A DNA stretch of 61,040 nt, filler included. It is 13 parts of 13 records of this genome, joined end to end, with 100 filler letters (N's around TTAATTAATTAA, not from the genome) between each part and the next. Parts side by side here need not be neighbours in the genome. Positions count along the whole stretch, not along the records: positions 1 to 6,651 come from SRR15195285_4489; 12 more parts are not named here. One strand, written 5' to 3'. The notes beneath the pieces were generated by a model. It was not told the origin of the DNA. It searched no databases and saw only the letters and a list, made by a program, of their open reading frames with translations. Positions 1-61,040 of the stretch are shown in pieces. Within the stretch, counting starts at the first letter, position 1. The number at the start of each line of letters is the position of its first letter. The translations under genes were made by a program, and so were the position numbers.

Positions 1-27
1 AGCAGCAGCAGCAGCAGCAGCAGCAGC
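1..27 (+). repeat. (AGC)9 trinucleotide microsatellite at contig start
   Basis: agcagc... run read directly; a contig break at a simple repeat. Confidence 0.95.
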
Positions 28-73
28 GAGCTAGCTGGGGTCCGTCCAGCGTCCAGGCTACAAACTTGGATTC

Positions 74-1979
74 ATGCACACAGTAGACTGGATTTTGAAT
101 ATACCTGAACGCCGATTTTTAGCATCGACTGCACTCGCCGCTGCTGACGATGCTGCGTCGCAGGGCCGCCCTGCACTGGACTGGGGCTCCCTGCCCGGGT
201 TGGATCCAGCTGCGGACGCCCTGCTGAAAACGGATCGAGCCCAACGGAAGCGCGAGCAACTCGAATCGTTGCTGCACCTCTTGCAGGTGCACATCCTGCC
301 ACATCTGACTCAGGATGATCGCAACACCCAGCGTCCGCTACGTTTTGTCGACTTTGCGTGCGGCAGCGGCCACTTCGGCTTGCTCGTTGCTTCGCAAGTT
401 CCGGGTAGTCAGGTTGCACTGGTTGACATGCAGGACCACGGTCTAGAGAAAGCGCGCGATCGTGCTGAGAGTCTCGGAATCGCGTCGCGAGTGACCACCT
501 GTGCGTTGCCTTCTGACATTTACCACTGTGGGCTTCAGTCTCACGTAAGCATTGGTGCAGGGTGCGGGTCCATCGGCGACTATCAGGACGACTTTGACTG
601 CGCGCTTGGTTTACATAGCTGTGGATCTCTTACCGACCTCATACTAGCCCAGGTAAAGCCTCCGTGCGTGTCATATTGTGCCTTTGGTCGACTGACTGCA
701 CACCTGTCACTTGGACAGGCTGTCAGTCGCCGCGCTGCATTCTGCGTCGCGCCATGCTGCTGTAAGTTGCGTCATTGTAGTTGTACAGTATAACAAGCGC
801 ACGCACTTGCAGCAACGTCATGCTGCTAATTTGCACTCATGTTCCACGCTGCTCTGCAACAGATGGCAGGCTTCTAGCTCCACAGTCAGAAGCATTTTGT
901 GCAGAGTCCAGGTGACTATACTAGTACGAATTTTTTACTCTCGTGCACACCTCCGACCAACTTCACAGTCATCATCATTTTATCCGTACTTTGGCACTGA
1001 GAACACACGCTGTACGAGGGCAGGTGGCTTGGAGGTGAGGAATTTCTGCGGCTTGCACGCGCGGCAGAGCACCATGACGAGCAGCCTCAGCCTGAGGTAG
1101 AGCAGCAAGAGCCGGAGGCAGAGCAGCCGCGGCAACGTGTGCGAATCTGCGTGTTTGCAGAGCCAGAGCTACGTGCAGGCCTTACTGAACAGGGAGTGGA
1201 ATGGGTTGGTGGCGTAGAGCTAATGGACGCCATCCTAGCGGTGCGTGAATCATTAGCTGGCCATTATTTTGTGTACGATCATGTTGTTCATAGATCTGAC
1301 CTCGCAATGCAGGGGGACATCAGGGTGCCGTTGGAGTCAAGCAACGAGTCAGACGGGGTAAAGGCGGTTTGCGAATTTCGCGTCTTAGCATCACCAGCAA
1401 TGCTACCCATGCTCGGCACCAAGCTGGGCAGACTTCTTGGTAAGTTTGCAGTGTAATCTATAACGCAGTATGCTGCAGCAGTACTTGTACTCGCACTTCG
1501 TCTGTGGGATGCTAGTCTAGTACGGTCAGTGGATTGAATACCAGTTGATGATGATGGACGCGTGTTTCAAACGGTGACTGACAGGTCCCAGAAAGCTGAT
1601 GCCGCATCCGAGAGTGGGTACAGTTACTACTGACCTGGCTGGCGCAGTGCATGCTGCTTTGATGTCTTCACAGACAACGGATCGCAAGGAACTGGGCAGG
1701 ACGCTCGCACGGCGGGCAATGTTTGCACTGGACTGTGACCGTGCCTTGCTATTGGCACAACCTGAGCGAGGCGGCGGCTACAATTCGCGGCTTGCACGGC
1801 TCACGCCGCTGAGCTGTTCGCCCAAACACAATGTCTTGCTCGGTTGGCCTGCTGTCACGAAAGCAACCGAACCGCTCCTCAATACTACGTCACAGCGACA
1901 ACAACAGCTTGTGGTCGGTGCAGACAGAGCAACACGCGGTGCAGTGGTAGTGTGGGACAGGCCTGGCACAGACTGCTAA
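74..1979 (+). CDS. GSTCD-like SAM methyltransferase with an inserted ribosomal uL1-like segment; 7 exons; 5' end may be incomplete
   Basis: GT-AG introns at 501-560, 653-718, 762-862, 912-1023, 1241-1312 and 1440-1584 give one continuous frame. Motifs RAQRKREQL, VDFACGSGHFG, LGLHSCGSLTD, APCCYG, LDCDRA and CSPKHNVLLG match the GSTCD methyltransferase domain. The insert [32 protein letters not shown] matches uL1. Confidence 0.8.
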
Positions 1980-2111
1980 AAAATATGGACTGTTGGCGGG
2001 CAGTTAAGCGGTGATTGAAAACTACATTTGTTGCACACTCGCTCAGTCATGTGGCACTACGACCCATGTGCCACGTTGCGCCGCTCGTACCACAAATCGG
2101 TCTGAGCTCGT

Positions 2112-3392
2112 CTACTTCAGCTTCACTGTCGCCCACGTTGCAGCGCCACTTGCCACTGCTGCTACTGCTGCACCGACCTCTGCGCTACCTCCAACCTCGC
2201 TTGCACCGCCGCCCTGCTCCTTCAAGGCTGCGTGGAAGTTCTCGACGGTCATGGCTGCCTTCTCCTCCTCGGAGGCCGTGATGATGGATTTTACCCTTTC
2301 GATGATTGCATGAATCGACGTTTCATCGTCGTCCGTCGCCTCGATAGAGCAGTGAACTGTGCAGTGTTTTTTCACCTGCAACAGAACACCGTGCCGCGGT
2401 GAGGTCCAGCCAGAATAGGAGAGAACACCGCAGGAGCATCAGTGCGAGCGATCCACGGCTGCGGTCGTGAGGAGAGAAAGGCAGTCTCACCGTGTCCTCA
2501 ACCTTTTCCTCGAGGGATGTGAGCTTGCCGCGCTTCACTGCACCGACTGCGCTACCGCTCCACCAGATGTAGACAAACTTAGTCAACATGGCCCCTGGCG
2601 TCTTGAACTGCAGCCGCAACATGGCCGCGCACACCGTAGTTGGTGCGAATGCGCGGCGCATCTCCTCGATCGAGCCTGCCCCCTCGTCTGTCGGGTACGG
2701 GTTCTTGTCAGCAGCAAGCGCGACCCAGTTAATGTCTCCGTCCACGTCGGCAATACGCTTGAGTGTTTCACTCAAGGGCATGAACTTGTCCAGCGCATCT
2801 GCCTTCGCCTTTGCGATGGCATCTTCAGCCGCATGCTTTGCGCCGGCGCTGGAGAAACCCTGAAGACCATCGTCTGCAAACTTTTCGTGGAGTGCAGCGT
2901 CGATGGCTGCGCTGCTGACAGCCGCAGCGTCCTCGGCGTTGATCTCGAGATGTGGCTCGACCCCAAGAAGTTCGATCACTTCGTCCTTCCGCGCGATAGC
3001 TCTCCCCTTCTTGACGATCCCCACGCCTGCGCCGACCATCTGTGACCAAGCAATGGACCCGCTGAGGGCAGGCACGTGACAAGTGTGTCGGATCTGTTTC
3101 TGCTTCGGAAGCTGGAGCACACCTGGATAAACACGAACTTGTGCGACTGAGCGCCGAACTTCTGCCGCAGTATCGTGAATGTCACCGCGTCATCTGGGAT
3201 CGCAGCGGCCATCTCGTCGGTGCTTCCAGCACCCGAGCTGACCAGCTGCAGCTGCAGCCCTCCACCGGCGCCCATCGACTTGCCCGGGCCGACATCCTCC
3301 AGGCCAACCTCATCATCCTGCCCCCGCGACAAGCAGCAGTACGCCGTCGCAGCCACACCCGCCGCACCGATCGCGATGGCCTTGTTGTCCAT
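2112..3392 (-). CDS. Tandem ADF-H (coactosin-like) actin-binding protein with N-terminal hydrophobic anchor; 3 exons
   Basis: Introns at 3122-3040 and 2490-2376. Two repeats: GAGSTDEM..KFVFIQMVGAGVGIVKKGR and GAGSIEEM..KFVYIWWSGSAVGAVKRGK. N-terminus AIAIGAAGVAATAYCCL. Confidence 0.75.
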
Positions 3393-4554
3393 GGTAGAAC
3401 TCCTATGAACAGAGTAGCTGCCTCCAGAGCGCCACCACCACCACCACCACCGCCACGGTGTAATTGAGAACGTTGACAGTTGGAGTTGCGCGGACGGAAA
3501 TGCGAGGTGACGTCAACGCACTACGCCGTAGTATAATAGAGAGCACGCGGCCGCGCACGGACAATCGACAATATATATGGTATTGTATTGTGTACCTGTA
3601 CCCGAGTGTGAGCGTTCTAAAATGCGTACGGTAGCCGCCGTACGGGGTTCGTATCCGCGTCTGTCTGTCTGCGCGCTTGGGTCGATTGACCTGAGGTGCT
3701 CCTCAATTCGATTCAAGTTTCAACGGCATCTTTGTTTTTCTTTCCGGACAAGCCCGAAGCGAAGAAGGGGAGAGGAGGTGTACCGGTACTGTACTATCAA
3801 TGTTGTAATTGGTGGAGATGGCGAGGCGCCCGCAGTGGTCGCCGGTTTCGCTGGCGCACTGAGCAAGGGGGACCCCCACCCGGCAGCTAGCTGTGTCAGG
3901 GGGGGCTAGGGGAAGGACGTTACGGTGTAGTATAAGGAATTAAGGATGTAGGACCTTAGAGGGCCAGAGCAGCTGCTCCGGTCCGGCCTCGCTCGAACGG
4001 CCCTCCAGCTGCCGCGAGCTGGGGCAGCAAAGTTTTTTTCATGCCGTTCCTTGCCGAATACATTTTCTTATATTGCACCCGTGTACTGGTGGGATTTCTG
4101 CCCTTTTAAATGTGGTCCTAAAAATAATGTGGTCCATGAATCAAAGTGAAAAGAAGAAAATGTGTCCAATAATATTGTGCACGTAACTTCCGCAAGCGAC
4201 ACGCGATGGACACTTTGCTGGGCTCGCCATTGCTAGCCCACATGTATGTAGTTTGCCGACGCACCACCGCAGGCCGGAGGCAAAAGCAGCCACTGCCCCA
4301 AGACTAGAGACTGGCCGAAGGAGCCGAACGCATGAACGAAAGCTCTGCGATGTTCAAAGTCAAAGAACAGTACCTCAGGACTTCCGCTTGGCCTTCGAGG
4401 CGGACGCACGCCGCCCCGATGGCGACGGCGGGTCCGGGCTTGGGCTCGGCCCCGATCTCCGCGGCGAAACGCGCCCGCCGCCGGCCGCCGGCGCTACCTT
4501 TAAACTGACCTTGTGCGCCACCGCCCGCCTGCGGCTGCAACCGCAAATCACCTG

Positions 4555-6412
4555 TCATCTCAGCAAAAAGCTCTGGAAAAAGTTGAGTTGCGGAGTTGTT
4601 TGTGACAAATACCTGGTGGCGCGATGGTTGTTGCGCTGGTAGTCCGGCAAGGTGTCTGGAACCATAAGCAATATATTAGAGAGAAGATCTACATGCCCCG
4701 CACAAAGCAACGGCTTGCGCGTGAGCGTTGGGCCAGAATGGGTGTGGATGAACGCACGGGCGATACGCGTGATGACCTCAGTGATGAAGGGCACGTCCAC
4801 AATCTTCAGCATAAACCGCAAGCCAATCGGGTACCAGCCCTAGTCGATTTTAGAGACAAATACAAGAGATCAGAGAAATGTCAGAGAAACCAGAGAGATG
4901 CATGAGAGAAGCGCGAAATGAGAGAACTGTCACCTGGTCGAGGATGACGATCCGCCCGAGTGATGCAAACGTCGCCTCAGCGATCTTCTCGGGTGAGCAG
5001 GCAGTCTTCTTGAAAAAGTCCATCGCGTCAATCGTATGCGTCACAGTCTTGCTGTCTGGAACCACAAGCCACAATCGGTCAGCTAAGTGGTCGGCCCAAA
5101 AAGAGCCGAAAGCTGCACAAGCCGAAGCTGTCAAAGCAAGCCGAAACGTCTCAAGCCACAGTAAAGCCCGTAGATTGCTCGCGTACTGCGGAGAGATCAG
5201 ATGTGTACTGCACAGAGACGCATTGCTGCGAACAGACACGTTGCTGCGAAGAGACAGCTTGTGGTGCGTACCGTAGAAATTCGAATCCGTGGGTGACGGG
5301 TGAACCACGCAGACGTCGATCCCATGCGACTTGATCTCTGGCGCGATGGACGCCCCGAACTCCGACAGAAACGCCTTCGTCGAGCCGTACATGGACGTGA
5401 ACGGCGTCGCCATGAATGAAGCCGGCGACGACGTGAACGCCACCCCGCCGGGTCTCCCCTCGGCCTGCATCCGGCCGATGAAGTGGTGGGTGATCTCGAC
5501 CGCCGCTGTTGCATTGCAGTGCAGGTTCGCGAGGTGCGTGTGGATCGGCATCGACGTGAAGAAACCTATCATCAGAGAGAGAGATGCGAGAGTGAGGCGA
5601 AGGCGGAGGAGAACGTGAAGAGAAGGTGAGGATGAGATCAGGATTACCCGTGAGGATATAGCCAGCGTTTGAGAACACCAGCTGAATAGGGAGATCATCT
5701 GTCGCGGCTCGGATCGAGTCCATGTACGCTCCAGGCGTGGATAGATCTACGCCGACCGCGACGAACCTATCGCCCACAATCGGTCAGAAACAATCTCCGG
5801 ACATTGCGATGGGCGGAGGGCTCTCACTTGACGCCCGCGATCCAGAAGCGGTTCCGGAGCTCGAGCACTGCAAACACGCCCCAACCTGTCAGAAAATAGA
5901 GCTACAGTACACATCCCAACGGCAGATTGCGAGGGGCTTACTTGTGGCGTCGAGCGTGGCATCTGGGGCAGCTACAATTACGATATTGATGCCCTGATCT
6001 GCGAGCATCACCGCCATGGCCTTGCCAATGCCGCTGGAACCCCCTGCAGCACAGATGATCAGCGACATGAACTGGCCAGAGCCCCTGAGCCAGCGGCGGC
6101 GGCAGCAGACAGCACGGAGACAGGCTAGGTTGCGCACCTGTGACCACAGCCCACTCAGCGCCGTACTTGCGCCGGAAGTTCTGTGACTTCCAGCTGTGTG
6201 ATGTGACGCGTCCAATCGCACGGTGAGAAGCAGTGCCGCGCGGGCTGGCGGCTGGCTGTGCTGCCGGACTGGCTGGGCAGAGCGGGGCGTGCTGCTACGT
6301 ACAACCAGCTGGCGACGATTGGGGCGAGGTACGTAAAAGTCATGGTGAAGAGCGAGCCCCAGAAGGAGTAGTATCCGAACCATGCGACCCAGCCCCACGC
6401 CTCGGTCAGCAT
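4555..6412 (-). CDS. Membrane-anchored short-chain dehydrogenase/reductase, KCR/17-beta-HSD12-like; multi-exon; 3' end approximate
   Basis: Spliced YGAEWAVVTGGSSGIGKA (introns 6302-6194 and 6137-6044), FSNAGY, SS..MYGSTKAF catalytic YxxxK, and a hydrophobic N-terminus. Confidence 0.85.
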
Positions 6413-6651
6413 GCTGTTGCAGACGTCCGCGACGTCGAACGCGACGCGGGTCGTGGACGCGGCCTCGCGCGCGGATCCCGCGCGCGCGCGCCGGTCGTCG
6501 TCGCGGTGCGCGCATGCGAGGGTTTCTTCCGCCCGAGTCGCAGATTTAAGGGCGGACGTAGCAGTACTAGCACAGACCCGCGCCAGCACGGCGGAATAAA
6601 GTTGCACTGTAAGGGGGTACTGTACAGTCTGTACAAAATAGTTAATCTCGT

Positions 6652-6751
6652 NNNNNNNNNNNNNNNNNNNNNNNNNNNNNNNNNNNNNNNNNNNNTTAAT
6701 TAATTAANNNNNNNNNNNNNNNNNNNNNNNNNNNNNNNNNNNNNNNNNNNN
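6652..6751. other. Artificial contig spacer (44N-TTAATTAATTAA-44N). Identical spacers at 9793, 13016, 16808, 21612, 26702, 33633, 40044, 43519, 49190, 53212 and 57359
   Basis: Same 100-nt block each time; TTAATTAATTAA places stop codons in all six frames. Confidence 0.99.
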
Positions 6752-7801
6752 AAGCTCGCGGCGGCAAGGTTCAACGCGACTTGGGGCCGAGACTCGTATG
6801 CCACTCATGGGAGCGCGGTTTTCGCAGCTACAGCCAGCGACTCCACGGTTGGGCAGGCCCTAGCGATACACCCGGGAATCACTACGTTGCCGACGCTGTT
6901 TCTCTATGCTGACGGTGGCGCACCGCCCATCGACCGAGCAGCTGCGCAACAGGTGGCGGCCTCTAGCGGCAAGCCACACAAGCGCAGTGCAGTCTATGCA
7001 GCGAGCGAATTGCCAGGCCCTCGTCAGCGGCTCGACAAGTACCACCGCCGAGTTATCTGGAACGAAGCTGGATTAAGTGGCTACATTGTTGACGAGCTTA
7101 CTCTGGCCGAGTCGCGCCAGATGATGGCCACGGCAGCCGAAGGTGCTGTCGACGCTGCCGGAGTTCACGACCCAGAGACACTCGCAACTCCGATTCGAAA
7201 TCACGCTGATCTCGAGGCACTGCGGGCAAGCCACACGCTAGTCCTCGTTAAGGCGGTCAAGTCTGGATGCAAGCACTGTGAACATCTAGCGCCACACTTT
7301 GGTGCTGCTGCCGCTGCTTGCAACGCTGCGTTCGCAGCTAGAGGGGCGGCACAACAAGAAGGTGGCAAGATTGCGTTCGCGGTGGCACAGGACAGTGCGG
7401 CAATCAACCTGTTCAACGTGAAATCATACCCAACAATGCTGCTATTTGTTGCAAACAGTAATGGGCGCCCTGTGCTGACAATGACCAGGGCAGACCCCCT
7501 AGTCGAGTGGAGAGGGGCGACGTTGGCTAGCTTTCTCGAGGAACAGCTAGCCCGCGTTGTCGCTGGTCTCGATGTGCAAAAACCGAGCAAGGCAAATGCG
7601 GAGAACGTTGACAAGGATGGGGAGGCAGCTGAGGCACCTGGATGCTGCGATCGCGGAGCGGCAGAGACAGATATAAAGGTCACACTTCCGTCGGGTCTGG
7701 CTAGCAGTAATGATGATGATGTTGAGGAGGAGGAGGACGAGGAGGACGGGGACGGGGACGGAGAAGAATCACGCAGCGCTATCGTCAAGGACGGTCTTTA
7801 A
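6752..7801 (+). CDS. Thioredoxin-fold protein (CKHC active site), probably multi-Trx, with acidic tail; 5'-partial
   Basis: Frame is open from the contig start. GCKHCEHLAPHF..FNVKSYPTMLLF. Upstream GITTLPTLFLY looks like the end of a preceding Trx domain. Confidence 0.75.
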   Translation, partial: KLAAARFNATWGRDSYATHGSAVFAATASDSTVGQALAIHPGITTLPTLFLYADGGAPPIDRAAAQQVAASSGKPHKRSAVYAASELPGPRQRLDKYHRRVIWNEAGLSGYIVDELTLAESRQMMATAAEGAVDAAGVHDPETLATPIRNHADLEALRASHTLVLVKAVKSGCKHCEHLAPHFGAAAAACNAAFAARGAAQQEGGKIAFAVAQDSAAINLFNVKSYPTMLLFVANSNGRPVLTMTRADPLVEWRGATLASFLEEQLARVVAGLDVQKPSKANAENVDKDGEAAEAPGCCDRGAAETDIKVTLPSGLASSNDDDVEEEEDEEDGDGDGEESRSAIVKDGL

Positions 7802-7924
7802 TTAAGTATACCTATATTGCACTATCAGTCCGTTCAAACCATAGGCAGCCAGTTCATCGCTAGCATCCAGGTGCTCGTCGCCACACAGACGTAAGTGCAG
7901 GTAATTTTCTTAGGATTCATGTCG

Positions 7925-9229
7925 TCATCTTCTCTCAGCCACAACATAGAGGAACCATGCTTCACATGTGGCACTTCTTTCGTCTGACGTCACGTCCATT
8001 TCCATGCTCAGGCTCATACTAACATCTTTCTCCTTCACCATTGCAACCAGTTCAAACATCGCAGCTTCTCCTCCTGTACCGTCTATACCACCTCTTCGCT
8101 GGCTAGCGCTGGTTGTGCTGCCGCCTGCGATGTGCGCGCAGGGTCCATCGACAAGCCGACGGTGAGAGCCGGGCTCGGTTCGAGCCTTCGTCACCAAATC
8201 GACCAGCTCAGCCCAACTGAAGTCATGCTGGTGTCCTGTGCACATTGCGATGCTTTCGTGGGGCGATATCGAAGCACCTGCAAACTCTGCGGGAGGTTCA
8301 GCTTCCTCGCCTTGCTCAGTTAAAACTGGCGATGGCGACCGGGCTCGGGATACAGCTGCGGCTGGCACGTTTTCCTGCAGCAGCTTTTGCTGCGTGTATG
8401 CCTCCGCCAGGCTGTACGAGTGTTCCTCACCCGTCTGTTCCTTTCCATGCTCATAGAGCGCAGAGTAGAGCGCGGGATTGAGATCGTGAGAAACGGCAGA
8501 AGCGGAGAGCATTAGCTTCCCACCTGGCCGCAGTTGACTGTGGCATGCGTGTATCAGCGCGGTGCGATCGCTCGGCGTCCCGACCACAGATACAACCAGC
8601 TGTGCCAATACAAAGTCGAAACCAAAACCACTGTTCTTGTCGACGTTGCCAGCATCACCGATGTCGTTATATCGGACTAACCCAGCGTCCACTGCTGCTG
8701 CGAGAGACTTGACAGATCGGCAATCACCGACCACAAACACGGCGCTACCACCATCGGTATCGACCTTGCCGTCGTCACCACTGCTGCTGCCACCTGCCGC
8801 CGACGCAGCTCGTGGGTGCAGCTGGGCAGCGGCAGCGGCAGCGTTGGCTGCAGCAACCGCGGCTTCATTCACATCCACCCCCACCACGTCACAGCCACAG
8901 CTGCGCGCCAGTTCGATCGCAACGCGGCCGTCCCCACAGCCCACGTCGAGCACCCACCGCCGGCGTCGCTGCTGTGCATGAGTCCCGTCACCGGCTCCAG
9001 ACCCGCCACCGTGCTGTCCGTCCGCTAGCGCCCCTGTGTTGTATCGCTCCACCACGTATCGGTGTGATTGTGGCTCGAGCAGCGAGGTGAAGGATCGGTG
9101 GACGTGGCGCTGAGTCGGGATGCGAAGCTGATGGGACGAACCCGGGGCCCCCACTGACCACCAATCAGCGCGGAACCGGCGGCTCTCTGCTGGCAGTGCA
9201 GCCGCTGACGATCCCGCGGGCTCCGCCAT
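7925..9229 (-). CDS. Class I SAM-dependent methyltransferase
   Basis: VLDVGCGDGR motif I, VVGVDVN motif II, FDFVLA, LRPGGKLML. Start placed at MAEPAG. Confidence 0.8.
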   Translation of the reverse strand: MAEPAGSSAAALPAESRRFRADWWSVGAPGSSHQLRIPTQRHVHRSFTSLLEPQSHRYVVERYNTGALADGQHGGGSGAGDGTHAQQRRRRWVLDVGCGDGRVAIELARSCGCDVVGVDVNEAAVAAANAAAAAAQLHPRAASAAGGSSSGDDGKVDTDGGSAVFVVGDCRSVKSLAAAVDAGLVRYNDIGDAGNVDKNSGFGFDFVLAQLVVSVVGTPSDRTALIHACHSQLRPGGKLMLSASAVSHDLNPALYSALYEHGKEQTGEEHSYSLAEAYTQQKLLQENVPAAAVSRARSPSPVLTEQGEEAEPPAEFAGASISPHESIAMCTGHQHDFSWAELVDLVTKARTEPGSHRRLVDGPCAHIAGGSTTSASQRRGGIDGTGGEAAMFELVAMVKEKDVSMSLSMEMDVTSDERSATCEAWFLYVVAERR

Positions 9230-10689
9230 TGCTCGACGCCGGCCGCCAGACGCTGTCCGGGCTCGTCGCGTCGTCGGTTCGAGTCGCAAGCTCGTGCACC
9301 TGCGTGCTGCTGCGTGCCTAGCACGCAAGCGCACCAGAAGAGACGACTCGCGCGCGCGTGCGCACGCGGTGTACATTCGATACATCGGTACCGTGGAGAA
9401 GGCTGCAGTGCCCAGGTTGTCAATTTGGCGATTGAGCAATTTGCTGCAAGCGCGTGCAACAGAACTCAACCGGTGCCGCCGGTGGAAAACCAGAAGACTT
9501 GAGCAGATGAGCACCGTCGGCCGGGAGCGATGCGAGGTGATGAACTGATGATATGGTGCCACGCCTGATCGACGACGTCGACAGCGAGCCGCCTGCCTCT
9601 GCCTCTGCCGCCCGTTGCTGATCGCCAGGGAGGGGGGCATTGAGTCGATCCGTGAGTGCTGGGACCCTTCAGCTCTCTGTGTGGGTGGCGTCAAGATACT
9701 ACTCTAGAGGCAGCGAAAGGATTTTGTGGCACAACTTGTGTGCTATCGGCCGTACTGTCCCACGCTGTGGTTCGACGCCGCAGAGACTACGGNNNNNNNN
9801 NNNNNNNNNNNNNNNNNNNNNNNNNNNNNNNNNNNNTTAATTAATTAANNNNNNNNNNNNNNNNNNNNNNNNNNNNNNNNNNNNNNNNNNNNAAAACGCA
9901 ACCCCTACTGGCAGCCCTATCACTGATGCCGCGATCGACTCGGTGCAGACTGGCACTCGGGGATCCAGTCATCCAGCGGTCCGCATCAAATCTGAGAAAT
10001 CACGGCTACAGTAGGATCCTACTATGTACTAGTATTAATAGTAGCTAGTCGATCGGTCAGCAGCGAGGGTCGCGTGATCATCAGGGTGGTGAATGAGCAT
10101 GAGCACGTGCACGCCCGCACCCTCCCGCAGGGCGCAGGCCCTCCCCGCTCCCCGCTCCCGGGGTGGGCAAAATTGAAAATACATCCAGTCGCGTCGGGTT
10201 GTGCCCATACCCGGAAAAAAAGGCCTGTCTCAGAAGGAACGAAAACCTTACCTGTTACCACGGTGGTAAGGTTTTTGAAGACCTTCAGGGGGGTCACAAA
10301 CCGACTGGATCCATGACTGGATCCTCGGACGACTGTATCACATTGTACTGACCCGCGGTAGAGGCAAGGCCTCGGATGTCGCCGTTGTCCCGGATCGCCG
10401 CGCGCATCGCCGACCACGCACCCCGACGCACGGGCAGCACAGTGTACACTGCGTGCTGGTCGAGAGTCGCAAACACAGGCGGCGCGCGCGAAGAGGTACC
10501 GACACAGCGAGCTGCGGCCGCCGGTGCTGGGCACAACGACGACGCTCGCGCCGCCGAACCGGCGCTGGCTGCGTGGCAGGCAGGCGCACGCAGGCAGGTC
10601 GAGGCGGCGAGCTGATGGACATGACTCCCTCGCGGCGGCGACCGATATGGCGGCGCTTGCATTGCGTTCACCGTGGATTGCTGGCGGCG

Positions 10690-12425
10690 ATGCCCAGCGG
10701 CAGCTCTGTCGGCGAGACGCTCACTGAGTTCTTGCCTCTTCCTCTGGACGTCAAAGGTAAGGGCTTAGCGCCCGGCGTTTCGGGTCTGATAGAGCGGCGC
10801 AAACGTGCTGCTGTCGAGGCAGAAGATTACCGCGCAGCTGCGGAGTGTCACGACCTCTTGACGGTGCTGCAGCCGGCCACCATCGGCACAGAGCTTACAC
10901 TGGCAGATGCGTCACCACCTACGCTCGAAGGGCAGCGGGACTTTTTCAGAAAATTCGGGTTTGTATGTCTGCCGAAGGTCTTCGCTGGTGACGCTTTAGA
11001 TCGGCTGGTTGCCGCATGGAGGAGCGTGCAACGCCCTGCTGGCCCGATATGGCGCGAGAAGCTCCGAGTCCAAGAGATGGCCGCCGCCGAGTTTGACCAA
11101 ACGCAGCGTCCAGATGAATCCGCAGCCGAGTTTTATCGCCGTCGCTCAGCGGCGGGGAAGGACCGCAAGATCGGTCGCAACTACTACGACATCACAATGG
11201 AAGAGATGTTTGCTGGGCTTAGGGAGGAGCTTCGTGCAGCAGCAGCAGCAGCTCCAGATGCCGTGTCAAACGACTCGCCACCCAAGGCTGCGGCGTTACT
11301 GGACCTGCTAGACCCACCACGCCTGGTGGCAGTGCTAAAGGCCCTCCTTGGAGACGAGCTGCACATGTTTGCCATCCAGCCACGCACGTATCCCGCGTCA
11401 AGTCCGGTGAGTGCAGCGGGCTCGGGCTTTGGCGTCGACACGGATGAGCTCCGCGGGTACATCGGTGCGTGTGTCTACCACTGACTCGTTGTTTAAGGCA
11501 TCATGTTTCGTCTGCGCTTGTCCTCGAACCTCCAGAATGCTATGGCTGCGTCCAGTCTCTGTTGTTGCAATCAGTTCTGAATTCGTTGAATGCTGCAGGT
11601 TGGCATCGAGACTTCACTGGGCCCGGTCACGGTGTGTCTATCAACCCAGCGTCGGTCATTAAGGTCTTCACGTTCTTTGAGGATGTGAGCGAAGACGGTG
11701 GTGTGAGTCTGCAACCGGATGGACTGCTTTGGTGAGGCCTTGACAAGATTGCAACTAACAACATGCCTCGCTTGCGTGACGCGTTGGGTTATGCTCGTAT
11801 ATGTGGATGCTATGGGGTGCCACAGGCTACCACTGTTGTTCCAGGATCGCATCGACTGACCTTCGACCCAAGGAATGCTTTTCTGATGGTAGATGGCTTT
11901 GATGAACTTGCTACAGCAACAACCACAACCGCGGCTGATGCTGCAGCAGCTGCCCAGAAGGCTGCGGAGCATGTCGACCCATACTACCACGTACAGCCAC
12001 AGTCGGCGATGCCAAACCCGTTCAAATTTGCAGTGAATGCCGGTGATGTGTGCCTATTTGACACCACGTACGTCATGACTTTGCTCAGCTGTGCCTTGCT
12101 GCAGCAGCATGGCTACATTTCTATGGATTTTTGCTAGTGGTGGTCGTGTGTCCTAGATCTAGTACGATTGCTCCAAAATGTTTGGAGTTTAGTTCTGCGA
12201 TCGTACTTACTGTGGTTGCCTGTCCATGGATGATACATCAGCATCTGGCACACAGCCTCACCGAACACCTCTGGCCGCGATCGCGAGAACACGATCATAC
12301 ATTATCAGGCCAATTCTCGTCCAGCAACGCCAGCTGTGCCACTTGACGTGCTTCGCCTGGCTGAGTCTGCTGGGCTGCTGTCGCACGAGCGCAAGAAGCT
12401 GCTCGCTTACGACCACCATCACTGA
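10690..12425 (+). CDS. PhyH-family 2OG-Fe(II) dioxygenase with N-terminal UVR-like helical hairpin; 4 exons
   Basis: Introns at 11465-11598, 11703-11825 and 12068-12241. FFRKFGFVCL, GWHRD (HxD), VVPGSH, AGDVCLFDTTIWH (distal His). Confidence 0.85.
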
Positions 12426-13371
12426 CTCACTCGCAACGCAGTCCACACGCCACAGGTCTAATTGTTGCAACAGGACATGAATCGAATATTTAAGAATGAG
12501 CATGATGTTGACGCTTAGCAATCCTCACGTGCACACAACTAAATTAAGCTTGCGCGCTGACTACAGCAACGTGAATTCATCCGCATTGAACACCTGCTTT
12601 AGGGATTACGACCGCAAGGAGGCTGGGTCCGAACGTTGGCACTGAGGCTGCTGCCCTTAGCATATCCTTTTGAGCCACGCGAAATGACACATTGACGATT
12701 TAAAATGGCTGACAGTAGATGCCACCTGGAGCGGTGCGGGAGTTTGAGATGGCACACTATGCAAAGGCGTCGTGGTCTCCGTACAATTTTCAAATCACGT
12801 CATTACCTTTTTTTTTTAAGCAGCCAGTTGACGGTTTGGCACACGTCGGCGGGTCCCTGAGGGGCGACACGCTGTCGCTGCTAGCTAGGAGTACTGGTCG
12901 GTAGGCTGACACTACATGTAGTGTCCGGTTGGCGTACTCTAGAGATCTACTAGTACTTGCACCGGCGTGATCAGTGATCATGGATTCCTGGATTCAAGAC
13001 CAAGTATCAGATTATNNNNNNNNNNNNNNNNNNNNNNNNNNNNNNNNNNNNNNNNNNNNTTAATTAATTAANNNNNNNNNNNNNNNNNNNNNNNNNNNNN
13101 NNNNNNNNNNNNNNNGGCAGGATTCTCAGTATATCGTAGCTGCGCAGCACGGGCGGCGCGCGTGGGCTCGCCGGCTCCGGGTCGTCGTCCGAGCGCGCGA
13201 CGTCCGGCGCGCGGAGCGCCGCGCGCGCGCGCGCCGCGTTTCAAGTGACCGACGGCTACTTGACTCGCGTTGACTGGGCGGCCCTTAAGTTCACAGTGCG
13301 GCTGTTGCATCACGCGGTGAACGTACTTGAGAGCTCCGACTGTGTGCACGGCGACACGCACGCGGTTGACT

Positions 13372-16300
13372 ATGGCGATGGAGGCCCCCGTGCTACGGCC
13401 CTCCATGGAGGAGTTTGCGGACTTCGAGCGCTACATGCACTCCATCCACGAGCTGGGTACGCAGTGTTCCCCCGCATCGCTTTTCTTGCTCTTGCGGCCA
13501 TCTAATGAGCGAGACTGCTTGGTCGGAGCAGGGATGGCGCACGGCATCGTCAAGGTCGTCCCGCCACCGGAGTGGGCTCAGCGGCAGCCGGTGCTGTTCA
13601 AGGAGGGGGAGGAGTTCACGGGGGATGTGGAGATTCCGACGCCAGCGGAGCAGCACGTGAGCGGGCAGCTGGGTGTCTATGAGGTGATTAACATCGAGAA
13701 GAAGCGGATGCACCTGCGCGAGTTCCAACGAGCCGCAGCAAAGGCCAAGGCGGCGCAGGGAGCGCGGTGGGCCAATGCGGCCGGCAAGGGCGACTCGGCC
13801 ACGATCGAAGCAGAGTTCTGGAAAAAGTTGACGTACGGCAAAGCCTCGATGTATGGCGCCGACATGGTCGGTTCGCTGTTTGAGAACGAGCTGGACTGCT
13901 GGAACCTCGACAAGTTGGACACGATACTGCAGCGGGTGCTGCAAGAGGAAAAGGTGGAGGGTGTCCTCAACTCGTACCTGTACTGGGGGATGGCACGAGC
14001 GTTCTTTGGGCTGCACTGTGAAGACATGGACCTCTTTTCGATCAACTACCTGCACGGTGGCGCGCCCAAGTCCTGGTACGGCGTGCCAACTGCGCACGCT
14101 GACAGAGTCGAGTCGTTTGCGCAGGGAGCGATGCCACAGCATGCGCAGCTTTGCTCGCAGTTCCTCCGGCACAAGACTACCATGATCGCGCCCTCTCGCC
14201 TGCTCGCCGAGTCCATTCCCGTGTCACATGCCGTTCAGCGACCCGGCGAGTTCGTCGTTACGTTCCCACGTGGCTACCACTGGGGATTCAACCAGGGATT
14301 CAATTGTGCCGAAGCAGTGAACTTCGCAACCGAGGACTGGCTGCCCGTCGGCATGCGAGCAAGGTACTGCCAGTGCCGCCCAGATAGTGTGCGGATCGAC
14401 GTTCCGTTGCTCCAGCGCCGGTTGCATCATACAAAGGTCGAGGCGCTGCAGAAGAAGCACTGGGGAAGCTCGGCGGCTGGAGTGGAATGCGAGAGCAAGG
14501 ACGCGGTGCCTGAGCCAGTGAAGCCGCCGTACATGGTGGCTCAGGCACAGAGGCTGCGTCGGACTCGCGGCAAAACTTTTGCAGCCAAGCGCCCTGCAGT
14601 CTGGATCGCTCCGCGCATACGTGAACGGCACTGGGATGGACTGAACTGGCGCACTCAGGACGGCCTTGTTGACGACGGTTCGGATGCGGCGCTGAGGATC
14701 AGAGCAGCAATCGAGCAGGAGAATAGCCGATGGTCCGCTCGCTGGGTCGCAGCCAACAACGGCGTGCCAGTTTGGACAGTCATGTCGGAATTCAAGGACT
14801 CGGCGGACACCACCGTCTTGACCCCAATGGCCTTAGAGCTGGAGGAAACTGCGCAGTTGAGGGCGACGGCGCAGCGAAGCTATAAGGCTCCACGATATGG
14901 AATGCTCAGCAAAAAGGAGCTCAGCGCTCTGCTGTACTGCGCTGGTGCAGACCACAAAGGCAAGAAGGAGGTGCTTGTCCCACGACTTGAGTCTCTCCTG
15001 CAAGACCGTTTGGAAGTCTCGGCAGCGCTCAAGTCGATCGTAGATGCCGTGATCGTCAAGTCTGGCGTGGTTTCAAATCGAGGGTTCGCGAGGCGGACTG
15101 GAGGGCGCCCAGGTGGTCCCACCAAAGTGAAAAGCGCCCGCAAAAAGCGTGGGCGGCCCGTTTCCGATGCTGACACTGAAGCTGACGACGCCCAAAAGCA
15201 GTTTGTGCTTCATCCCAAGGGTCCAGCATCACGCATGGTGTTTACCGTTGCCGAGGGTACAGATACTGCCGGTCTGGAGTTGGGAACACGCTGCCGGCGA
15301 AGTCAGAAGGAAATTCGCACAAGCGGGTGTTCGATGTGGGCGCTCGGGTTCGGCAAGACTGTCGAGGGGGAAGACCTCGTGCGTTCTGTGCAGCACCAAG
15401 GTCGCGCTGCATCAGAGGAGGAGCTGGAGTTGTGGTGTGCAGTACTTGGTAACACCCAGCGGATACCGAAGAAGAAACCTGGCGCGGTAGAGGCGACTCT
15501 CGGACAAGATGGCGCACGAGAAGGGATTGAAGCCGACTGGAGCATGACACCGGACGGTGCACGGCAGCCAATGAGTCACGAAACCGAGTACGGACCTGCG
15601 CTAGGTGGTGCGATTGCTCGAATTCTCCACACTAGCGCGGTGGCCGACGGATCCACCCCCACAGCTGCAGCGAACGAGTTGTACAAGCTTTCTCTCCTGG
15701 GAGACAAATCGGACTTGTTCCGGGGATGCAAACTCAACAGAGCACAGACCCGTTCAAAGACTGACACTGGATGTGTCTGCAGCCTGGTAATCGGCGAACT
15801 TTTGCTTGTGCCTGGAGTGGATGCTGAGGATGATAGTGTCGACAGCGCAGTGTACGTCGATCTCGCCAAGTACCGCCACACCTCGGCACCAGGCGCGGCG
15901 CCACTGAAAGTTCGAAGTGGCCCACCGATCAAATTCGATCCGCAGACAGGGGTCGCCATGCAAGATTCGGTGCATCTGACACCACACTGCCGCACAGCAT
16001 GCGGGGTCGAGCATGTCGGAGCACCCAAGCGGGTCATGGCACAGAGCGTACAAAAGGTGGTTGCCTTGGCCCGGTTGGTCCCTCCATACGCTGTGCATTT
16101 ACACGCATCTTCCCGCGCACCTCTGGCGATGCCACCACCTCGAGCTGAGGCGGTGAAGCGCGATGCAGAGCGCGCGGAAGAGGACGAACAACACCTCAAG
16201 CGCGCTACGAAGCAAAGGATAGCAAAGAAGCCACGAGCAGCACCCGCCCGAGCTGAACTTAGCCCAGAAGCGAAGTCATGGGCGGCTATGGTGGAGCGCT

Positions 16301-16770
16301 GTGCCTTGGCATTAAAACGCAGCATTAAGAATATCCATGCGTGCTACACGGACAACGCATCGATCGCGATGCAGCTTGCGGCGCTCGGATCAGAAGCAGT
16401 TGTCACGATCTTGCAGCTCAACGAGAAAGCTGAAGGTGGGTGTATGTTGAGCAAGAATGACTGCGCATACGTGATGAACACCATTGCTGAAGCACTGAGA
16501 ACGCCCGATTTGGTGGGGAAGAATGGCGCAAGGGCAGCGTTGCAGGCTGTGAAATACTTGGCAGGTGGTGGGGCGCAGACCAAGAACGCTACTGTTAGCA
16601 CACAAAAAGGATCGGTGGCTTCTCATGCGCCACAGCCAAAGCCAAAATTGCTTCCCAAGAGGACTCGACCGGTGCCAGGAGCACCAGCCGAAAATACTAG
16701 GCCAGTGCGCAAAGCAGCGGCCAAGCAAACCTTGCCACCCAAGGCGACCAAGAGACGGCGAAGAAGATGA
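13372..16770 (+). CDS. KDM4: JmjN/JmjC histone lysine demethylase, KDM4/Rph1-like
   Basis: JmjN APVLRPSMEEFADF..GIVKVVPP (intron 13457-13531). JmjC YGAD, LHCEDMDLFSINYLHGGAPKSWY, FLRHK, FPRGYHWGFNQGFNCAEAVNFA. Confidence 0.9.
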   Translation: MAMEAPVLRPSMEEFADFERYMHSIHELGTQCSPASLFLLLRPSNERDCLVGAGMAHGIVKVVPPPEWAQRQPVLFKEGEEFTGDVEIPTPAEQHVSGQLGVYEVINIEKKRMHLREFQRAAAKAKAAQGARWANAAGKGDSATIEAEFWKKLTYGKASMYGADMVGSLFENELDCWNLDKLDTILQRVLQEEKVEGVLNSYLYWGMARAFFGLHCEDMDLFSINYLHGGAPKSWYGVPTAHADRVESFAQGAMPQHAQLCSQFLRHKTTMIAPSRLLAESIPVSHAVQRPGEFVVTFPRGYHWGFNQGFNCAEAVNFATEDWLPVGMRARYCQCRPDSVRIDVPLLQRRLHHTKVEALQKKHWGSSAAGVECESKDAVPEPVKPPYMVAQAQRLRRTRGKTFAAKRPAVWIAPRIRERHWDGLNWRTQDGLVDDGSDAALRIRAAIEQENSRWSARWVAANNGVPVWTVMSEFKDSADTTVLTPMALELEETAQLRATAQRSYKAPRYGMLSKKELSALLYCAGADHKGKKEVLVPRLESLLQDRLEVSAALKSIVDAVIVKSGVVSNRGFARRTGGRPGGPTKVKSARKKRGRPVSDADTEADDAQKQFVLHPKGPASRMVFTVAEGTDTAGLELGTRCRRSQKEIRTSGCSMWALGFGKTVEGEDLVRSVQHQGRAASEEELELWCAVLGNTQRIPKKKPGAVEATLGQDGAREGIEADWSMTPDGARQPMSHETEYGPALGGAIARILHTSAVADGSTPTAAANELYKLSLLGDKSDLFRGCKLNRAQTRSKTDTGCVCSLVIGELLLVPGVDAEDDSVDSAVYVDLAKYRHTSAPGAAPLKVRSGPPIKFDPQTGVAMQDSVHLTPHCRTACGVEHVGAPKRVMAQSVQKVVALARLVPPYAVHLHASSRAPLAMPPPRAEAVKRDAERAEEDEQHLKRATKQRIAKKPRAAPARAELSPEAKSWAAMVERCALALKRSIKNIHACYTDNASIAMQLAALGSEAVVTILQLNEKAEGGCMLSKNDCAYVMNTIAEALRTPDLVGKNGARAALQAVKYLAGGGAQTKNATVSTQKGSVASHAPQPKPKLLPKRTRPVPGAPAENTRPVRKAAAKQTLPPKATKRRRRR

Positions 16771-17328
16771 CATTCATGACAACGAGATAGGTAGATGTGT
16801 TGGGCTCNNNNNNNNNNNNNNNNNNNNNNNNNNNNNNNNNNNNNNNNNNNNTTAATTAATTAANNNNNNNNNNNNNNNNNNNNNNNNNNNNNNNNNNNNN
16901 NNNNNNNCCGAAAATGTCAATGTCAATGTCAATGTTCCCGCGTACAGTAGAGCTGTATAGGAATTCATATTGTAAGCAGTTTGAACCATGATCTCATCCT
17001 CGTAACCGGTCAATAGTATTTACAAATGTCCGGAACATCGGGTAAACCGACTCACCAGCCTCGCGAGGCGCCCCTTAGCTTGCTACAGCCGCGCGCGACC
17101 GCGCGTCGCCGCGTAAAATTTCACGACTTGCGTGCCAATGTGCGTGTGCTGGCTGCACTGGACATGCAACGGAACACCAAAACGCGCGAATACGTATTTA
17201 GGACTCCTACCGGGAGTCGGCTATTCAGAATTCACGGTCGATACGTAGAGAAGCAGGCGAATGCGGAATACGGACGCGCCGATCGACGTGCGTGGCCTCC
17301 CTGCTGCTCGAGGGCGGTGCCCCAGGGG

Positions 17329-18174
17329 ATGGGCTGCTCCCCCTCCAGGCAGCAGCACCCAGCTGGGTTGGGAGTGGGTAGTGGTGTCTGCGAAGTGGAT
17401 GAGCGTGAACAGAGTACTCGGGTGGCTGCTCTGCCGGAGCAACGGCCTGGTCCGATGCAGGAGCTCTCGCAGCCGGAGAATGAGCCTGAGCCGGAGCCGG
17501 AGCAACTGTCACAGCTAGCACCAGCCCTGTCCATGGGGTTAGGTGAGCCCCAGATGAAGCTGGCTCGCGTGAAAGAACTCGACAGAGAGCTCGATGCGCT
17601 GCTCGCAAGCGGTGACGACGAGATAGGGAAGCCAGGGACAGAACTGTCAGCAGTGGCAGAACCTGCGCTCGAGCTGGACGCGACAAACACGACATACAAT
17701 GTCTTGCCGCGACCGACAAGTGTACCACCACTGGACCTGTCAAAGGTCGACCGCAGCTTGCGTCACCACGTGTCAGGCGATGCGGCGCAGAAAAGCAACC
17801 AGATTCGTACTCGCTCCAGCGTCCGGGATCGGCCGCGATCACGAGCTGATTGGCATGTTGCGAAAATGCGGCAGTACCGCGAGCCTCCGTGCCACGCGAG
17901 GTACACCGCCGCCCTTGAAGTTCGAGCTGCCAACTGAAGATGACAGGTGTCGAAACCGCCACGGCGCAGCTCGACAGCAGTAGCGCCAGCAGGAGCGGCA
18001 GCAGGAGCGGCAGCAGGAGCGGCAGCACCAGCACCAGCACCAGCACAAGCAGCCGCGGGAGAAGCAGCAGCACAAGAAGCAGTATCATGCAGCAGCAACA
18101 GGAGGTCGCCGATGCAACAGTGCATCGAGAACGTCCGCGACAAGGCGCACAACAGACATCAGCAGTCGGTCTGA
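17329..18174 (+). CDS. Hypothetical low-complexity protein with MGC N-terminus (possible dual acylation); 3' structure uncertain
   Basis: MGCSPSR start, EPEPEPE tract and a short coiled coil. Ala/Pro-rich repeats at 17985-18050. Confidence 0.35.
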
Positions 18175-18401
18175 AGGGAAGTTGATTGCATTGAGCAGAC
18201 TCGAGCGATAAGTGCGTCTCTCCACCAGCAACAATTGTGGACACAAGTCCGTTGGATTGATCCGGCTGTTCATCTGTCTATGTCAACCCAAGCAGACGCA
18301 GCATCCAAGACTCCGCAAAACTAGCCCAACCACAACTGTATGGGTGTTTTCAGTGCATGAGTTCTAGTTTGAATACCATTCTGTGATGAGGGGCCGTCGC
18401 A

Positions 18402-21400
18402 CTACGCGGCGGAAGGCCGACGGTGCGCAGAAGGGGTACCTCCCGTGATGGATGAGTCTGTGAGTCTCAAATCTGAAATCTGAATCGCCGCATCAATCCT
18501 CTGCAACAGCTCTGGAAAACTCGGACGTGCGTACGGATCTGTCTCCCAGCACTCGCCAATCAGCCCCTTCGCGACACTCTCTGGTAGTGCTTTCGGCAGT
18601 TCAAGTCGTTGCCCCTCTTTCCCAACCATGTAGCTGACCTTAACCGGATGAATCCCATCCCACGGCTTCTGACGAGTAAACAATTCCCACAGCACTACTC
18701 CAAACGAGAAAACGTCACACGGTAGTCCAACATGGCCGCCCACCATAACTTCAGGTGCCGCGTAGGCCATGGTCGTAGCCACTTGATCGTCCTCTTCGTC
18801 GTCGTCGTCGTCGTCATCGGCGTCGTCCTTGGACATGATCTCTTCCGGCGTCAGTTGTTTGAATGGCGGTGATCCCTGGCGTGTGAGTGCTGTGCGGGTG
18901 CTTGCCGTCCCGAAGTCGGCGATTTTAACCTGCAAACTTGTGGTGAGCAGCAGATTCGCGGACTTCAGATCTCGGTGGATGATCGGTGGTAGGCAGTTGT
19001 GCAGATATGACATTCCTCGTGCAACGTCTAGAGAAAAGCTCTTGATGTGGCGGTTAGTAAGCTTGGTCACTGTGCCGTGCAGCAACTGGTGGACTGTCGC
19101 GATATACGCAGTCCCTCCGTTGGTTGTACGCGCAGATTTGCCTAGGAACTCCGTCACCACACTGACCCAAGGCGGTGCTGTACACATACCCATCAACATC
19201 ACGATATTTGGGTGATGGAGTCTCGTCATCACACCGATCTCATCCTTCATCGCATCCAAGACCTCTTGAGACAAATCCTGCCGGTGCAGCCTCTTGACTG
19301 CTACAGGAGTACCTTGCCAGTCTCCACGAAATACTTTCCCAAAGCCACCATCTCCGACACACTCCGCAATCTTGACCTCCGCTTGTACATCAATCTCGCG
19401 GCAATCTGTAGAAACATAGAGACTAGCTCGACGCATTCTAGCTTTCTTTCCACCAGGACCACTTAGCAGCCGTGGTCGTCTACCGTACTGGCTGCCACTG
19501 GGTGAAGCATGTGGAGAGCTTGGTGGCGTGTGCTGTTGATATTCTGGGCTACCAAGCGCCCCAGGTGGGGTCTTCACACCATCCTCTCCATCAGTCGATG
19601 TACCCATCAAAACCATGTCGTGGGAACTCATTTTGTGCAGAAGGGTACCTCTCGTTGTATTGCCCGTCATGGATTTTGCCAGTCGCGCCGCCTTGGCATC
19701 CGATGTCTTTTCTGACCGCATTACAATTGCCTCAAGTTCACCCTCAATTTGCAGGAAGCTTGGTCGCTCCGATGGGACGGGATGCCAACACCTGCAGATC
19801 AGGTCGCACAGCAGCCTATCAACACGAGGTTCGTCCTGGTGGCCAACATCGACAGCACTTGAAGTGCTTGCTTTTGACAGCGTCAAAGGTGGACTCTTTT
19901 CAGCTTTGGCTCCGTTCGCAGTGCTCTTGGCCTCGATTGCGTCCGCAGTACGTGGTTTGTACCCCTGTGCAAGTGGGAGTGGACGGTGCGAGGATGGACA
20001 CAAAAGTCTTGCCGCGATTTCGAAGCTACCACTCACATGGGCCCATGCCGGCACCATAGCCCGCAGTTCCCACAAAATCACACCCATTGACCACGCATCA
20101 ATGGCTGCCGAAGGCGCCAGACTAGGTGACCCATGGTCTTCGGTGGCCGCCGCCATAGCTCGCACGTGCTCGGGTGCCATGTACCGCAGCGTTGTCTCGG
20201 CTGCACTCTCATCAACGCCGAAGCCACCAAAATCAGAGACGCGCAGCAACAGATGCTTGTCGATGAGACAATTGCGAGGCTTGAGGCCTGCATGAAAGAT
20301 CGGCGGCGAGCGAGTGTGCAAATAGTTGACCCCTCGTGCAATCTCCAGGCCGAACTGGAACCACTGAGAGCGTGCAACCCTGCTCTTGATGCGTGGGCTG
20401 CCTTTTAGCAGACTGTGCAAGTCGCCGTTGCCAGCAAATTCAGACACAATGGCCATCTGGCTCGCGTCCACAGCATTTTGTGGGCAGCAAGCCGCAACGA
20501 GCTCAGAGATGTGAGGATGTCGGAGCTCCACGAGCTGCGTGATCTCCCGTAAGAAATCGGCAGCGGCAACCCCGCCTCGGTCCGTCTTCAGCACTTTGAC
20601 GGCAAATACCTTGTCCCATAGAATGCAGCGATGGATGTCGCCATTGCGGCCCGCTCCGAGCTTTTCTAGCAGCTGGATGTCTTCCCATCGGACCTGCCAT
20701 GCAGCAGACGACGAGGTATGCGTGGCCATTGCGTGGCCGCACTGCCCGCAGCTATCCGGTCTTACGCCGCTCGGGTCCGCGTACCACTCGTCACAGCCGC
20801 AACCAGGATGGTTACAGCTGGTTGGAAATTTTCCAAGATTGACGTGCAGCGCCGGGTAGCAGCCGCAATTGGTGCACGGCCCGCCACCCTTTTCGGCGTG
20901 CCCTGTCACGGCCGACGTGTAGGCCTCGCAACCAGCGTGCTGTGTGCAGTGGCCGCGACGCACGCCGAACGCGACGCCAAACTGCATCGACGCCATGGCT
21001 CCTGCGAGCGAGGAGTGCATGACTCGGTCGGCCTCGGCATGCGCCACCTCCAAAGGCTGCCCGCTGAGTACAGGAGGCGTCGGCGACGCGACGGCCTGCG
21101 CGGCGGCACTCTCTTCCTCGAAAGTCACGAGCGCCCAGCCGCGCGACTGCACGATTCCCGAGCTGCCGGGCTCTTCCGTGAAGCGATTCACGGTGACGTT
21201 AGTCACACTGCCGTAGCCACTGAAGAGCAGCTTTAATTGCTCGCCCGTCAAGTGCCGCAGCTGGTCGCAGCCGGGGCTCTCCGCCACCCAGACCGTCCGC
21301 GCGATCCGGTCGAGATCGGCCCGCGGCGGAGGCGACAGCACCGGCGAGCGGTGATCGATTGAGCTTCGCCGCCGCCGCGTCGAGCTCTGCGGCGGCGTGC

Positions 21401-21611
21401 GCTGTGGCGTCCCCTGCGCCTGCCATTGCGCCGCACCAGGACCTTGAAGGACGTGTTTAACGGAGACAACCACTGCGCGCTGCACTGCACAAACGGAAGA
21501 GGGAGAGACCCAGGGCGGACGCACCGGTCCGGTCTCCCACAGCACACTGGGCGGGAGTATCTTGCCCGACTCCACCACGCCGCCGCCGCCGCTGCCGCTG
21601 CCGCCGCTGCT
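18402..21611 (-). CDS. RRM + two Cys/His zinc-finger-like repeats + pseudokinase + TKL (Raf/MLK-like) kinase; 5'-partial
   Basis: RNP1-like RGWALVTF. Kinase 1: GAGRNG, FAVK, HAGLKPRN, DFG, APE. Kinase 2: GDGGFG, VAVK, HRDLKSAN, DFG, APE, DVFSFG. Confidence 0.9.
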   Translation of the reverse strand, partial: SSGGSGSGGGGVVESGKILPPSVLWETGPVRPPWVSPSSVCAVQRAVVVSVKHVLQGPGAAQWQAQGTPQRTPPQSSTRRRRSSIDHRSPVLSPPPRADLDRIARTVWVAESPGCDQLRHLTGEQLKLLFSGYGSVTNVTVNRFTEEPGSSGIVQSRGWALVTFEEESAAAQAVASPTPPVLSGQPLEVAHAEADRVMHSSLAGAMASMQFGVAFGVRRGHCTQHAGCEAYTSAVTGHAEKGGGPCTNCGCYPALHVNLGKFPTSCNHPGCGCDEWYADPSGVRPDSCGQCGHAMATHTSSSAAWQVRWEDIQLLEKLGAGRNGDIHRCILWDKVFAVKVLKTDRGGVAAADFLREITQLVELRHPHISELVAACCPQNAVDASQMAIVSEFAGNGDLHSLLKGSPRIKSRVARSQWFQFGLEIARGVNYLHTRSPPIFHAGLKPRNCLIDKHLLLRVSDFGGFGVDESAAETTLRYMAPEHVRAMAAATEDHGSPSLAPSAAIDAWSMGVILWELRAMVPAWAHVSGSFEIAARLLCPSSHRPLPLAQGYKPRTADAIEAKSTANGAKAEKSPPLTLSKASTSSAVDVGHQDEPRVDRLLCDLICRCWHPVPSERPSFLQIEGELEAIVMRSEKTSDAKAARLAKSMTGNTTRGTLLHKMSSHDMVLMGTSTDGEDGVKTPPGALGSPEYQQHTPPSSPHASPSGSQYGRRPRLLSGPGGKKARMRRASLYVSTDCREIDVQAEVKIAECVGDGGFGKVFRGDWQGTPVAVKRLHRQDLSQEVLDAMKDEIGVMTRLHHPNIVMLMGMCTAPPWVSVVTEFLGKSARTTNGGTAYIATVHQLLHGTVTKLTNRHIKSFSLDVARGMSYLHNCLPPIIHRDLKSANLLLTTSLQVKIADFGTASTRTALTRQGSPPFKQLTPEEIMSKDDADDDDDDDEEDDQVATTMAYAAPEVMVGGHVGLPCDVFSFGVVLWELFTRQKPWDGIHPVKVSYMVGKEGQRLELPKALPESVAKGLIGECWETDPYARPSFPELLQRIDAAIQISDLRLTDSSITGGTPSAHRRPSAA

Positions 21612-22209
21612 NNNNNNNNNNNNNNNNNNNNNNNNNNNNNNNNNNNNNNNNNNNNTTAATTAATTAANNNNNNNNNNNNNNNNNNNNNNNNNNNNNNNNN
21701 NNNNNNNNNNNCAACCGCAGTGCCGGTGGCACTGCTGATTCCTCGGCTAGTACGATGTACGTGTACACTGTACAGGGATTTGCCGCTGATGCATGATCAT
21801 GAATCATGTATTCCTCGACGAATACATGTACCAAATTTCGCTAGCTGAAGCTACCGGTACAGCTGTACGTGTACTAGTACTACTCTGTCATCCTGAGTTT
21901 GTTTTTCAATGAACCCAGGCGTATTTTGTATAATAGTACTATATTTAATGGTAGGATCCCATTCGAATGGCTCAGAGATGGTGAGATGCTGAATTCCTTG
22001 CCATAGTAAATTTGGATTCGTCGTCGACTCACCGCGCGTCACCGGCCGCCGGCGTGCGAATGCGAACCGCTTGCATGGTGAGGTTCCATCCGCCGCCGGC
22101 GGTCCCGCGATCCGCGCGGTGCCCGCGCGGAGCGCGCGCGCGCGTACGTAAGGTACGCGTAAGGTACGCGTCGTAGCCTCGTCATCCCGCCCACCGCTAT
22201 CTCGCGGCG

Positions 22210-25200
22210 ATGCTTCTCCGTGCGCCGCCGCTAGCAGCGGTGGCGATCTGCCTCGGCGTGGCCCAGGCGCAGCAGCTGGACCGCTGCGAGTCCGAGTTCC
22301 AGAACTCGCGTCCCGCAAATCTGCCACGCCTGTGCTGGCCGGGCGGCTCGCTGTCGGGCAACGCGGATGAATGGAGCTGCAGCGCGGAGTGTGCAGCAGT
22401 TTTTGTGCCATTCTGGGAGGCCTGCGGCGAGACAGTCCTGGAGACGACGACCCTTGTCGGCCAAGACTTTGCCCCCTTCTACAACCTGTGTCGGGCTGGG
22501 ATGATCGGTCGCGCAGCGACGCCTCGAGCACAGCGGCGGTGCACCAGCGGGAACTTCAATACGCGGAAAGCGGCGGCAGAGGCGGTGTGCTGCCCGGACG
22601 CCGACTCGTGCGCGGGCAACCCATCCCTGCCGACGCACTGCAGCCTTCAGTGCGCTGTTGCTTATGGCGAGTTTTACGAGGACTGCGCGGCGGTGGCTGC
22701 AATCTCCCACTCTAAGGTCGTGGACAAGATGCAGCAGTTCCACCGCACATGCGTCGATGAGTCGGACACTGCGGAGCTGCTGATCGTGCTGAGCGACATG
22801 CCTCAGAACGGCTGCAGTATTGACACCAGCGGTGCGAGAGCAATCGCTGACGGTGGAACGATGATGGCAGGTGGGCAGGTCTGGCTGGGCTCGTACATCT
22901 GCGCCCAGGGCAACACGAACCTCCAGCTCGTCATCGTCGATGTCAGCGCAGAAGGCATGGTAAATGCGCTGTTCAGCTTTGAAACTGACAGTGGCTGCGC
23001 TGGCCGCTATCAGCTCTCTGGCATGATGACCGACGCGCCCGGTGGGCGACCGGGGACCATCAAGCAGCTGACTCTGGTCCCTGAGCAAGGTGGAGGCTCG
23101 TCGCAGGCAGGCTGGATCGAGAACTCGTGTGGCTACGTCAGCGTTGGGATGAGCGGAACGGTCAGCCAGGCAGACAACGGGGACCTCGTCTACCAGGGCA
23201 CCATCGACTTTGCTGGGTGCGATACTTTCCTGGTGACGTTGCCAACGGCGTCTCCGGCGCTGTTTTGTCCCAATACCGACGCGGTGAGGACAACGGCTTC
23301 ATTTTTCGCAATGAAATCCATGACTTGCCGAGACAGCCATAGGACAGCCAGATGGAGAAACTGAAACTCATTCGCGGTGTTTGTAGGGCTGGCTGCTCGG
23401 CTCTACTATGTGCTACTCGCGTTTCGAGGAGGAGATGTCTCTGGTGCGGAGCGCGGCGTGTCTGACGTCTCTAGTTTATCTTGCCCCGAGCCACACAGCT
23501 GAGGTGTCTTGGTAAATTGACTTTAAACGAATGTCGTTTTTTCCAGGAGGACGCCGAAAGATTCTGCCAGGACCTTGACGGTGCGAAAAGGCTCTTTCTT
23601 AATCGTTTTGCCAAGACAGGCTCGGACACTCGTGAAGGGAAGCATTGACATAAAGGCGTGCCCGCAGGGCTCGCGCATGTGGCCGTGGTACCGACGCTGG
23701 ATGACCTTAACTTCCTCACTGTCCAGATTGATCAGCACGGCTACCACACCTACAATCTTGGTGCGTTTCAAAACCTTCTGTCTTCTTTAGGTGTCATATA
23801 CATGGGAACGATGATTTTGTCGAGACAGGCTCGAGACACACATACGGAGCCGAACTAAAAGCAAGTGTGTCTACTGCAGGCGCAACTTGCCCTGGGACCG
23901 ACAAGACGCTGTGCAACCATATCGACGGCACCCCTGTCACAATCACGCCAGAGGGTTACTGCTTCGAGGCGCGACCGGATAGCGTCTGTGACGAGCCCGA
24001 TTCATACACCGGCAACACGCAGCTCGGGGTGAACTCCAACGGCCTTCTCGACGCAAGCCCCGCAGCGCGCCCCTTCTTCTGCAGCATGCCTCCGCAGCGC
24101 GCCTCGAGCTCTCGCGCTTGCGAGAACGATCTCAGCGGCACGTGGGAAGGTGATCAGACCTCGGGCAACAACGGCAACGGGGCATCCGGTGGCAACCGTT
24201 TCGTGACGACCATCATTGAGTCAGGTTCAACATACACAGAGGAGTTTGTCGCCTTTCGGACAGAGCACATGGAATGCTCCGATCCCTCTGGCGACGCCGA
24301 TCAGTCGACTCGGTTTCACGATGGCACCTCACAGTACGTCTCCTTTGAATCATGTCAGCAAGGCTGCCTGCACGACGACAGCTGCAACGGCATGATTGAG
24401 TACGGCACCGACATCTGTGAAACCCACATCGACCCACTGTCGCAGCGCCCGGTGTGCAGCGGTGGTCCTGGGCGTTGCATTGCGGAGAACCTCTGTACCT
24501 GTTACCTCGTGACGGGCACTTGCGCAGAGCCGATCCCACACCCTAACTATATGATCTGGCGGATGCACCGCACCCCTGCTGTCGTTTCTTCATTCACCGC
24601 ATACTGTGCCAATCAAGAACGGTGCGACTGGTTTCCACCTGGATTCGGTGGCCAGATCTCGCAAGACAGAACCCGCGTCACCCTCAGCAATGGACTCATC
24701 GGAGTGCTTGCAGAAGACGGCAACGAGATTGTCTTCGAGAACGGATTCTTCTGGACGCGTCTCTCTGAGTGTGGCTCCTTCGGGCATGAGAGAGTGCCCT
24801 TGCCTGTGCCTGGTGGCTTCGCGCCTGGCGATTCCTTGGTCTGCCAGGGTGTCTGGCCCTCCGGCGACTCGCGGTTTTCAGTCAACCTGATGACCCGTGA
24901 TGATGACATCGCTCTGCACGTCAATCCACGTGATTGCGTGAGCACGGGCGCCGCCGCCGGTGGCTGTAGCCTGTCTCCGCGTGGACAAGTTGTGCGAAAC
25001 ACCCGCGTTGGTGGGGTCTGGGGGTCTGAGGAACGGAGTGGAAGTTTGCCCCTGCGGCACGACAGCACCTTCTTGCTGCGAATCACCGCAGGCCAGACTG
25101 ACTACCGCATCACATTCGAGGGCGAGAGCACGGCTGGTGAGTATGGTGGCACTGGCACGTTCGGGCTGCTGGCCGAGGGTGCAGAGTGCAGTGACGGCAC

Positions 25201-26479
25201 AGATCCTGACCAGTCAGTCCAGTGGCGCGACGGTGTCTCTCAGTACGTTAGCTTCGACCAGTGTGAGGCGGCATGCTTGGCGGACGGCCGCTGTGCAGAC
25301 ACGATCGAGTACGGCATTGCTAGTGCTTGCACTGGCGCCGGCGCGTGCAAGTGTTGGCTGGTGCTGGAAGGCGCGTCGTGCTCGAACCCGATACCACATG
25401 CCTCGTACAGCATTTACCAGCTTGGGAGGGCCGAGCACAGCTCATCAACATTCACTTATGCCTACCGCTCCGAAGCTCCACCGAGCGCGGTAACGCATGT
25501 CGCTCAGGAGGACCACACGCTGCAGTGGTGTGATTTCAACGTCGCACCACGTGTCAACCTCGCCACGACCACCTTCCAGGGCGACACGTGGACGTTAGTG
25601 CGCCGTGTGAAGCAGGGTGACACGTGGCATCCAGCGACCGACGAGCTGCTGGGCACAGATGAGTACGGAATCTATGGCGATGCGACCAGCGACTCCACTT
25701 TCAGCATCCCGTTTGGGGACAACGGGCGCTCGGACCTGCACTGGGACAAGATCATGTTCGCGAGCGGCGACATGTCGATGTGGGTAATTTTGGACAAAGC
25801 TGAGATGGACCGCTGTACAGATGGCCACAATAAGCAGGGGCAATGGCACCCAACGATCGCGGCGGCCAGCGGCCACGCAGCACCATACTCAGTCTTGCAG
25901 TACTGCCGACGCGGAAATGAGGAAGACCCCTGGATCTCAGTGGAAGAGCATCCTTCACAGGTGGTCTACGGTGAAGGCTCTTTCAACGTCGCACAGTGGT
26001 GTGGCGGTGATGCGCAGTGCCCAGCCAGCTGCTACCTCGAGAATGCGCTGGACCCCAGCTACCAATGCCCGAACACCTGTACACACTGCAACGACGACGC
26101 CATCATTGGACACGGTGGTGCGAACGTCTGGGTCCGCATGACCACAGCGGGAGGCGGGCACCGCCGTGCTCAAGCCAACCAGTTCCATCTGCCGACCGTT
26201 GACCACTGCGCAGCCAGTCACTTGCAAGATCGACTCGAGCGTGTCAACAGCGCTTGCTGTCCAAACGGTCAGGGTTGCGATGACGGTCTGCCCGAGGCGT
26301 GCGATATCGAGTGCGCGATGGAGTACGCAAAGTTCTATTCCGATTGCTACGTGCCGTTGGTGGAAACTTTTGGCATGGACTCCAACTCGCAGTTCCAAAC
26401 GTTCCATACGACGTGCATGCACACGTTCGATACAGGGAGCTTGCTCAACACTGCCGCCACAGCCACGAACTGTCAGTGA
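22210..26479 (+). CDS. Secreted multi-lectin protein (signal peptide, Cys-rich modules, C-type lectin-like, PAN/apple-like, galectin, fibrinogen-like); 5 exons
   Basis: Introns at 23284-23386, 23444-23546, 23581-23667 and 23761-23879 join the two long ORFs through CPNTDAGW..CYSRF..AERFC..AHVA. Galectin motif IALHVNPR..VVRNT..WGSEER. Confidence 0.8.
23284..23879. mobile_element. Cluster of four introner-like introns sharing the motif TTGCCAAGACAGGCTCG(G)GACA, one copy inverted
   Basis: Copies at ~23325, ~23607 and ~23816 on +, and at 23481-23517 on - with a 12-nt insertion. Confidence 0.7.
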
Positions 26480-26981
26480 GAACGATGGCATGGGGCCCAG
26501 ACTCCGAGATGAGCTTGTGACAACAAGATAGCCGGAGAGGACCCAAATACATGGCATTGACATGTGTAGCACCTGAGACTACTATAGTAAAGCATTCCTT
26601 CGTGAGACGTAGATCCCATTACAACAGCAGGAAGTTAGGTGCACCATTCAGACCCATCACAAGTACACAAAGGTCGCGGATCACGTAACGGCGGCTTTGT
26701 ANNNNNNNNNNNNNNNNNNNNNNNNNNNNNNNNNNNNNNNNNNNNTTAATTAATTAANNNNNNNNNNNNNNNNNNNNNNNNNNNNNNNNNNNNNNNNNNN
26801 NATGAAAAAGTCAAACATGCACAGGAAACAAATACCACTCACAACCGCGCGTGCTTCGATTCGCACGTCCTGCCGCGCGTCCTGCCGACGCGTCGCGTGA
26901 GATCGCCGGCGTCTCCCGTTGTTAGCACGGCTGTGGGGGCTCAAGTATTGCGCGTGCGGCGAGCGACAGACAGTCGACGCG

Positions 26982-29900
26982 ATGGTCGCGCTGCCCGCGG
27001 CGCTTGCACTGGTGCTGGCCGTGCCGGTCGAGCGAGCGACCATTCCGTTTGGGCAGGGCTGGCGCTGGCATCTTGGCGACGCGCCCGATGGCCCTGGCTT
27101 TGGTTCAGGAGCGTTGGCAGGCTTTGTGCCACGCGCCAGCTGCACAAACATGCGCCCGCACCACGAGTGGTCGCCACAGGGAGACAAGAGCGCCGGCTAC
27201 CCTGCAGGCATCACGTCCTGTGCTGTCGCCTGCTCGTACAATGAGGCCTGCATGGCGTACGATGACCGCGACGCCTGCCGTCTCGGGTTCCGTGACGCGG
27301 TCTGCACCGGCACTGGCCCGGCGCCTCCGCCGCCCGCGCCCGCTGGAGCCTGCGAGCCCTTGAAGCTACTGAAGCATACCAGGAGTAGCCCCTGCATAAA
27401 GGTCACAACGTTCGGTTGCGTCGCTGGCCTGGAGGAAATGTGGGTCGATAAAGGTTGTGGGGGCGTGTTCGAGTGCAATGGACACAACGTCACGTGCTTG
27501 AGCGAGCAGTACGCGCGCACCACCTGCAGCTGCGCTGCACCATCTGAGCCGCCGAGCATTCGGCTCAGCTCCACGGGCTTGAAGCAGCGCGGGCCGACCG
27601 CAACCTTCCAGCACAACTTCTCGTTTGCGCAGCGCGACCACAACGACGCGGGGTGGCCGGCCGTCGCGCTGCCGCACGATCCTCTGATCAATCAAACCTT
27701 CGACCCGGCAGCTGGCGAGGGGAGCGCATTCATCCCAAGGAAAGTGGTCTGGTACCGGAAGCACTTCAGGCTCCCGGACGAGTTCCGCGGCCAGCACATC
27801 TTCCTGTACTTCGAGGGCGCCTTCCAGTTCGCGGAGGTGTATCTGAATGGGGCTCACGTTCAAGATCACTCCGTCGGCTATACGACTTTCACTGTGCGAC
27901 TAGACAACGCCACATCGCCGCTCGCATTCGGTGCCGGCGACACGAACGTGCTTGCTGTGCGTGTCGACCCAAGCTTCGGATCTGGACACTGGTACGAAGG
28001 CGGCGGGATCAATCGCCCGCTGTGGCTGGTTGTCACGCCGCTGCTGCATTTCGTCCAGGGTGGAGTGTTCCCAAATCCCAACTCGGACGGGGCGTCACTG
28101 CGTGTCTCAGTGGAGGTTGAGGATCTGAGCGCCGCGACGATGTTGCGCTCTGGCGGCAGCAGTCTCATCAGCGAGACAACAGTGGAGCACGCAGTACACC
28201 TATCGCTATGGGATGACTCGACGGGGACGATTGTGGCAGTTGCTTCGGCGGGTGTGGTGCGCAACGGCAGCGCTGTGCTGATGCCGAGGGAGCCGCTCAA
28301 GACATGGAGCCCTCAGACACCGGTCACGTACACCCTCACAGCTACTGTCGGGCAGGACGAGGTGAACGTCACTACAGGCGTGCGTGTGCTGGATTGGCAC
28401 CACGCTGGCCATAAAGCCACGCTCAACGACAAGGAGATCGAGCTCCAGGGGTTCTCACACCACCCAAGCTTCGCTGGCATGGGTGCGATGACGAACTCCC
28501 GTCTAGCACTCTTCCTCGTGCAGACCACGAAGGCGCTCGGCGTGAACTTTTGGCGCAACAGTCACAACCCGTATGAAGACTCGCTGTATGAGATGCTGAA
28601 CACACTGGGGATCATGTGCTGGGATGAGAACCGCCAGTTCGGCACGATTCACGCTCCTGAGTACCACGATATGATCAAAGCGCACCGCAGCCATCCTGCT
28701 GTGATGGTGTACGGGCTCTGCAACGAAGGGCAGTGCGGAGTGGAAAACGGATCGGCAGCAGAGAAGTTTATGGAAGTGAAGAACAGCCTGGATCCAGAAC
28801 GGCCACAAAACGGTAACTTTGTGAACGGCCAGGAGTACAACTTTCCGCACTCTGACTGGATTACACAATCCGGTAACGCGCACTTGAACGCGTGGCACCA
28901 GGAGTTCCCTAAGATGCCCATCAGTACGGGCGAGCATGGGTTTGGCAACAATCACCTGCTGTACTCGCGCGGTGAGATCGACCGACAGCTCGAGCGACTT
29001 GGGCCAAATGCATCAGATATCTTCAGCGGTGAGCTGGTTGGCCCAGCGGACGCAGGCTGGTCGAACCTTAAACCAAAGCAAACGGTGCCGTTCCTCCTCA
29101 GCAGTCACGGTCTTGGGATGTGGGCGATGATGGACTGTAAGTAGTCCAGCACTCTAGATTGATCTTGATCATCGAGAGTGGACCGATTCGCAGAACACTC
29201 ATTCTGTTTTCGTTTGCTTGCTTGCTTCTTGCACAATGATGGAATGGTTCACGCAGATTACGGTGAAGCATGGATGGGCTGGCCGACTGTGATCAAGTCT
29301 CGTGGTCACTTGGATGTCGCAGGCTTCCCTCGCTCGACAGCCTGGTGGTACAGGACAAACTTTCTGGCCAACACCCTTCCGTCAGTCAGTAATTACACGC
29401 GGCCTCTCGTAGGCGGCCAATGGTGGCTGCAAGTGCGGGCCCTTACTCCTTGCCAGTTCTTTGCCTCTACACCCGCAGTCGAGGTTTACGCAGACGACGT
29501 ATCTCAAGGTCGGAAACTGGTCAACGAATATGGAATGGTCGATCTACGGAATGGCTCTAGCGCTTGGCCGCCGGCAGCTGGGCCGAAGGTCTGCAATGTC
29601 AGTCTGGTAACGCAAGAGTCAACCCAAACGTGCTCTCTTGCGATGGGAAGCTATGGGTGCTATGATGGGATAGAGGGTATGTGGGTGGCCAAGGGATGTC
29701 GCGGGAAGTTTCTGTGCAACGGCAGGCCGACAAGCTGTGCATGTATCGGGAGTCAAGGGTGGTGCAGCAACCAGCACAACTGCAGCTGCAACCAGCAAGT
29801 CTGCCATATTGCGGCGAAGAACGTAACCGTTGTGGCGCTGGATAGCGCGGGCACGCCGGTGGGGAGCCACTCCCTCATCGCCGCGGATCAAGCCGGAGCG

Positions 29901-30541
29901 ACAGCCATGGAACTCGTAGTCGATGTTCCGTCTAAGTCAACAGGGACCGGTGAGGCTCTATACTTGGATGGGCAGGACGTACGCTACACACACGCATCTT
30001 GATCTTCCACGTCTGACTCAGCTTATGCTGTGCCCAGCGTTGAGTGCTCGCTGCAACCGTCTGACACGAGCCGAACATGAAAAATTGTCTATCGCTCCTG
30101 CAGGTGGCATTTGTTCGCGTGCAGCTGGTTGATGTGGTCGGGGTGGTCGCCAGGCATTCGGACGATAACGTGACGTGGCGCGTGGTGTCGGGGCCCATCC
30201 GTATCATCGGCGTTGGCAGCGGAAAGATCGACAACCACCAGCCAAGCCAGGGACACACGTACGAAACCTGGCAAGGGCTGGGGCGTGTGGTAGTGCAAGC
30301 GACCGTTGACTGCACAGGTACGCATCGCGCGCTCGCGAAGCAGATTGACGTTGGTGTGGAGGAGACTGTGTATCCCACGTCATGCCCAACGGAGGACGCG
30401 GTGTTGGAAGCAAGCTCCAGTAGATTCCACGCGACGGTTCGCATCCCCGTCTCAGGAGACCGAAGGGACAGCCCGCTCGAGGTAGCGAAGGCCACGAAGA
30501 GCCTAGACACGTACACTTATTTTGAGGAAGTGCAACCGTAG
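26982..30541 (+). CDS. Secreted glycoside hydrolase family 2 (beta-galactosidase-like) with two DUF3011-like Cys modules; 3 exons
   Basis: Signal peptide, VALPHD, WYRKHF, LYFEGA, HWYEGGGINR, WRNSHNP, LCNE (acid/base), GEHG (nucleophile), MDYYGE. Introns at 29137-29256 and 29979-30103. Confidence 0.9.
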
Positions 30542-31027
30542 CGCAGGTGGCACTACCAATTGCTCCTGAAATTCATGCTCGAATACAGTTTACTCTTGGT
30601 ACATCGAGACAATGTCACCCCCAGCGGCCGGCGTTGTCCGCAGTGAGGGTCTTGGGGTCGAACAATGCCCAGAAAGCGCCAATACCACCCTCAGTGCACG
30701 GGGTGCGCGGGTTGCCGTCCGCGCGGATCGCCGTCCGCCTCGTAGAATATTTTGGCCTAACGATCGTACTCACTACATGTACCATACTGATACTCAGAGA
30801 TCTGTCAATTGATGGTACAAGAGTCAAGTGTTACCGAGTGCCCAGGTTGAGCCTGATGCGATCCCGGCCGGTGAGCCGGTGGACGGATGTCGTCCGCCGG
30901 ATGTGTCCCCGCGCCGCTGCCGTGTCCGTCGCAGGTGCTGACCGTCGGAGGCGGCTGCACTATTGCTGCGCTGCTGTCCGAGCCCCCCTCAAGCAAGAGC
31001 GCTCTTAAAAGCACCTGGACGCTAGCG

Positions 31028-31798
31028 ATGCCGTGCTGCGTGGAGTGCGGGCGAGTGGCGAACGCGACGTACCGGAAGTCGCCGACGATCCGCATGAACC
31101 ACTGCAAGCACTGCAACCAGCTGATCGACAAGTACGAGGAGTACGACTTCGTGATCATCATCATTGACCTCATTCTGCACAAGTCACAGGTCTACCGTCA
31201 CCTGATCTTCAACCGCATGGAGACCTACGACGCTGGGATAGACCTAAACCTGGTGAAGCTCGCGATACTTGTCATCTTTTGCGACGGCTACATCAAGTTC
31301 TCACGAGTGCGCGCGCTCCCGTGCCTCGAGAACGGCGCGCTGCCGTCCGATATCGCTGCCACCACGCCGGTGATGCACGTCAGCTCGCCACTGGAGTTCG
31401 TGGACGTGGACATGCTTGTCTGCATCGGACTCTCGATCTTTCAGCTGGCCTTCTACCTGATGGGCGTCGTTGTTGGGGCGCGGGTACGCTTCGGTGCTGG
31501 GGCTCACGTCAAGGCGAATTATCTGGTGATGTGTGTGCTGGCCTCTTCGTTTGGCAAGGCGCTATACATGCTCATGATGGTTTGGGACTACCCACCGTCG
31601 TTTGGTGACATGATTGAATGGTTCATCCTGTCGTCGAATGTCGTAGCTCTCAGGGCATATTTTCACCCGGATGGGAACGTCGCATCATCAGCGTTCGTCG
31701 TCAGCGTCGGCTGGCTGACACGACGCACAGTCGGCTGGCTGCTCGGGCTGCTGTGCTTGAACATCGGCTGCTGCAGCTTTGTGAAGGCATTAGTTTGA
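31028..31798 (+). CDS. ARV1: ARV1-like ER sterol homeostasis protein
   Basis: CVECG..CKHCNQLIDKYEEYD..IDLILHKSQVYRHLIFN Arv1 homology domain followed by transmembrane segments. Confidence 0.92.
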   Translation: MPCCVECGRVANATYRKSPTIRMNHCKHCNQLIDKYEEYDFVIIIIDLILHKSQVYRHLIFNRMETYDAGIDLNLVKLAILVIFCDGYIKFSRVRALPCLENGALPSDIAATTPVMHVSSPLEFVDVDMLVCIGLSIFQLAFYLMGVVVGARVRFGAGAHVKANYLVMCVLASSFGKALYMLMMVWDYPPSFGDMIEWFILSSNVVALRAYFHPDGNVASSAFVVSVGWLTRRTVGWLLGLLCLNIGCCSFVKALV

Positions 31799-32607
31799 TG
31801 GCAGAGCTCTTATACTACGGAGACACTTCGTGCATCTTGCCTATCAAGTGGTGTCCGGATCCACCTTACCAGCGCTGGTCGCCGCTTATAGTGGAGCAGC
31901 AGGAGCGGAGTGCCAGGAGCTTCAGCCGGAGCCACACGAGCAGCAGTATACCCATCCGCACGGACGAGTCCAGCGCCACTATCGATTTTGGCAGGTTGAC
32001 ATGGCATAAATGCGCAGTCTGATAGCGTGGGCATTTTTCAAGCACAGCTACTGGTTGGTTGCGAACTCTGAACAGTCGCAAGTAGCCTGCTGTGTAATCA
32101 GCAGTCTCAATTGTGCAGCACAGGCACGACGAAGTTGTGCCACGCATGTAGTGGTGATCTCTCTTGCGCACCGCTTGACGCTCAGGATCGAACAGCTCTT
32201 CGGCGCGGAGCTCCGAGCCACAGGGGACTGTCGAGGCGTCAGTGGCGAAAGAGCGCTGTGGCGAAAGCGGCAGGAGTGGTAATATGGAGACACTCGATAA
32301 AGCCCGTGTACCCTTGAATGGATTCATGATTGCGCGCGAACCATCCAGCAAGTAAGCGCGATTGCGGGCGCCAAACACCGCTATCTGAAGATGATGCAAT
32401 CGTGGTGGATAGTCCACGTCGGGGTAGGCATGCAGATATCAAAACGCGCGTCGTGACCGAAACACGCCGGAGTACGAGCAGGATGCGCCGCGACACAGTC
32501 TCATAGGCAGATGTCACAGTCGACGATATCGTAGGACACCACGGCAACATACTGGCAGGAAACACAAACGGTTGTACCGGCACTTGGGTAAGAGAAGCAC
32601 ATAGTAC

Positions 32608-33513
32608 CTAAGGTACTATGTACTTCATGGCATCACTCTTCCGAAACACCGCGTCTTCGGAGCAACTATGGCACCTAAGACGCGCCTTGACACCACTTTG
32701 CTGCGAATGCAGCCGGACCTTCTCATAATGTCCTGCCGTGAGCCGGTGCGTGTTGCGTGCGGACCAAGGTGGCGCGAAAGAATACCGATGCTTCTCGTCC
32801 TGAATCGGGGCCTGTTCGCGAGCCTTGTTCTGAGAACCGCTGTCATGTGCTCTCCAAGTAGGTCTGGGAGCCACCTCTGGAGACACCCTTGCGTCGAGAT
32901 AAGCCGCGGTGGCGGATCCACTGGGCACAGCAGGCTTCGTGGGCTGCTGCATCAGCTTTATCGGCTTCAGCGAAGTTCCACAAAGACCGTCGGTAATGTT
33001 CCGGTCCACGGGTTCCGCTGCTTCAGCTGGCGCTCCTGCCCCATCGTGCCTACGTCGAGCACCAAATTGGACGGGTCGCCCATTGCTTCGCCAGATGTAC
33101 TGCCGTCGCGCCACCGTCCACACCTTGGGCTCGGCCGCTGATGTGGCCGCACCGGTACGCTCCGCCGCGGGCGCGGATTGTGGTCGTTCGGTCATATGGC
33201 CACAGCCATGTCGCCTGGCCTGCTCGAAGCACGGGGTCCGTCTCGTGCGCAGATGACCAGGTCCCACCACCTGAATGTTCTCCACCACTGGTTGCAGCTG
33301 CTCGACCACGCTGGCCGTTCGGCCCTGGCGAATCGTACCGGAACGTACGACCCACCGTCCCGCCTCCGGTCGGTCGGCACGAGGACGGGCTGGCCTTCTG
33401 TTCAGGAGCTGACTAGGACGACCGGCACCGCCTGGGCATCGCAGCGAGCCTGGCTTTCTCGTGGAGGGCGCCTCCTGCTGCCGCTGCTGCCCCTGCTGCC
33501 CGTACCCCACCAT
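32608..33513 (-). CDS. Hypothetical basic, disordered protein
   Basis: ATG-started ORF of about 300 aa with no recognisable domain. Confidence 0.35.
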   Translation of the reverse strand: MVGYGQQGQQRQQEAPSTRKPGSLRCPGGAGRPSQLLNRRPARPRADRPEAGRWVVRSGTIRQGRTASVVEQLQPVVENIQVVGPGHLRTRRTPCFEQARRHGCGHMTERPQSAPAAERTGAATSAAEPKVWTVARRQYIWRSNGRPVQFGARRRHDGAGAPAEAAEPVDRNITDGLCGTSLKPIKLMQQPTKPAVPSGSATAAYLDARVSPEVAPRPTWRAHDSGSQNKAREQAPIQDEKHRYSFAPPWSARNTHRLTAGHYEKVRLHSQQSGVKARLRCHSCSEDAVFRKSDAMKYIVP

Positions 33514-33732
33514 GGCTGAGGCTGAGGAGCTACTAGCTAGTAGATCGCTCTTAGTACGTAGTAGTGCGTTTCCTGTGTGTGTACCCTGTACCGCACGCAT
33601 TCCACGTCCCTGTTAAAACACCGATGACTGAANNNNNNNNNNNNNNNNNNNNNNNNNNNNNNNNNNNNNNNNNNNNTTAATTAATTAANNNNNNNNNNNN
33701 NNNNNNNNNNNNNNNNNNNNNNNNNNNNNNNN

Positions 33733-36700
33733 GTAACCGTACAGCCACTTGTAGTCGCTGAAGCCGTAGGTAGTAAAACCAGTAATGCGCGAGCCAGTAC
33801 CACCTTGTGAGCGCTCGCCAAAGGGAAACCGGTGAATATTGCCAGAGGTGTAGCTGCCACCGTGCTTGTTTCTCTGCACGAATCCTTCCACAGCTGCGCT
33901 TGTGAAATTATCAGTCCGTATCATATTGTCCAAGGTGTCTTCCGTCTCAACGTAATGGTGAAGATCGGCAAGCGTGTGTTGGAGCCCAGTGCTGGCGTCG
34001 ACAGCTGAGCCGCCTGATGTTTTGTCATTGTGTGCATAAAGGTACACATACTGCGGAATATTCCAGTCTTCTGTTGTAAATCTGTAGGTAGCGTCGCGTT
34101 GCCAGCCACCGCACGTTTGCAGGTATCCGTCCATGTCCCACTTGTTATAGACAAGCTCGTTAATGGGCGATCCGTCCTTTGCATTAAAGGGGAAGCGGTT
34201 GTGGAGGTCTGACGGAGGGACGTTTCCTCCTCCCCAGGGCGCCTGACCAGGGCACGAGAGGGGCTTAACCAAGTCCACGTACATGTTCTGGGTTACAGTT
34301 ACGTCGACCCAATAGTTTTCTTCAGACTCCACGCTTCCACACTCGTACGGACGCGTCAAGTCGGAATAGTCATCAAACTCGCAAAGTCCCAGGTCATTGA
34401 TAGGCTTGTTTGGATTTGTACCCGCCTGGCGCTGGACCTTCCGAGGTTCCGTATCCAGTTTAATGGTATAGTAACCGAACGTTGCGCCCTCAACGACATT
34501 GATGGAAATGGGGTCATGCGTCATGATATTGACGTTGTCTGTTGGTTCTTGTCTCAGTGTATCCGTAGTGGAAGCACCTGACTCTATCGTCACACCAGCG
34601 TAGTCGTTGTCTTTGGTGTGAATTGTTCGAATATGGTGGCGGAACGGCGTGTGGACGTCGTTCCTGCCGCCACATGTCTGATCCGGTGTCAGGAACTCCT
34701 CACACGCATACCCACCATGTCCGCCCTCCTCCAGGGTTTCATTTGCCGCGATAAGCTGATCCATTGTCATGGGAATGTACATATCTCCAACGAATTCTTG
34801 AACCTGGTAGGAATTGGTGTACGACCAGTATGTGTCACCATAATGGCTCTGTGTGATCGTGAACGACGTGAAATCGATCATCACCCCTGCGCGCTCATCT
34901 ACCAGATCGTCAACTGGGACGACCTTGATGGTCACCGGCTCATCCCATCGGTGTGTATCCTTTCCTTCTGCTTGCCCCCCGGTGTGGGTGAATGTGACAG
35001 AGGGTGGGTCGAATGTTGTTTGAGGTGTCGCGTCGGGGGTCACGACAATGAGAACGAGCTCCTCTTCGACGACCAGGATGGGCTCACCCAGATACTGCCG
35101 CTGCACGTGCTTAGTTCCTGGCGACGAGTTAAGTCGAATCTGGAATGAACCATAGTGACAGTCCGTATTCGTAGGATTTTCGTACAAGTTGGAAGTTATT
35201 GTTCCTTGGCCGTAACCAGCCTCTTCTGGGTCACCAGCCACCCATCCTCCCTGGAATGTGTCGACAATGCTATCAACAGCTTCAGACGCACCCCAGAAAG
35301 CACGTGAGTCACCCTTGACGTCACCGCGACATTCCATCGTGTGAATTGTGCACGCGAACTCGTCCTCTGGCTCAGTGAAGGCCGGCCCGATGCCCTTGAA
35401 CCCACGATTTGGTTGAGGGCTGATGGCACGGGAGTCAACGCCAGGAGTACATGCTTTGTAGCCATCCACGCTGCGATGCTGAACCGGCTGTCCGACAGGT
35501 GTGCAGTCATCGAAGGTATTTCGTATCGACGCAGGGTCCACGTCATACGGCAACCCACCAGAGGTGTACCTGTCCCAGTAAGGATCGTAATTCGTCCATG
35601 GGCGGTTGTCGATTCGGAAACACCTGTCCGACTTGCCGTTCTTTACATTCGGGTCATCGCCGAAGCAGGCAGGGTGGTCCGGATCGGTAATGTACCCGTT
35701 GCCAGAAGCACCAGCTTCTCCACGCAAGCCCCCGCCGCCAATCCCGTCATCATGGACCTGAAAACCACCTGCACTGGCCCAGTACTGCCCAGGGACGTAA
35801 GTACACGTTGCGATGTTGGAATCGGTTTCAGTGCACGAGCCAGGAGTAACGCCGAAGTCAGTCGATTCGCTCAACTGGCAATTCGTTGAGTCAAAAGCTG
35901 TGGCAGTTGCAACCAGTGTCGAAGTACAGCTGTCTGCGCTGTCCTCCTGGTCCGGCGTGCCGTCTTGATCAGAGTCTGAATATGTTCCATCAACATAGGC
36001 ACATGTGGCAACAGTACTATCAACAGCGGCGCACGACCCAGGCGTGTCACCATAGTCGCCAGTCGGGGTCAGCACACAATTGGTTGTGTCAGTAGTTGTG
36101 ACAGTAGGAACCAGTGTTGATGTGCAACTGTCTAGACGAATAACTGTGTCCAGAGACCCACTCGTTACACTGCGGCCTTGGAAGCCACTGCCCGAGATCC
36201 CATCCTCGGCGTATGCGCCAGCACGATCAAACTCATGGTACCAGTAGTTGACCCTGGGCGGAACCGCTTCAGTGTATTCACACCCACTAGGACATTCGGC
36301 AGTACCGTCAGTGTTTGCGTCGATGTCACACGTCGGTGTGTGCTCGGCTACAAAGGCACACCCGTCTGCACAGCCTGGTGGGTCTGTGCTACTGTCTAGT
36401 GCGCACGACTGTGATGAATCTGTCGGTGCGCCAGTACAGGAAGCGGAGACGATACTGGCTGTACCTGTGCAGGTAGCCGGTTCGGCATCCTGGACTTGCC
36501 TACGTTGCTGAGCACGTCGACGGCCAGCGCTGGCCTGGGTGTATGTGCATGCTTGCTGCGCGTTGTCAGAGTTTTTCATAACTGCATCGCACTCACTCGA
36601 GTCAGACAGATCAGTAACAGCATCGCATGCTGCAGCATCTGTTTCATCGGCTGAATCTCCGGTTGCTGTCTCAACGCAATCATACGTGGCCTGCGAGTCG

Positions 36701-39700
36701 CTGCTCTGCTGATTCTGATTCTGGAAGTCCATTCGATCGTATGTGTACCCATTCCAGTTCGTCCAATCAGTTGTCACTACACCAGCCGCCTCATAGGAAC
36801 CGATAAACTCCTCGTCAATCGACTGGGGATCTCCACCTTCCGACAGGTAGCTTCCATCACAAATGACAACCAAGTCTGCGATATCGTCATCAACAACCAC
36901 AACGTCGATTGAGGTCACGTTCATGCCAGTAAATTGGTGGTCCTCAAGACAAGGTTGGTCAGTATTGTGATTGTTCCCAGTGCAAGGACCGACAGTGTGA
37001 TAGATTGTGCGAAGTTCGGTCGGTTCGTCAACATCATCGTTCAGCGCAATCACAGTGATTCTGCGCGGAACGTTCCAGTCTTTGTCGGTGAACATCACAT
37101 CTAGGTCCGTGCTTCCCCTGGGCACTGGGATGTTATTGCCATCCAACGGCACATTATGAATGAAACAGCCGCTGTTAACCCACGCAGAGCCGGGATATTT
37201 TTCTCCGACACAATGTTCTTGCGACACCTCGTTGCGGTATGACGCTTCCTCGTAAAAAAAGAGCTCGTGGTCACGATATGTCGATGCTGCGAGATCTTCG
37301 CGTACGTGAACGACTACAGTTGTTCCCTCCAGCGGTGCACGGTCCAGCACGATCGTGTACGGACAAACTGGTGCTGTCATGCCCGCATATTCTGTGTTGG
37401 CATCATCTATCATAGTCCATCCGTCACCATGGAGCGACGCACAGGACACGTCAGCGCCGTCCTGTTCCCAGAAAAGGGCGTCATACTTGGGGTTGCTCGC
37501 GGACACAGTATTGTCGTCCAGGCTGCCTTGTATAGTGCCAAAAGTAGCCAGGTCTGGCGCATACCCAGCGGCATCGACAGCGGCGTCGAGTGTTTTGTAC
37601 TCCCCAGCGAAAAGACCTAGAGTCATGGACATCGGAGCGCCATTTGCGTACGTACAACCTGCAGGGCACAACGCAGTACCATCTGTGATGGAGTCTAGGT
37701 CGCATGTCAAGTTGACGTCATCGGCATTGCCGGTGCACGTAGCAGGACCGACAGCTGTCCCGTCGGCAAGGCAGCTGGACGGCGTCATCTCGCCTCGAAA
37801 ACGATCAAACCAGAACCTGCGCCCTTCTGTGGCTTCACAATGTCCACGAGAAATGGTGATACCTCGAGTGTCATCGTCCACTACCACAGTTTTTGCCGAG
37901 CAACCGATGCCGCGGTGCGTGTACTTGTCTGGTGCAAACTGCACCACCTGCAGCGCGTCCTCGGCTCCGCCCGGATTGGCAGCGCTGGTAGGGGTCCCGT
38001 CATCAAGCTCACAGCAACAAACTTGATTGGCTGCGTCGTTAACATGATAAGCAGAAGAACGGTCTGCAACAATCCCTGTCGTAGCTGGGGTGAACACGCA
38101 GCCGCTCGGACAAGTTGTCGACGGAGTGGCCGCGTCACCCGCCACGTAGTCAGTGGAGCAGTCCGCAACAGTCGGTGTGCAAGTTTCAGAGTCACCATCG
38201 CCAGCAAGCGTGCATGCAGAGGGGCACGATGTAGAAGGATTGCCAGCAGTCCCCGGGACGTAGCCATCACACGAGGCAACCTCGCACGTTTCATCTGTAG
38301 GAGTCACAGGGATCTCGGCAAGATACGTGCAGGCACCCGCATCTGTGCAAGTCGCAGCGTTGCCATCCAACAGTACTCCAGATTCTTCATGCTGCATGCG
38401 CGTTCTACATGCAGCTGCAGCTGTCGCTACGCAAGACTCTGGGTCTGCCGTGTACGTGCAGGCGCCCGCAGCAGTGCATGTCGCTTCAGTTCCGTCCAAA
38501 GCAACTGCCGCACACACAGCTGCATCTGTTGCTTCACAAGTTTCTGGCGTCGCAATCGCCCGCAATAGCCCCAGGTCATCTTCAGTTGCGATGCGCGGAT
38601 AGCGATTTATGTGGCGACCAAAGCGTGTATCGAACATGCTCAGATCGACCGTAAAATCTGCTAGTTGAGCGTCGACGTACGGACGATACGCGGAGTTGGT
38701 CGCCATCATGAGCCGAGCTCCTGGTGAGTTGTAGTACCAATCGATGCTCTCATACAAAAATCCGATTGAACTGGTACGATTCCGACCTTCGTCCGTGTTG
38801 TCGTCGACAGCAATCACCTCAAGGGCTTGCCACGTGTTCCAGTTCGTAGTCGAGAACGTGACATACGAGTTGCACGAGAACCCTGAGGTGGGTAGGATGG
38901 ACTCGACACCGTCCTTGTTGTAAAATCGAACTGTGATGAAGTCACCGTCCTTCCGGCAGCCGTGAACGGCCTCGGGAGAGTCGCAAGCAACCGCCCTGCA
39001 CGTCTCCCTTGTAAGCGTATCACGGTTGCTGGTGTACTCAAGGAATTGAGTTTGCGACGACGCATCGAACAGATCCTGGCGATCCCATCGATCTTGCAGG
39101 TCTACCGTGCCTTCGAAACATCCCCGTGTCGGATAGTTTCCGATCTGACCTGCGCCTGGAAAACTGGGGGGCACAATGCCTTCCTCCGGCGTGCGCTCCA
39201 CTGTACTACCGGAGCTGAAGCAAGTGTCGAACTGAGCCTTGTCCTGGAAAATTACCTGCTCATCGTCAGGCTGCATGTTGCAGTACGTGGAATCACAAGT
39301 TGGCTCCTCGCCGGGAGTAAAAAATGGACCACTCTGCAGATATACAGTCACTGGGTACGTCGGTTCACTGGCTAAGCGAAGTTTGATCTCCGAATTGTCT
39401 GAGCCCTCGATTGGTTGAGCAGTGTGTACGTTCTCGATCACTACGGCAGGGTCGTTGTCGGCGATGCTCACCGTCACGTCGTTTACCTCGATGTCATCGT
39501 AGTACGTATGCTCGAGATTGATATCTTGAGCGACGACGAAATGGTGCACGTACGAATCCTGCCCGCGGCGATTCACCTCTGGCTCGTACACGTCATCGTC
39601 TCGTGCCATGAGTGTGACAGTCTGTGGGACCTGCCAGTTGGTGCTGTCGAACACCAGCTGGGCAGCGGATGAAAGATCTCCGCGCCACGTGGAGCCACAT

Positions 39701-40002
39701 TGGACTGCCGTGTGGTCCCCTGACGTGGGCAACTCGCAGCTCCAGTTCGGTTGCAAGAAGTTCGGGGCCTCTGGCTGCTGGTCGCCGCCATTGAGCACCA
39801 GTTCTGGGCAGTTCGCGTATCGGCACACGGCGTCCGGATCCGTGCGCGTGCGTAGGACCTGGTTGCCGACAACGTCTATGCGATAGTCCGAGCTGCCCGA
39901 GACCGTATCGGCCAGCGGCACAGGGCTGCCATACGACCAGGCAGGTCCGTCCTGATGACCACCGCCAGTCTCCACAGGTACCACGCCATCATACACGGTC
40001 AT
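33733..40002 (-). CDS. Fragment of a giant acidic extracellular protein with Calx-beta/Ig-like repeats and Cys-rich repeats; likely truncated at both ends
   Basis: Intronless ORF of about 2090 aa. Five repeats of F-x-x-x-[ND]-W-x-x-P-Q-x-V-x-x-x-A-x-D-D type (FDSTNWQVPQ, FSTTNWNTWQ, FTDKDWNVPR, RWDEPVT, FTTEDWNIPQ). Confidence 0.85.
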
Positions 40003-40480
40003 ACCTACAGGCTTTCAGCGACTACAAGTGGCTGTACGGTTACNNNNNNNNNNNNNNNNNNNNNNNNNNNNNNNNNNNNNNNNNNNNTTAATTAATTAAN
40101 NNNNNNNNNNNNNNNNNNNNNNNNNNNNNNNNNNNNNNNNNNNGCACGAGATAGAGTATAAGAATAATCACGTAAATGATGACAACAATAGGGTTATCAT
40201 AGGGTTGGGCACTCAGAGTTGCTAAACTGCTGAGTGCCCTCGCCGCCCGGTGGCGTACGCTCCAGACGACTGACGTGCAATCTGCACTAATTCTTCTTGA
40301 GGATTGTTGGGAAATGCACGGTAGAGATTTGTTTGGTGCAAATTCAATGTAAACGTCGAATCCTCGCTCGCGTGAGGACCAGCAGCACACAACATACCCA
40401 TTGGCGCTAGCTACCGTACAACGGCTACGATTGCACCATTTGCAGTATCAGACCACTCTAACGCGAATTGCTATTCATCG

Positions 40481-43278
40481 CTAGTGACTAGCGTTGTACA
40501 AGCTGGACAGTCTTTCCACGCTGACTCTCGCTATAGGCGAGGCCGAAGCGGGCGAGGCAGCGAGCTTGTCGACATTGGCTCGCTGTTTCAACCGTTTCAT
40601 CAAACCTGCATCGCACGTCACATCGCAGAGTAAGGAAGCTGCAAGTCCATGGTATAGCAAGCAGCAATCGATCCGAAAGCACTAGATGTTCTACTCATCA
40701 GTTCACTCTTTTGCATCAATTCAATTCGTCTCACCGGTCAGCGTCTGTGATTGAAATGCCTTGGTGAAGACGCTGCTCTTGCTTTGCTTGCCAGACAACC
40801 GATCTTGCCACCACGTCCAGAACTCTTCAAAGTCAACTGAACCGTTCCCATCACCATCCATCTCTCCCATTGCCTCCGTAAGCTCCGTATCACTCAGCAA
40901 ATTGGCACTGTCATCGTCGTCACCATTGCTGCCTTTGAGCTCCCGGGCCAGCTGCCGAATCTCGTCTACGTCAAGCGTTCCTGAGACAAGGCCAAATGCA
41001 TTAGCGTCAACAAAATGACGGAGGCAGCTCTAGCAGGTCAGATCAGATCCGGAAGCGGAGCAAGAAGGAACTCACCGCTGTCGTCTGCATCAATGGAGTC
41101 GAATATTGTCCGTGCCACACTTCGATCTGCATCCGCCGTCATCTCTTGTTTCTCTCTTCGCTTCTTGGGGCTCAGGGTATTGATGAACTTGCGCATCCCT
41201 GACTCCATTGCATCGGCCTGTGATGCCGCATCAGCCTGTGCGGAGACAAACTTTTGGTACCAGTCCTTGAACTCGTCGTAATCCACACAGCCATTGCCAT
41301 CGGCATCCATCAACGCCATCGCAGCGTCTAAACCCGCCTCGCTCTCGATCTCAGCGCCAAGAGTTTTGGCAAGGTTAGCCACCTCCTCGCGATCTAACCC
41401 ACCGCTGCCATCGGCATCCATCTTGTCAAACAGGCGACGGACAACATCGTCGGAGTGCTGCAACGGTGGAGGCTTGACAGGCGGAGGCCGTGCTTTTTGG
41501 TTTGTCCCGCCTCGTCGCCCTCCAAAGAACTTTCCGAAGACACTGCTTTCCCAACCGGAACTGCTTTCATCGGGGTGAACGGACAGGTCCTGCGCCGCTG
41601 GTGGTGAATCCTCGTCCCTCTTGACCGTCTCCGTCCACCAGCTGAAAAACTCGTCGAAATCCACTTCACCGCTGCCATCTGCGTCCATCACCGCCATCGC
41701 AACATCTAGCTGCTCCTCGGTCATACTCTCACCCATCATGGCCTCGCCAAGCTCTGATATTTCACCACGATCGAGCGTGCCGTTCCCATCCACGTCCATA
41801 GTATCGAACACTTGACGCACCTTCTCACTGTAGCTGAGATTCGGGTCTGAATTGGTCACGTCGAACTCAAGCTTGATCGGGTTGCCGTTGACACCGTCCC
41901 ACTCTTCCCGCACCGCAATCGCGCAAGAAACCGGACCGAACTTCGATGCTACCAGCAAAGACTTTACCGCAACCTTCTTCTTCGCTTTCGCCTCACGCAC
42001 CGCCAGCTCGCGAGCTAACTGTAGTGCGCGGCGTTTGGCCGCGTTGCGCTCCGACAGCGCTACCGCTTCATCAACAACTTCGATCAACATCAGGGTCGCG
42101 CCATCGCGCGTTGCACGCTTGTCCGCCACGCGCCTCCTTGCATAGAAGCAGCGCAAGCCACACTGCATGGTGAGCACAGCGGCACGCACTGTCACGAACC
42201 GCTGCCTTGCTACCCGCCCACGAAAACACGCCTGGATCCTTGTCGCCGAGAATTGCATAATCCTGAGGCACTTTCGCTGCTGGTGGCCACGCCACAGTGC
42301 CTGGACCTTGGCGGCGCTCTTGTTCAGGAGTTTCATGTACTGCCGGGCAAGATAGCCACGCCAGCCACACTGAATTACAAGTGCGGCACTGTGCAACTGC
42401 GGCTCGAGGGAGTGGGGGATGTGCCGGATGTAATTCTGCTTCTGAATCTCGCGGTCAAGCACAGAAACCTGATCCTGGAAGCTGGCCTGAAGCAATGTGC
42501 CCGCGAGAAGCCGGTATGACTGACCTCTGCTGCGGCTCTTTTGACCATTCGTGCTGCTGCCTCTGGCCACCTGCATCTCGCTTGCCAAGAAGGTCGGTGC
42601 GTTCGTTGGCTGCCTGATGAAATTGGCCACATACGTGCCTTGCTGCTGCATCAGACTCCCTATGTTCGGCGCGCCTGCAGCGCGACCGAGCGGTGCGAGG
42701 TGTGCCTCAAGCTTACGTCGCACCTGACTGTCCTCGGCTCCTTCCCCGGGTCGCACAGAGAGGGGCTCTCCGCCGGTCGTGTGCCTTCTGCGGCTACCTG
42801 CGGGCTGGGCCACACGTCCAGACCGGCGCCTGAGATCTGCCTGCACAGCTGGGCTGTCCACAGCGATGAACTGCTCGTGTAGACTGGCGGAGTATGGTGT
42901 CATCAGCATCGCCCGATCCCTTGCAGTCGACGGCAGACCGCCGGCGGCCACGAAGCTAGTGCGATGCCAGTCCGGAGTGTGCAGCCGACCGTCGCGGTTG
43001 AACGTCTTCGGCCGGGGCACCGCAACCTCCGTCCACAGAGGAGTCTCACCACGCGCGAAGCTCTCTAGCCCAGGGTCGGCCCAGCCCTCCGTCCCCAGGC
43101 TGGGCAGTCGCCTCTCCGACGACACGGCATCGGGTGCTGCTTGTCTCCGACCCGCCTGCGCTCTCTGAGAGCCCGTGGAGCGCTGCCGCTTCCCTCGCGA
43201 TCCGTACGCCCGCGCGTTGTCCAGGCTGTTTAGGATCCGCGGCGCGCTCTTGGACATCAGCCCTCGCTCGTCGCTCAT
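40481..43278 (-). CDS. IQ-motif and multi-EF-hand calcium-signalling protein; last exon uncertain
   Basis: Four IQ motifs (IQCGWRGYLAR, VQALWRGH, IQACFRG, MQCGLR) and three EF-hand pairs (DVDGNGTLD, DADGSGEVDFDEF etc.). Intron at 41075-40981. Confidence 0.85.
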
Positions 43279-43493
43279 CTCCTGCGCTGTGGCCACACCA
43301 GCTCAGCGCCTCCGAGCACAGAGACGACTGAGCGAGAGAGAGACCCCACGGCTCAGAGGGAGACGACTGTGGCTTCCACTGAGGGCGCGCTCTTCGACAT
43401 CAGCCCTTGCTCGCCGTCCATCTCCCACACTTTTCTGAGTGGCCACACCCGCTCCTATGCTCTGCGGTGTGGAAGGCAGGGAGAGGCGACAGC

Positions 43494-43518
43494 GAGAGAG
43501 AGAGAGAGAGAGAGAGAG
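43494..43518 (+). repeat. (GA)n microsatellite at contig end
   Basis: Read directly. Confidence 0.95.
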
Positions 43519-44027
43519 NNNNNNNNNNNNNNNNNNNNNNNNNNNNNNNNNNNNNNNNNNNNTTAATTAATTAANNNNNNNNNNNNNNNNNNNNNNNNNN
43601 NNNNNNNNNNNNNNNNNNTCAAGACCAAGTATCAGATTATAGACAGAAGTTCCGGGACCTCCTGCTGGCCACCGCCTGCCTTCTGCGCGTGGCTGCCGTG
43701 GGCCGCCGCGCGCGTGCGCTCGACCACGCAGCGACCCCTTCCGGTACCGTGTAGCAGTGCTGCGAGGTAGGCAGGTGGTAGCGCGCCCACACGCGTGTGG
43801 CCGCGTGCGGCGCCTGCGAGCGCAGCGAGAGGCTGCTCCACTGGCATCGCCGCGTCAGCAACAGCATTATGTAAGCAAGCGCACCGGCGACGGTTTGATT
43901 CCGGCGACGATTGTCGAGCTGCGAGCGCGGCGTTCAGATATCCAATTATGTAGGAAAACGGGGCGTCGGTTCCGTCCCTGTGGTATAGATAGAGAGCTGG
44001 TGAGTGAAGTGGCCAATCGCGCTGGGG

Positions 44028-44981
44028 ATGTCCGATCTTGACTCCGGTGGGCCGGACTACTACGCCGTGCTAGGGTGCTCGCCGGACGTCGATGCAGCGA
44101 CGCTGCGTAGGACTTTCCGGCGCTTGGCTGTCAAGTACCACCCTGACAAAAACCAAGAGCCTGGTGCTGACGAGCGCTTCAAAGAGATCAGCGAGGCTTA
44201 CGAAGTGCTCTCTGACCCGGCACGCCGCAGCGTATACGATCGTGATGGCCACAGAGGGCTCAACGGCCTGCGGGCCCGCGAAACTGCGCGGCGGCGCGAG
44301 GAGTCAGCGGCAGCACGCGAGTCCACCAGCAGCAGCCAAGATCCACGTCGGCCATTTGCCGGGGGTGGCAGCGGCCCGCAGTGGCGTCCAGGCAATGGTG
44401 GCCCTAGCGCCTGGCCTCCACCGCGCAACCCTTCTCCTTCGCCACCTCCACCGGTTGAGCGACCGCTGCAAGTAACGCTGGAAGAGCTGTTGTTTGGATG
44501 CTCGAAGACGTGCGTCGTAAAAGAGCGCTCCACGCCAATCGATGGTCCGTCTGTTCCACAGCACGTCGTGGAGGTGCAGGTAGAACCGGGCTGGAAAGAC
44601 GGGACTAGGGTGACATTTGAGGGTGCGGGGGTAGATCGTGGCGATGTCACTTTTGTTGTATTCGAGATGCCTCACCCGCGCTTTGAGCGAAATGGCGACA
44701 ACTTGTCGACGAATGCGCAGATCTCTCTGAAGGACGCGCTTTGTGGCGGAGTTGTGGCTGTCCCGACGCTGGACGGCTACCGTCACGAGTTGCTCTTCAC
44801 GGGTAATGATGGCGTTATCGCACCCGGGCGGCGGCGAACCATTGAAGGACTCGGTATGCCCAAAAGATCGGCGGGGGTAGGACTGACTGGCGAGCGCGGG
44901 GTTCTAGTTGTAACGTTCGAGATAGAGTTTCCGGTCAAGCTGAGCCCAGACCAACGGCTCAGACTCTGCGCGCTGCTGTAA
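44028..44981 (+). CDS. Class B DnaJ/Hsp40 co-chaperone
   Basis: DYYAVLG..KYHPDKN..FKEISEAYEVLSD J-domain. C-terminal domain VTLEELLFG, PGWKDGT, HPRFER, GLGMP. No zinc finger. Confidence 0.92.
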   Translation: MSDLDSGGPDYYAVLGCSPDVDAATLRRTFRRLAVKYHPDKNQEPGADERFKEISEAYEVLSDPARRSVYDRDGHRGLNGLRARETARRREESAAARESTSSSQDPRRPFAGGGSGPQWRPGNGGPSAWPPPRNPSPSPPPPVERPLQVTLEELLFGCSKTCVVKERSTPIDGPSVPQHVVEVQVEPGWKDGTRVTFEGAGVDRGDVTFVVFEMPHPRFERNGDNLSTNAQISLKDALCGGVVAVPTLDGYRHELLFTGNDGVIAPGRRRTIEGLGMPKRSAGVGLTGERGVLVVTFEIEFPVKLSPDQRLRLCALL

Positions 44982-45352
44982 GGGTACCGCTGACGACATG
45001 TCATCGACAAACCTAGCCGCTATCACGGACGAACACGCCTCGGCACTCGGTTTTGGACGTTGCTGGCACACATTTTCAATCACGCTACATGCATCATTAC
45101 GTAATTGTAGTATATACATGCATGATAGTGCTGCCGCCTCTGCCGTCGCCGCTGCTACAGCAGTCCGAGCGGGTGAGTTGCAGTGAGCATGGCGTACGTC
45201 TTCGGCGTTCGACCACTCGACGAGTTGGTATGACACGGCGAGAAACTGGCGCACAGCATAAGTTAGTTGCAGAATTCTGCTGGGCCGAATGTGTACCAGC
45301 TCAACAACAGACACAGGAGTGTTATTTTGCTGGGGCCAACTGTATCCTAATT

Positions 45353-48300
45353 TTACTTCTCAGGTTTCTTGCCCTCTTCGGTGCTTTCGTCTTCTGGGCC
45401 TTTCCCGCCACTACTGCTGCCGCCTGTCGTCATGCTAAAAAACATCTCAACCTCCAGCATCACGGCTGCCTCAGTGCGCCGAACAATTTCATTTTTGACA
45501 TGCAGCTTGCGTCGCTGTCAATTTTGTCACGAGCCACAATCACGCAGCCAACGCGACACCCACACGATCTCAGCTGTTAGTGGCAGCTGGAAGCGCATTC
45601 GAATAATTATGCTAGCAAGTGGAAACCTGGCATTTGACGAAATCAGGCCAATCCGGCACGATACTGGGCGTCTAAATTTGATGCCTACCTCCACAAAGGT
45701 ATAGCTGTCCCAATCATGCAAAATTTGTGTCAAATCTTTGAAAGCTCGGTTTAGCGATGCCACTCTCGTCTCAAGCTTTTGATATTCTAGAATCCCAGAC
45801 AACAAGCTGATAGTTGACGTCTGCACGTAATCATCAAAACAGTACAGCAGAAGGTTCAGCGTGAGTTTAGAGGTGAGCGATTGCGGGCAATGGACTGGGC
45901 AGGTGCTCACCGAGATTGCAATATATAAGTCCATGTTGAGCGTCGCGAGCAGCACACTCACTGTTGACATCACGTACATAAGGACCTGCAAGAGGTTCTT
46001 GCGACTATTCAACTCAGGCAGCTTCTCTTGCATCAGCTTGTGCTGCGGAATAGTGCGGCAGGCGATGTAGTCATGAACAGTGAGTTGAGAGTATCCATCG
46101 TCTTTGAAGTCTTTTTCCACCTCTGGAACATCAGTATCCTCGAGCGTGTCGTACTTTTGCGAGGTCTCTGCGTGCCTTTTCACATTCTTGTTCGCCTTCA
46201 GCTCTGTCAGACGCTGCCGGCGCAGATCATCTTTGAGCTCATCGCTTCTCTCAAATTGCATGGAGGATTGTGACACGGCACTATCTGCCATCACCGTATC
46301 CAAGATGTCCTTCATGTTATCGGTGTATCGTCTTGCGAGCGGCTTTTTCTTCTGGTCGGTGTCCTTGTCGTCAAGCAGCCACGAATCGCTCGTAGCGACA
46401 GCGTTATACGGTGAAGCTCGTGCACGGTACTTGTACGTCTCTGACACACATTGCTCTGAAGCCCATTTGTAGATCACAAACTTTTTGTCTGCGCCAGAAA
46501 GAACGGAAGTCATAAACAGGCGGACTAGATACGACTGACTCTCAGGTGTAAGAAGATACGCAGGTGCAAGAAGGTACGCAGTCTCAGCACATGATATGGC
46601 TGTTGCGCACAGGGGTTGAACTTGGTGTTGATCGTGAGTATCAAACCATTTAGGATCGGCATAACCAGCAGAATGTTTCTCAGGGCTGGCAGCCACTCTT
46701 TCGGTGTCGTGTGCTGAACGTGCCTTGCAGCTGCTATGACATGGCCGCACGCATCTGCTTTCGGCTTAGGCGGAAACGCAGCTTGCTTGGTGATAACAAC
46801 ACACACCAGCAGTAGAGCAATCAGGAGCATGAGGTAGTTGAATATGTCAGACTGCAATTGTTCGCTTTTCGCATTTCTCTCGAAACGGATTGAGTGGTCC
46901 CAGGCCTTGGCCATCGATTGTCGCTCGGCGGGCTTGAAGCCGAGTTGTCGTTCCTCGTCTCCTCCGATCATCGTCAGCATCTGTGCCATCTCGATCTGGC
47001 ACTGCGCGCCAGCCTTCTTATTCTGCGGGTGCAGATCAATTACAATCAGTTCTTCTGATAGAGCTCGTTCAATGGCGCCGTCGAAAAACACTTCGGGTCC
47101 AACTGCATCTGCCGATGCCGAGGCGAAAGTTCCCCCCATCAACACTTCTTCCGTATGCGGGCCCCGCGGGAACTCATCACTCGCGTTCATCGGCGGATTT
47201 TCCACATCTCTGTCTGCATTTGCGCCGGCAGCACACAGATCGAAACGTTTTTGTGACTTCGTTGGAATTTTCTTTGGCTTCGATTGTTCGAGGTTTTTGC
47301 GTTTGTCCCGCTCGTGACGGAGATCAATCATCCTGCTAAGGAGTTCCGATGCGCCTCCACATGTTTTGAACGAGATGACAGGGTTTGATTTGGCGATAAA
47401 CGCGGCTGCACGATTGAAATCAGTCTGTCCGCCATTCATGATAAGGAGGCCCTCAGCGGCGCCCTGCCTGCTCGTCAGCTGGTCTCGTAAATCGTCGACC
47501 TTGTTCCACGGCAAGACTTGCCCCCCATCTCTGTCGAAGCCTTTCTCTTCCTGCCCTCGTACACCACGTTTCACACACGACACACAGCACAAGATATCAG
47601 TCTGGCGATGTTGACACGCCATGTGTGAGCAAATAATGCGCCCGTACGAAGAAGATGAAGTGGGTCGATTCCGGGTGCATGTGCATCTCCTTCTTCTCTC
47701 CTAGTGCTTTCGTTTGTTTCTCAAGCCACTGCATCAGAGAATCTGACCCTTTGCTACCTTGAAGATCCGCAAGCCTCGGGAATGGAGTCTTCGGTGCTAC
47801 GTACGTTACCGCTTCCGGCTCCTTTGGCAGGCGAATCTCTTTCTCGCCCTCTTCGGCCGTCTTTGGTATGTCGACACTTCCCTTTCGCAGCTCTTTCACC
47901 AGGTACGAGTGCAAGTCTTCTCCGTGCAGCTCCTCGCGCTCGCCAGTCTCGCTGTTCTCTCGAACTTGCCCTGCACCTTTTTTTGCCGCAAAGAGGTCCG
48001 GGTTGTCCAGCGACGCAAAGTTAAGCCACGTAGTTGTTTCAAGCGCATCGTAGGTCTGGATGCAGTCACCAATCAGCTGGTGAGGAGCGCCACGGCCGGC
48101 AGAGTTCATAAACCAGCCGTCTGCGTTCGCAACGCCCTTCACGACATCTTTGAAGACATCTAGAGTACGGTCGCAGAACTTGCGGACCATTTGATCTTCG
48201 TCGTCGTCTGAGATGACGTCATTCCCACGGGACGTCGTGCGGGATTCTTCGGGACCGCCGGACCACTGCTTACGTAGGTAATCGTTCTTGATGACGTCCT

Positions 48301-48912
48301 GCGCCTCATCCATATACGACATGCCCCTCGCGCGAACTTCGAAAAGTATTGACGGCTTGCAAATCCGACTGTCTTCGCTTTGCTCGGTGATGTCATCGTT
48401 CGCCGCATCGGGTGCACGCATGAATCTCGCCACGTTTGTGACGAGGTCCTCGGCGCTGTGTTTCTCCGGCACGATGAGGTACTGCGCAGTTTTGCCTGTC
48501 TCCTCCTGCGCAGAACCCAGCAAAGAACAGCCCAAGCTAAGCGAGCAAGACGCCGACAGAGGCATAGCGGAGGGCAAGCCGACGACTGCCGTACAAAGTA
48601 GATCTTCCCATACTTGAACTGTTCGCAGGGTTGCTCCGCGAGGCGATCTTTCTCCGCTTCTTGTTTGGCTGTCAGCTCGTGCTCGGTTGGTTCCGGTTCT
48701 GGCTCCGGGACGGCCTCTGTCTCGGCCAACACCAGCTCGGCCAGCTCCCGGACCCGAGCAGCACTCGGAGTACCACGGATGCTCGGCTCGGGTGCCACAA
48801 CCGCCGAGTCGCGCTCGACCGGCGCAACTTGCCGTTCTGGGGTCCACTGCCCGGCTGGACTGGGCGGATCGAACTGATCCTTTATGTTCTCTATGTCCGA
48901 CACCGCGCCGGC
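45353..48912 (-). CDS. SLOG (LSDAT/TRPM-N-like) domain fused to two SLATT/DUF4231-like 2TM modules; at least 6 exons; 5'-partial
   Basis: Introns at 48594-48506, 47647-47551, 46610-46489, 45910-45821 and 45688-45515 give a continuous frame. Motifs HPESTHFIF, LLIMNGG, PVISFKTCGGASELL; SEQCVSETYKYRARASPY; DDGYSQLTVHDYIACR; W..E..IVRRTE. Confidence 0.7.
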
Positions 48913-48934
48913 CTGCTCCAGCACGACACGTTCT

Positions 48935-49189
48935 CGTCAGAGACAGACTCATCGACAGAGTGACAGAGCGACACAGCGACAGACGCGGCAAGCCGCCGCT
49001 GTCCGCATGTCTGCTGCGGCTCCCATCCATCCATCCATCCAGCCACACAGCCAGGCAGCCAGAGAGACAGACAGGCGCGCGCGCGCGCACACACACAGAG
49101 AGAGCAAGAGACACAACCCCAAATAGCCACCCACAGCCACAGCCACAGCCACCCACAGATACACACACACACACACACACACGGAGAGA
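48935..49189. repeat. Compound microsatellite tract (GACA, CATC, CAGCCA, CA), probably intronic
   Basis: Read directly; lies upstream of the acceptor at 48913 of the SLOG gene. Confidence 0.85.
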
Positions 49190-49289
49190 NNNNNNNNNNN
49201 NNNNNNNNNNNNNNNNNNNNNNNNNNNNNNNNNTTAATTAATTAANNNNNNNNNNNNNNNNNNNNNNNNNNNNNNNNNNNNNNNNNNNN

Positions 49290-52200
49290 AACGCGTTCTA
49301 CACAACCAAGCCAACTCGTGTTACGCGCTCCAGGATCGAAAAGGAGCTATCTCTTGCTGGATTCAAAGGCGGATATGACGCGGCAACTGATGAGCAGCTC
49401 GAGCAAGCCAAGCGTGCAATCATCTTTGCACCTGCTGAGGTTGATCTCTCCGGTCCGTCTTGGATTGAGAAGCTCTTCCGGATGAAAGACCGCGATCGCT
49501 CTGGAACCCTTGACTTCAAAGAGTTCAAGGCGATTGTTCGTCGCTATGGCAAAGTCGGGCCGAAGACACTCTCTGATGAGGACATCTTGCAAGTATTCAA
49601 GCAGGTTGATAGTGATGGGGACAGCCAGATAGACGCAGATGATTTTGAAACGTTCCTGCGTTCGCCACCAGCGGACGTTTTGGTCGCATGGCAGAAAAGC
49701 CAAGGCAGGGCAGCTGGGGGGGCTGGGACGACAGGGGACGTGCAGATGCAAGTGCGTGCAATCGGTCGGTCAGACCGTGACAAGCTCTGGTCGACATACG
49801 ACTGGAACACTAACAACAAACTATCTGTCGCTGAGATCGACAAAGCCTTGCGGCACCATCCTCCTCCAGGCTGGGTTGGAATCCACAACAAGAGAGCTCT
49901 GCTGTTGGCGTTCAAGTCCGCAGACAAGGACTGGTCCGGCTATATTACCCGTCGCGAGTTTAATCGGCTGCTCAAGTATATCGTGTTCTTCCATATGCTA
50001 TGGGAGAACTTTAACGACCTGGACTCAGACGGCGACCACCGGCTTGACTTCGGCGAGTTCTGCCACTGCTGCAGCCACCTGGGACTTGGAGGCGACCTGA
50101 CAGACCAGGAATTGATGGAGGAGTTTGCATCGATTGATACAAACAGGGGGGGCTACATCATGTTCGACGAGTTCTGCGTCTGGATGGCCCAAGCTGTACT
50201 AGGGGAAGATGGTGGAGCGATGACCTGGGAAGAGCTGGTAATAGAATTTCGTGATCAAAAGGAAGGCGGTGCCTGTGTGCTGCACAGGATGGCAATGGAC
50301 GTACCGAACCAAAGCAACGGGCTGCTGAAGCGCTGGGCGAAGTCGTACTATGAATTTGACGTTCACGATCTACAAATGCTCTGGCGGACAAGCCCTCCGG
50401 CTGGCTGGATCGGATTTACGAGCCATCGAGCGCTACGCCTAGCATTTGCTGCGACAGATATCTTGCAGGCGGATGTCATCGGCCGCGAATCACTGAGCGA
50501 CCTCTTAAAGTACATTTGCTACTTCCACGTGCTGTCCTCACAGCTGCTCGACACGGACGAGATGACAGCAGTATGGCTCGGGCGAGTGGAGTGTCGCGGT
50601 GTGAGCTGGGACGAACTTGACGTCTGGTTTGCAGAACACCAAAGCTACGCGCGGCGGGTTGCTCGCGGAGAGCAGCCCTGGCTTGATGAGGTGGGTCCTC
50701 GCGATACCAGCCACAGCGCGCACCGCGCTAGTCCAGTCTGTTGCTCCCCACAGCATCTTCACATGAGCCGGCAGCAACAGGAGCCGAGTCATGCCGCTTC
50801 CGGGTCCGCAAGCGATCACAAAGACTACAGTCTCGTCCCTGAAGACAACATCAACGATGACAGTGTCAGTGCCGATAAGTTTGAGGCGAAAGCTGCGGAG
50901 TTTGCTTCCAAGGCAGCTGTCGTTGAAGCAGATGTCAAAAATGCAGAGCTCGAGACTGAGCTCGAGCACCAAAAGCGCCTGGTAGAGGAGCTGCGCGTAC
51001 AGATGCAGGAACAACAGCGTCAGCAAATGGAAGAGATGCGCGTGCTTCAAGAGCAGATGGCCAAATCGATGTTTCCAGCGCCGGCCCCAGTGAGATCAAG
51101 TGCACAGGAGAAGCAGCTGCTGTCACAAGTTGCGAAGTTAGACGAAGACGCACAGTCGACTGATTTGGAGTCTGGCGGCGACTCTGATGCAGATGACCTT
51201 CTGCAGCAGAGAGGGGAAGAAAGCCACGGTCCTGGCGGAACCATAGAGCTTCACCTTAAGGAGAAAGGTCCTCTTGGGTTTGCAGTTTCTCAGTCAGGTG
51301 GAAACACCCCCGCAGGCAATAGCGGCGGTAATGAGTGGCTGGTGACATCCATCTCTGCTGAAGATGGCCCCAACTCATTGGACGTCGAGAGGAGCGGATT
51401 GGAGGCAGGCTGGGTTCTATGGAAAGCAGGCAAGGTATCAGGTAAGGAGAAGCTGCTGGGCGAATTGTCATTTGTGCAGGTGACACGCCTGCTTAAAGAT
51501 CGGCCGATCAATCTCATTTTCAGCAAGCACAAGCAAAGCCAGACTCCGTACAAGGAAGCTGAGGATGTCACAGCAGCTAGAGCAGCGGTGGCGGAGAATG
51601 CGACTGCACTGAGGCAGGATAATCCCGAAGAGAGAGACAGGGATGCGAATGACCTAAACCAGGAGCGTGCGGTTGCGTTGAAACGAGACACGAAAGAAGC
51701 GCGAGAAGCAAGCCATCGGAGGGACACTGCTGGGCAGCGCCAGCGCCAGCAAACCGTTGGAAAGACGAACAAAAAGTCACTGTTGCGTGGATTTGGTGGC
51801 GCACCAGACAGCAATAGTGACAGCGACAGCGATTCAGAGCTAGACCTGTCTTCTGGGTCTTCTGGATCCTCCTCTGCGGATGAAGACGGCGAAGCTGACA
51901 ATGTGACCTCATCGGTAGCCACGGCGCGCAAACGCCAACAAGCAGCAGCATCGGCAGTAGCAGCTGAACAAGCGGCAAGCATGGCGGGAGCCATTGCACC
52001 TTCGCGCTCTTCAGGTGGAAGCAACGGTAACCGATCATCAGGCAAAGATGAGGCTGATGCAGTGCAGTTTGCGGCAACAGGGGATAAATTGGCGATCTAT
52101 ACGTTGCATGGCGAGCGTGGTGGCTCCTATCCTCAAGAGGCGTCGCTGGTGTTGAAGCACGAGAGATTCTTCTGGCTAAGTGCTGCCTCCCCCGCGCCAA

Positions 52201-52840
52201 TGCTATGCTGGGACAAGAAGAAAACCAGGATCCCCAGCGCAAAGAAAGGCCTACTAGCGGTTGAGCCAGGGTTGCCGATGCCATATGCTGGAACAACTCA
52301 ACGTAGTGCCCGAGAGTGGTTTAACGAGTTCGACACGGATGGCTCTGGCACGATTTCGGACGACGATTTCGCGGAGCTCTACAAGCGTGCAAGGTGCGCA
52401 ACCACACTCATACTTAGACACAGCAGCCACAAGCAATGATTTGCAGATGGAGAGAATAATGCATAGTGTGTCTAATCGATGGAACTATGCGCAGGGGAGA
52501 GAAACTTTCCTACAAGGATAGGGCTGCTGCTGTGGCTGCCATAGACACAGACGGGAGCGGCACGATTCAGTTCCGGGAGTTTGAACAGTGGTGGTCAGCT
52601 CATGTCGATAGGTCCCAGGCTGGTGAGTTGGCCAAAGTCAACGCCTAACCCAGCTGGTGTTATGATCACCGTGCCTGCTTGCGTGGTTATCTGCGTGCAG
52701 CTTCAGGTGGTGACTTGGAGAAGTGGCGTCCGCGCGCGCTGACTGTAAAGCTAGTTGGTGACGCCGAGTTGCTGCTAATAGCAAAGCACCCAACTACGAG
52801 ACAGCGATGGCTCACGGCAATGCTGGCAGCGCTGCGGTGA
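49290..52840 (+). CDS. Multi-EF-hand protein with calflagin/FCaBP-like region, coiled coil, PDZ-like segment and C-terminal PH domain split by an EF-hand pair; 5'-partial
   Basis: Frame open from the contig start. DRDRSGTLDFKEF; LSVAEIDKA..AFKSAD..EEFASIDTNRGGYIMFDEFC. Introns at 52394-52494 and 52623-~52700. Ends RQRWLTAMLAALR*. Confidence 0.8.
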
Positions 52841-53311
52841 GGGTGCGTGACACCGCTGCGGTACTGGTACATGTACTATACTGGTGACTATCTTGCATCT
52901 ATAACGATGAATATATCTCTCGATTAGCGCCGGCAGTGTTGAATACGGCATTAGGCTGTAGGATGTACCGACACGTACCCGCTGTTACATGGGCAAGTAG
53001 ATAGATCTATGTCAGAATGGATCTAGCTAGGACGGAGCAGGTGGGTGGCCTGCGGACGGTTGGTGCTTGTAACGGGACGACGGCGCCCGTTTGGCGGCGC
53101 TGATGTAGGCGCTGCGTGTGCACGCTGAACGTAGCGTACTCTGTGAGCCGCTCGTTGAATTTACGAAATGACCAACTCCTTTCGCATCGACAAACAGGAG
53201 CATTACGAGTTNNNNNNNNNNNNNNNNNNNNNNNNNNNNNNNNNNNNNNNNNNNNTTAATTAATTAANNNNNNNNNNNNNNNNNNNNNNNNNNNNNNNNN
53301 NNNNNNNNNNN

Positions 53312-56300
53312 GCTGTTGATGCCCTGGGTCACGATGTCTACATTGATCCGAATAGCACAACGTTTGCTCGTGGAGACTGGAACTTACCGCAGTTCGTGGT
53401 CATTGGAGCACGCGATGACTTCGCTGCTGAGTCCAAGCAGGCCGTGCACACTGTATATGCATCGTCAGAGAGCGCGGACAAACACTACAGGATTGATGAA
53501 ACGTCAGTGCTGAATTTGACTGTCATCGACAACGATGAGTTTGCGCTCATCGTCGACATCGACCCGCGGACTGAGGTGTCACAAGGGACCATTCAGCTCC
53601 ATGAGGGCAGCAACTCGGCCGAAGGGACGAACACTGGTTTGTATCGGCTTTCTCTTGGCGCTCAACCTTCAGAAGAAGTCACAGTCCGGATCGAGGTCTC
53701 CGGGCTGTACAGGGACGACATGTTGCTGTCGGACGCATTCAACGTCCCTGTACATCACGTGACGTTCACTCCCGAAAACTGGGACACAGAGCAGTCAGTC
53801 TACCTGACTGCTGTGGATGACTGCCAGGACGAGGGACTTGAGCAGTTTTTGATCGTCAACACTTTGACAGCACGAGGACGCGGCGACGTGGTGCAAAACA
53901 TCTCAGTAGCGCTGATGGACGATGACTTTCTTGAGGAACCTGCGGGATACAAAATGTTCCACCCGAGAGCAGGACCCCTCACCGGCGACACGATCATTGA
54001 ACTGGCAGCCGAGGTCAACGATGAGAATGTCTTCGGCACGAATCTGCGGATAGGCGGTCTGGGTATTCGGTGCCGTTTCACGGATAAGTACGGAGACTAC
54101 GACGAAACCACCGGGGATTTTGCACAAGAAAACATTCTTCGGACGGAGCCACAACCAGACGATTCTGCCAAAATTACCTGTGTTGGTTCTGCCAAAATTA
54201 CCTGTACCACGCCGGAATGGCCCGCTGAGGCGGAAGGTGAGTCGCCTTTTCTGTCTGGCTCTTTGTTCGTTGCAATACGGACGACTCTGACATTGCATTC
54301 CTTGCACAGTGGATGTTGAAGTGAGCATCGACGGCGGTACGTACGTGCCTGCGAACATGACTTTCCACTTCTACAGATTCGAGACCATGGCTGCTAGTCC
54401 GTTACTCGGGCCAGAGACAGGGGGAACTCTGGTCAGCGTTCACGGCACGCCCGATGCAGGCTATACCCCTTCCTTTAGGTTTGGAAACATCACGGTTCCT
54501 GGCGTACGGGACGAGACGAGAATCGCAAGCTGTGACAGCCCGGCGTATTCCGGCTCCACTTTGTCTGAATGCGAAGGTTACAATAGCTCGGCCGTAGAGA
54601 TCAGTCTCAATGGGCAACAGTTCTCGCCTGTGGGAGATTTCGTGTACTACAGCAGAGATGCGCCTTGTCTTCACAGAGTTGATCCTGCAAGCGGACCCGT
54701 TGATGGCGGAACCAATATTTCCGTTGCCTTCACTGCACCATTTCTGCGTACGCATCCATCCAGTTTTTTCATCCTTGATTTGCACTGCCCAGCAGTGTTT
54801 ATGCTGACCCGCTGATTGCGATTGATGTTGCCTTTCCCAGCTGGAGCGATATGGTCTTGTCAATTCATGAGCAGCCAAGGAAATGACGCTGCGCTAGGCA
54901 CAGTTTCCTATCTTCAGGGACACCGCCAGCTGACCTGTGTGACGCCACCATTGGCTGGATCCAACGTCCAACTGCGCGCAACATTGAATGGCCAGCAGTA
55001 TTCCACCAGGAGTCTAAATTTTTCGTCTTACGAACGCCCGACCGTGGATTCGATGGCTTCTGCTGATTCCAACATCTGGCCGCAGGTGAGCGTTGACATA
55101 CGGTCGCTCGTGCCGATTGAGCTGACTGGCGTGATTGCGAGCTCAGACGTGGCTGCTGTAAGACTGTGGCCGCAAGAACGTTCCAACGGGGAGTGGGTCG
55201 AGTTCAATGGTCTTCATGCCAGCGAGAACAAGCTCAGTTTCACCATGGGAAATCCCGTGGGCGACCTGCGGCTACTAAGCGCTGGAGCAGATGCACGGGT
55301 CTTGATATCGTTGAATGGCCAGCAGTTCGATGACACTGGTAAAGTGCTCAGCCTATTTAATCTGAGCACCCCAGCTGTGCTCCAGTCTGTGAAACCTGCG
55401 TCAGGCACCAAAGAGGGCGGCACCACCGTCAAGCTTACCGGCAAGAACTTCGCTGGCCTAGCGACACTACGGTGTAGGTTTGAGACGCCCACTTCGACGG
55501 AAGACAAGGAGGCAACATTCGAGAGCTCACGGTTGGTGAGCTGCCTCACACCGCCGAGCGACGATGGAGGCGAGACCGTACCTGCAGATGCAGTATTGAC
55601 GATCACGAATGGCATGGACCTGTGGAGTCTCGAGCAGAGCTTCAGATACACTGCGACGAGTCCAGAACACTGCATAGCACAGGGTCCTGGTGTGGGCTCA
55701 CCAGCTGCGAGGCTGCGCGCGGGCGAATGGGCTTCGTTTTCAATTTTTGCCAAGACAAACGAGGGTGCATCCAGGAAAAACGGTGGCGACCAATTTTATG
55801 TCAGCTTGGCAAGTGATCATGATGAATACACTGGGTTCGCGATTGACCTGGATGATGCGTACTACGAGCCAGCAAGCTGGCCATCTGGTATCAACCAGAC
55901 AATGGTCCACTCACAGCAGTATGTTGCAGTTGACGGATCTGGGCCTCAGCCGGCCAACGCAGGCTCTTACCTCGGGCTCTACAACGTTACCCGAAGCGGC
56001 AGCTACGAAATAAGTGTTACAGCTGGTGGTACTGCCATTTTCGACAACCCTTTTGCGGTACGAATTTTCCCCAGTGACTTCGATGTGGAGAACTCGTTGC
56101 TCCAAGGGAGGGGAGGGCGATTGCAACGCAGCATGGCGGGTGAAACAGTGACATTTGATCTGTACTACCGTGATCGGTATGGCAACTACATTGACTTGGA
56201 CCCAAGCCCCGCAGTGGAGGTGTGGCTTGAAGGCATTGGTGGCATTGCCGACGTGACATTTAGGACCAATAAGGTAGCGGTGCATCACGCAAGTGCGACC

Positions 56301-57358
56301 GCGAGTATGTCCGTTGCAGGAGACTACCAGGTGAATTGTTTAGTGGATGGCGTGTCGGCACTGGGGTCAGGCTTGTCGTTCACTGTAGAGGCAGCCAACG
56401 CATCTGCAACGCGGTCTGCACAACAGTTGAATGCTACGTTCGTCGTAACTGCAACCGATGCCCCGACGCCCTTGTTCACACTGGTTGTTCGCGATGAGTT
56501 CGACAACGTGCGGTCCGGATGCGGCACCACTACTTTTTGTGACGATCTTCAGGTCTCGGCTACACACGTCACTAAAGTGCAACCAGATGGAAGTCCGCTG
56601 GAGTCTCGATCTGAGGTGATGCTGTCCGCACCCGGGCATTACATTGTTCAGTTCTTCCCCCGTGTAGCTGGGACATATAACTTGACTGTACAACTCAACG
56701 GGGTTGCGTTGGCATTGGAAAATGCAACTGCGACAGTGCGACCAGCCGACCTGGCGGTAGATGTTCCCAGCGGTTCCAACGTCACCAAGCAGCTCGGATC
56801 TGTTGTTGCCGGGGCGACTGCCAGCTTCCAAATAGATGGCCGCGATCAGTACGGCAACTTGCGCGACGAGTCGGACGGTCCTTATCAGGTGCAGCTGAAG
56901 CGCAGGGCGGGTATCGAGGGGATTAAGCTTGACAGTGAACCTATTGAGATTAAGCTTGACAGTGAACCTATTCCAGAAACTCCTGGCAGTCACACTGTCA
57001 GCTACACGGCCACAGTGTCTGGAGTTTATGACGTACATGTGTATCACTCTGGTAAGCCGCTGTATTGGAGCCCCGTAAATCTCACCAGAGGCCAGGGGGA
57101 TCTCCGCATTGATCCGGCAGCACCTGACGCCAACCGGTCCGAAGCATTTGTGCCAGCACTTCCTGGTGTGACTGCTGGCCTCACATCCACGTGTGAGGTG
57201 CACCTGAAGGATCGTTTCGGCAATCCGACAAACGGCGACGAATCTGAAAAGAGGCGTATCGCGGCGAGGATCGAATCTGCTGACATGCCGACGTTTTGGA
57301 AAGAGAACAGGGACCAAATACCCTGGCGGTTTGCCATTCGTGCGGACGGGACCGAAAA
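53312..57358 (+). CDS. Fragment of a giant surface protein: Calx-beta-like, IPT/TIG and filamin-type Ig repeats; truncated at both ends
   Basis: FTPENWDTEQ..AVDD; PASGPVDGGTNI, ISLNGQQF (TIG); RDRYGN, RDEFDN, RDQYGN, KDRFGN (filamin). Introns at 54237-54309 and 54748-54840. Confidence 0.85.
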
Positions 57359-57973
57359 NNNNNNNNNNNNNNNNNNNNNNNNNNNNNNNNNNNNNNNNNN
57401 NNTTAATTAATTAANNNNNNNNNNNNNNNNNNNNNNNNNNNNNNNNNNNNNNNNNNNNACGACCAAAGCCGAAGCCCAGCCGAGGGACAGAGGTGCGCTC
57501 GCCACAGCCAGAGACAAACCAAACGGGGAGAGGGATCGCACAACATGGTGCGACTAGGCGGATCATGGTATGAAGGCGTCAAGGGGGGCAAAGCCCCCCG
57601 TCGCAGAACACACATCACATCATTGCGAATGTTCTAAACAGTAGATATCACGAGTTGAGGAATTCAGGATTCATCGGATCGGGTGAAGTCTTCATATGAT
57701 CGCGTGTGACCATGCAGCTGTTGTCTCGTGTCGAAGACTGACGGAGATTGATGAATTTAGCGAGACTGGGAATTGTCGAAGGGGCGAATTCAAATCATAC
57801 ACGCGGCAGTCAGTGACCTTGCTGTGGCTACCGATTGAGCCGGCGACGCTTGATATCTCGAGTATGGTGTATGATAGGATTGACACCGGGCATTTATAAG
57901 GCCTTATGCCCGGTGTTAGCGTTGTGAAAACTGCTAAAGTCAACGAATCAATTTTTGCACACTCACGTGGATC

Positions 57974-60944
57974 TTATTCTGGAGTGCCCACAAACTTGAG
58001 CTGTTGAATGCTCGATTGAGAAAAGTGAATGACGCGCCGAGACACGATAGCAGCCGCCTCCTTGCTTGGGTGTGGCACTAGGCAAGTCACAGCGACATCT
58101 TCGCCTGCCGCTCCTGACACCATTACTCGGAGGGAAGAATTGCTCACCTCAATGTTGGTGAAGCGTTGCCGGCTAAGAGATGCGTATTTGTCCATTTCTC
58201 CTAGGAAGGCAAAACCTGCCTGTATCGGCACTACTGTTACAAGCTGCGGGTCAAACACCTGCAACGATGGGTCGCCAACTTCGAAAAGAGCTTGATTGTT
58301 TGCCGCTTGCATCGCGACTGCACGGTGCGTGCAGCTACTGCCGGGCTCGCCGTCTTTGCAGCGTGGTTCATGCCATTCGCGATAGACTAGCTCTACTCCA
58401 GATGAAGTACTGCCGTTGCTTTCATCTGGCACACCAAAATGCAACGGTGGCCAAAAGTCTCTTGCTTGCACACTAAACGGCTGTGTCGCGAGACTGTGCG
58501 CCAAAAAGTACCATGCCCACTGCAACTGCTCGAATTCCGGTGGCTGCGCGGGAGGTCCAGGCAATGCACTACTCGAGAACGTGCCGAGGACAGTCGTACC
58601 CGAAGGTGAACACAGCTGCTGTCCACACTGCCCACCGGATATGGGCGCGGAACCACTCATATTAGTGCTCCTCTGACTCCCCTGTGATGCTTGGCAACAC
58701 TTTGTACTGACAAATGGGTTAGAAGCGGATCCATCCGGCGAGACGCCAAGGACTCGGTCTAAGACTGTAAGTGGTTTGGAAGGCTGCAGCAGCAATCCAT
58801 CCTTCCGCATGCATCGCGACAACAAGGCTTTATCAGTATTGCCAACGCTGTCAGATGGTTGTATCGGACCTGCAGTAAGCACGCCGTGCCTGCTGATTAA
58901 TCTGCAGCTAGCCAGAGGTTGCCTTATTTACTTTGGTACCAGTACAGTAAGGTATGTATGGCAAGCGTGCGCACTTACCCGTACTTAGCGCCGCAAGCAT
59001 CGAGTGCAACTCGCAGCCAGCGTCAGTGTGATCAGGTGGGCAGCCACTTGCTCCCCCACATTCGGGAGCGTGCACCTTTGCAATGGAGCTCTGGTTGTTC
59101 GTCCAGAAGGTATCCTTGCTCGGTGCTGCACCCAAAGCCCATACAAGCATCGAAGACCACCCTATGTCCTGCGCAATGTCACGATACATTCATAATTGCA
59201 ACTGTTGAAATGATTGTACAGGCCATGAACGATTAGAAACTTTATCTCACCCACGATGCACCATTTGCATAATCACCCGAGACACGGAAGTTTGTCGCTG
59301 CAGGCTGGTGCAAGCTCTGGAGAAGATTGGACGGCGTCGCCATACTAAACTGAATGGGTAGCTGCAGCTCCGCGGACGAAGACGTGAAGCCATCCAACCA
59401 TACGCTCGCAGCCGTAACGTTCGTCTGGAACTCTTGGATACAACCATACTGTTCTTCAAAGAAGTCTGACTCAAATGCAGCTAACCCGGCGCCAGGGCGA
59501 ACTGGATGTGTGTCGTTGCCGAAACCACGCTCGAACAACCAAGTGAAAAATTCATGCGCAGAGTCTGGCGCCACTATCCTAAAGTCAAAGGGCAATCTGG
59601 GAACGAGATTGCACCGTCCAAAGGCAGGCGGGAGGTATCCTGGGGAGGAGCTCAGGGCTGGCCACACGGATGTTTTCCTTTGCTCCCGCCCATTCAGGTC
59701 CGTAACAGGTGGAGACAAACCAAACAGCGAGCTGTCGTTGCAAAAGTACGGGACGTAGCCGTGAATCGGTGCCTTGAGCTGTTCCACGAAGGTTGGTAGG
59801 TCCATATCAAGTGCTTCGTTTGGCCGCAGATCGCTCACGCACCACATTGAGCTCCAGTTATTCTCAAACCTAAGCACCAGCCACCGCACAGCAAACGTAA
59901 TGATGGCGCAATGGTTTTGATGCAATAGATAGTGCTGGTATATCAAGGGCTCGAAACAGTATTCACAACACACCAAGAACCTTCAAAAGTGAGATAAGCC
60001 ATTGGAATGCCCAGTCTGTCCCAGCCATCTTTAACCGCCAACAGTGTCGTATCACAATGCTGTTTGCAGTAGCAGTACATCGCCCCATTGTCTGTGCTGT
60101 ACCCTAGCCTACGCAGCGTGATGTCGTACAGTTTTGTTGTGCCACGTTCCACCGCAGTGGCTTGCATTAACTGGCCGTACTCGTGCATGGTCTGTGTCAC
60201 ACCTGTTCCTTCGTGCAATAAAATTCGGTGTACAAATCCCGGAGGCACCCGTGCAACCGTCGCCGCCAGTCCCCATGCCGCAACAGCTGTCTTCCTATCA
60301 AAGGTGGTGTTGATCGCGGAGCTTGTCATGAAGTGGTCAAGGGGTGAGACGACCAAAACCGAGCTGAAGCGTGACGCAGCGAAAACTGCTGGGCCTCCGC
60401 TTGGGCCGAGCGTCAGTGAGTCGGCAGGCTGCATCGTGTCGTGCTCCCAGCTGAGGACTCGATCGTATCCGGCGAGTCGTAAGGAACTGCTACCAAATGC
60501 CGGAAACTGCGTACGCAACCCGTCTGGTGGCATTGCCTCTGAGAATACTGCTCCGTTCGGGAAGCTGTACGACAGCACAACACTGCGACTGCCCGGGTAG
60601 CTGCGGCAGCCAGTAACGAATGCCGTGCCATCTGTGGCTTGCCATGTCACTGTCACTCCCGTATAAGCACCAAGGCCTCGATCAACACCGTCAGTATTGA
60701 CGATCCGCGTCATATTGAGTCTCTGTCCCGCGCCCGCTGCCGTTGAAGACCAGCCTGTCGCGGTGGTGACGGCGATGGGGAGACCATGGATGATGGCATC
60801 ATCCGTGTAGGGCGTGAGCGATGTCGTCAGCAGATACTCACCTGTGCGGCTAAAATTACAGCGCAGGCACTTTGCAGCAGGGATCTTCAGCAGGACGATG
60901 AGTGAAAGAGTCGCGCTGAGACCTGTAGTCAACTGTGTCAACAT
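57974..60944 (-). CDS. Secreted uncharacterised glycoside hydrolase-like protein (clan GH-D / raffinose-synthase-like fold); 4 exons
   Basis: Signal peptide; LGYSTDNGAMY, FESDF, RVSGDY, PSKDTFWT, LSTGPIQPSD..DGLLLQPSKP. Introns at 59973-59870, 59250-59169 and 58978-58870. Confidence 0.6.
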
Positions 60945-61040
60945 CGATCGCGTCCCGGAAGATTTACCACAGCCGGCCGCGCGACGCGGACCGGGCGTCG
61001 TCCGCCGCGGCCGCCGCGGCGCCGGCGTCGGCGGCGCCGC

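Follow-up and report, generated by a model that had tools for sequence, protein, structure and literature searches.

What is a piece of ribosomal protein uL1 doing inside the gene for a methyltransferase? This question is raised by positions 74-1979 (plus strand) of the window, by which we mean the whole 61,040-nucleotide stretch of DNA that was analysed. A preliminary description of the locus had proposed that a subdomain of uL1 is spliced into the middle of a GSTCD-like methyltransferase and that it could steer the enzyme to RNA or the ribosome. We address whether the gene and its insert are real, whether the insert is maintained by selection and what it might do.

Gene structure

The region 74-1979 holds a genuine nuclear gene that is transcribed in an uncultured microbial eukaryote from the sea; its seven exons encode a 449-amino acid methyltransferase of the Methyltransf_32 (GSTCD/METTL25) type. 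All of its exons and introns lie on the plus strand. As had been claimed for it, six introns with canonical GT..AG borders join a single reading frame, and five of them (653-718, 762-862, 912-1023, 1241-1312 and 1440-1584) fall where the preliminary description implied. Exon 1 (74-500) starts at the first in-frame ATG after a stop codon at 32-34 and holds the conserved N-terminal helix 'LPGLDPA..RKR.QL' together with SAM motif I (VDFACGSGH). Judging from relatives, whose sequences extend further at the N-terminus by a stretch absent from the window, the true 5' end of the gene is uncertain and may fall outside the window. Intron 1 (501-560; 60 nt, phase 1) is placed by homology only, with no RNA contig across it, because the product then matches homologue length at 'SRVTT.C....Y'; a first guess of 491-538 was dropped on the same length comparison. 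Exon 2 (561-652) carries the motif FDCALGLHSCGSLTD, which includes the family-invariant His and Cys, and is followed by intron 2 (653-718; 66 nt), which is colinear with the closest insert-less homologue, P0005. Exon 3 (719-761) encodes AVSRRAAFCVAPCC and, after intron 3 (762-862; 101 nt), exon 4 (863-911) finishes the 'PCCY' motif and continues with GRLLAPQSEAFCAES.

The second half of the gene contains the insert. Downstream of intron 4 (912-1023; 112 nt), exon 5 (1024-1240) begins with a methyltransferase helix (..EEFLRLARAAEH) that ends at 1072, continues through an acidic linker (1073-1135) with a net charge of -6, and then encodes the first strand, helix, second strand and helix of a uL1-like domain (1136-1240). 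Intron 5 (1241-1312; 72 nt) precedes exon 6 (1313-1439), which encodes the middle of the uL1-like domain, variable loop first, and intron 6 (1440-1584; 145 nt, phase 1) interrupts the uL1 signature. The first part of exon 7 (1585-1661) completes the uL1-like domain and adds a helix. The remainder (1662-1979) comprises a short linker (1662-1703), the C-terminal methyltransferase helix LARRAMFALDCDRA (1704-1745), the two final strands, which include SCSPKHNVLLGW, and a variable tail that leads to a TAA stop codon (1977-1979).

The host protein is a Methyltransf_32 methyltransferase

On the evidence of its sequence, the product belongs to the class I SAM methyltransferases and, among these, to the Methyltransf_32 family, with its enzyme role being predicted. 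Positions 74-652 alone match the Pfam Methyltransf_32 profile (PF13679) with 44 bits (E 2.9e-11, cut-off 27), and the product shares 50% identity with P0005 across 296 aligned positions. Among 129 homologues H213 and C215 never vary, conservation is at least 90% at C238 and C239, and the window protein has VDFACGSGH, LHSCG and PCCY at places aligned to family-conserved positions. Methyltransf_32 takes in GSTCD, METTL25 and METTL25B/RRNAD1 as well as unnamed algal and protist members (for example Nannochloropsis gaditana EWM26370.1). With these proteins the product shares motif I, the His-x-Cys-Gly and Pro-Cys-Cys motifs and a C-terminal 'SPK[NH]' hairpin, but it differs in having about 120 additional residues, including the uL1 module, where its closest homologues have a loop of about 20 residues.

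The designation "GSTCD-like" holds for the methyltransferase domain, as indicated by the Pfam match and by structural neighbours of P0005 in the Atlas, which are clusters named GSTCD (TM 0.63-0.65 by query) and are indirect evidence for the window protein. It does not extend to the GST domain of animal GSTCD, as no Pfam match to the GST family was found in 74-652 at E up to 1, in a protein whose N-terminus may be incomplete. The family also bears a distant likeness to TRM13, a tRNA 2'-O-methyltransferase. The TRM13 profile (PF05206) has no match on the exons of the window gene at E up to 1, while it matches 26 of the 129 homologues and zf-TRM13_CCCH matches two (E 1e-5), a pattern that indicates a distant family relation and not TRM13 membership of this gene.

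Comparisons of P0005 with known structures gave only generic relatives: a PDB sequence search returned only generic methyltransferases, none of them better than E 0.013, and a fold search with the model of this insert-less protein returned generic class I methyltransferases with no hint of a substrate. In the available portions of the literature we found no experimentally shown substrate for human GSTCD, METTL25, METTL25B or any other Methyltransf_32 member, and the rRNA role of METTL25B is, in the accessible part of its source, a GO inference (PMC8662637).

The insert is a homologue of uL1 domain II

The claim of an acidic linker followed by uL1 domain II was borne out by profile searches, shuffled controls and BLASTP. 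The insert opens with an acidic linker of 21 aa, continues over residues 242-344 with a 103-aa domain that is homologous to bacterial-type uL1 domain II, and closes with a 14-aa linker; it places about 120 extra residues between the "ARAAEH" helix and the "LARRAM..LDCDRA" helix of the methyltransferase. Against a local profile built from 81 gamma- and beta-proteobacterial uL1 proteins, the spliced protein scores 43.3 bits (E 3.8e-11 at Z=24736) over profile positions 72-157 of 231. The signature LG..LGPR..MP.P..GTVT is retained, and the net charge of the domain is -1, or about neutral. Elsewhere in the window no open reading frame matches the uL1 profile: the highest score there is 3.3 bits, compared with 25.5 and 3.8 for the two frames that belong to this gene.

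One could ask if this likeness is a matter of chance or of convergence upon a generic Rossmann-like segment, given that Pfam and PDB matches of single exons are individually weak (E 0.018 to 0.25). For example, single exons give colinear Pfam Ribosomal_L1 (PF00687) matches of only 15.0 bits (profile positions 41-82) and 13.2 bits (profile positions 113-139) against a cut-off of 32.2, and a PDB search with the 42-aa exon alone returned no match. In a PDB search with exon 7, however, 12 of 15 matches are chains named 50S L1 or uL1, with none named L10a at E up to 10. The joined domain alone reaches 47.0 bits when the maximum of 1000 shuffles is 3.0, pairwise BLASTP gives up to 41% identity (102 columns, 67 bits) to bacterial uL1 residues 73-156, and the colinear match spans a splice site and stops exactly at the limits of domain II. 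These scores rule out chance or convergence, to which we assign a negligible probability.

The limits of the match are those of uL1 domain II, which is given as residues 70-160 in Thermus (available text of PMC3602588) and was removed by a deletion from Gly67 to Gly159 (available text of PMC2175363). Identity to proteobacterial residues 73-156 is 36-42% across the 81 gamma- and beta-proteobacterial uL1 proteins and 33 further Pseudomonadota loci, a comparison set that is proteobacterial only. The donor was probably a gene of the host for an organellar uL1. Unlike uL1, the insert is embedded in another enzyme, is flanked by linkers and has about 16 additional residues that form a loop from the second helix to the third strand. 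Domain I's N-terminal and C-terminal parts are both absent, as the profile match ends at 72 and 157; consequently, the product does not count as a ribosomal protein and lacks any known surface for binding the L1 stalk. The uL1 fold has likewise been reused outside of its ribosomal site in Utp30, Cic1 and RSL1D1, and in Utp30 domain II contacts RNA by a basic surface (available text of PMC5689012). Those proteins are free-standing assembly factors with both domains, whereas here there is domain II only, nested and with a bacterial-type sequence.

The two flanking motifs had been described as adjacent in GSTCD methyltransferases, which needs a small correction, as some 20 residues separate them in the closest homologues that lack the insert. 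The AlphaFold model of P0005 (pLDDT 81, pTM 0.82) shows the site as a loop (275-288, pLDDT below 50) between helices 260-269 and 291-310, and unrelated long, low-complexity inserts occupy the same site in other homologues. The foreign module sits within a surface loop, among the helices that come after the fifth strand. Domain II of uL1 is a Rossmann-like insert within domain I whose ends are about 4 A apart, according to the available sections of PMC2175363, PMC3602588 and PMC5689012, and so it can enter a loop with the host fold left undisturbed. We are highly confident of the resulting architecture, a uL1 domain II nested in a Methyltransf_32 methyltransferase.

Splicing is supported by metatranscriptome contigs

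An insert of this kind could also arise as an artefact from a chimeric assembly, a wrong gene model or the merging of two neighbouring genes. The protein collection has no annotated spliced protein bearing the insert, and the whole transcript is on no single contig or read, both of which are compatible with such an origin. Against this, all three introns around or inside the insert are supported by metatranscriptome contigs from two studies, represented by runs X2 and X3. The preliminary description had called for RNA evidence at two junctions, and at both of them it was found. At 1440/1584, one contig each in X2 and X3 skips the 145 bases (1438/1584, GT..AG). At 912/1023, an X3 contig has a 20-letter loose end before 1021 that reads, but for two mismatches, like the last letters of exon 4 (863-911), and thereby joins the end of this exon to 1024. 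Additionally, an X2 contig has a 13-letter loose end at 1241 that is the start of the exon at 1313, which is the exon 5 to 6 join. The contigs that bridge exons 4 to 5, 5 to 6 and 6 to 7 continue into the methyltransferase C-terminal motif. Furthermore, a single exon, exon 7, encodes both the uL1 tail and the methyltransferase C-terminus, and an independent metagenome contig has an identical layout (see below). We therefore regard an artefact as very improbable.

Against a single spliced product stand contigs from a further run, X1, which are 95-99% alike, cross introns 2 and 4 and enter introns 3 and 5, with a 5-nt insertion in intron 2 and two 6-nt deletions in intron 4. As these contigs cross introns, they represent library DNA or unspliced RNA of a related strain. 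An isoform that retains intron 5 may exist, as this intron keeps the frame and is free of stop codons; its retention would add 24 residues. RNA cover comes from four runs and is blank at 1-150, 405-541, 1256-1349 and 1752-2029, regions where it speaks neither for nor against the model, and rare isoforms that skip the insert are beyond what these contigs are able to reveal.

The architecture is conserved and under purifying selection

The same architecture was found in a related, independent metagenome contig (L001), and fusion of the uL1 tail to the methyltransferase was found in five database fragments. L001 has the same middle exon (its positions 237-363 match exon 6), a same-phase intron (364-547, which matches intron 6 in phase and place) and the same C-terminal exon. 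Retention of intron 1440-1584 in a relative at dS about 0.7 argues that the fusion is not a fresh artefact, as the preliminary description had suggested. All five non-self database matches to exon 7 (68-98% identity) start in the uL1 tail and continue to the methyltransferase C-terminus.

The disorder of the loop in the insert-less model and the unrelated low-complexity inserts at the same site in other homologues would be in keeping with a neutral passenger, that is, a piece of a uL1 gene that entered an insertion-tolerant loop and persists without function. The window and L001 also differ in the variable loop and in the helix after GTVT, including a 4-residue deletion. However, dN/dS between the window and L001 is 0.089 for the uL1 core (35 codons, dS 0.77), like the value of 0.096 for the C-terminal core of the enzyme (48 codons), while the linkers and tail have values of 0.27-0.45. 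The uL1 module is under purifying selection, as is the enzyme core, and the stretch of strongest conservation is the basic loop with the signature. The frame and both internal splice sites are also kept, and the uL1 tail is present in all five database relatives, down to 68% identity. A neutral passenger is thus improbable.

The combination of uL1 domain II with a methyltransferase appears to be new, as it is absent from every other protein examined. None of 150 representative homologues reaches 5 bits on the local uL1 profile, and none of the 129 homologues matches Pfam Ribosomal_L1 at E 1e-5. In searches of the protein collection against longer proteins, positions 1025-1438 gave no match and positions 1313-1438 gave only the window's own unspliced open reading frame (P0161). 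The available portions of the literature on GSTCD, on Methyltransf_32/METTL25/RRNAD1 and on Ribosomal_L1/PF00687 hold no mention of a uL1-methyltransferase fusion that we could find.

Possible roles of the uL1-like module

On balance, and by a modest measure, the best overall explanation of these observations is a selected uL1-methyltransferase architecture in which the module aids RNA handling. Taken by itself, the proposal that selection keeps the module as an accessory with which the enzyme holds or positions an RNA substrate is plausible but tentative. The substrate would be a tRNA elbow or an rRNA loop, contacted by way of the basic loop that the insert has kept (..KLGRLL-G, then PRKLMPHPR..), and not through sequence-specific L1-stalk binding, which we do not propose because it needs domain I, the part of uL1 that binds rRNA and mRNA specifically. 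A more specific version, in which an exapted domain II gives an RNA methyltransferase its means of recognising the substrate and docks the enzyme on tRNA elbows or an L1-stalk-like rRNA element, is doubtful; in this version docking would rely on the basic loop with which ribosomal uL1 touches helix 77 and the tRNA elbow.

The known contacts of uL1 bear on these proposals in both directions. The preliminary description had stated that uL1 contacts E-site tRNA; the contact is made mostly by residues of domain I, which is absent here, and domain II gives two loop arginines (available text of PMC3602588). The insert retains two arginines in this loop. From their five-residue spacing, we tentatively take them to be the equivalents of Thermus Arg130 and Arg135. 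RNA-linked domains are frequent among homologues of the enzyme and would favour an RNA link. At E 1e-5, besides the TRM13 and zf-TRM13_CCCH matches given above, Methyltransf_4 occurs in 15 of the 129 homologues (best E 5e-47) and R3H in 5 of 129. In addition, one homologue (P0032) is fused to a tRNA U5-methyltransferase that sits C-terminal to its methyltransferase domain, and Atlas clusters related to the host family include an R3H or RRM name. Methyltransf_32 proteins with R3H, TRM13 zinc finger, TrmA-like or TrmB-like domains likewise combine a methyltransferase with an RNA-linked accessory domain. In those proteins, by contrast, the accessory domains are separate Pfam domains beside the methyltransferase (position checked in P0032 only), and none is derived from a ribosomal protein.

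It is also possible, if somewhat unlikely, that the nested domain is real and selected for a role unrelated to RNA. It could dock proteins, cover the active site as a lid or, jointly with the acidic linker, inhibit or regulate the enzyme. The insertion lies behind the fifth strand, in a helical part of the fold that forms a substrate cap in many class I methyltransferases. The charges of the domain and linker (-1 and -6) point the same way, as does the finding that the specific RNA binder of uL1 is domain I and not domain II (available text of PMC2175363). Also counting against an RNA role are the purely generic fold-search matches of P0005 and the GO basis of the rRNA role of METTL25B. Set against a role of this type are the concentration of conservation in the basic loop and signature, the recurrence of RNA-linked domains in the host family, and the Thermus structure, in which this same region of domain II contacts rRNA and G19 of tRNA (available text of PMC3602588).

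Significance

Enzymes that reuse ribosomal protein domains are, to our knowledge, rare. In this gene the half of uL1 that is by nature an insert was taken alone and set inside a loop of another fold, which makes it a case of natural domain grafting, and selection has kept the graft in a small clade of marine eukaryotes that are uncultured. Since rRNA and tRNA are the only known partners of such an accessory module, it provides a concrete hypothesis for the substrates of Methyltransf_32 enzymes. If the module does prove to be an exapted recognition element, it would offer a first way to approach the substrates of the GSTCD/METTL25 family.

Gene structure and genomic context

The window is nuclear DNA of a eukaryote, densely packed with genes and with a GC content of 0.52-0.59; its other genes include those for cofilin, JmjC, protein kinase and EF-hand proteins. 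At window 74-1979 (+), splicing out six GT..AG introns joins seven exons into one open frame of 449 codons. The preliminary description had counted six introns in one frame, and this number holds: introns 2 to 6 lie where it had implied (653-718, 762-862, 912-1023, 1241-1312 and 1440-1584, all on the + strand), and we place intron 1 at 501-560 (+) because a splice there matches the spacing of all close homologues near 'SRVTT.C....Y'. The 5' end of the gene is uncertain. A CAG repeat and then a stop in frame with the gene stand at the start of the window (1-34), the window does not encode the conserved N-terminal stretch ('MHRRREKRRE..') with which the relatives P0002, P0004 and P0006 begin, and there is a possible acceptor at 121-122 within the region 74-150. 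For these reasons the gene may have a further 5' exon upstream of the window.

The neighbouring gene at 2112-3400 (-), apparently split by introns, includes an open stretch of 288 aa with a cofilin/ADF domain (28 bits). An ORF of 592 aa at 7928-9703 (-), 6 kb downstream, encodes an unrelated SAM methyltransferase (Methyltransf_25/23/12/11), and an open frame of 2109 aa at 33688-40014 (-) matches no Pfam family at E 1e-5.

The host methyltransferase

Exons 1-2 alone score 44 bits on the Pfam family Methyltransf_32, whose cut-off is 27. An exhaustive profile-free search with an E limit of 0.001 returned 496 homologues. The only relatives with names are a Nannochloropsis gaditana hypothetical protein and an Amoebophrya gene model. 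Methyltransf_32 was matched by all 129 scanned homologues of 230-700 aa. The closest full-length homologue, P0005 (371 aa), shows 50% identity across 296 aligned positions. Retained in the window protein are motif I, the family-invariant His-x-Cys-Gly and Pro-Cys-Cys, and the C-terminal 'SPK[NH]' hairpin. Sequence searches gave no close solved structure. The designation "GSTCD-like", used in the preliminary description, is fair for the methyltransferase domain, since the structural neighbours of P0005 in the Atlas are clusters named GSTCD (TM 0.63-0.65 by query), but it does not extend to a GST domain, as Pfam finds none in window 74-652.

In the alignment of the 129 Methyltransf_32 homologues, the His at P0005 position 213 and the Cys at 215 never vary, and the Cys-Cys pair at 238 and 239 is conserved to at least 90%. 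This His/Cys3 set suggests a metal site or catalytic thiols in the family, and we know of no description of it.

The family has repeated links to RNA. Among the same 129 homologues there are matches to TRM13 (26), Methyltransf_4 (15), R3H (5) and the TRM13 zinc finger (2), one homologue, P0032, is joined to a tRNA U5-methyltransferase, and the Atlas has clusters with R3H or RRM names. In these other Methyltransf_32 proteins the RNA-linked domains read as separate Pfam domains, with positions examined in P0032 only; some of them may still be nested.

A uL1 domain II within the methyltransferase

Set against the homologues P0005, P0020 and P0159, the window protein is longer by about 120 residues (~231-354) between a helix ending 'ARAAEH' and a helix starting 'LARRAM', where the homologues have about 20. 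In the AlphaFold model of P0005 (pLDDT 81, pTM 0.82) this site is a loop, residues 275-288, with pLDDT below 50, between helices 260-269 and 291-310. Unrelated long inserts occupy the same site in other homologues, so the site tolerates insertions. The insert consists of an acidic linker of 21 aa (net charge -6), a uL1-like domain of 103 residues (242-344; window 1136-1240, 1313-1439 and 1585-1661, +) and a second linker of 14 aa. Its borders fall within exons 5 and 7 and not at introns, so it did not arise by simple exon shuffling; the two internal introns either came in on a piece of the donor genome or were gained later.

The uL1 domain II signature reported earlier was recovered by several routes. 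The Pfam check that had been proposed gave Ribosomal_L1 matches on single exons that are colinear but weak, with only 15.0 bits (profile 41-82) and 13.2 bits (113-139), and exon-by-exon PDB matches to uL1 residues 75-109, 118-135 and 133-158 are likewise weak and colinear. With a local profile built from 81 proteobacterial uL1 sequences and scored by script, the whole spliced protein reached 43.3 bits (E 3.8e-11 in a Pfam-sized search space; positions 72-157 of 231), and the 103-aa domain alone 47.0 bits against 3.0 for the best of 1000 shuffles. The best BLASTP match is 41% identical over 102 columns (67 bits, uL1 residues 73-156), and that to E. coli uL1 36% (51 bits). Chance likeness to uL1 is for practical purposes excluded. 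Exon 7 has 15 PDB matches, of which 12 bear the name 50S L1 or uL1, and we take the entries behind them to be bacterial ribosomes. The '..MP.P..GTVT' form is presumably the bacterial type, from which eukaryotic cytosolic uL1 differs.

The match begins and ends where domain II does, which comprises residues 70-160 in Thermus uL1 (PMC3602588) and whose deletion from uL1 links Gly67 to Gly159 (PMC2175363). The local profile gave no match to uL1 domain I in the window protein and no uL1-like ORF elsewhere among the window ORFs. The window protein is a Methyltransf_32 member containing a uL1-derived subdomain only; as the test for domain I found none, it is not itself a uL1. Domain II is Rossmann-like with four parallel strands (PMC5689012) and is itself inserted in domain I, with hinge chains ~4 A apart (PMC2175363); being a natural insert with such closely spaced ends, it could be grafted into a loop.

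Transcription and splicing

The RNA evidence comes from four marine or seawater metatranscriptome runs containing parts of the stretch. In two runs from two studies (X2 and X3), one contig each, at least 99% identical, skips exactly 145 bases (1438/1584, GT..AG), which restores the uL1 signature over the junction; the X2 contig extends to 1751, beyond the methyltransferase motif 'LDCDRA'. An X2 contig ending at 1241 carries on with 13 letters that match the start of exon 6 exactly, and an X3 contig starting at 1021 is preceded by 20 letters of the end of exon 4, with 2 mismatches. Therefore, the RNA-derived contigs lack all three introns flanking or inside the insert, and they connect the insert to methyltransferase exons at either end. 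Both junctions singled out earlier for an RNA check are thus seen, 912/1023 in the 20-letter X3 end and 1440/1584 in the 145-base skip.

There may be more than one transcript product, for example rare isoforms beyond the resolution of the contigs. A single product is called into question by contigs of a third RNA library, X1 (window 151-1255, 95-99% identical), which run colinear with the genome and cover introns and exons alike. Their four indels (5, 1, 6 and 6 nt) all lie in introns, and substitutions occur in both introns and exons; their source is probably a related strain, whose DNA or unspliced RNA was in the library. Additionally, intron 5 (1241-1312) is 72 nt long, in frame and stop-free, and P0161, the collection's gene call on the window, reads straight across it. 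Retaining it would lengthen the uL1-like domain by only 24 residues.

Conservation and distribution

On a related metagenome contig, L001 (1045 nt), the middle uL1 exon and the last exon of the gene are both present, the last exon being 72% identical in protein, and the intron between them sits at the same codon in the same phase (184 nt versus 145 nt, with 83 of 186 aligned intron columns identical). Between window and L001, dN/dS (Nei-Gojobori) is 0.089 in the uL1 core (..VLASP to GTVT; 35 codons, dS 0.77) and 0.096 in the methyltransferase C-terminal core (48 codons, dS 0.41), with 0.45 in the linker (14 codons, dS 0.70) and 0.27 in the tail (42 codons, dS 1.37). This selection on the insert makes it unlikely that it is a neutral passenger.

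In the protein collection exon 7 matches the window's own ORF and five further proteins, six in all; the five are 98, 86, 85, 70 and 68% identical, and each was called as a gene on a genomic contig with an internal Met as its start. All five start within the uL1 tail and run into the methyltransferase C-terminus. Hence a small clade of uncultured marine eukaryotes has this architecture in common. An artefact is excluded for practical purposes. Among other homologues the local profile detected the uL1 insert in none of 150 (best 4.9 bits), and Pfam Ribosomal_L1 at E 1e-5 in none of 129. An N-terminal methyltransferase fragment and a C-terminal fragment with the uL1 tail were recorded as P0003/P0167 (contigs of 3888 nt) and P0002/P0174 (4203 nt); since the fragments of each pair lie on equally long contigs, each pair may come from opposite ends of a single gene, one in each of two relatives.

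Proposed role

The gene encodes an apparently intact methyltransferase that carries, in a surface loop and between two linkers, a selected uL1 domain II of folded-domain size. Its best-conserved loop has two arginines, five residues apart, which presumably sit where Arg130 and Arg135 are found in Thermus. In the Thermus 70S complex, domain II Arg135 reaches into the helix 77 groove and Arg130 contacts A2169 and tRNA G19, with domain I giving most of the tRNA contacts (PMC3602588). The uL1 module would be an accessory part that holds or positions an RNA substrate, a role we tentatively favor because the two loop arginines are kept and because RNA enzymes and RNA-binding domains recur in connection with the host family. 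Ranked next, and somewhat less probable, is a role unrelated to RNA such as docking, a lid or regulation, which is favored by the near-neutral charge of the domain and by the acidic linker. The known non-ribosomal L1-domain proteins Utp30, Cic1 and RSL1D1 keep both L1 domains and are not enzymes, whereas the window protein has domain II only, within an enzyme. Among the papers listed for GSTCD, Methyltransf_32/METTL25 and Ribosomal_L1 there was none on a uL1-methyltransferase fusion, and the protein collections searched contained no such protein. We regard the domain architecture as new and made of two known families; it is well supported and lineage-restricted, and its function is putative.

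What the first reader, a model, noticed from the sequence alone, without database searches (positions are those of the whole stretch)
23284..23879. Introner-like family: four clustered introns share a core motif in both orientations
Seen: a 4.3-kb gene has all four of its introns within 600 bp. Intron 3 has TTTTGCCAAGACAGGCTCGGACA (23606-23628). Intron 4 has TTTTGTCGAGACAGGCTCGAGACA (23815-23838). Intron 1 has TTGCCGAGACAGCCATAGGACA (23325-23346). Intron 2 has the motif on the opposite strand: the reverse complement of 23481-23517 is ATTTACCAAGACA[12 nt]GGCTCGGGGCAA. All four are 87-119 nt and sit at G|G exon junctions. Their ends look like decayed inverted repeats: 5' GTGAGGACAACGGC or GTGCGAAAAGGC versus 3' GTCGTTTTTTCCAG. 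Known: introners are small transposon-derived elements that create spliceable introns in bulk. Inference: a TIR-type introner that splices in either orientation, aged here, with local clustering. A weaker possible copy, GAGACAGGCTAGG (6117-6129), lies in an SDR intron.
Basis: partly seen in the sequence, partly recalled or inferred. Interest (0 to 1): 0.85.

Follow-up and report, generated by a model that had tools for sequence, protein, structure and literature searches.

The report
Transposon-made introns in a protist gene
Four tiny introns packed into one gene of an uncultured marine protist are worn copies of a small jumping element that turns itself into an intron whichever way round it lands, a known kind of element seen here in a family not traced in the papers read.

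Summary
All four introns (23284-23386, 23444-23546, 23581-23667, 23761-23879) are real: contigs from two RNA runs join the exons exactly at the predicted GT..AG ends. Introns 1, 3 and 4 share a core motif beyond chance.

The motif occurs nowhere else in the window. In 117 of those contigs the core sits in one ~110-base element with ~24-base inverted-repeat ends.

A profile built only from those outside copies picks out exactly the four window introns as its four best window hits. Introns 4, 3 and 1 lie on the plus strand and intron 2 on the minus strand.

In the metagenome contigs the element is bounded by GT..AG in both orientations (163 sense, 27 antisense). Removing copies restores long reading frames.

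Homologues at 54-80% identity read straight through all four sites. The window copies are old and have lost their end pairing. The proposed fifth copy at 6117 is chance.

Verdict: a new member of the known introner kind.

The parts
22210..26479 (+). Host gene: secreted-looking, cysteine-rich protein with a galectin domain. It has five exons, and all four introns lie between 23284 and 23879.
   Evidence: Spliced frame is open. Pfam Gal-bind_lectin in exon 5, 66.6 bits. The spliced protein aligns without gaps to homologues across all four junctions.
23284..23386 (+). Intron 1, 103 bases, phase 0: an old sense copy of the element.
   Evidence: Spliced in an X16 RNA contig. Family profile columns 3-103 of 110 match, E 0.0045 window-wide and 3.4e-5 among the four introns. 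Fits the sense form better than the antisense form (z 6.8 vs 4.6).
23387..23443 (+). Micro-exon 2, 57 bases.
23444..23546 (+). Intron 2, 103 bases, phase 0. The intron is on the + strand but the element core is on the - strand (antisense copy), with a 12-base insert inside the core.
   Evidence: Spliced in X16 and X15 RNA contigs. Profile hit on the minus strand at 23481-23520, E 0.11 window-wide (4th best hit of the window) and 7.9e-4 among the four introns. Global fit scores 27 for antisense and 13 for sense. This is the weakest of the four assignments.
23547..23580 (+). Micro-exon 3, 34 bases.
23581..23667 (+). Intron 3, 87 bases, phase 1: a shortened sense copy, core at 23606-23628.
   Evidence: Spliced in X16 and X15 contigs. 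Profile E 2.7e-8.
23668..23760 (+). Micro-exon 4, 93 bases.
23761..23879 (+). Intron 4, 119 bases, phase 1: the best-kept sense copy, core at 23815-23838.
   Evidence: Spliced in an X15 contig. Profile E 4.6e-11. In run X1 a G>A change at 23822 gives the family's commoner base at that place.

Best explanation
The four introns are decayed copies of one family of short (~110-base), non-coding DNA elements with ~24-base terminal inverted repeats. This is an introner: a transposon that becomes a spliceable intron when it lands in an exon.

The outer part of the repeat reads GTGCGAAAAAC at the upstream end, which is a 5' splice site followed by an A-run. The same repeat inverted at the downstream end reads a T-run followed by CGCAG, which is a pyrimidine tract plus a 3' splice site. 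Its inner part, CTCAAAAA, lies about 20 bases before the 3' end, where a branch site would sit. Because both ends are the same sequence inverted, the element offers a donor upstream and an acceptor downstream whichever way round it inserts. Only the outermost base is not symmetric: it is G on the coding strand at both ends. That base must therefore come from the target or be selected.

Shown here:
- the family, its inverted repeats and both orientations;
- exact splicing of the four window copies;
- restoration of reading frames;
- decay of the window copies;
- tight spacing of neighbouring copies.

Inferred: that the element moves as a DNA transposon using an enzyme encoded elsewhere, that it inserts at G|G sites, the branch-site role, and that the four window copies were gained after the split from the 73-80% identical homologues.
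For: Splicing. All four introns are removed exactly at the predicted sites in RNA-run contigs. Introns 2 and 3 are skipped in 2 of 3 RNA runs, introns 1 and 4 in 1 of 3.

Family. There are 127 matches in all, and those in 117 of the 120 contigs lie in one alignable element.

Independent profile. A model of 110 columns built from 100 outside copies gives the four introns as its four best window hits, at E 4.6e-11, 2.7e-8, 0.0045 and 0.11. It finds 412 hits in the 258 kb of fetched contigs, 302 of them covering at least 80 columns, in 111 contigs.

Orientation. Of 190 near-full copies, 163 are sense and 27 antisense, all bounded by GT..AG on the intron strand.

Element equals intron. Median lengths are 113.5 bases (148 sense copies) and 110 bases (24 antisense copies). 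The intron 1 match runs over columns 3-103.

Frames. In L037, removing 1 antisense and 2 sense copies raises the longest frame from 543 to 770, 830 and then 950 residues. In L015 it rises from 459 to 844, and in L048 from 464 to 684.

Inverted repeats. Young copies fold into a long end-to-end stem, about -34 kcal/mol, z about -4.

Host genes are ordinary cellular genes such as cullin, kinase, sulfatase and an ABC transporter.

Recent gain. P0009, P0007, P0003 and P0004 (80, 73, 77 and 54% identical) are unbroken across all four sites.
Against: - In the window the motif is confined to this one gene; the other 12 contigs (about 56 kb) have none.
- Intron 2's assignment is weak on its own (E 0.11 window-wide; 11 of 500 shuffles).
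- No target-site duplication was detected among 167 copies. The flanking G's are incomplete: exon -1 is G in 170 of 190 copies and exon +1 is G in 128 of 190. A simple 2-base GG duplication is therefore not proven.
- No transposase was seen. Only 25 of 49 Pfam families were listed for the 144 reading frames scanned.
- Boundaries could be called for only 307 of 412 hits. The bulk frame test was weak: 158 of 190 frames stayed open after removal, against 136 of 190 with boundaries shifted by one base. Across 52 contigs with 3 or more copies, the median longest frame barely moved (202.5 before, 214.5 after, 216.5 with shifted boundaries).
- Splicing of the outside copies was not tested with RNA.
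- Whether the intron-free homologues come from DNA is inferred from their read-through tails, not seen.
Confidence: 0.9

Rival explanations
1. A small inverted-repeat element (MITE) landed inside four introns that already existed, so it marks the introns but did not create them.
For: This happens often with MITEs. The window copies are too decayed to show element ends crisply.
Against: Intron length equals element length (87-119 against a median of 110-114 bases). The intron 1 match spans profile columns 3-103 of 110. In young outside copies the inverted repeat itself supplies GTGCG and CGCAG at the exact intron ends. Homologues have no intron at any of the four sites.
Confidence: 0.04
2. Only introns 1, 3 and 4 are family copies. 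Intron 2 is an unrelated intron whose reverse-strand match is chance.
For: Intron 2 scores only 7.6 bits, needs a 12-base gap inside the core, and has E 0.11 in the whole window. In the shuffle test 11 of 500 shuffles reach its score. It fits the sense and antisense forms almost equally by z-score (4.7 vs 5.3).
Against: It is the 4th best of all window hits and lies between three sure copies. Its two ends resemble the family ends, and a global alignment to the antisense form runs end to end. Its length of 103 bases and its G|G junction fit. Homologues lack it, like the other three.
Confidence: 0.15
3. The shared motif is a selected functional intronic signal (a small RNA, or a splicing or regulatory site), or the introns were copied locally within this one gene, with no mobile element involved.
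For: Within the window the motif is limited to this gene. The motif lies at a fixed 39-41 bases from the 3' splice site.
Against: Hundreds of copies lie in unrelated genes elsewhere. No Rfam family matches 23200-23950 at E up to 1. In a strain 0.7% diverged, 7 of 31 differences fall in the 412 intron bases, so the introns are not conserved. The fixed distance follows from shared descent from one element.
Confidence: 0.02

Closest known systems
Introners of Aureococcus anophagefferens and Micromonas pusilla. Huff, Zilberman and Roy 2016 is recalled and was not read here. Its content is taken as described in the review PMC11282704 and the preprint 10.1101/2020.10.14.339549, of which I read passages.
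   Same: Short, non-autonomous DNA elements with inverted ends. They are present in hundreds to thousands of copies, each copy being one intron, and are spliced out so that the message is unchanged. The Aureococcus elements are reported to work in either orientation.
   Different: Those elements carry one splice site and take the other from a 3-base (Micromonas) or 8-base target duplication. Here both splice sites lie in the inverted repeat and no duplication was detectable. Spacing of neighbours is about 50 bases of exon. The nucleosome-sized exons reported for those species are recalled from the 2016 abstract.
Polarella glacialis introner-like element classes that make introns in either orientation (preprint 10.1101/2020.10.14.339549, passages read).
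   Same: Introns are created in both strand orientations with a bias to one. Here the split is 163 to 27.
   Different: Those classes have defined duplications of 3-8 bases and often GC or GA donors. Here the donors are GT and no duplication was found.
Acanthoeca sp. (Tara Oceans genome) introner family 4, in Gozashti et al. 2022 (PMC9860276; section 7, the Fig. 2 legend and the methods passage were read).
   Same: Described as having clear inverted repeats but no target duplication. The example given is 109 bases long (positions 451-559). This family's median is 110-114 bases, with inverted repeats and no detectable duplication.
   Different: Its sequence is not in the text, and the family files are in supplements and an outside repository that I could not see. 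Identity or non-identity is therefore untested. The host here is unidentified. The best named relatives of one ABC transporter on an element-rich contig are a single-cell assembly in EukProt (58% identity) and a Florenciella transcriptome (55% over a third of the protein).
MITEs (miniature inverted-repeat transposable elements).
   Same: Small, non-coding, with inverted ends, high copy number and a hairpin fold.
   Different: Ordinary MITEs show target duplications and are not built to be spliced. Here the ends double as splice signals.

Membership tests
Introner (intron-generating transposable element) | Many similar copies at unrelated loci | tested here: met
There are 412 profile hits, 302 of them covering at least 80 of 110 columns, in 111 contigs. 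Host genes are unrelated to one another.
Introner (intron-generating transposable element) | Similarity runs up to, but not beyond, the exon-intron boundaries, so the element is the intron | tested here: met
   Copy medians of 110-113.5 bases are bounded by GT..AG. The consensus loses all conservation outside the ends. Intron 1 matches profile columns 3-103.
Introner (intron-generating transposable element) | Copies are removed by splicing and leave the frame intact | tested here: met
   RNA contigs skip all four window copies exactly, and the spliced protein is colinear with homologues. For outside copies only frame restoration was tested: it is clear in L037, L015 and L048 and weak in bulk.
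Introner (intron-generating transposable element) | Intron positions are absent from orthologues (recent gain) | tested here: inconclusive
   Four homologous proteins read through all four sites. Two of them end in tails that look like read-through of other introns, which argues that they come from unspliced sequence. Their DNA could not be fetched.
Introner (intron-generating transposable element) | Transposon hallmarks: terminal inverted repeats | tested here: met
   Ends of about 24 bases are mutually inverted. They form an end-to-end stem of about -34 kcal/mol, z about -4, in young copies.
Introner (intron-generating transposable element) | Transposon hallmarks: target-site duplication | tested here: not met
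   No direct repeat of 2-6 bases across the ends exceeds re-paired controls in 167 copies. Only flanking G's are seen (170 of 190 and 128 of 190). Published surveys accept families without duplications (49 of 130 families have them, PMC9860276 section 7), so this feature is not obligatory.
Introner (intron-generating transposable element) | An autonomous partner encoding a transposase with the same ends | not tested
   There was no whole genome to search. No transposase appears among the 25 Pfam families listed, out of 49 found, for 144 reading frames of the element-rich contigs.
Acanthoeca sp. introner family 4 (Gozashti 2022) | Sequence identity to that family's consensus | not testable with these tools
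   Only its length (109 bases) and the description 'TIRs, no TSDs' are in the text read. The sequences are in files I could not open.

The most novel reading that the evidence does not exclude
This family may use an unusual way of making introns and of spreading locally. One palindromic end sequence would supply donor, branch site and acceptor in either orientation, needing only a G on each side (perhaps a 2-base GG duplication, which I recall for no transposon superfamily). New copies would land a fixed distance of about 50 bases, or about 165 bases start to start, from an existing copy. That would follow if a resident copy positions a nucleosome and steers the next insertion into the adjoining linker. 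Clusters of micro-exons like the 57, 34 and 93-base exons here would then build themselves.
Probability: 0.2. Interest if true: 0.75.

Novelty: new member of a known kind. Interest (0 to 1): 0.55.

Why it matters
Introners are the best-supported source of bursts of intron gain, and marine protists are where they are commonest. This case gives a well-documented family in lineages known only from metagenomes. RNA evidence shows splicing of old copies in both orientations. A relative's contigs hold roughly one copy per kilobase, while the window's organism keeps a few worn ones. A measurable preference for neighbours about 50 bases apart produces micro-exons. It also shows that a four-intron clue in one gene can lead to a whole family by a single motif scan.

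Tried and rejected
- The whole genome of the window is not held, so no assembly-wide count was possible.
- The 12-base core is not enriched in the window. A short-word BLAST of the four introns against the window gave only 9-13-base words elsewhere.
- The 6117-6129 site is rejected as a copy (E 93). So is 55744-55757, a 14-base match inside a coding frame (E 0.15).
- A scan of viral contigs for the core gave 0 matches.
- Rfam on 23200-23950 gave no match.
- I tested whether the read-through tails of P0007 and P0003 and the 29-residue insert of P0005 are translated family copies. tblastn found nothing better than reversed-peptide controls.
- My by-eye idea that the intron cluster lies in a C-type lectin domain got no Pfam support in the unbroken homologues.
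- A regular-expression hunt for decayed copies by their ends missed even the four known introns and was dropped.
- Naming the organism failed. The window's DnaJ has no named relative above 39% identity. An atlas look-up gave only 'Eukaryota'. An ABC transporter on an element-rich contig gave weak stramenopile-leaning hints.
- No contig of the element-rich set overlaps the window by blastn or tblastx.
- Earlier notes of this scan held nothing on this genome or this sequence.
- RNA run X10 showed no splice joint here.

Full report
WHAT THE WINDOW IS

The 61,040 bases are 13 separate contigs of 3-7 kb joined by spacers of 44 N, TTAATTAATTAA and 44 N. No whole genome is held. The finding lies in contig 21712-26701.

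Pfam hits on the other contigs are JmjC/JmjN, a kinase with an RRM, EF-hand/IQ proteins, filamin/TIG, a family 2 glycosidase, DnaJ and Arv1. These mark a eukaryote. The target contig is held by 19 marine or seawater runs from 15 studies, 6 of them RNA.

THE OBSERVATION

The introns are 23284-23386 (103 bases), 23444-23546 (103), 23581-23667 (87) and 23761-23879 (119). Their G+C is 0.45-0.52 against 0.56 for the window. Each lies between an exon-final G and an exon-initial G. Removing them gives one open frame.

Contigs from RNA runs prove the splicing. One X16 contig joins 23282>23386, 23442>23546 and 23579>23667. One X15 contig joins 23442>23546, 23579>23667 and 23759>23879. Run X10 gave no joint and holds a contig that retains most of intron 4. 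Run X1, guessed to be DNA, has a 4,703-base contig that keeps all four introns. It differs from the window at 31 letters, 7 of which fall in the 412 intron bases.

IS THE RESEMBLANCE MORE THAN CHANCE?

Local alignments were compared with 500 shuffles each. Intron 3 vs 4 was reached by 0 of 500 shuffles, 1 vs 3 by 2 of 500, and 1 vs 4 by 5 of 500. Intron 2 reverse-complemented vs 3 was reached by 11 of 500, and all other pairs were unremarkable. Three introns therefore clearly share about 22-25 bases, ending 39-41 bases before the acceptor. Intron 2 is not convincing on this test alone.

Inside the window nothing else resembles them.

THE DECISIVE STEP

Of these, 100 come from one metagenome, 14 from a second and 3 from other records. 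The remaining 3 (L013, L041, L053) carry the core in an unrelated setting.

In the other 117 contigs the flanks align into one element of about 110 bases. A profile of 110 columns built from 100 of these outside copies was then run on the window. With all filters off, the four best hits of the whole window are the four introns:
- intron 4, E 4.6e-11
- intron 3, E 2.7e-8
- intron 1, E 0.0045, covering columns 3-103
- intron 2, on the minus strand, E 0.11

The next hit is a 14-base word inside a coding frame (E 0.15). The site at 6117 scores E 93. Among the four introns alone the E-values are 3e-13, 2e-10, 3e-5 and 8e-4. A profile that owes nothing to this gene thus recognises its introns, which rules out a gene-local explanation.

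ANATOMY OF THE FAMILY

In the 258 kb fetched there are 412 profile hits at E up to 1e-3. Of these, 302 cover at least 80 columns, in 111 contigs. Even after discounting the copy that selected each contig, that is about one copy per kilobase.

Boundaries could be called for 307 hits. Of 190 near-full copies, 163 have the core in the sense of the intron and 27 antisense. The bias to one orientation matches what is reported for other bidirectional families (preprint 10.1101/2020.10.14.339549, passages read). Median lengths are 113.5 bases (148 sense copies) and 110 bases (24 antisense copies).

The ends are about 24 bases of inverted repeat. On the intron strand both orientations begin GTGCGAAAAACGG and end CCGTTTTTCGCAG. 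A GTAAG/GTGAG-type subfamily exists among the sense copies. Young copies fold end to end at about -34 kcal/mol with z about -4.

Only the outermost base breaks the symmetry, so it cannot belong to the element itself. The exon base before a copy is G in 170 of 190 copies, and the base after is G in 128 of 190 (boundaries called without regard to flanks). No direct repeat of 2-6 bases across the ends exceeds re-paired controls. A 2-base GG duplication would explain perfect excision in both orientations. However, a third of copies, young ones included, lack the downstream G, so this remains open.

ARE THE OUTSIDE COPIES INTRONS OF REAL GENES?

Reading frames on these contigs encode ordinary cellular proteins such as cullin, kinases, sulfatase, glycosidases and an ABC transporter. 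No transposase was seen among the 25 families listed, out of 49 found.

Stepwise removal of copies restores frames in the clearest cases. In L037 the longest frame grows from 543 to 770, 830 and then 950 residues as 2 sense copies and then 1 antisense copy are removed. In L015 it grows from 459 to 844, and in L048 from 464 to 684.

In bulk the test is weak. 158 of 190 junctions lie in an open frame after removal, against 136 of 190 with boundaries shifted by one base. Across 52 multi-copy contigs the median longest frame hardly changes. The likely reasons are that many boundary calls for partial hits are off and other introns remain. RNA support for the outside copies was not obtainable.

AGE AND HISTORY IN THE WINDOW

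The window copies score 38, 29, 12 and 8 bits against a median of 61 for outside copies. They share 55-66% of aligned columns with the young form and have lost the end-to-end fold (z +0.3 to +1.5).

Homologues found by protein search are all unnamed metagenome proteins. P0009, P0007, P0003 and P0004 (80, 73, 77 and 54% identical) read through all four sites, and the spliced window protein aligns to them without a gap at any junction.

P0007 and P0003 end in tails that diverge just where a GTGAG-like donor can be back-read. This suggests that they were called on unspliced sequence with introns at other places. P0005 has a 29-residue in-frame insert three codons downstream of the intron 3 site, which its close relative P0004 lacks. 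This points to intron turnover in the gene family, but it rests on protein reading only. I could not show that those other interruptions are family copies.

CLUSTERING

Among 90 adjacent pairs of near-full copies, 15 are separated by 30-60 bases. Random placement gives 4.8 +/- 2.1, with a maximum of 13 in 1,000 trials. The start-to-start distance peaks at 150-180 bases. The window's exons of 57, 34 and 93 bases (start to start 160, 137 and 180) fit this family habit.

Two explanations are open. One is insertion into the linker next to a nucleosome that sits on a resident copy. The other is local hopping combined with a lower size limit for workable exons.

WHOSE GENOME?

With elements masked, tetranucleotide usage of the window and of the element-rich contigs correlates at 0.947. 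The two halves of the window correlate at 0.956, and the three unrelated contigs at -0.06 to 0.44. Masked G+C is 0.569 against 0.600. The two sources are therefore close relatives or the same lineage, but the copy density differs about 16-fold.

The organism could not be named.

COMPARISON WITH WHAT IS KNOWN

Introners are established. 27,563 were found in 175 genomes, forming 548 families. Inverted repeats were found in 72 of 177 families and duplications in 49 of 130, and introners are commoner in aquatic organisms (PMC9860276 section 7; review PMC11282704, passages read). Making introns in either orientation is already reported for Aureococcus and several Polarella classes (preprint, passages read). 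A family with inverted repeats, no duplication and a 109-base example is listed for a Tara Oceans Acanthoeca genome (PMC9860276, Fig. 2 legend and methods).

The present family is the same kind of thing. Whether it is one of the catalogued families cannot be told, because their sequences are in files I could not open. Two searches of the held papers turned up no description of a family with these ends. Neither search used sequence strings, so this is weak evidence of absence.

VERDICT

This is a real introner family, and a new member of a known kind unless it is already listed in unseen supplements. Two open and testable oddities remain: no detectable duplication although both orientations work, and about 50-base spacing between neighbouring copies.

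Noticed in passing
window 6652-6751, 9793-9892 and ten more such places: The window is 13 contigs of 3-7 kb joined by spacers of 44 N, TTAATTAATTAA and 44 N. Neighbouring 'genes' across a spacer are not linked.
   Followed up: yes
window 33733-40043: This 6.3-kb contig has 42-base inverted ends at 95% identity (33733-33772 vs 40002-40043). It is almost filled by one 2,109-residue reading frame on the minus strand with no Pfam match. It could be a large mobile or linear element, or an assembly effect.
   Followed up: partly
proteins P0005, P0007, P0003 (homologues of the window gene): P0005 has a 29-residue in-frame insert three codons downstream of the intron 3 site, absent from its close relative P0004. 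P0007 and P0003 end in tails that start where a GTGAG-like donor can be back-read, at places where the window gene has no intron. The gene family seems to gain or lose introns at many sites.
   Followed up: partly
loci L001-L120 (for example L048 1386-2119, L015 2235-3043): Neighbouring element copies are often only 33-61 bases apart, about 165 bases start to start. That spacing occurs 15 times among 90 adjacent pairs, against 4.8 expected by random placement.
   Followed up: partly
window 24405-24904: One contig of run X1 skips 498 bases here (ends CA..GA, only 23 letters on the shorter side). The protein has two similar cysteine-rich modules, so this may be a collapse between internal repeats or a length variant. 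It is not an intron.
   Followed up: no
window 32594-32626 and 43241-43454: There is a 33-base palindrome (91% identity) at 32594-32626. There is also a 64-71-base direct repeat (77% identity) at 43241-43304 and 43384-43454.
   Followed up: no
window 13015 and 43619: One contig ends and another begins with the same 18 bases (AAGACCAAGTATCAGATT). This is probably a shared repeat or graph overlap at which the assembly broke.
   Followed up: no

Follow-up and report, generated by a model that had tools for sequence, protein, structure and literature searches.

A spliced marine protist gene that joins a predicted TRPM-type SLOG domain to two putative SLATT-type membrane modules

Gene structure and expression

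The stretch of DNA that was analysed (the window, 61,040 nucleotides) consists of 13 short contigs joined by artificial spacers. The gene described here lies on one of them, a contig of 5.6 kb (43619-49189), on which positions 45353-48936 of the minus strand hold a single 5'-open frame of 1003 codons, distributed over six exons and interrupted by five introns that all have GT..AG borders (5/5). The features are given below in the order of transcription; their limits were computed from residue numbers and are accurate to within a few codons.

49190-49289, no strand: artificial spacer (44 N, a 12-nt six-frame stop linker, 44 N) that bounds the contig of the gene
48595-48936, minus strand: exon 0, 114 codons, 5'-open, no in-frame ATG
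46933-48621 (approximate), minus strand: predicted TRPM-type SLOG (LSDAT-like) domain, with introns 0 and 1 inside
48506-48594, minus strand: intron 0, 89 nt, GT..AG; P0002, P0016 and P0020 are continuous here
47648-48505, minus strand: exon 1, 286 codons, N-terminal three quarters of the SLOG/LSDAT-like domain with a variable acidic insert
47551-47647, minus strand: intron 1, 97 nt, GT..AG; P0006 (56% identical) is continuous over the junction
46611-47550, minus strand: exon 2, 313 codons and 1 nt, one continuous ORF
46406-46911, minus strand: first 2TM module (DUF4231/SLATT_3-like), a TM pair and a conserved helix after intron 2
46789-46845, minus strand: TM1, by hydropathy
46630-46689, minus strand: TM2, by hydropathy
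46489-46610, minus strand: intron 2, 122 nt, GT..AG, phase 1; relatives align gap-free, and L001 has an intervening sequence here
45911-46488, minus strand: exon 3, helix following TM2, charged linker and start of the second module with TM3
45428-46108, minus strand: second 2TM module (SLATT_1-like), two C-terminal helices, with introns 3 and 4 inside
45938-45997, minus strand: TM3, by hydropathy
45785-45928, minus strand: TM4, a weaker Ser/Thr-rich helix by hydropathy, spanning intron 3
45821-45910, minus strand: intron 3, 90 nt, GT..AG; absent from an X3 RNA contig
45689-45820, minus strand: exon 4, 44 codons
45515-45688, minus strand: intron 4, 174 nt, GT..AG; absent from X3 and X5 RNA contigs
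45353-45514, minus strand: exon 5, 53 codons and the stop codon at 45353-45355

Exon 0 encodes an acidic, proline-rich N-terminal region. The SLOG domain begins with a conserved beta-hairpin, whose first strand is encoded at the end of exon 0. Identity of exon 0 is 71% with P0001 and 51% with P0002, with no break in the alignment at the junction with exon 1. A scan for ATG codons found none in frame in exon 0, which is open to 48936. The contig stops at 49189, in a CA repeat that lies 253 nt upstream of exon 0, and so does not define where the gene begins. One other gene, encoding DnaJ, is present on the contig. Two EF-hand genes in the window (41038-43302 and 49290-52439) were considered as neighbours and discarded, as they are located on other contigs, behind artificial spacers.

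Words of the stretch were present in 20 RNA runs of 15 studies, and four runs were examined contig by contig. One RNA contig of run X3 bridges both intron 3 and intron 4, and intron 4 is also bridged by a contig of run X5, which belongs to a separate study. Runs X1 and X2 yielded unspliced contigs only, even over intron 4, and are therefore uninformative on splicing. This includes the X1 contigs that span intron 0, for which support comes from the uninterrupted relatives P0002, P0016 and P0020. The same kind of evidence comes from P0006 for intron 1 and from P0018, P0028 and P0026 for intron 2, all aligning without gaps over the junction (relatives, not RNA). In addition, a metagenomic DNA contig of a relative (L001, 63-77% amino acid identity) carries stop-containing intervening sequences at the places of introns 2, 3 and 4, and its similarity to the window tracks the exons and is lost in the introns. 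The gene model goes beyond chance: the alignment of residues 117-882 of the spliced product with P0018 has an E of 6e-112. Taken together, the window holds a nuclear, expressed gene of a marine protist, with spliced RNA at two introns. The original prediction of one frame split by five introns is thus borne out, and the peptide motifs that it had listed are all found in minus-strand frames at about the expected positions. Of the proposed span of 45353-48912, the stop end stands; 48912 has to be given up as the other limit, being merely a possible acceptor within the open frame of exon 0.

To place the protein in a family, exon 1 was searched with phmmer against 1.84 billion representative proteins, which gave 36 proteins at E <= 1e-3, of which 22 reached E <= 1e-10. 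Full-length relatives match the spliced model in the same order over the whole protein: besides P0018, P0028 aligned at 1e-79 and P0026 in two blocks (4e-33 and 7e-48; 25-29% identity to the window's protein). A protein search with the family profile A2 recovered at least five family members. Word-based searches with exon 2 against longer proteins and with the SLATT_1 region of P0018 against shorter proteins returned no match. Precomputed Pfam domains were found for 0 of the 5 family members listed, and 'hypothetical protein' was the sole functional name among them; the family is currently invisible to annotation.

The N-terminal domain and the membrane modules

The domain assignment was derived mostly from relatives and less from the window's own pieces. 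An AlphaFold model of P0026 (mean pLDDT 73.8) reaches mostly 85-90 in the N-terminal domain, and residues 1-565 of this model were transferred via BLAST alignments to set the limits of the SLOG domain in the window. When the model was compared with the PDB by Foldseek, all 37 rows at E <= 1e-3 were TRPM chains. A second structural comparison gave Z 16.1 and an rmsd of 4.4 A over 295 residues for TRPM7 MHR1-3 (8sib), and Z 15.2 and 4.0 A over 276 residues for TRPM3 (9n4j). In an independent wide search of 48,161 chains, ranks 1-8 were all TRPM (Z 11.8-17.0), and generic coiled coils followed at Z about 10; in this search the crystal structure of TRPM2 MHR1/2 (7aov) matched with Z 13.8 and 4.6 A, 275 of 377 residues being aligned. 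The N-terminal domain of the P0026 model therefore superposes, in a Rossmann-like SLOG fold, on TRPM MHR1/2, which corresponds to LSDAT_euk (Pfam PF18139). A model of exon 1 of the window alone, a truncated domain, was poor (pLDDT 63.2); compared with the PDB it gave nothing at E <= 0.001, the best hit being a Cas12 chain at E 0.11.

Sequence comparisons point in the same direction. Profile A2 matched PDB sequences of TRPM in 9 of 9 cases at E <= 10, weakly (best E 0.044), in an alignment that covers two glycine motifs and the N-terminal hairpin. Exon 1 alone and profile A1 each gave one unrelated PDB sequence (E 0.54 and E 1, respectively). Conserved glycine-rich loops that follow the core strands and line the ligand site are a feature of SLOG domains. 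Three glycine motifs rank with the best conserved columns of the family and occur in exons 1 and 2 of the window; HMMER aligned the exon 2 pair with the equivalent loops of the TRPM2 chanzyme. LSDAT_euk and LSDAT_prok (PF18171) were matched at equivalent positions in 4 of 22 relatives (P0007, P0028, P0037 and P0039), with 14.4-15.3 bits versus cut-offs of 25.4 and 25.7; at gathering score there was no match to either in the 22 relatives, nor any match in the window's single exon translations. In the ESM Atlas, every named cluster among the top ranks shown (1-3 and 11) was LSDAT, at 0.78-0.79, which is a lead only. These data support the view that the N-terminal domain adopts a TRPM MHR1/2-type fold of the LSDAT branch of SLOG, a superfamily that binds nucleotides.

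In exon 2, the final strands of the SLOG domain, with two conserved glycine motifs, are followed by a low-complexity linker, then by the strand and helix that close the domain, and lastly by TM1 and TM2. Because a single ORF (47550-46611) encodes the last SLOG motifs together with TM1-TM2, no splice is needed to join the two halves. Modules of the SLATT clan are associated with SLOG or SMODS domains, and here they are fused to the SLOG-like domain. Hydropathy peaks were detected at residues 542-560, 595-613 and 785-803 (numbering from 48565), in addition to the weaker Ser/Thr-rich helix; the peaks of the first module reach 2.76 and 1.82. The P0026 model places these segments in helical hairpins (pLDDT 80-95), so that hydropathy and model both indicate the tight two-helix hairpin with flanking cytosolic helices that is typical of the SLATT clan.

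For the second module, SLATT_1 (PF18181) matched P0018 over HMM positions 7-120 of 122 with 26.1 bits (E 9.5e-6; cut-off 26.3), and the window's module aligned at E 4.8e-40 with this part of P0018. Other relatives scored lower (P0028 24.6, P0026 15.8 and P0037 15.4 bits), and exon 3 of the window itself gave 12.7 bits (E 0.13, residues 140-184 of the exon translation). By this near-threshold similarity the second module is predicted to be a SLATT_1-type hairpin. The first module looks like a DUF4231/SLATT_3-type hairpin: DUF4231 (PF14015) was matched at the equivalent place in P0028 (16.5 bits versus 24.7, E 0.012), and module 1 of P0026 was linked in the ESM Atlas to DUF4231/SLATT_3 (PF18184) clusters (0.91, 199 shared features). 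No SLATT-clan family was matched at gathering score in the window's exons or the 22 relatives, P0018 being borderline; no model reached its curated Pfam cut-off in the 22 relatives scanned. Searches of the window's single exons with Pfam, NCBIfam and PADLOC gave nothing significant, the SLATT_1 match of exon 3 being the best. When the two modules were compared by hhalign, no likeness was detectable (E 0.56); they did not arise by a recent internal duplication.

Together, the data support a membrane protein of about 1000 residues that would consist of a cytosolic SLOG domain, a DUF4231/SLATT_3 hairpin, a charged linker and a SLATT_1 hairpin. It is not a TRP channel: instead of six TM helices with a pore loop and a TRP helix it has four hydrophobic helices in two separated hairpins, and none of the 22 relatives matched an ion-channel Pfam family. 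This agrees with the original prediction, which had proposed a TRPM-type SLOG/LSDAT domain and two SLATT-type modules in one protein, with 2+2 TM helices rather than a 6TM channel. The profile scan that it had called for bore it out in part: LSDAT, SLATT_1 and DUF4231 came up near threshold in relatives, and no curated cut-off was reached in the single exons or the 22 relatives.

Comparison with known SLOG and SLATT systems

In Nucleic Acids Res in 2015, Burroughs, Zhang, Schaffer, Iyer and Aravind reportedly defined by computation a bacterial family of LSDAT_prok-SLATT fusions. Its members are described as having, in one polypeptide, a TRPM-type SLOG domain, a DUF4231-type 2TM module and a further SLATT 2TM module, and like the protist protein they are not known to have an enzymatic effector domain. 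In contrast to these, the protist gene is eukaryotic and nuclear, with five spliceosomal introns; its product, of about 1000 residues, is extended at the N terminus by an acidic region, has an insert within the SLOG domain and contains long charged linkers, and its family has diverged too far for any Pfam cut-off. We regard it as a genuine eukaryotic representative of the LSDAT-SLATT type, expressed but diverged.

The N-terminal domain has its best structural match in TRPM proteins, for example TRPM2, TRPM3, TRPM7 and the choanoflagellate TRPM2 chanzyme, with Z 13.8-17 and an rmsd of about 4-4.6 A over 275-295 residues; the match takes in the N-terminal hairpin as well as the late closing strand and helix. 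TRPM sequences are also the sole PDB sequences reached by the family profile. TRPM channels and the protist protein alike are membrane proteins of eukaryotes in which a cytosolic SLOG sensor, predicted in the protist, precedes the membrane part. However, the protist protein has four helices in two hairpins instead of the 6TM channel domain, and MHR3/4 was not seen in the protist family, fold alignments being no clean test of MHR3/4.

In Thoeris systems the same two kinds of building block occur. The preprint describes binding of 3'cADPR by the SLOG domain in type I Thoeris, the system of the SIR2-SLOG protein ThsA, and SLATT effectors of type VII Thoeris (ThsH) that respond to cADPR and are thought to oligomerise in the membrane (10.64898/2025.12.03.692087). 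As in the protist protein on our reading, SLOG would sense an ADP-ribose-derived signal and SLATT would act on the membrane, which it damages in Thoeris; the Thoeris blocks are described as belonging to separate proteins and systems, in an operon with a TIR gene (10.64898/2025.12.03.692087), whereas the protist blocks are fused in a eukaryote. The PADLOC models were matched neither by the protist exons nor by 8 relatives. SLATT modules have also been described in marine algae and their viruses, namely the annotated SLATT protein EMIHUDRAFT_256646 of Gephyrocapsa huxleyi (10.64898/2026.09.30.755861) and a SLATT_4 gene in polinton-like viruses of Tetraselmis (10.1101/2025.10.09.676808), and one of them was reported to respond strongly in an infection experiment. 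The descriptions given in these two sources do not mention SLOG (10.64898/2026.09.30.755861; 10.1101/2025.10.09.676808). A Foldseek search against predicted viral structures (BFVD) gave 0 matches at E <= 0.001, and thus no link of the family to viruses was found.

Proposed function and significance

The explanation that we favour, somewhat above even, is that of an expressed protist SLOG-SLATT protein that mediates a nucleotide-ligand-gated membrane permeability. The SLOG domain would bind a small nucleotide-derived ligand, at best guess an ADP-ribose-type molecule; binding would alter the packing or the oligomeric state of the SLATT hairpins, and their rearrangement would make the membrane permeable. 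Such a logic has been proposed for bacterial SLOG-SLATT and TIR-SLATT systems and has a parallel in the gating of TRPM2 by ADP-ribose. In TRPM2, the ADP-ribose site is described as being formed by MHR1/2 (PMC13143021). A complex prediction with four copies of P0026 residues 795-930 scored 0.00; having been run without alignment and without controls, it informs neither way.

By analogy with these systems, we infer that nucleotide activation, a pore or cell-death activity, a part in antiviral immunity and a bacterial origin of the family may apply, as the original prediction had suggested. As for the cellular role, a defence or programmed-death effector and a physiological second-messenger-gated channel each take up about one third of our expectation, with the rest falling to other roles. 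A more far-reaching version, which we consider decidedly unlikely, is that the protein descends from bacterial LSDAT-SLATT effectors and, when viruses infect marine protists, still serves as a suicide or alarm pore that opens in response to a signal of the ADP-ribose type, such as cADPR or a TIR product; its SLOG domain would then be the closest living relative of TRPM MHR1/2, preserving a state that predates the replacement of SLATT hairpins by the TRP channel. Fused TIR, cyclase or CD-NTase domains were not found in the 22 relatives, and a scan of 26 long ORFs of the window detected none of these three. No signal generator was found on the gene's own contig, where the DnaJ gene is the only true neighbour. 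In eukaryotes, genes for signal makers and effectors need not be linked.

Could the protein simply be a nucleotide-binding or nucleotide-cleaving domain, a LOG-like hydrolase or a sensor, that four helices tether to the plasma membrane or an organelle? Among SLOG domains there are enzymes as well as sensors that are not channels, such as ThsA (PMC13143021; 10.64898/2025.12.03.692087), and pore formation by SLATT is a proposal, a preprint on DRT10 presenting SLATT activation as an open question. However, conservation is as high in the membrane modules as in the SLOG domain: besides the glycine loops, the motifs that follow the TM helices and the polar, Ser/Thr-rich TM4 are kept family-wide. Since a simple anchor would not need such conservation, it is disfavoured. 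Moreover, two different SLATT-clan modules occur in constant order in every relative that extends that far, and the nearest folds are the non-catalytic TRPM sensors and not LOG enzymes. We regard a mere anchor as unlikely.

A role as scaffold or structural component, with an LSDAT fold that has lost its ligand binding and membrane segments that position the protein at a particular membrane, appears very unlikely. A structure of the central pair at the ciliary tip of Tetrahymena is reported in a preprint to contain an LSDAT protein, and the chain 9nw3_6A of such an entry matched the P0026 model with Z 9.7 (rmsd 4.8 A, 231 of 256 residues); the N-terminal parts of the relatives are varied and adaptor-like (GYF with 27.7 bits, IQ, Myb-like), as might suit a scaffold. 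Yet the TRPM matches are far higher (Z 14-17), and the glycine-rich loops that align with the TRPM2 chanzyme belong to the best conserved columns of the family. Finally, a 5'-truncated pseudogene or an assembly or contamination artefact, as might be suspected from the lack of an ATG in exon 0, the CA repeat that ends the contig and the assembly of the window from short contigs, is extremely unlikely, given a frame that stays open through six exons, the precise removal of two introns in RNA of two studies and a conservation with L001 that follows the exons and breaks in the introns, the gene start being missing because the contig ends.

A TRPM-type sensor combined with two SLATT modules, an arrangement otherwise known in bacteria, is thus present in an intron-containing protist gene. 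In the literature searched, we found no biochemical proof of a SLOG ligand or of membrane opening by SLATT for any LSDAT-SLATT protein. The protist protein offers a single-gene system for two questions, namely which ligand a TRPM-type SLOG domain binds outside animals and whether SLATT hairpins open membranes. If the favoured explanation of ligand-gated membrane permeability is true, it would add to the bacterial immune-signalling parts in eukaryotes, here with sensor (SLOG) and membrane effector (SLATT) in one protein. According to a review of how TRPM evolved, SLOG and the TRP channel were fused in an early eukaryote (PMC13143021). The family bears on the origin of the N-terminal sensor of TRPM, as a eukaryotic SLOG domain joined to another membrane module would represent an intermediate type that can be placed phylogenetically.

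Gene model, splicing and expression

Six coding pieces on the minus strand are joined via five introns, all GT..AG, into one frame of 1003 codons. All peptide motifs quoted in the original prediction are present in the frames of this gene.

Features of the gene (minus strand)
48936-45353: six coding pieces (exons 0 to 5), one frame of 1003 codons
48936-48595: first coding piece
47550-46611: exon 2, a single ORF of 313 codons
45355-45353: stop codon, end of the 1003-codon frame
Introns 0 to 4: 89, 97, 122, 90 and 174 nt, all GT..AG

Exon 2 holds the final conserved motifs of the N-terminal domain, the linker and hydrophobic helices 1 and 2. As it is a single ORF covering both parts, the junction between sensor and membrane region is independent of splicing. 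An ATG scan found no in-frame ATG in the first piece, and the protein start is therefore undefined; the end of the contig lies in a CA repeat, 253 nt upstream of exon 0, and this accounts for the missing gene start. Within exon 0, a contig of metatranscriptome run X1 differs from the window at 48827-48899: two bases are substituted, and three deletions remove 8, 1 and 3 bases. With 12 bases deleted in total the frame is kept, and the differences resemble strain variation in this low-complexity N-terminal stretch.

RNA contigs from four metatranscriptome runs were aligned to the window. One contig of run X3 lacks both 45821-45910 and 45515-45688 (introns 3 and 4) and one contig of run X5 lacks 45515-45688 (intron 4), the two runs coming from separate studies. 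Runs X1 and X2 yielded unspliced contigs only, even over the intron seen spliced in X3 and X5; these contigs are DNA or precursor RNA and are neutral on splicing. For introns 0, 1 and 2 no RNA support was obtained among the contigs of the four runs. At the protein level, relative P0002 is continuous across junction 0 and P0006 across junction 1, and P0018, P0028 and P0026 align to the spliced model free of gaps across all exon junctions. In addition, a metagenomic DNA contig of a relative (L001, 63-77% amino-acid identity) is interrupted at the positions of introns 2, 3 and 4 by sequence containing stops, with the exons conserved. We take the six-exon gene model to be sound apart from its 5' end. 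The spliceosomal introns, together with a G+C content like that of the remaining window, mark it as a eukaryotic nuclear gene, and RNA of the organism occurs in marine metatranscriptomes: words of the stretch were detected in 20 RNA runs from 15 studies, including the four that were aligned.

Run X2 also yielded one contig of depth 14.7 that lies entirely within intron 4 (45515-45658) and starts exactly at the acceptor-side end. It carries an 8-letter loose end, which we take to resemble sequencing adapter, and may represent the excised intron.

Domain structure of the protein and its family

The window's exon translations gave no Pfam match for the N-terminal domain. Sub-threshold matches to LSDAT_euk or LSDAT_prok were obtained at equivalent positions in 4 of 22 relatives. 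Neither exon 1 nor the first family profile (A1) matched PDB sequences for this domain. When the fuller profile (A2) was compared with PDB sequences, all nine matches at E <= 10 were TRPM channels (best TRPM2 chanzyme, E 0.044); in the alignment, two C-terminal glycine motifs fall on the corresponding TRPM loops and the N-terminal hairpin falls on the TRPM hairpin. LSDAT clusters were also reached in the ESM Atlas at 0.78-0.79, a score that serves as a lead only.

Structural comparisons, which gave a far clearer picture than the sequence methods, were performed with an AlphaFold2 model of P0026 (mean pLDDT 73.8, mostly 85-90 in the N-terminal domain). All 37 Foldseek rows at E <= 1e-3 against the PDB were TRPM chains. 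A second structural alignment gave Z 16.1 and an rmsd of 4.4 Å over 295 residues for TRPM7 MHR1-3, and Z 15.2 and 4.0 Å over 276 residues for TRPM3. TRPM chains also filled ranks 1-8 (Z 11.8-17.0) when 48,161 representative chains were searched independently, and the rows below were generic coiled coils fitting the helical hairpin insert. With the TRPM2 MHR1/2 crystal structure, 275 of 377 residues were aligned to the model (Z 13.8). Because the fold match extends to about residue 560, a strand and a helix beyond the long linker complete the SLOG domain immediately ahead of membrane helix 1. Window exon 1 modelled alone (pLDDT 63.2) had no PDB match, as is expected when a domain lacks its final strands. 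As modelled via P0026, a relative with 25-29% identity to the window's protein, the N-terminal domain is predicted to be a TRPM-type SLOG fold.

A small cysteine-rich insert is present inside the SLOG domain of P0026 (residues about 95-117) and P0037 (residues 268-292), with weak matches to a RanBP2-type zinc ribbon (E 0.025) and to Kazal_2 (E 0.07); in the window's protein this position is taken by an acidic insert.

Hydropathy analysis revealed four hydrophobic helices in two pairs, in agreement with the 2+2 arrangement that had been expected. In the P0026 model these form two helical hairpins with cytosolic helices after each (pLDDT 80-95). There was no sign of a 6TM TRP channel, and this identity was rejected. 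The second pair (module 2) matched Pfam SLATT_1 nearly full-length in P0018 (26.1 bits, just below the cut-off of 26.3; E 9.5e-6), at 24.6 bits in P0028 and more weakly in P0026 and P0037. Window exon 3 matched the first third of the Pfam model at E 0.13, and the window's module 2 matched the corresponding stretch of P0018 at E 4.8e-40. For module 1, a DUF4231 match was found in P0028 (E 0.012); in the ESM Atlas its top match (0.91, 199 shared features) was to bacterial DUF4231/SLATT_3 clusters, and the best ten named matches all belong to the DUF4231/SLATT_3 clan. The two modules have no detectable mutual similarity, for which reason a recent internal duplication of the hairpins was rejected; they are two different SLATT-clan modules.

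A phmmer search with exon 1 in 1.84 billion representatives identified 36 proteins at E <= 1e-3, of which 22 reach E <= 1e-10 and 5 reach E <= 1e-30. Many of the 36 are fragments or gene calls running through introns, e.g. P0001. Long relatives align collinearly with almost the entire spliced model (P0018, E 6e-112, residues 117-882; P0028, E 1e-79; P0026, two blocks, E 4e-33 and 7e-48). The best conserved columns are the glycine loops and residues flanking the helices. Five members found by profile had no precomputed Pfam domain, their sole functional name being 'hypothetical protein'. The N-terminal extensions are variable, with weak IQ or Myb-like matches in some relatives and, in P0029, a GYF domain ahead of the SLOG domain (residues 479-517; 27.7 bits, cut-off 25.8). 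Judged from sequence, these extensions appear to differ in adaptor parts across the family.

Contig boundaries and true neighbours

The window consists of 13 contigs, each 3-7 kb long, separated by twelve identical artificial spacers. In each spacer, 44 N stand on either side of a 12-nt linker that carries stop codons in every one of the six frames; gene order across spacers is therefore uninformative.

Spacers and EF-hand protein genes
6652-6751, 9793-9892, 13016-13115, 16808-16907: spacers
21612-21711, 26702-26801, 33633-33732, 40044-40143: spacers
43519-43618, 49190-49289, 53212-53311, 57359-57458: spacers
41038-43302, minus strand: EF-hand protein gene, several EF-hand pairs
49290-52439, plus strand: EF-hand protein gene, several EF-hand pairs
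One of the two EF-hand proteins also has an IQ motif.

The gene's own contig (43619-49189) contains a DnaJ gene as its sole other gene. The two large EF-hand proteins are encoded on separate contigs that flank it in the window, and EF-hand, kinase, JmjC, galectin and other window genes were rejected as neighbours since they lie on other contigs. The contig ends at 12994-13015 and 43619-43640 (the start of the gene's contig) share 22 identical bases, which looks like an assembly-graph overlap. Because of this suggested link, contig 9893-13015 may in fact adjoin the DnaJ gene on the left; neither of the contig's two long ORFs gave a Pfam match. Contig 33733-40043 is bounded at both ends by a 30-nt inverted repeat. 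A single ORF of some 2100 codons, for which no Pfam match was found at E <= 0.001, takes up almost all of this contig.

Relation to known systems and possible role

A three-part architecture of LSDAT and two SLATT modules was reportedly described for bacteria in 2015; the protein studied here has the same architecture but is eukaryotic and highly diverged. Among the main texts searched for LSDAT and for SLATT with SLOG, a set that does not include the founding paper, none describes a eukaryotic LSDAT-SLATT fusion, and a prior mention is possible. We regard the protein as a new eukaryotic LSDAT-SLATT member, highly diverged, of an architecture already known in bacteria. SLATT-only annotations are reported for a protein of the coccolithophore Gephyrocapsa huxleyi (10.64898/2026.09.30.755861) and for a gene in algal virus-like elements (10.1101/2025.10.09.676808). 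Compared with TRPM channels the SLOG fold is alike, whereas the window's protein lacks the 6TM TRP channel. The SLOG and SLATT parts also resemble those of Thoeris; membership of a Thoeris-like system is not assigned.

Taken together, this is a conserved, expressed protein in which a TRPM-type SLOG fold is followed by two SLATT-type hairpins. SLOG is reported to bind 3'cADPR in type I Thoeris (10.64898/2025.12.03.692087), and ADP-ribose to bind MHR1/2 of TRPM2 (PMC13143021). In type VII Thoeris, where cADPR is the signal, a SLATT membrane effector is described as needed for defence (10.64898/2025.12.03.692087), as are SLATT membrane effectors in CBASS and DRT10. SLATT proteins are proposed to oligomerise and to breach the membrane, their mode of activation being called an open question. 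By analogy, a ligand of the predicted SLOG sensor would gate the SLATT-type membrane part, which makes a ligand-gated membrane pore or channel the simplest reading. The present evidence does not distinguish an effector of death or defence from a channel with a physiological role: that the family is patchy and fast-diverging and has variable N-termini leans towards the former, and the TRPM precedent, together with the detection of words from the stretch in RNA of 15 studies (20 runs, four of them aligned), leans towards a physiological channel.
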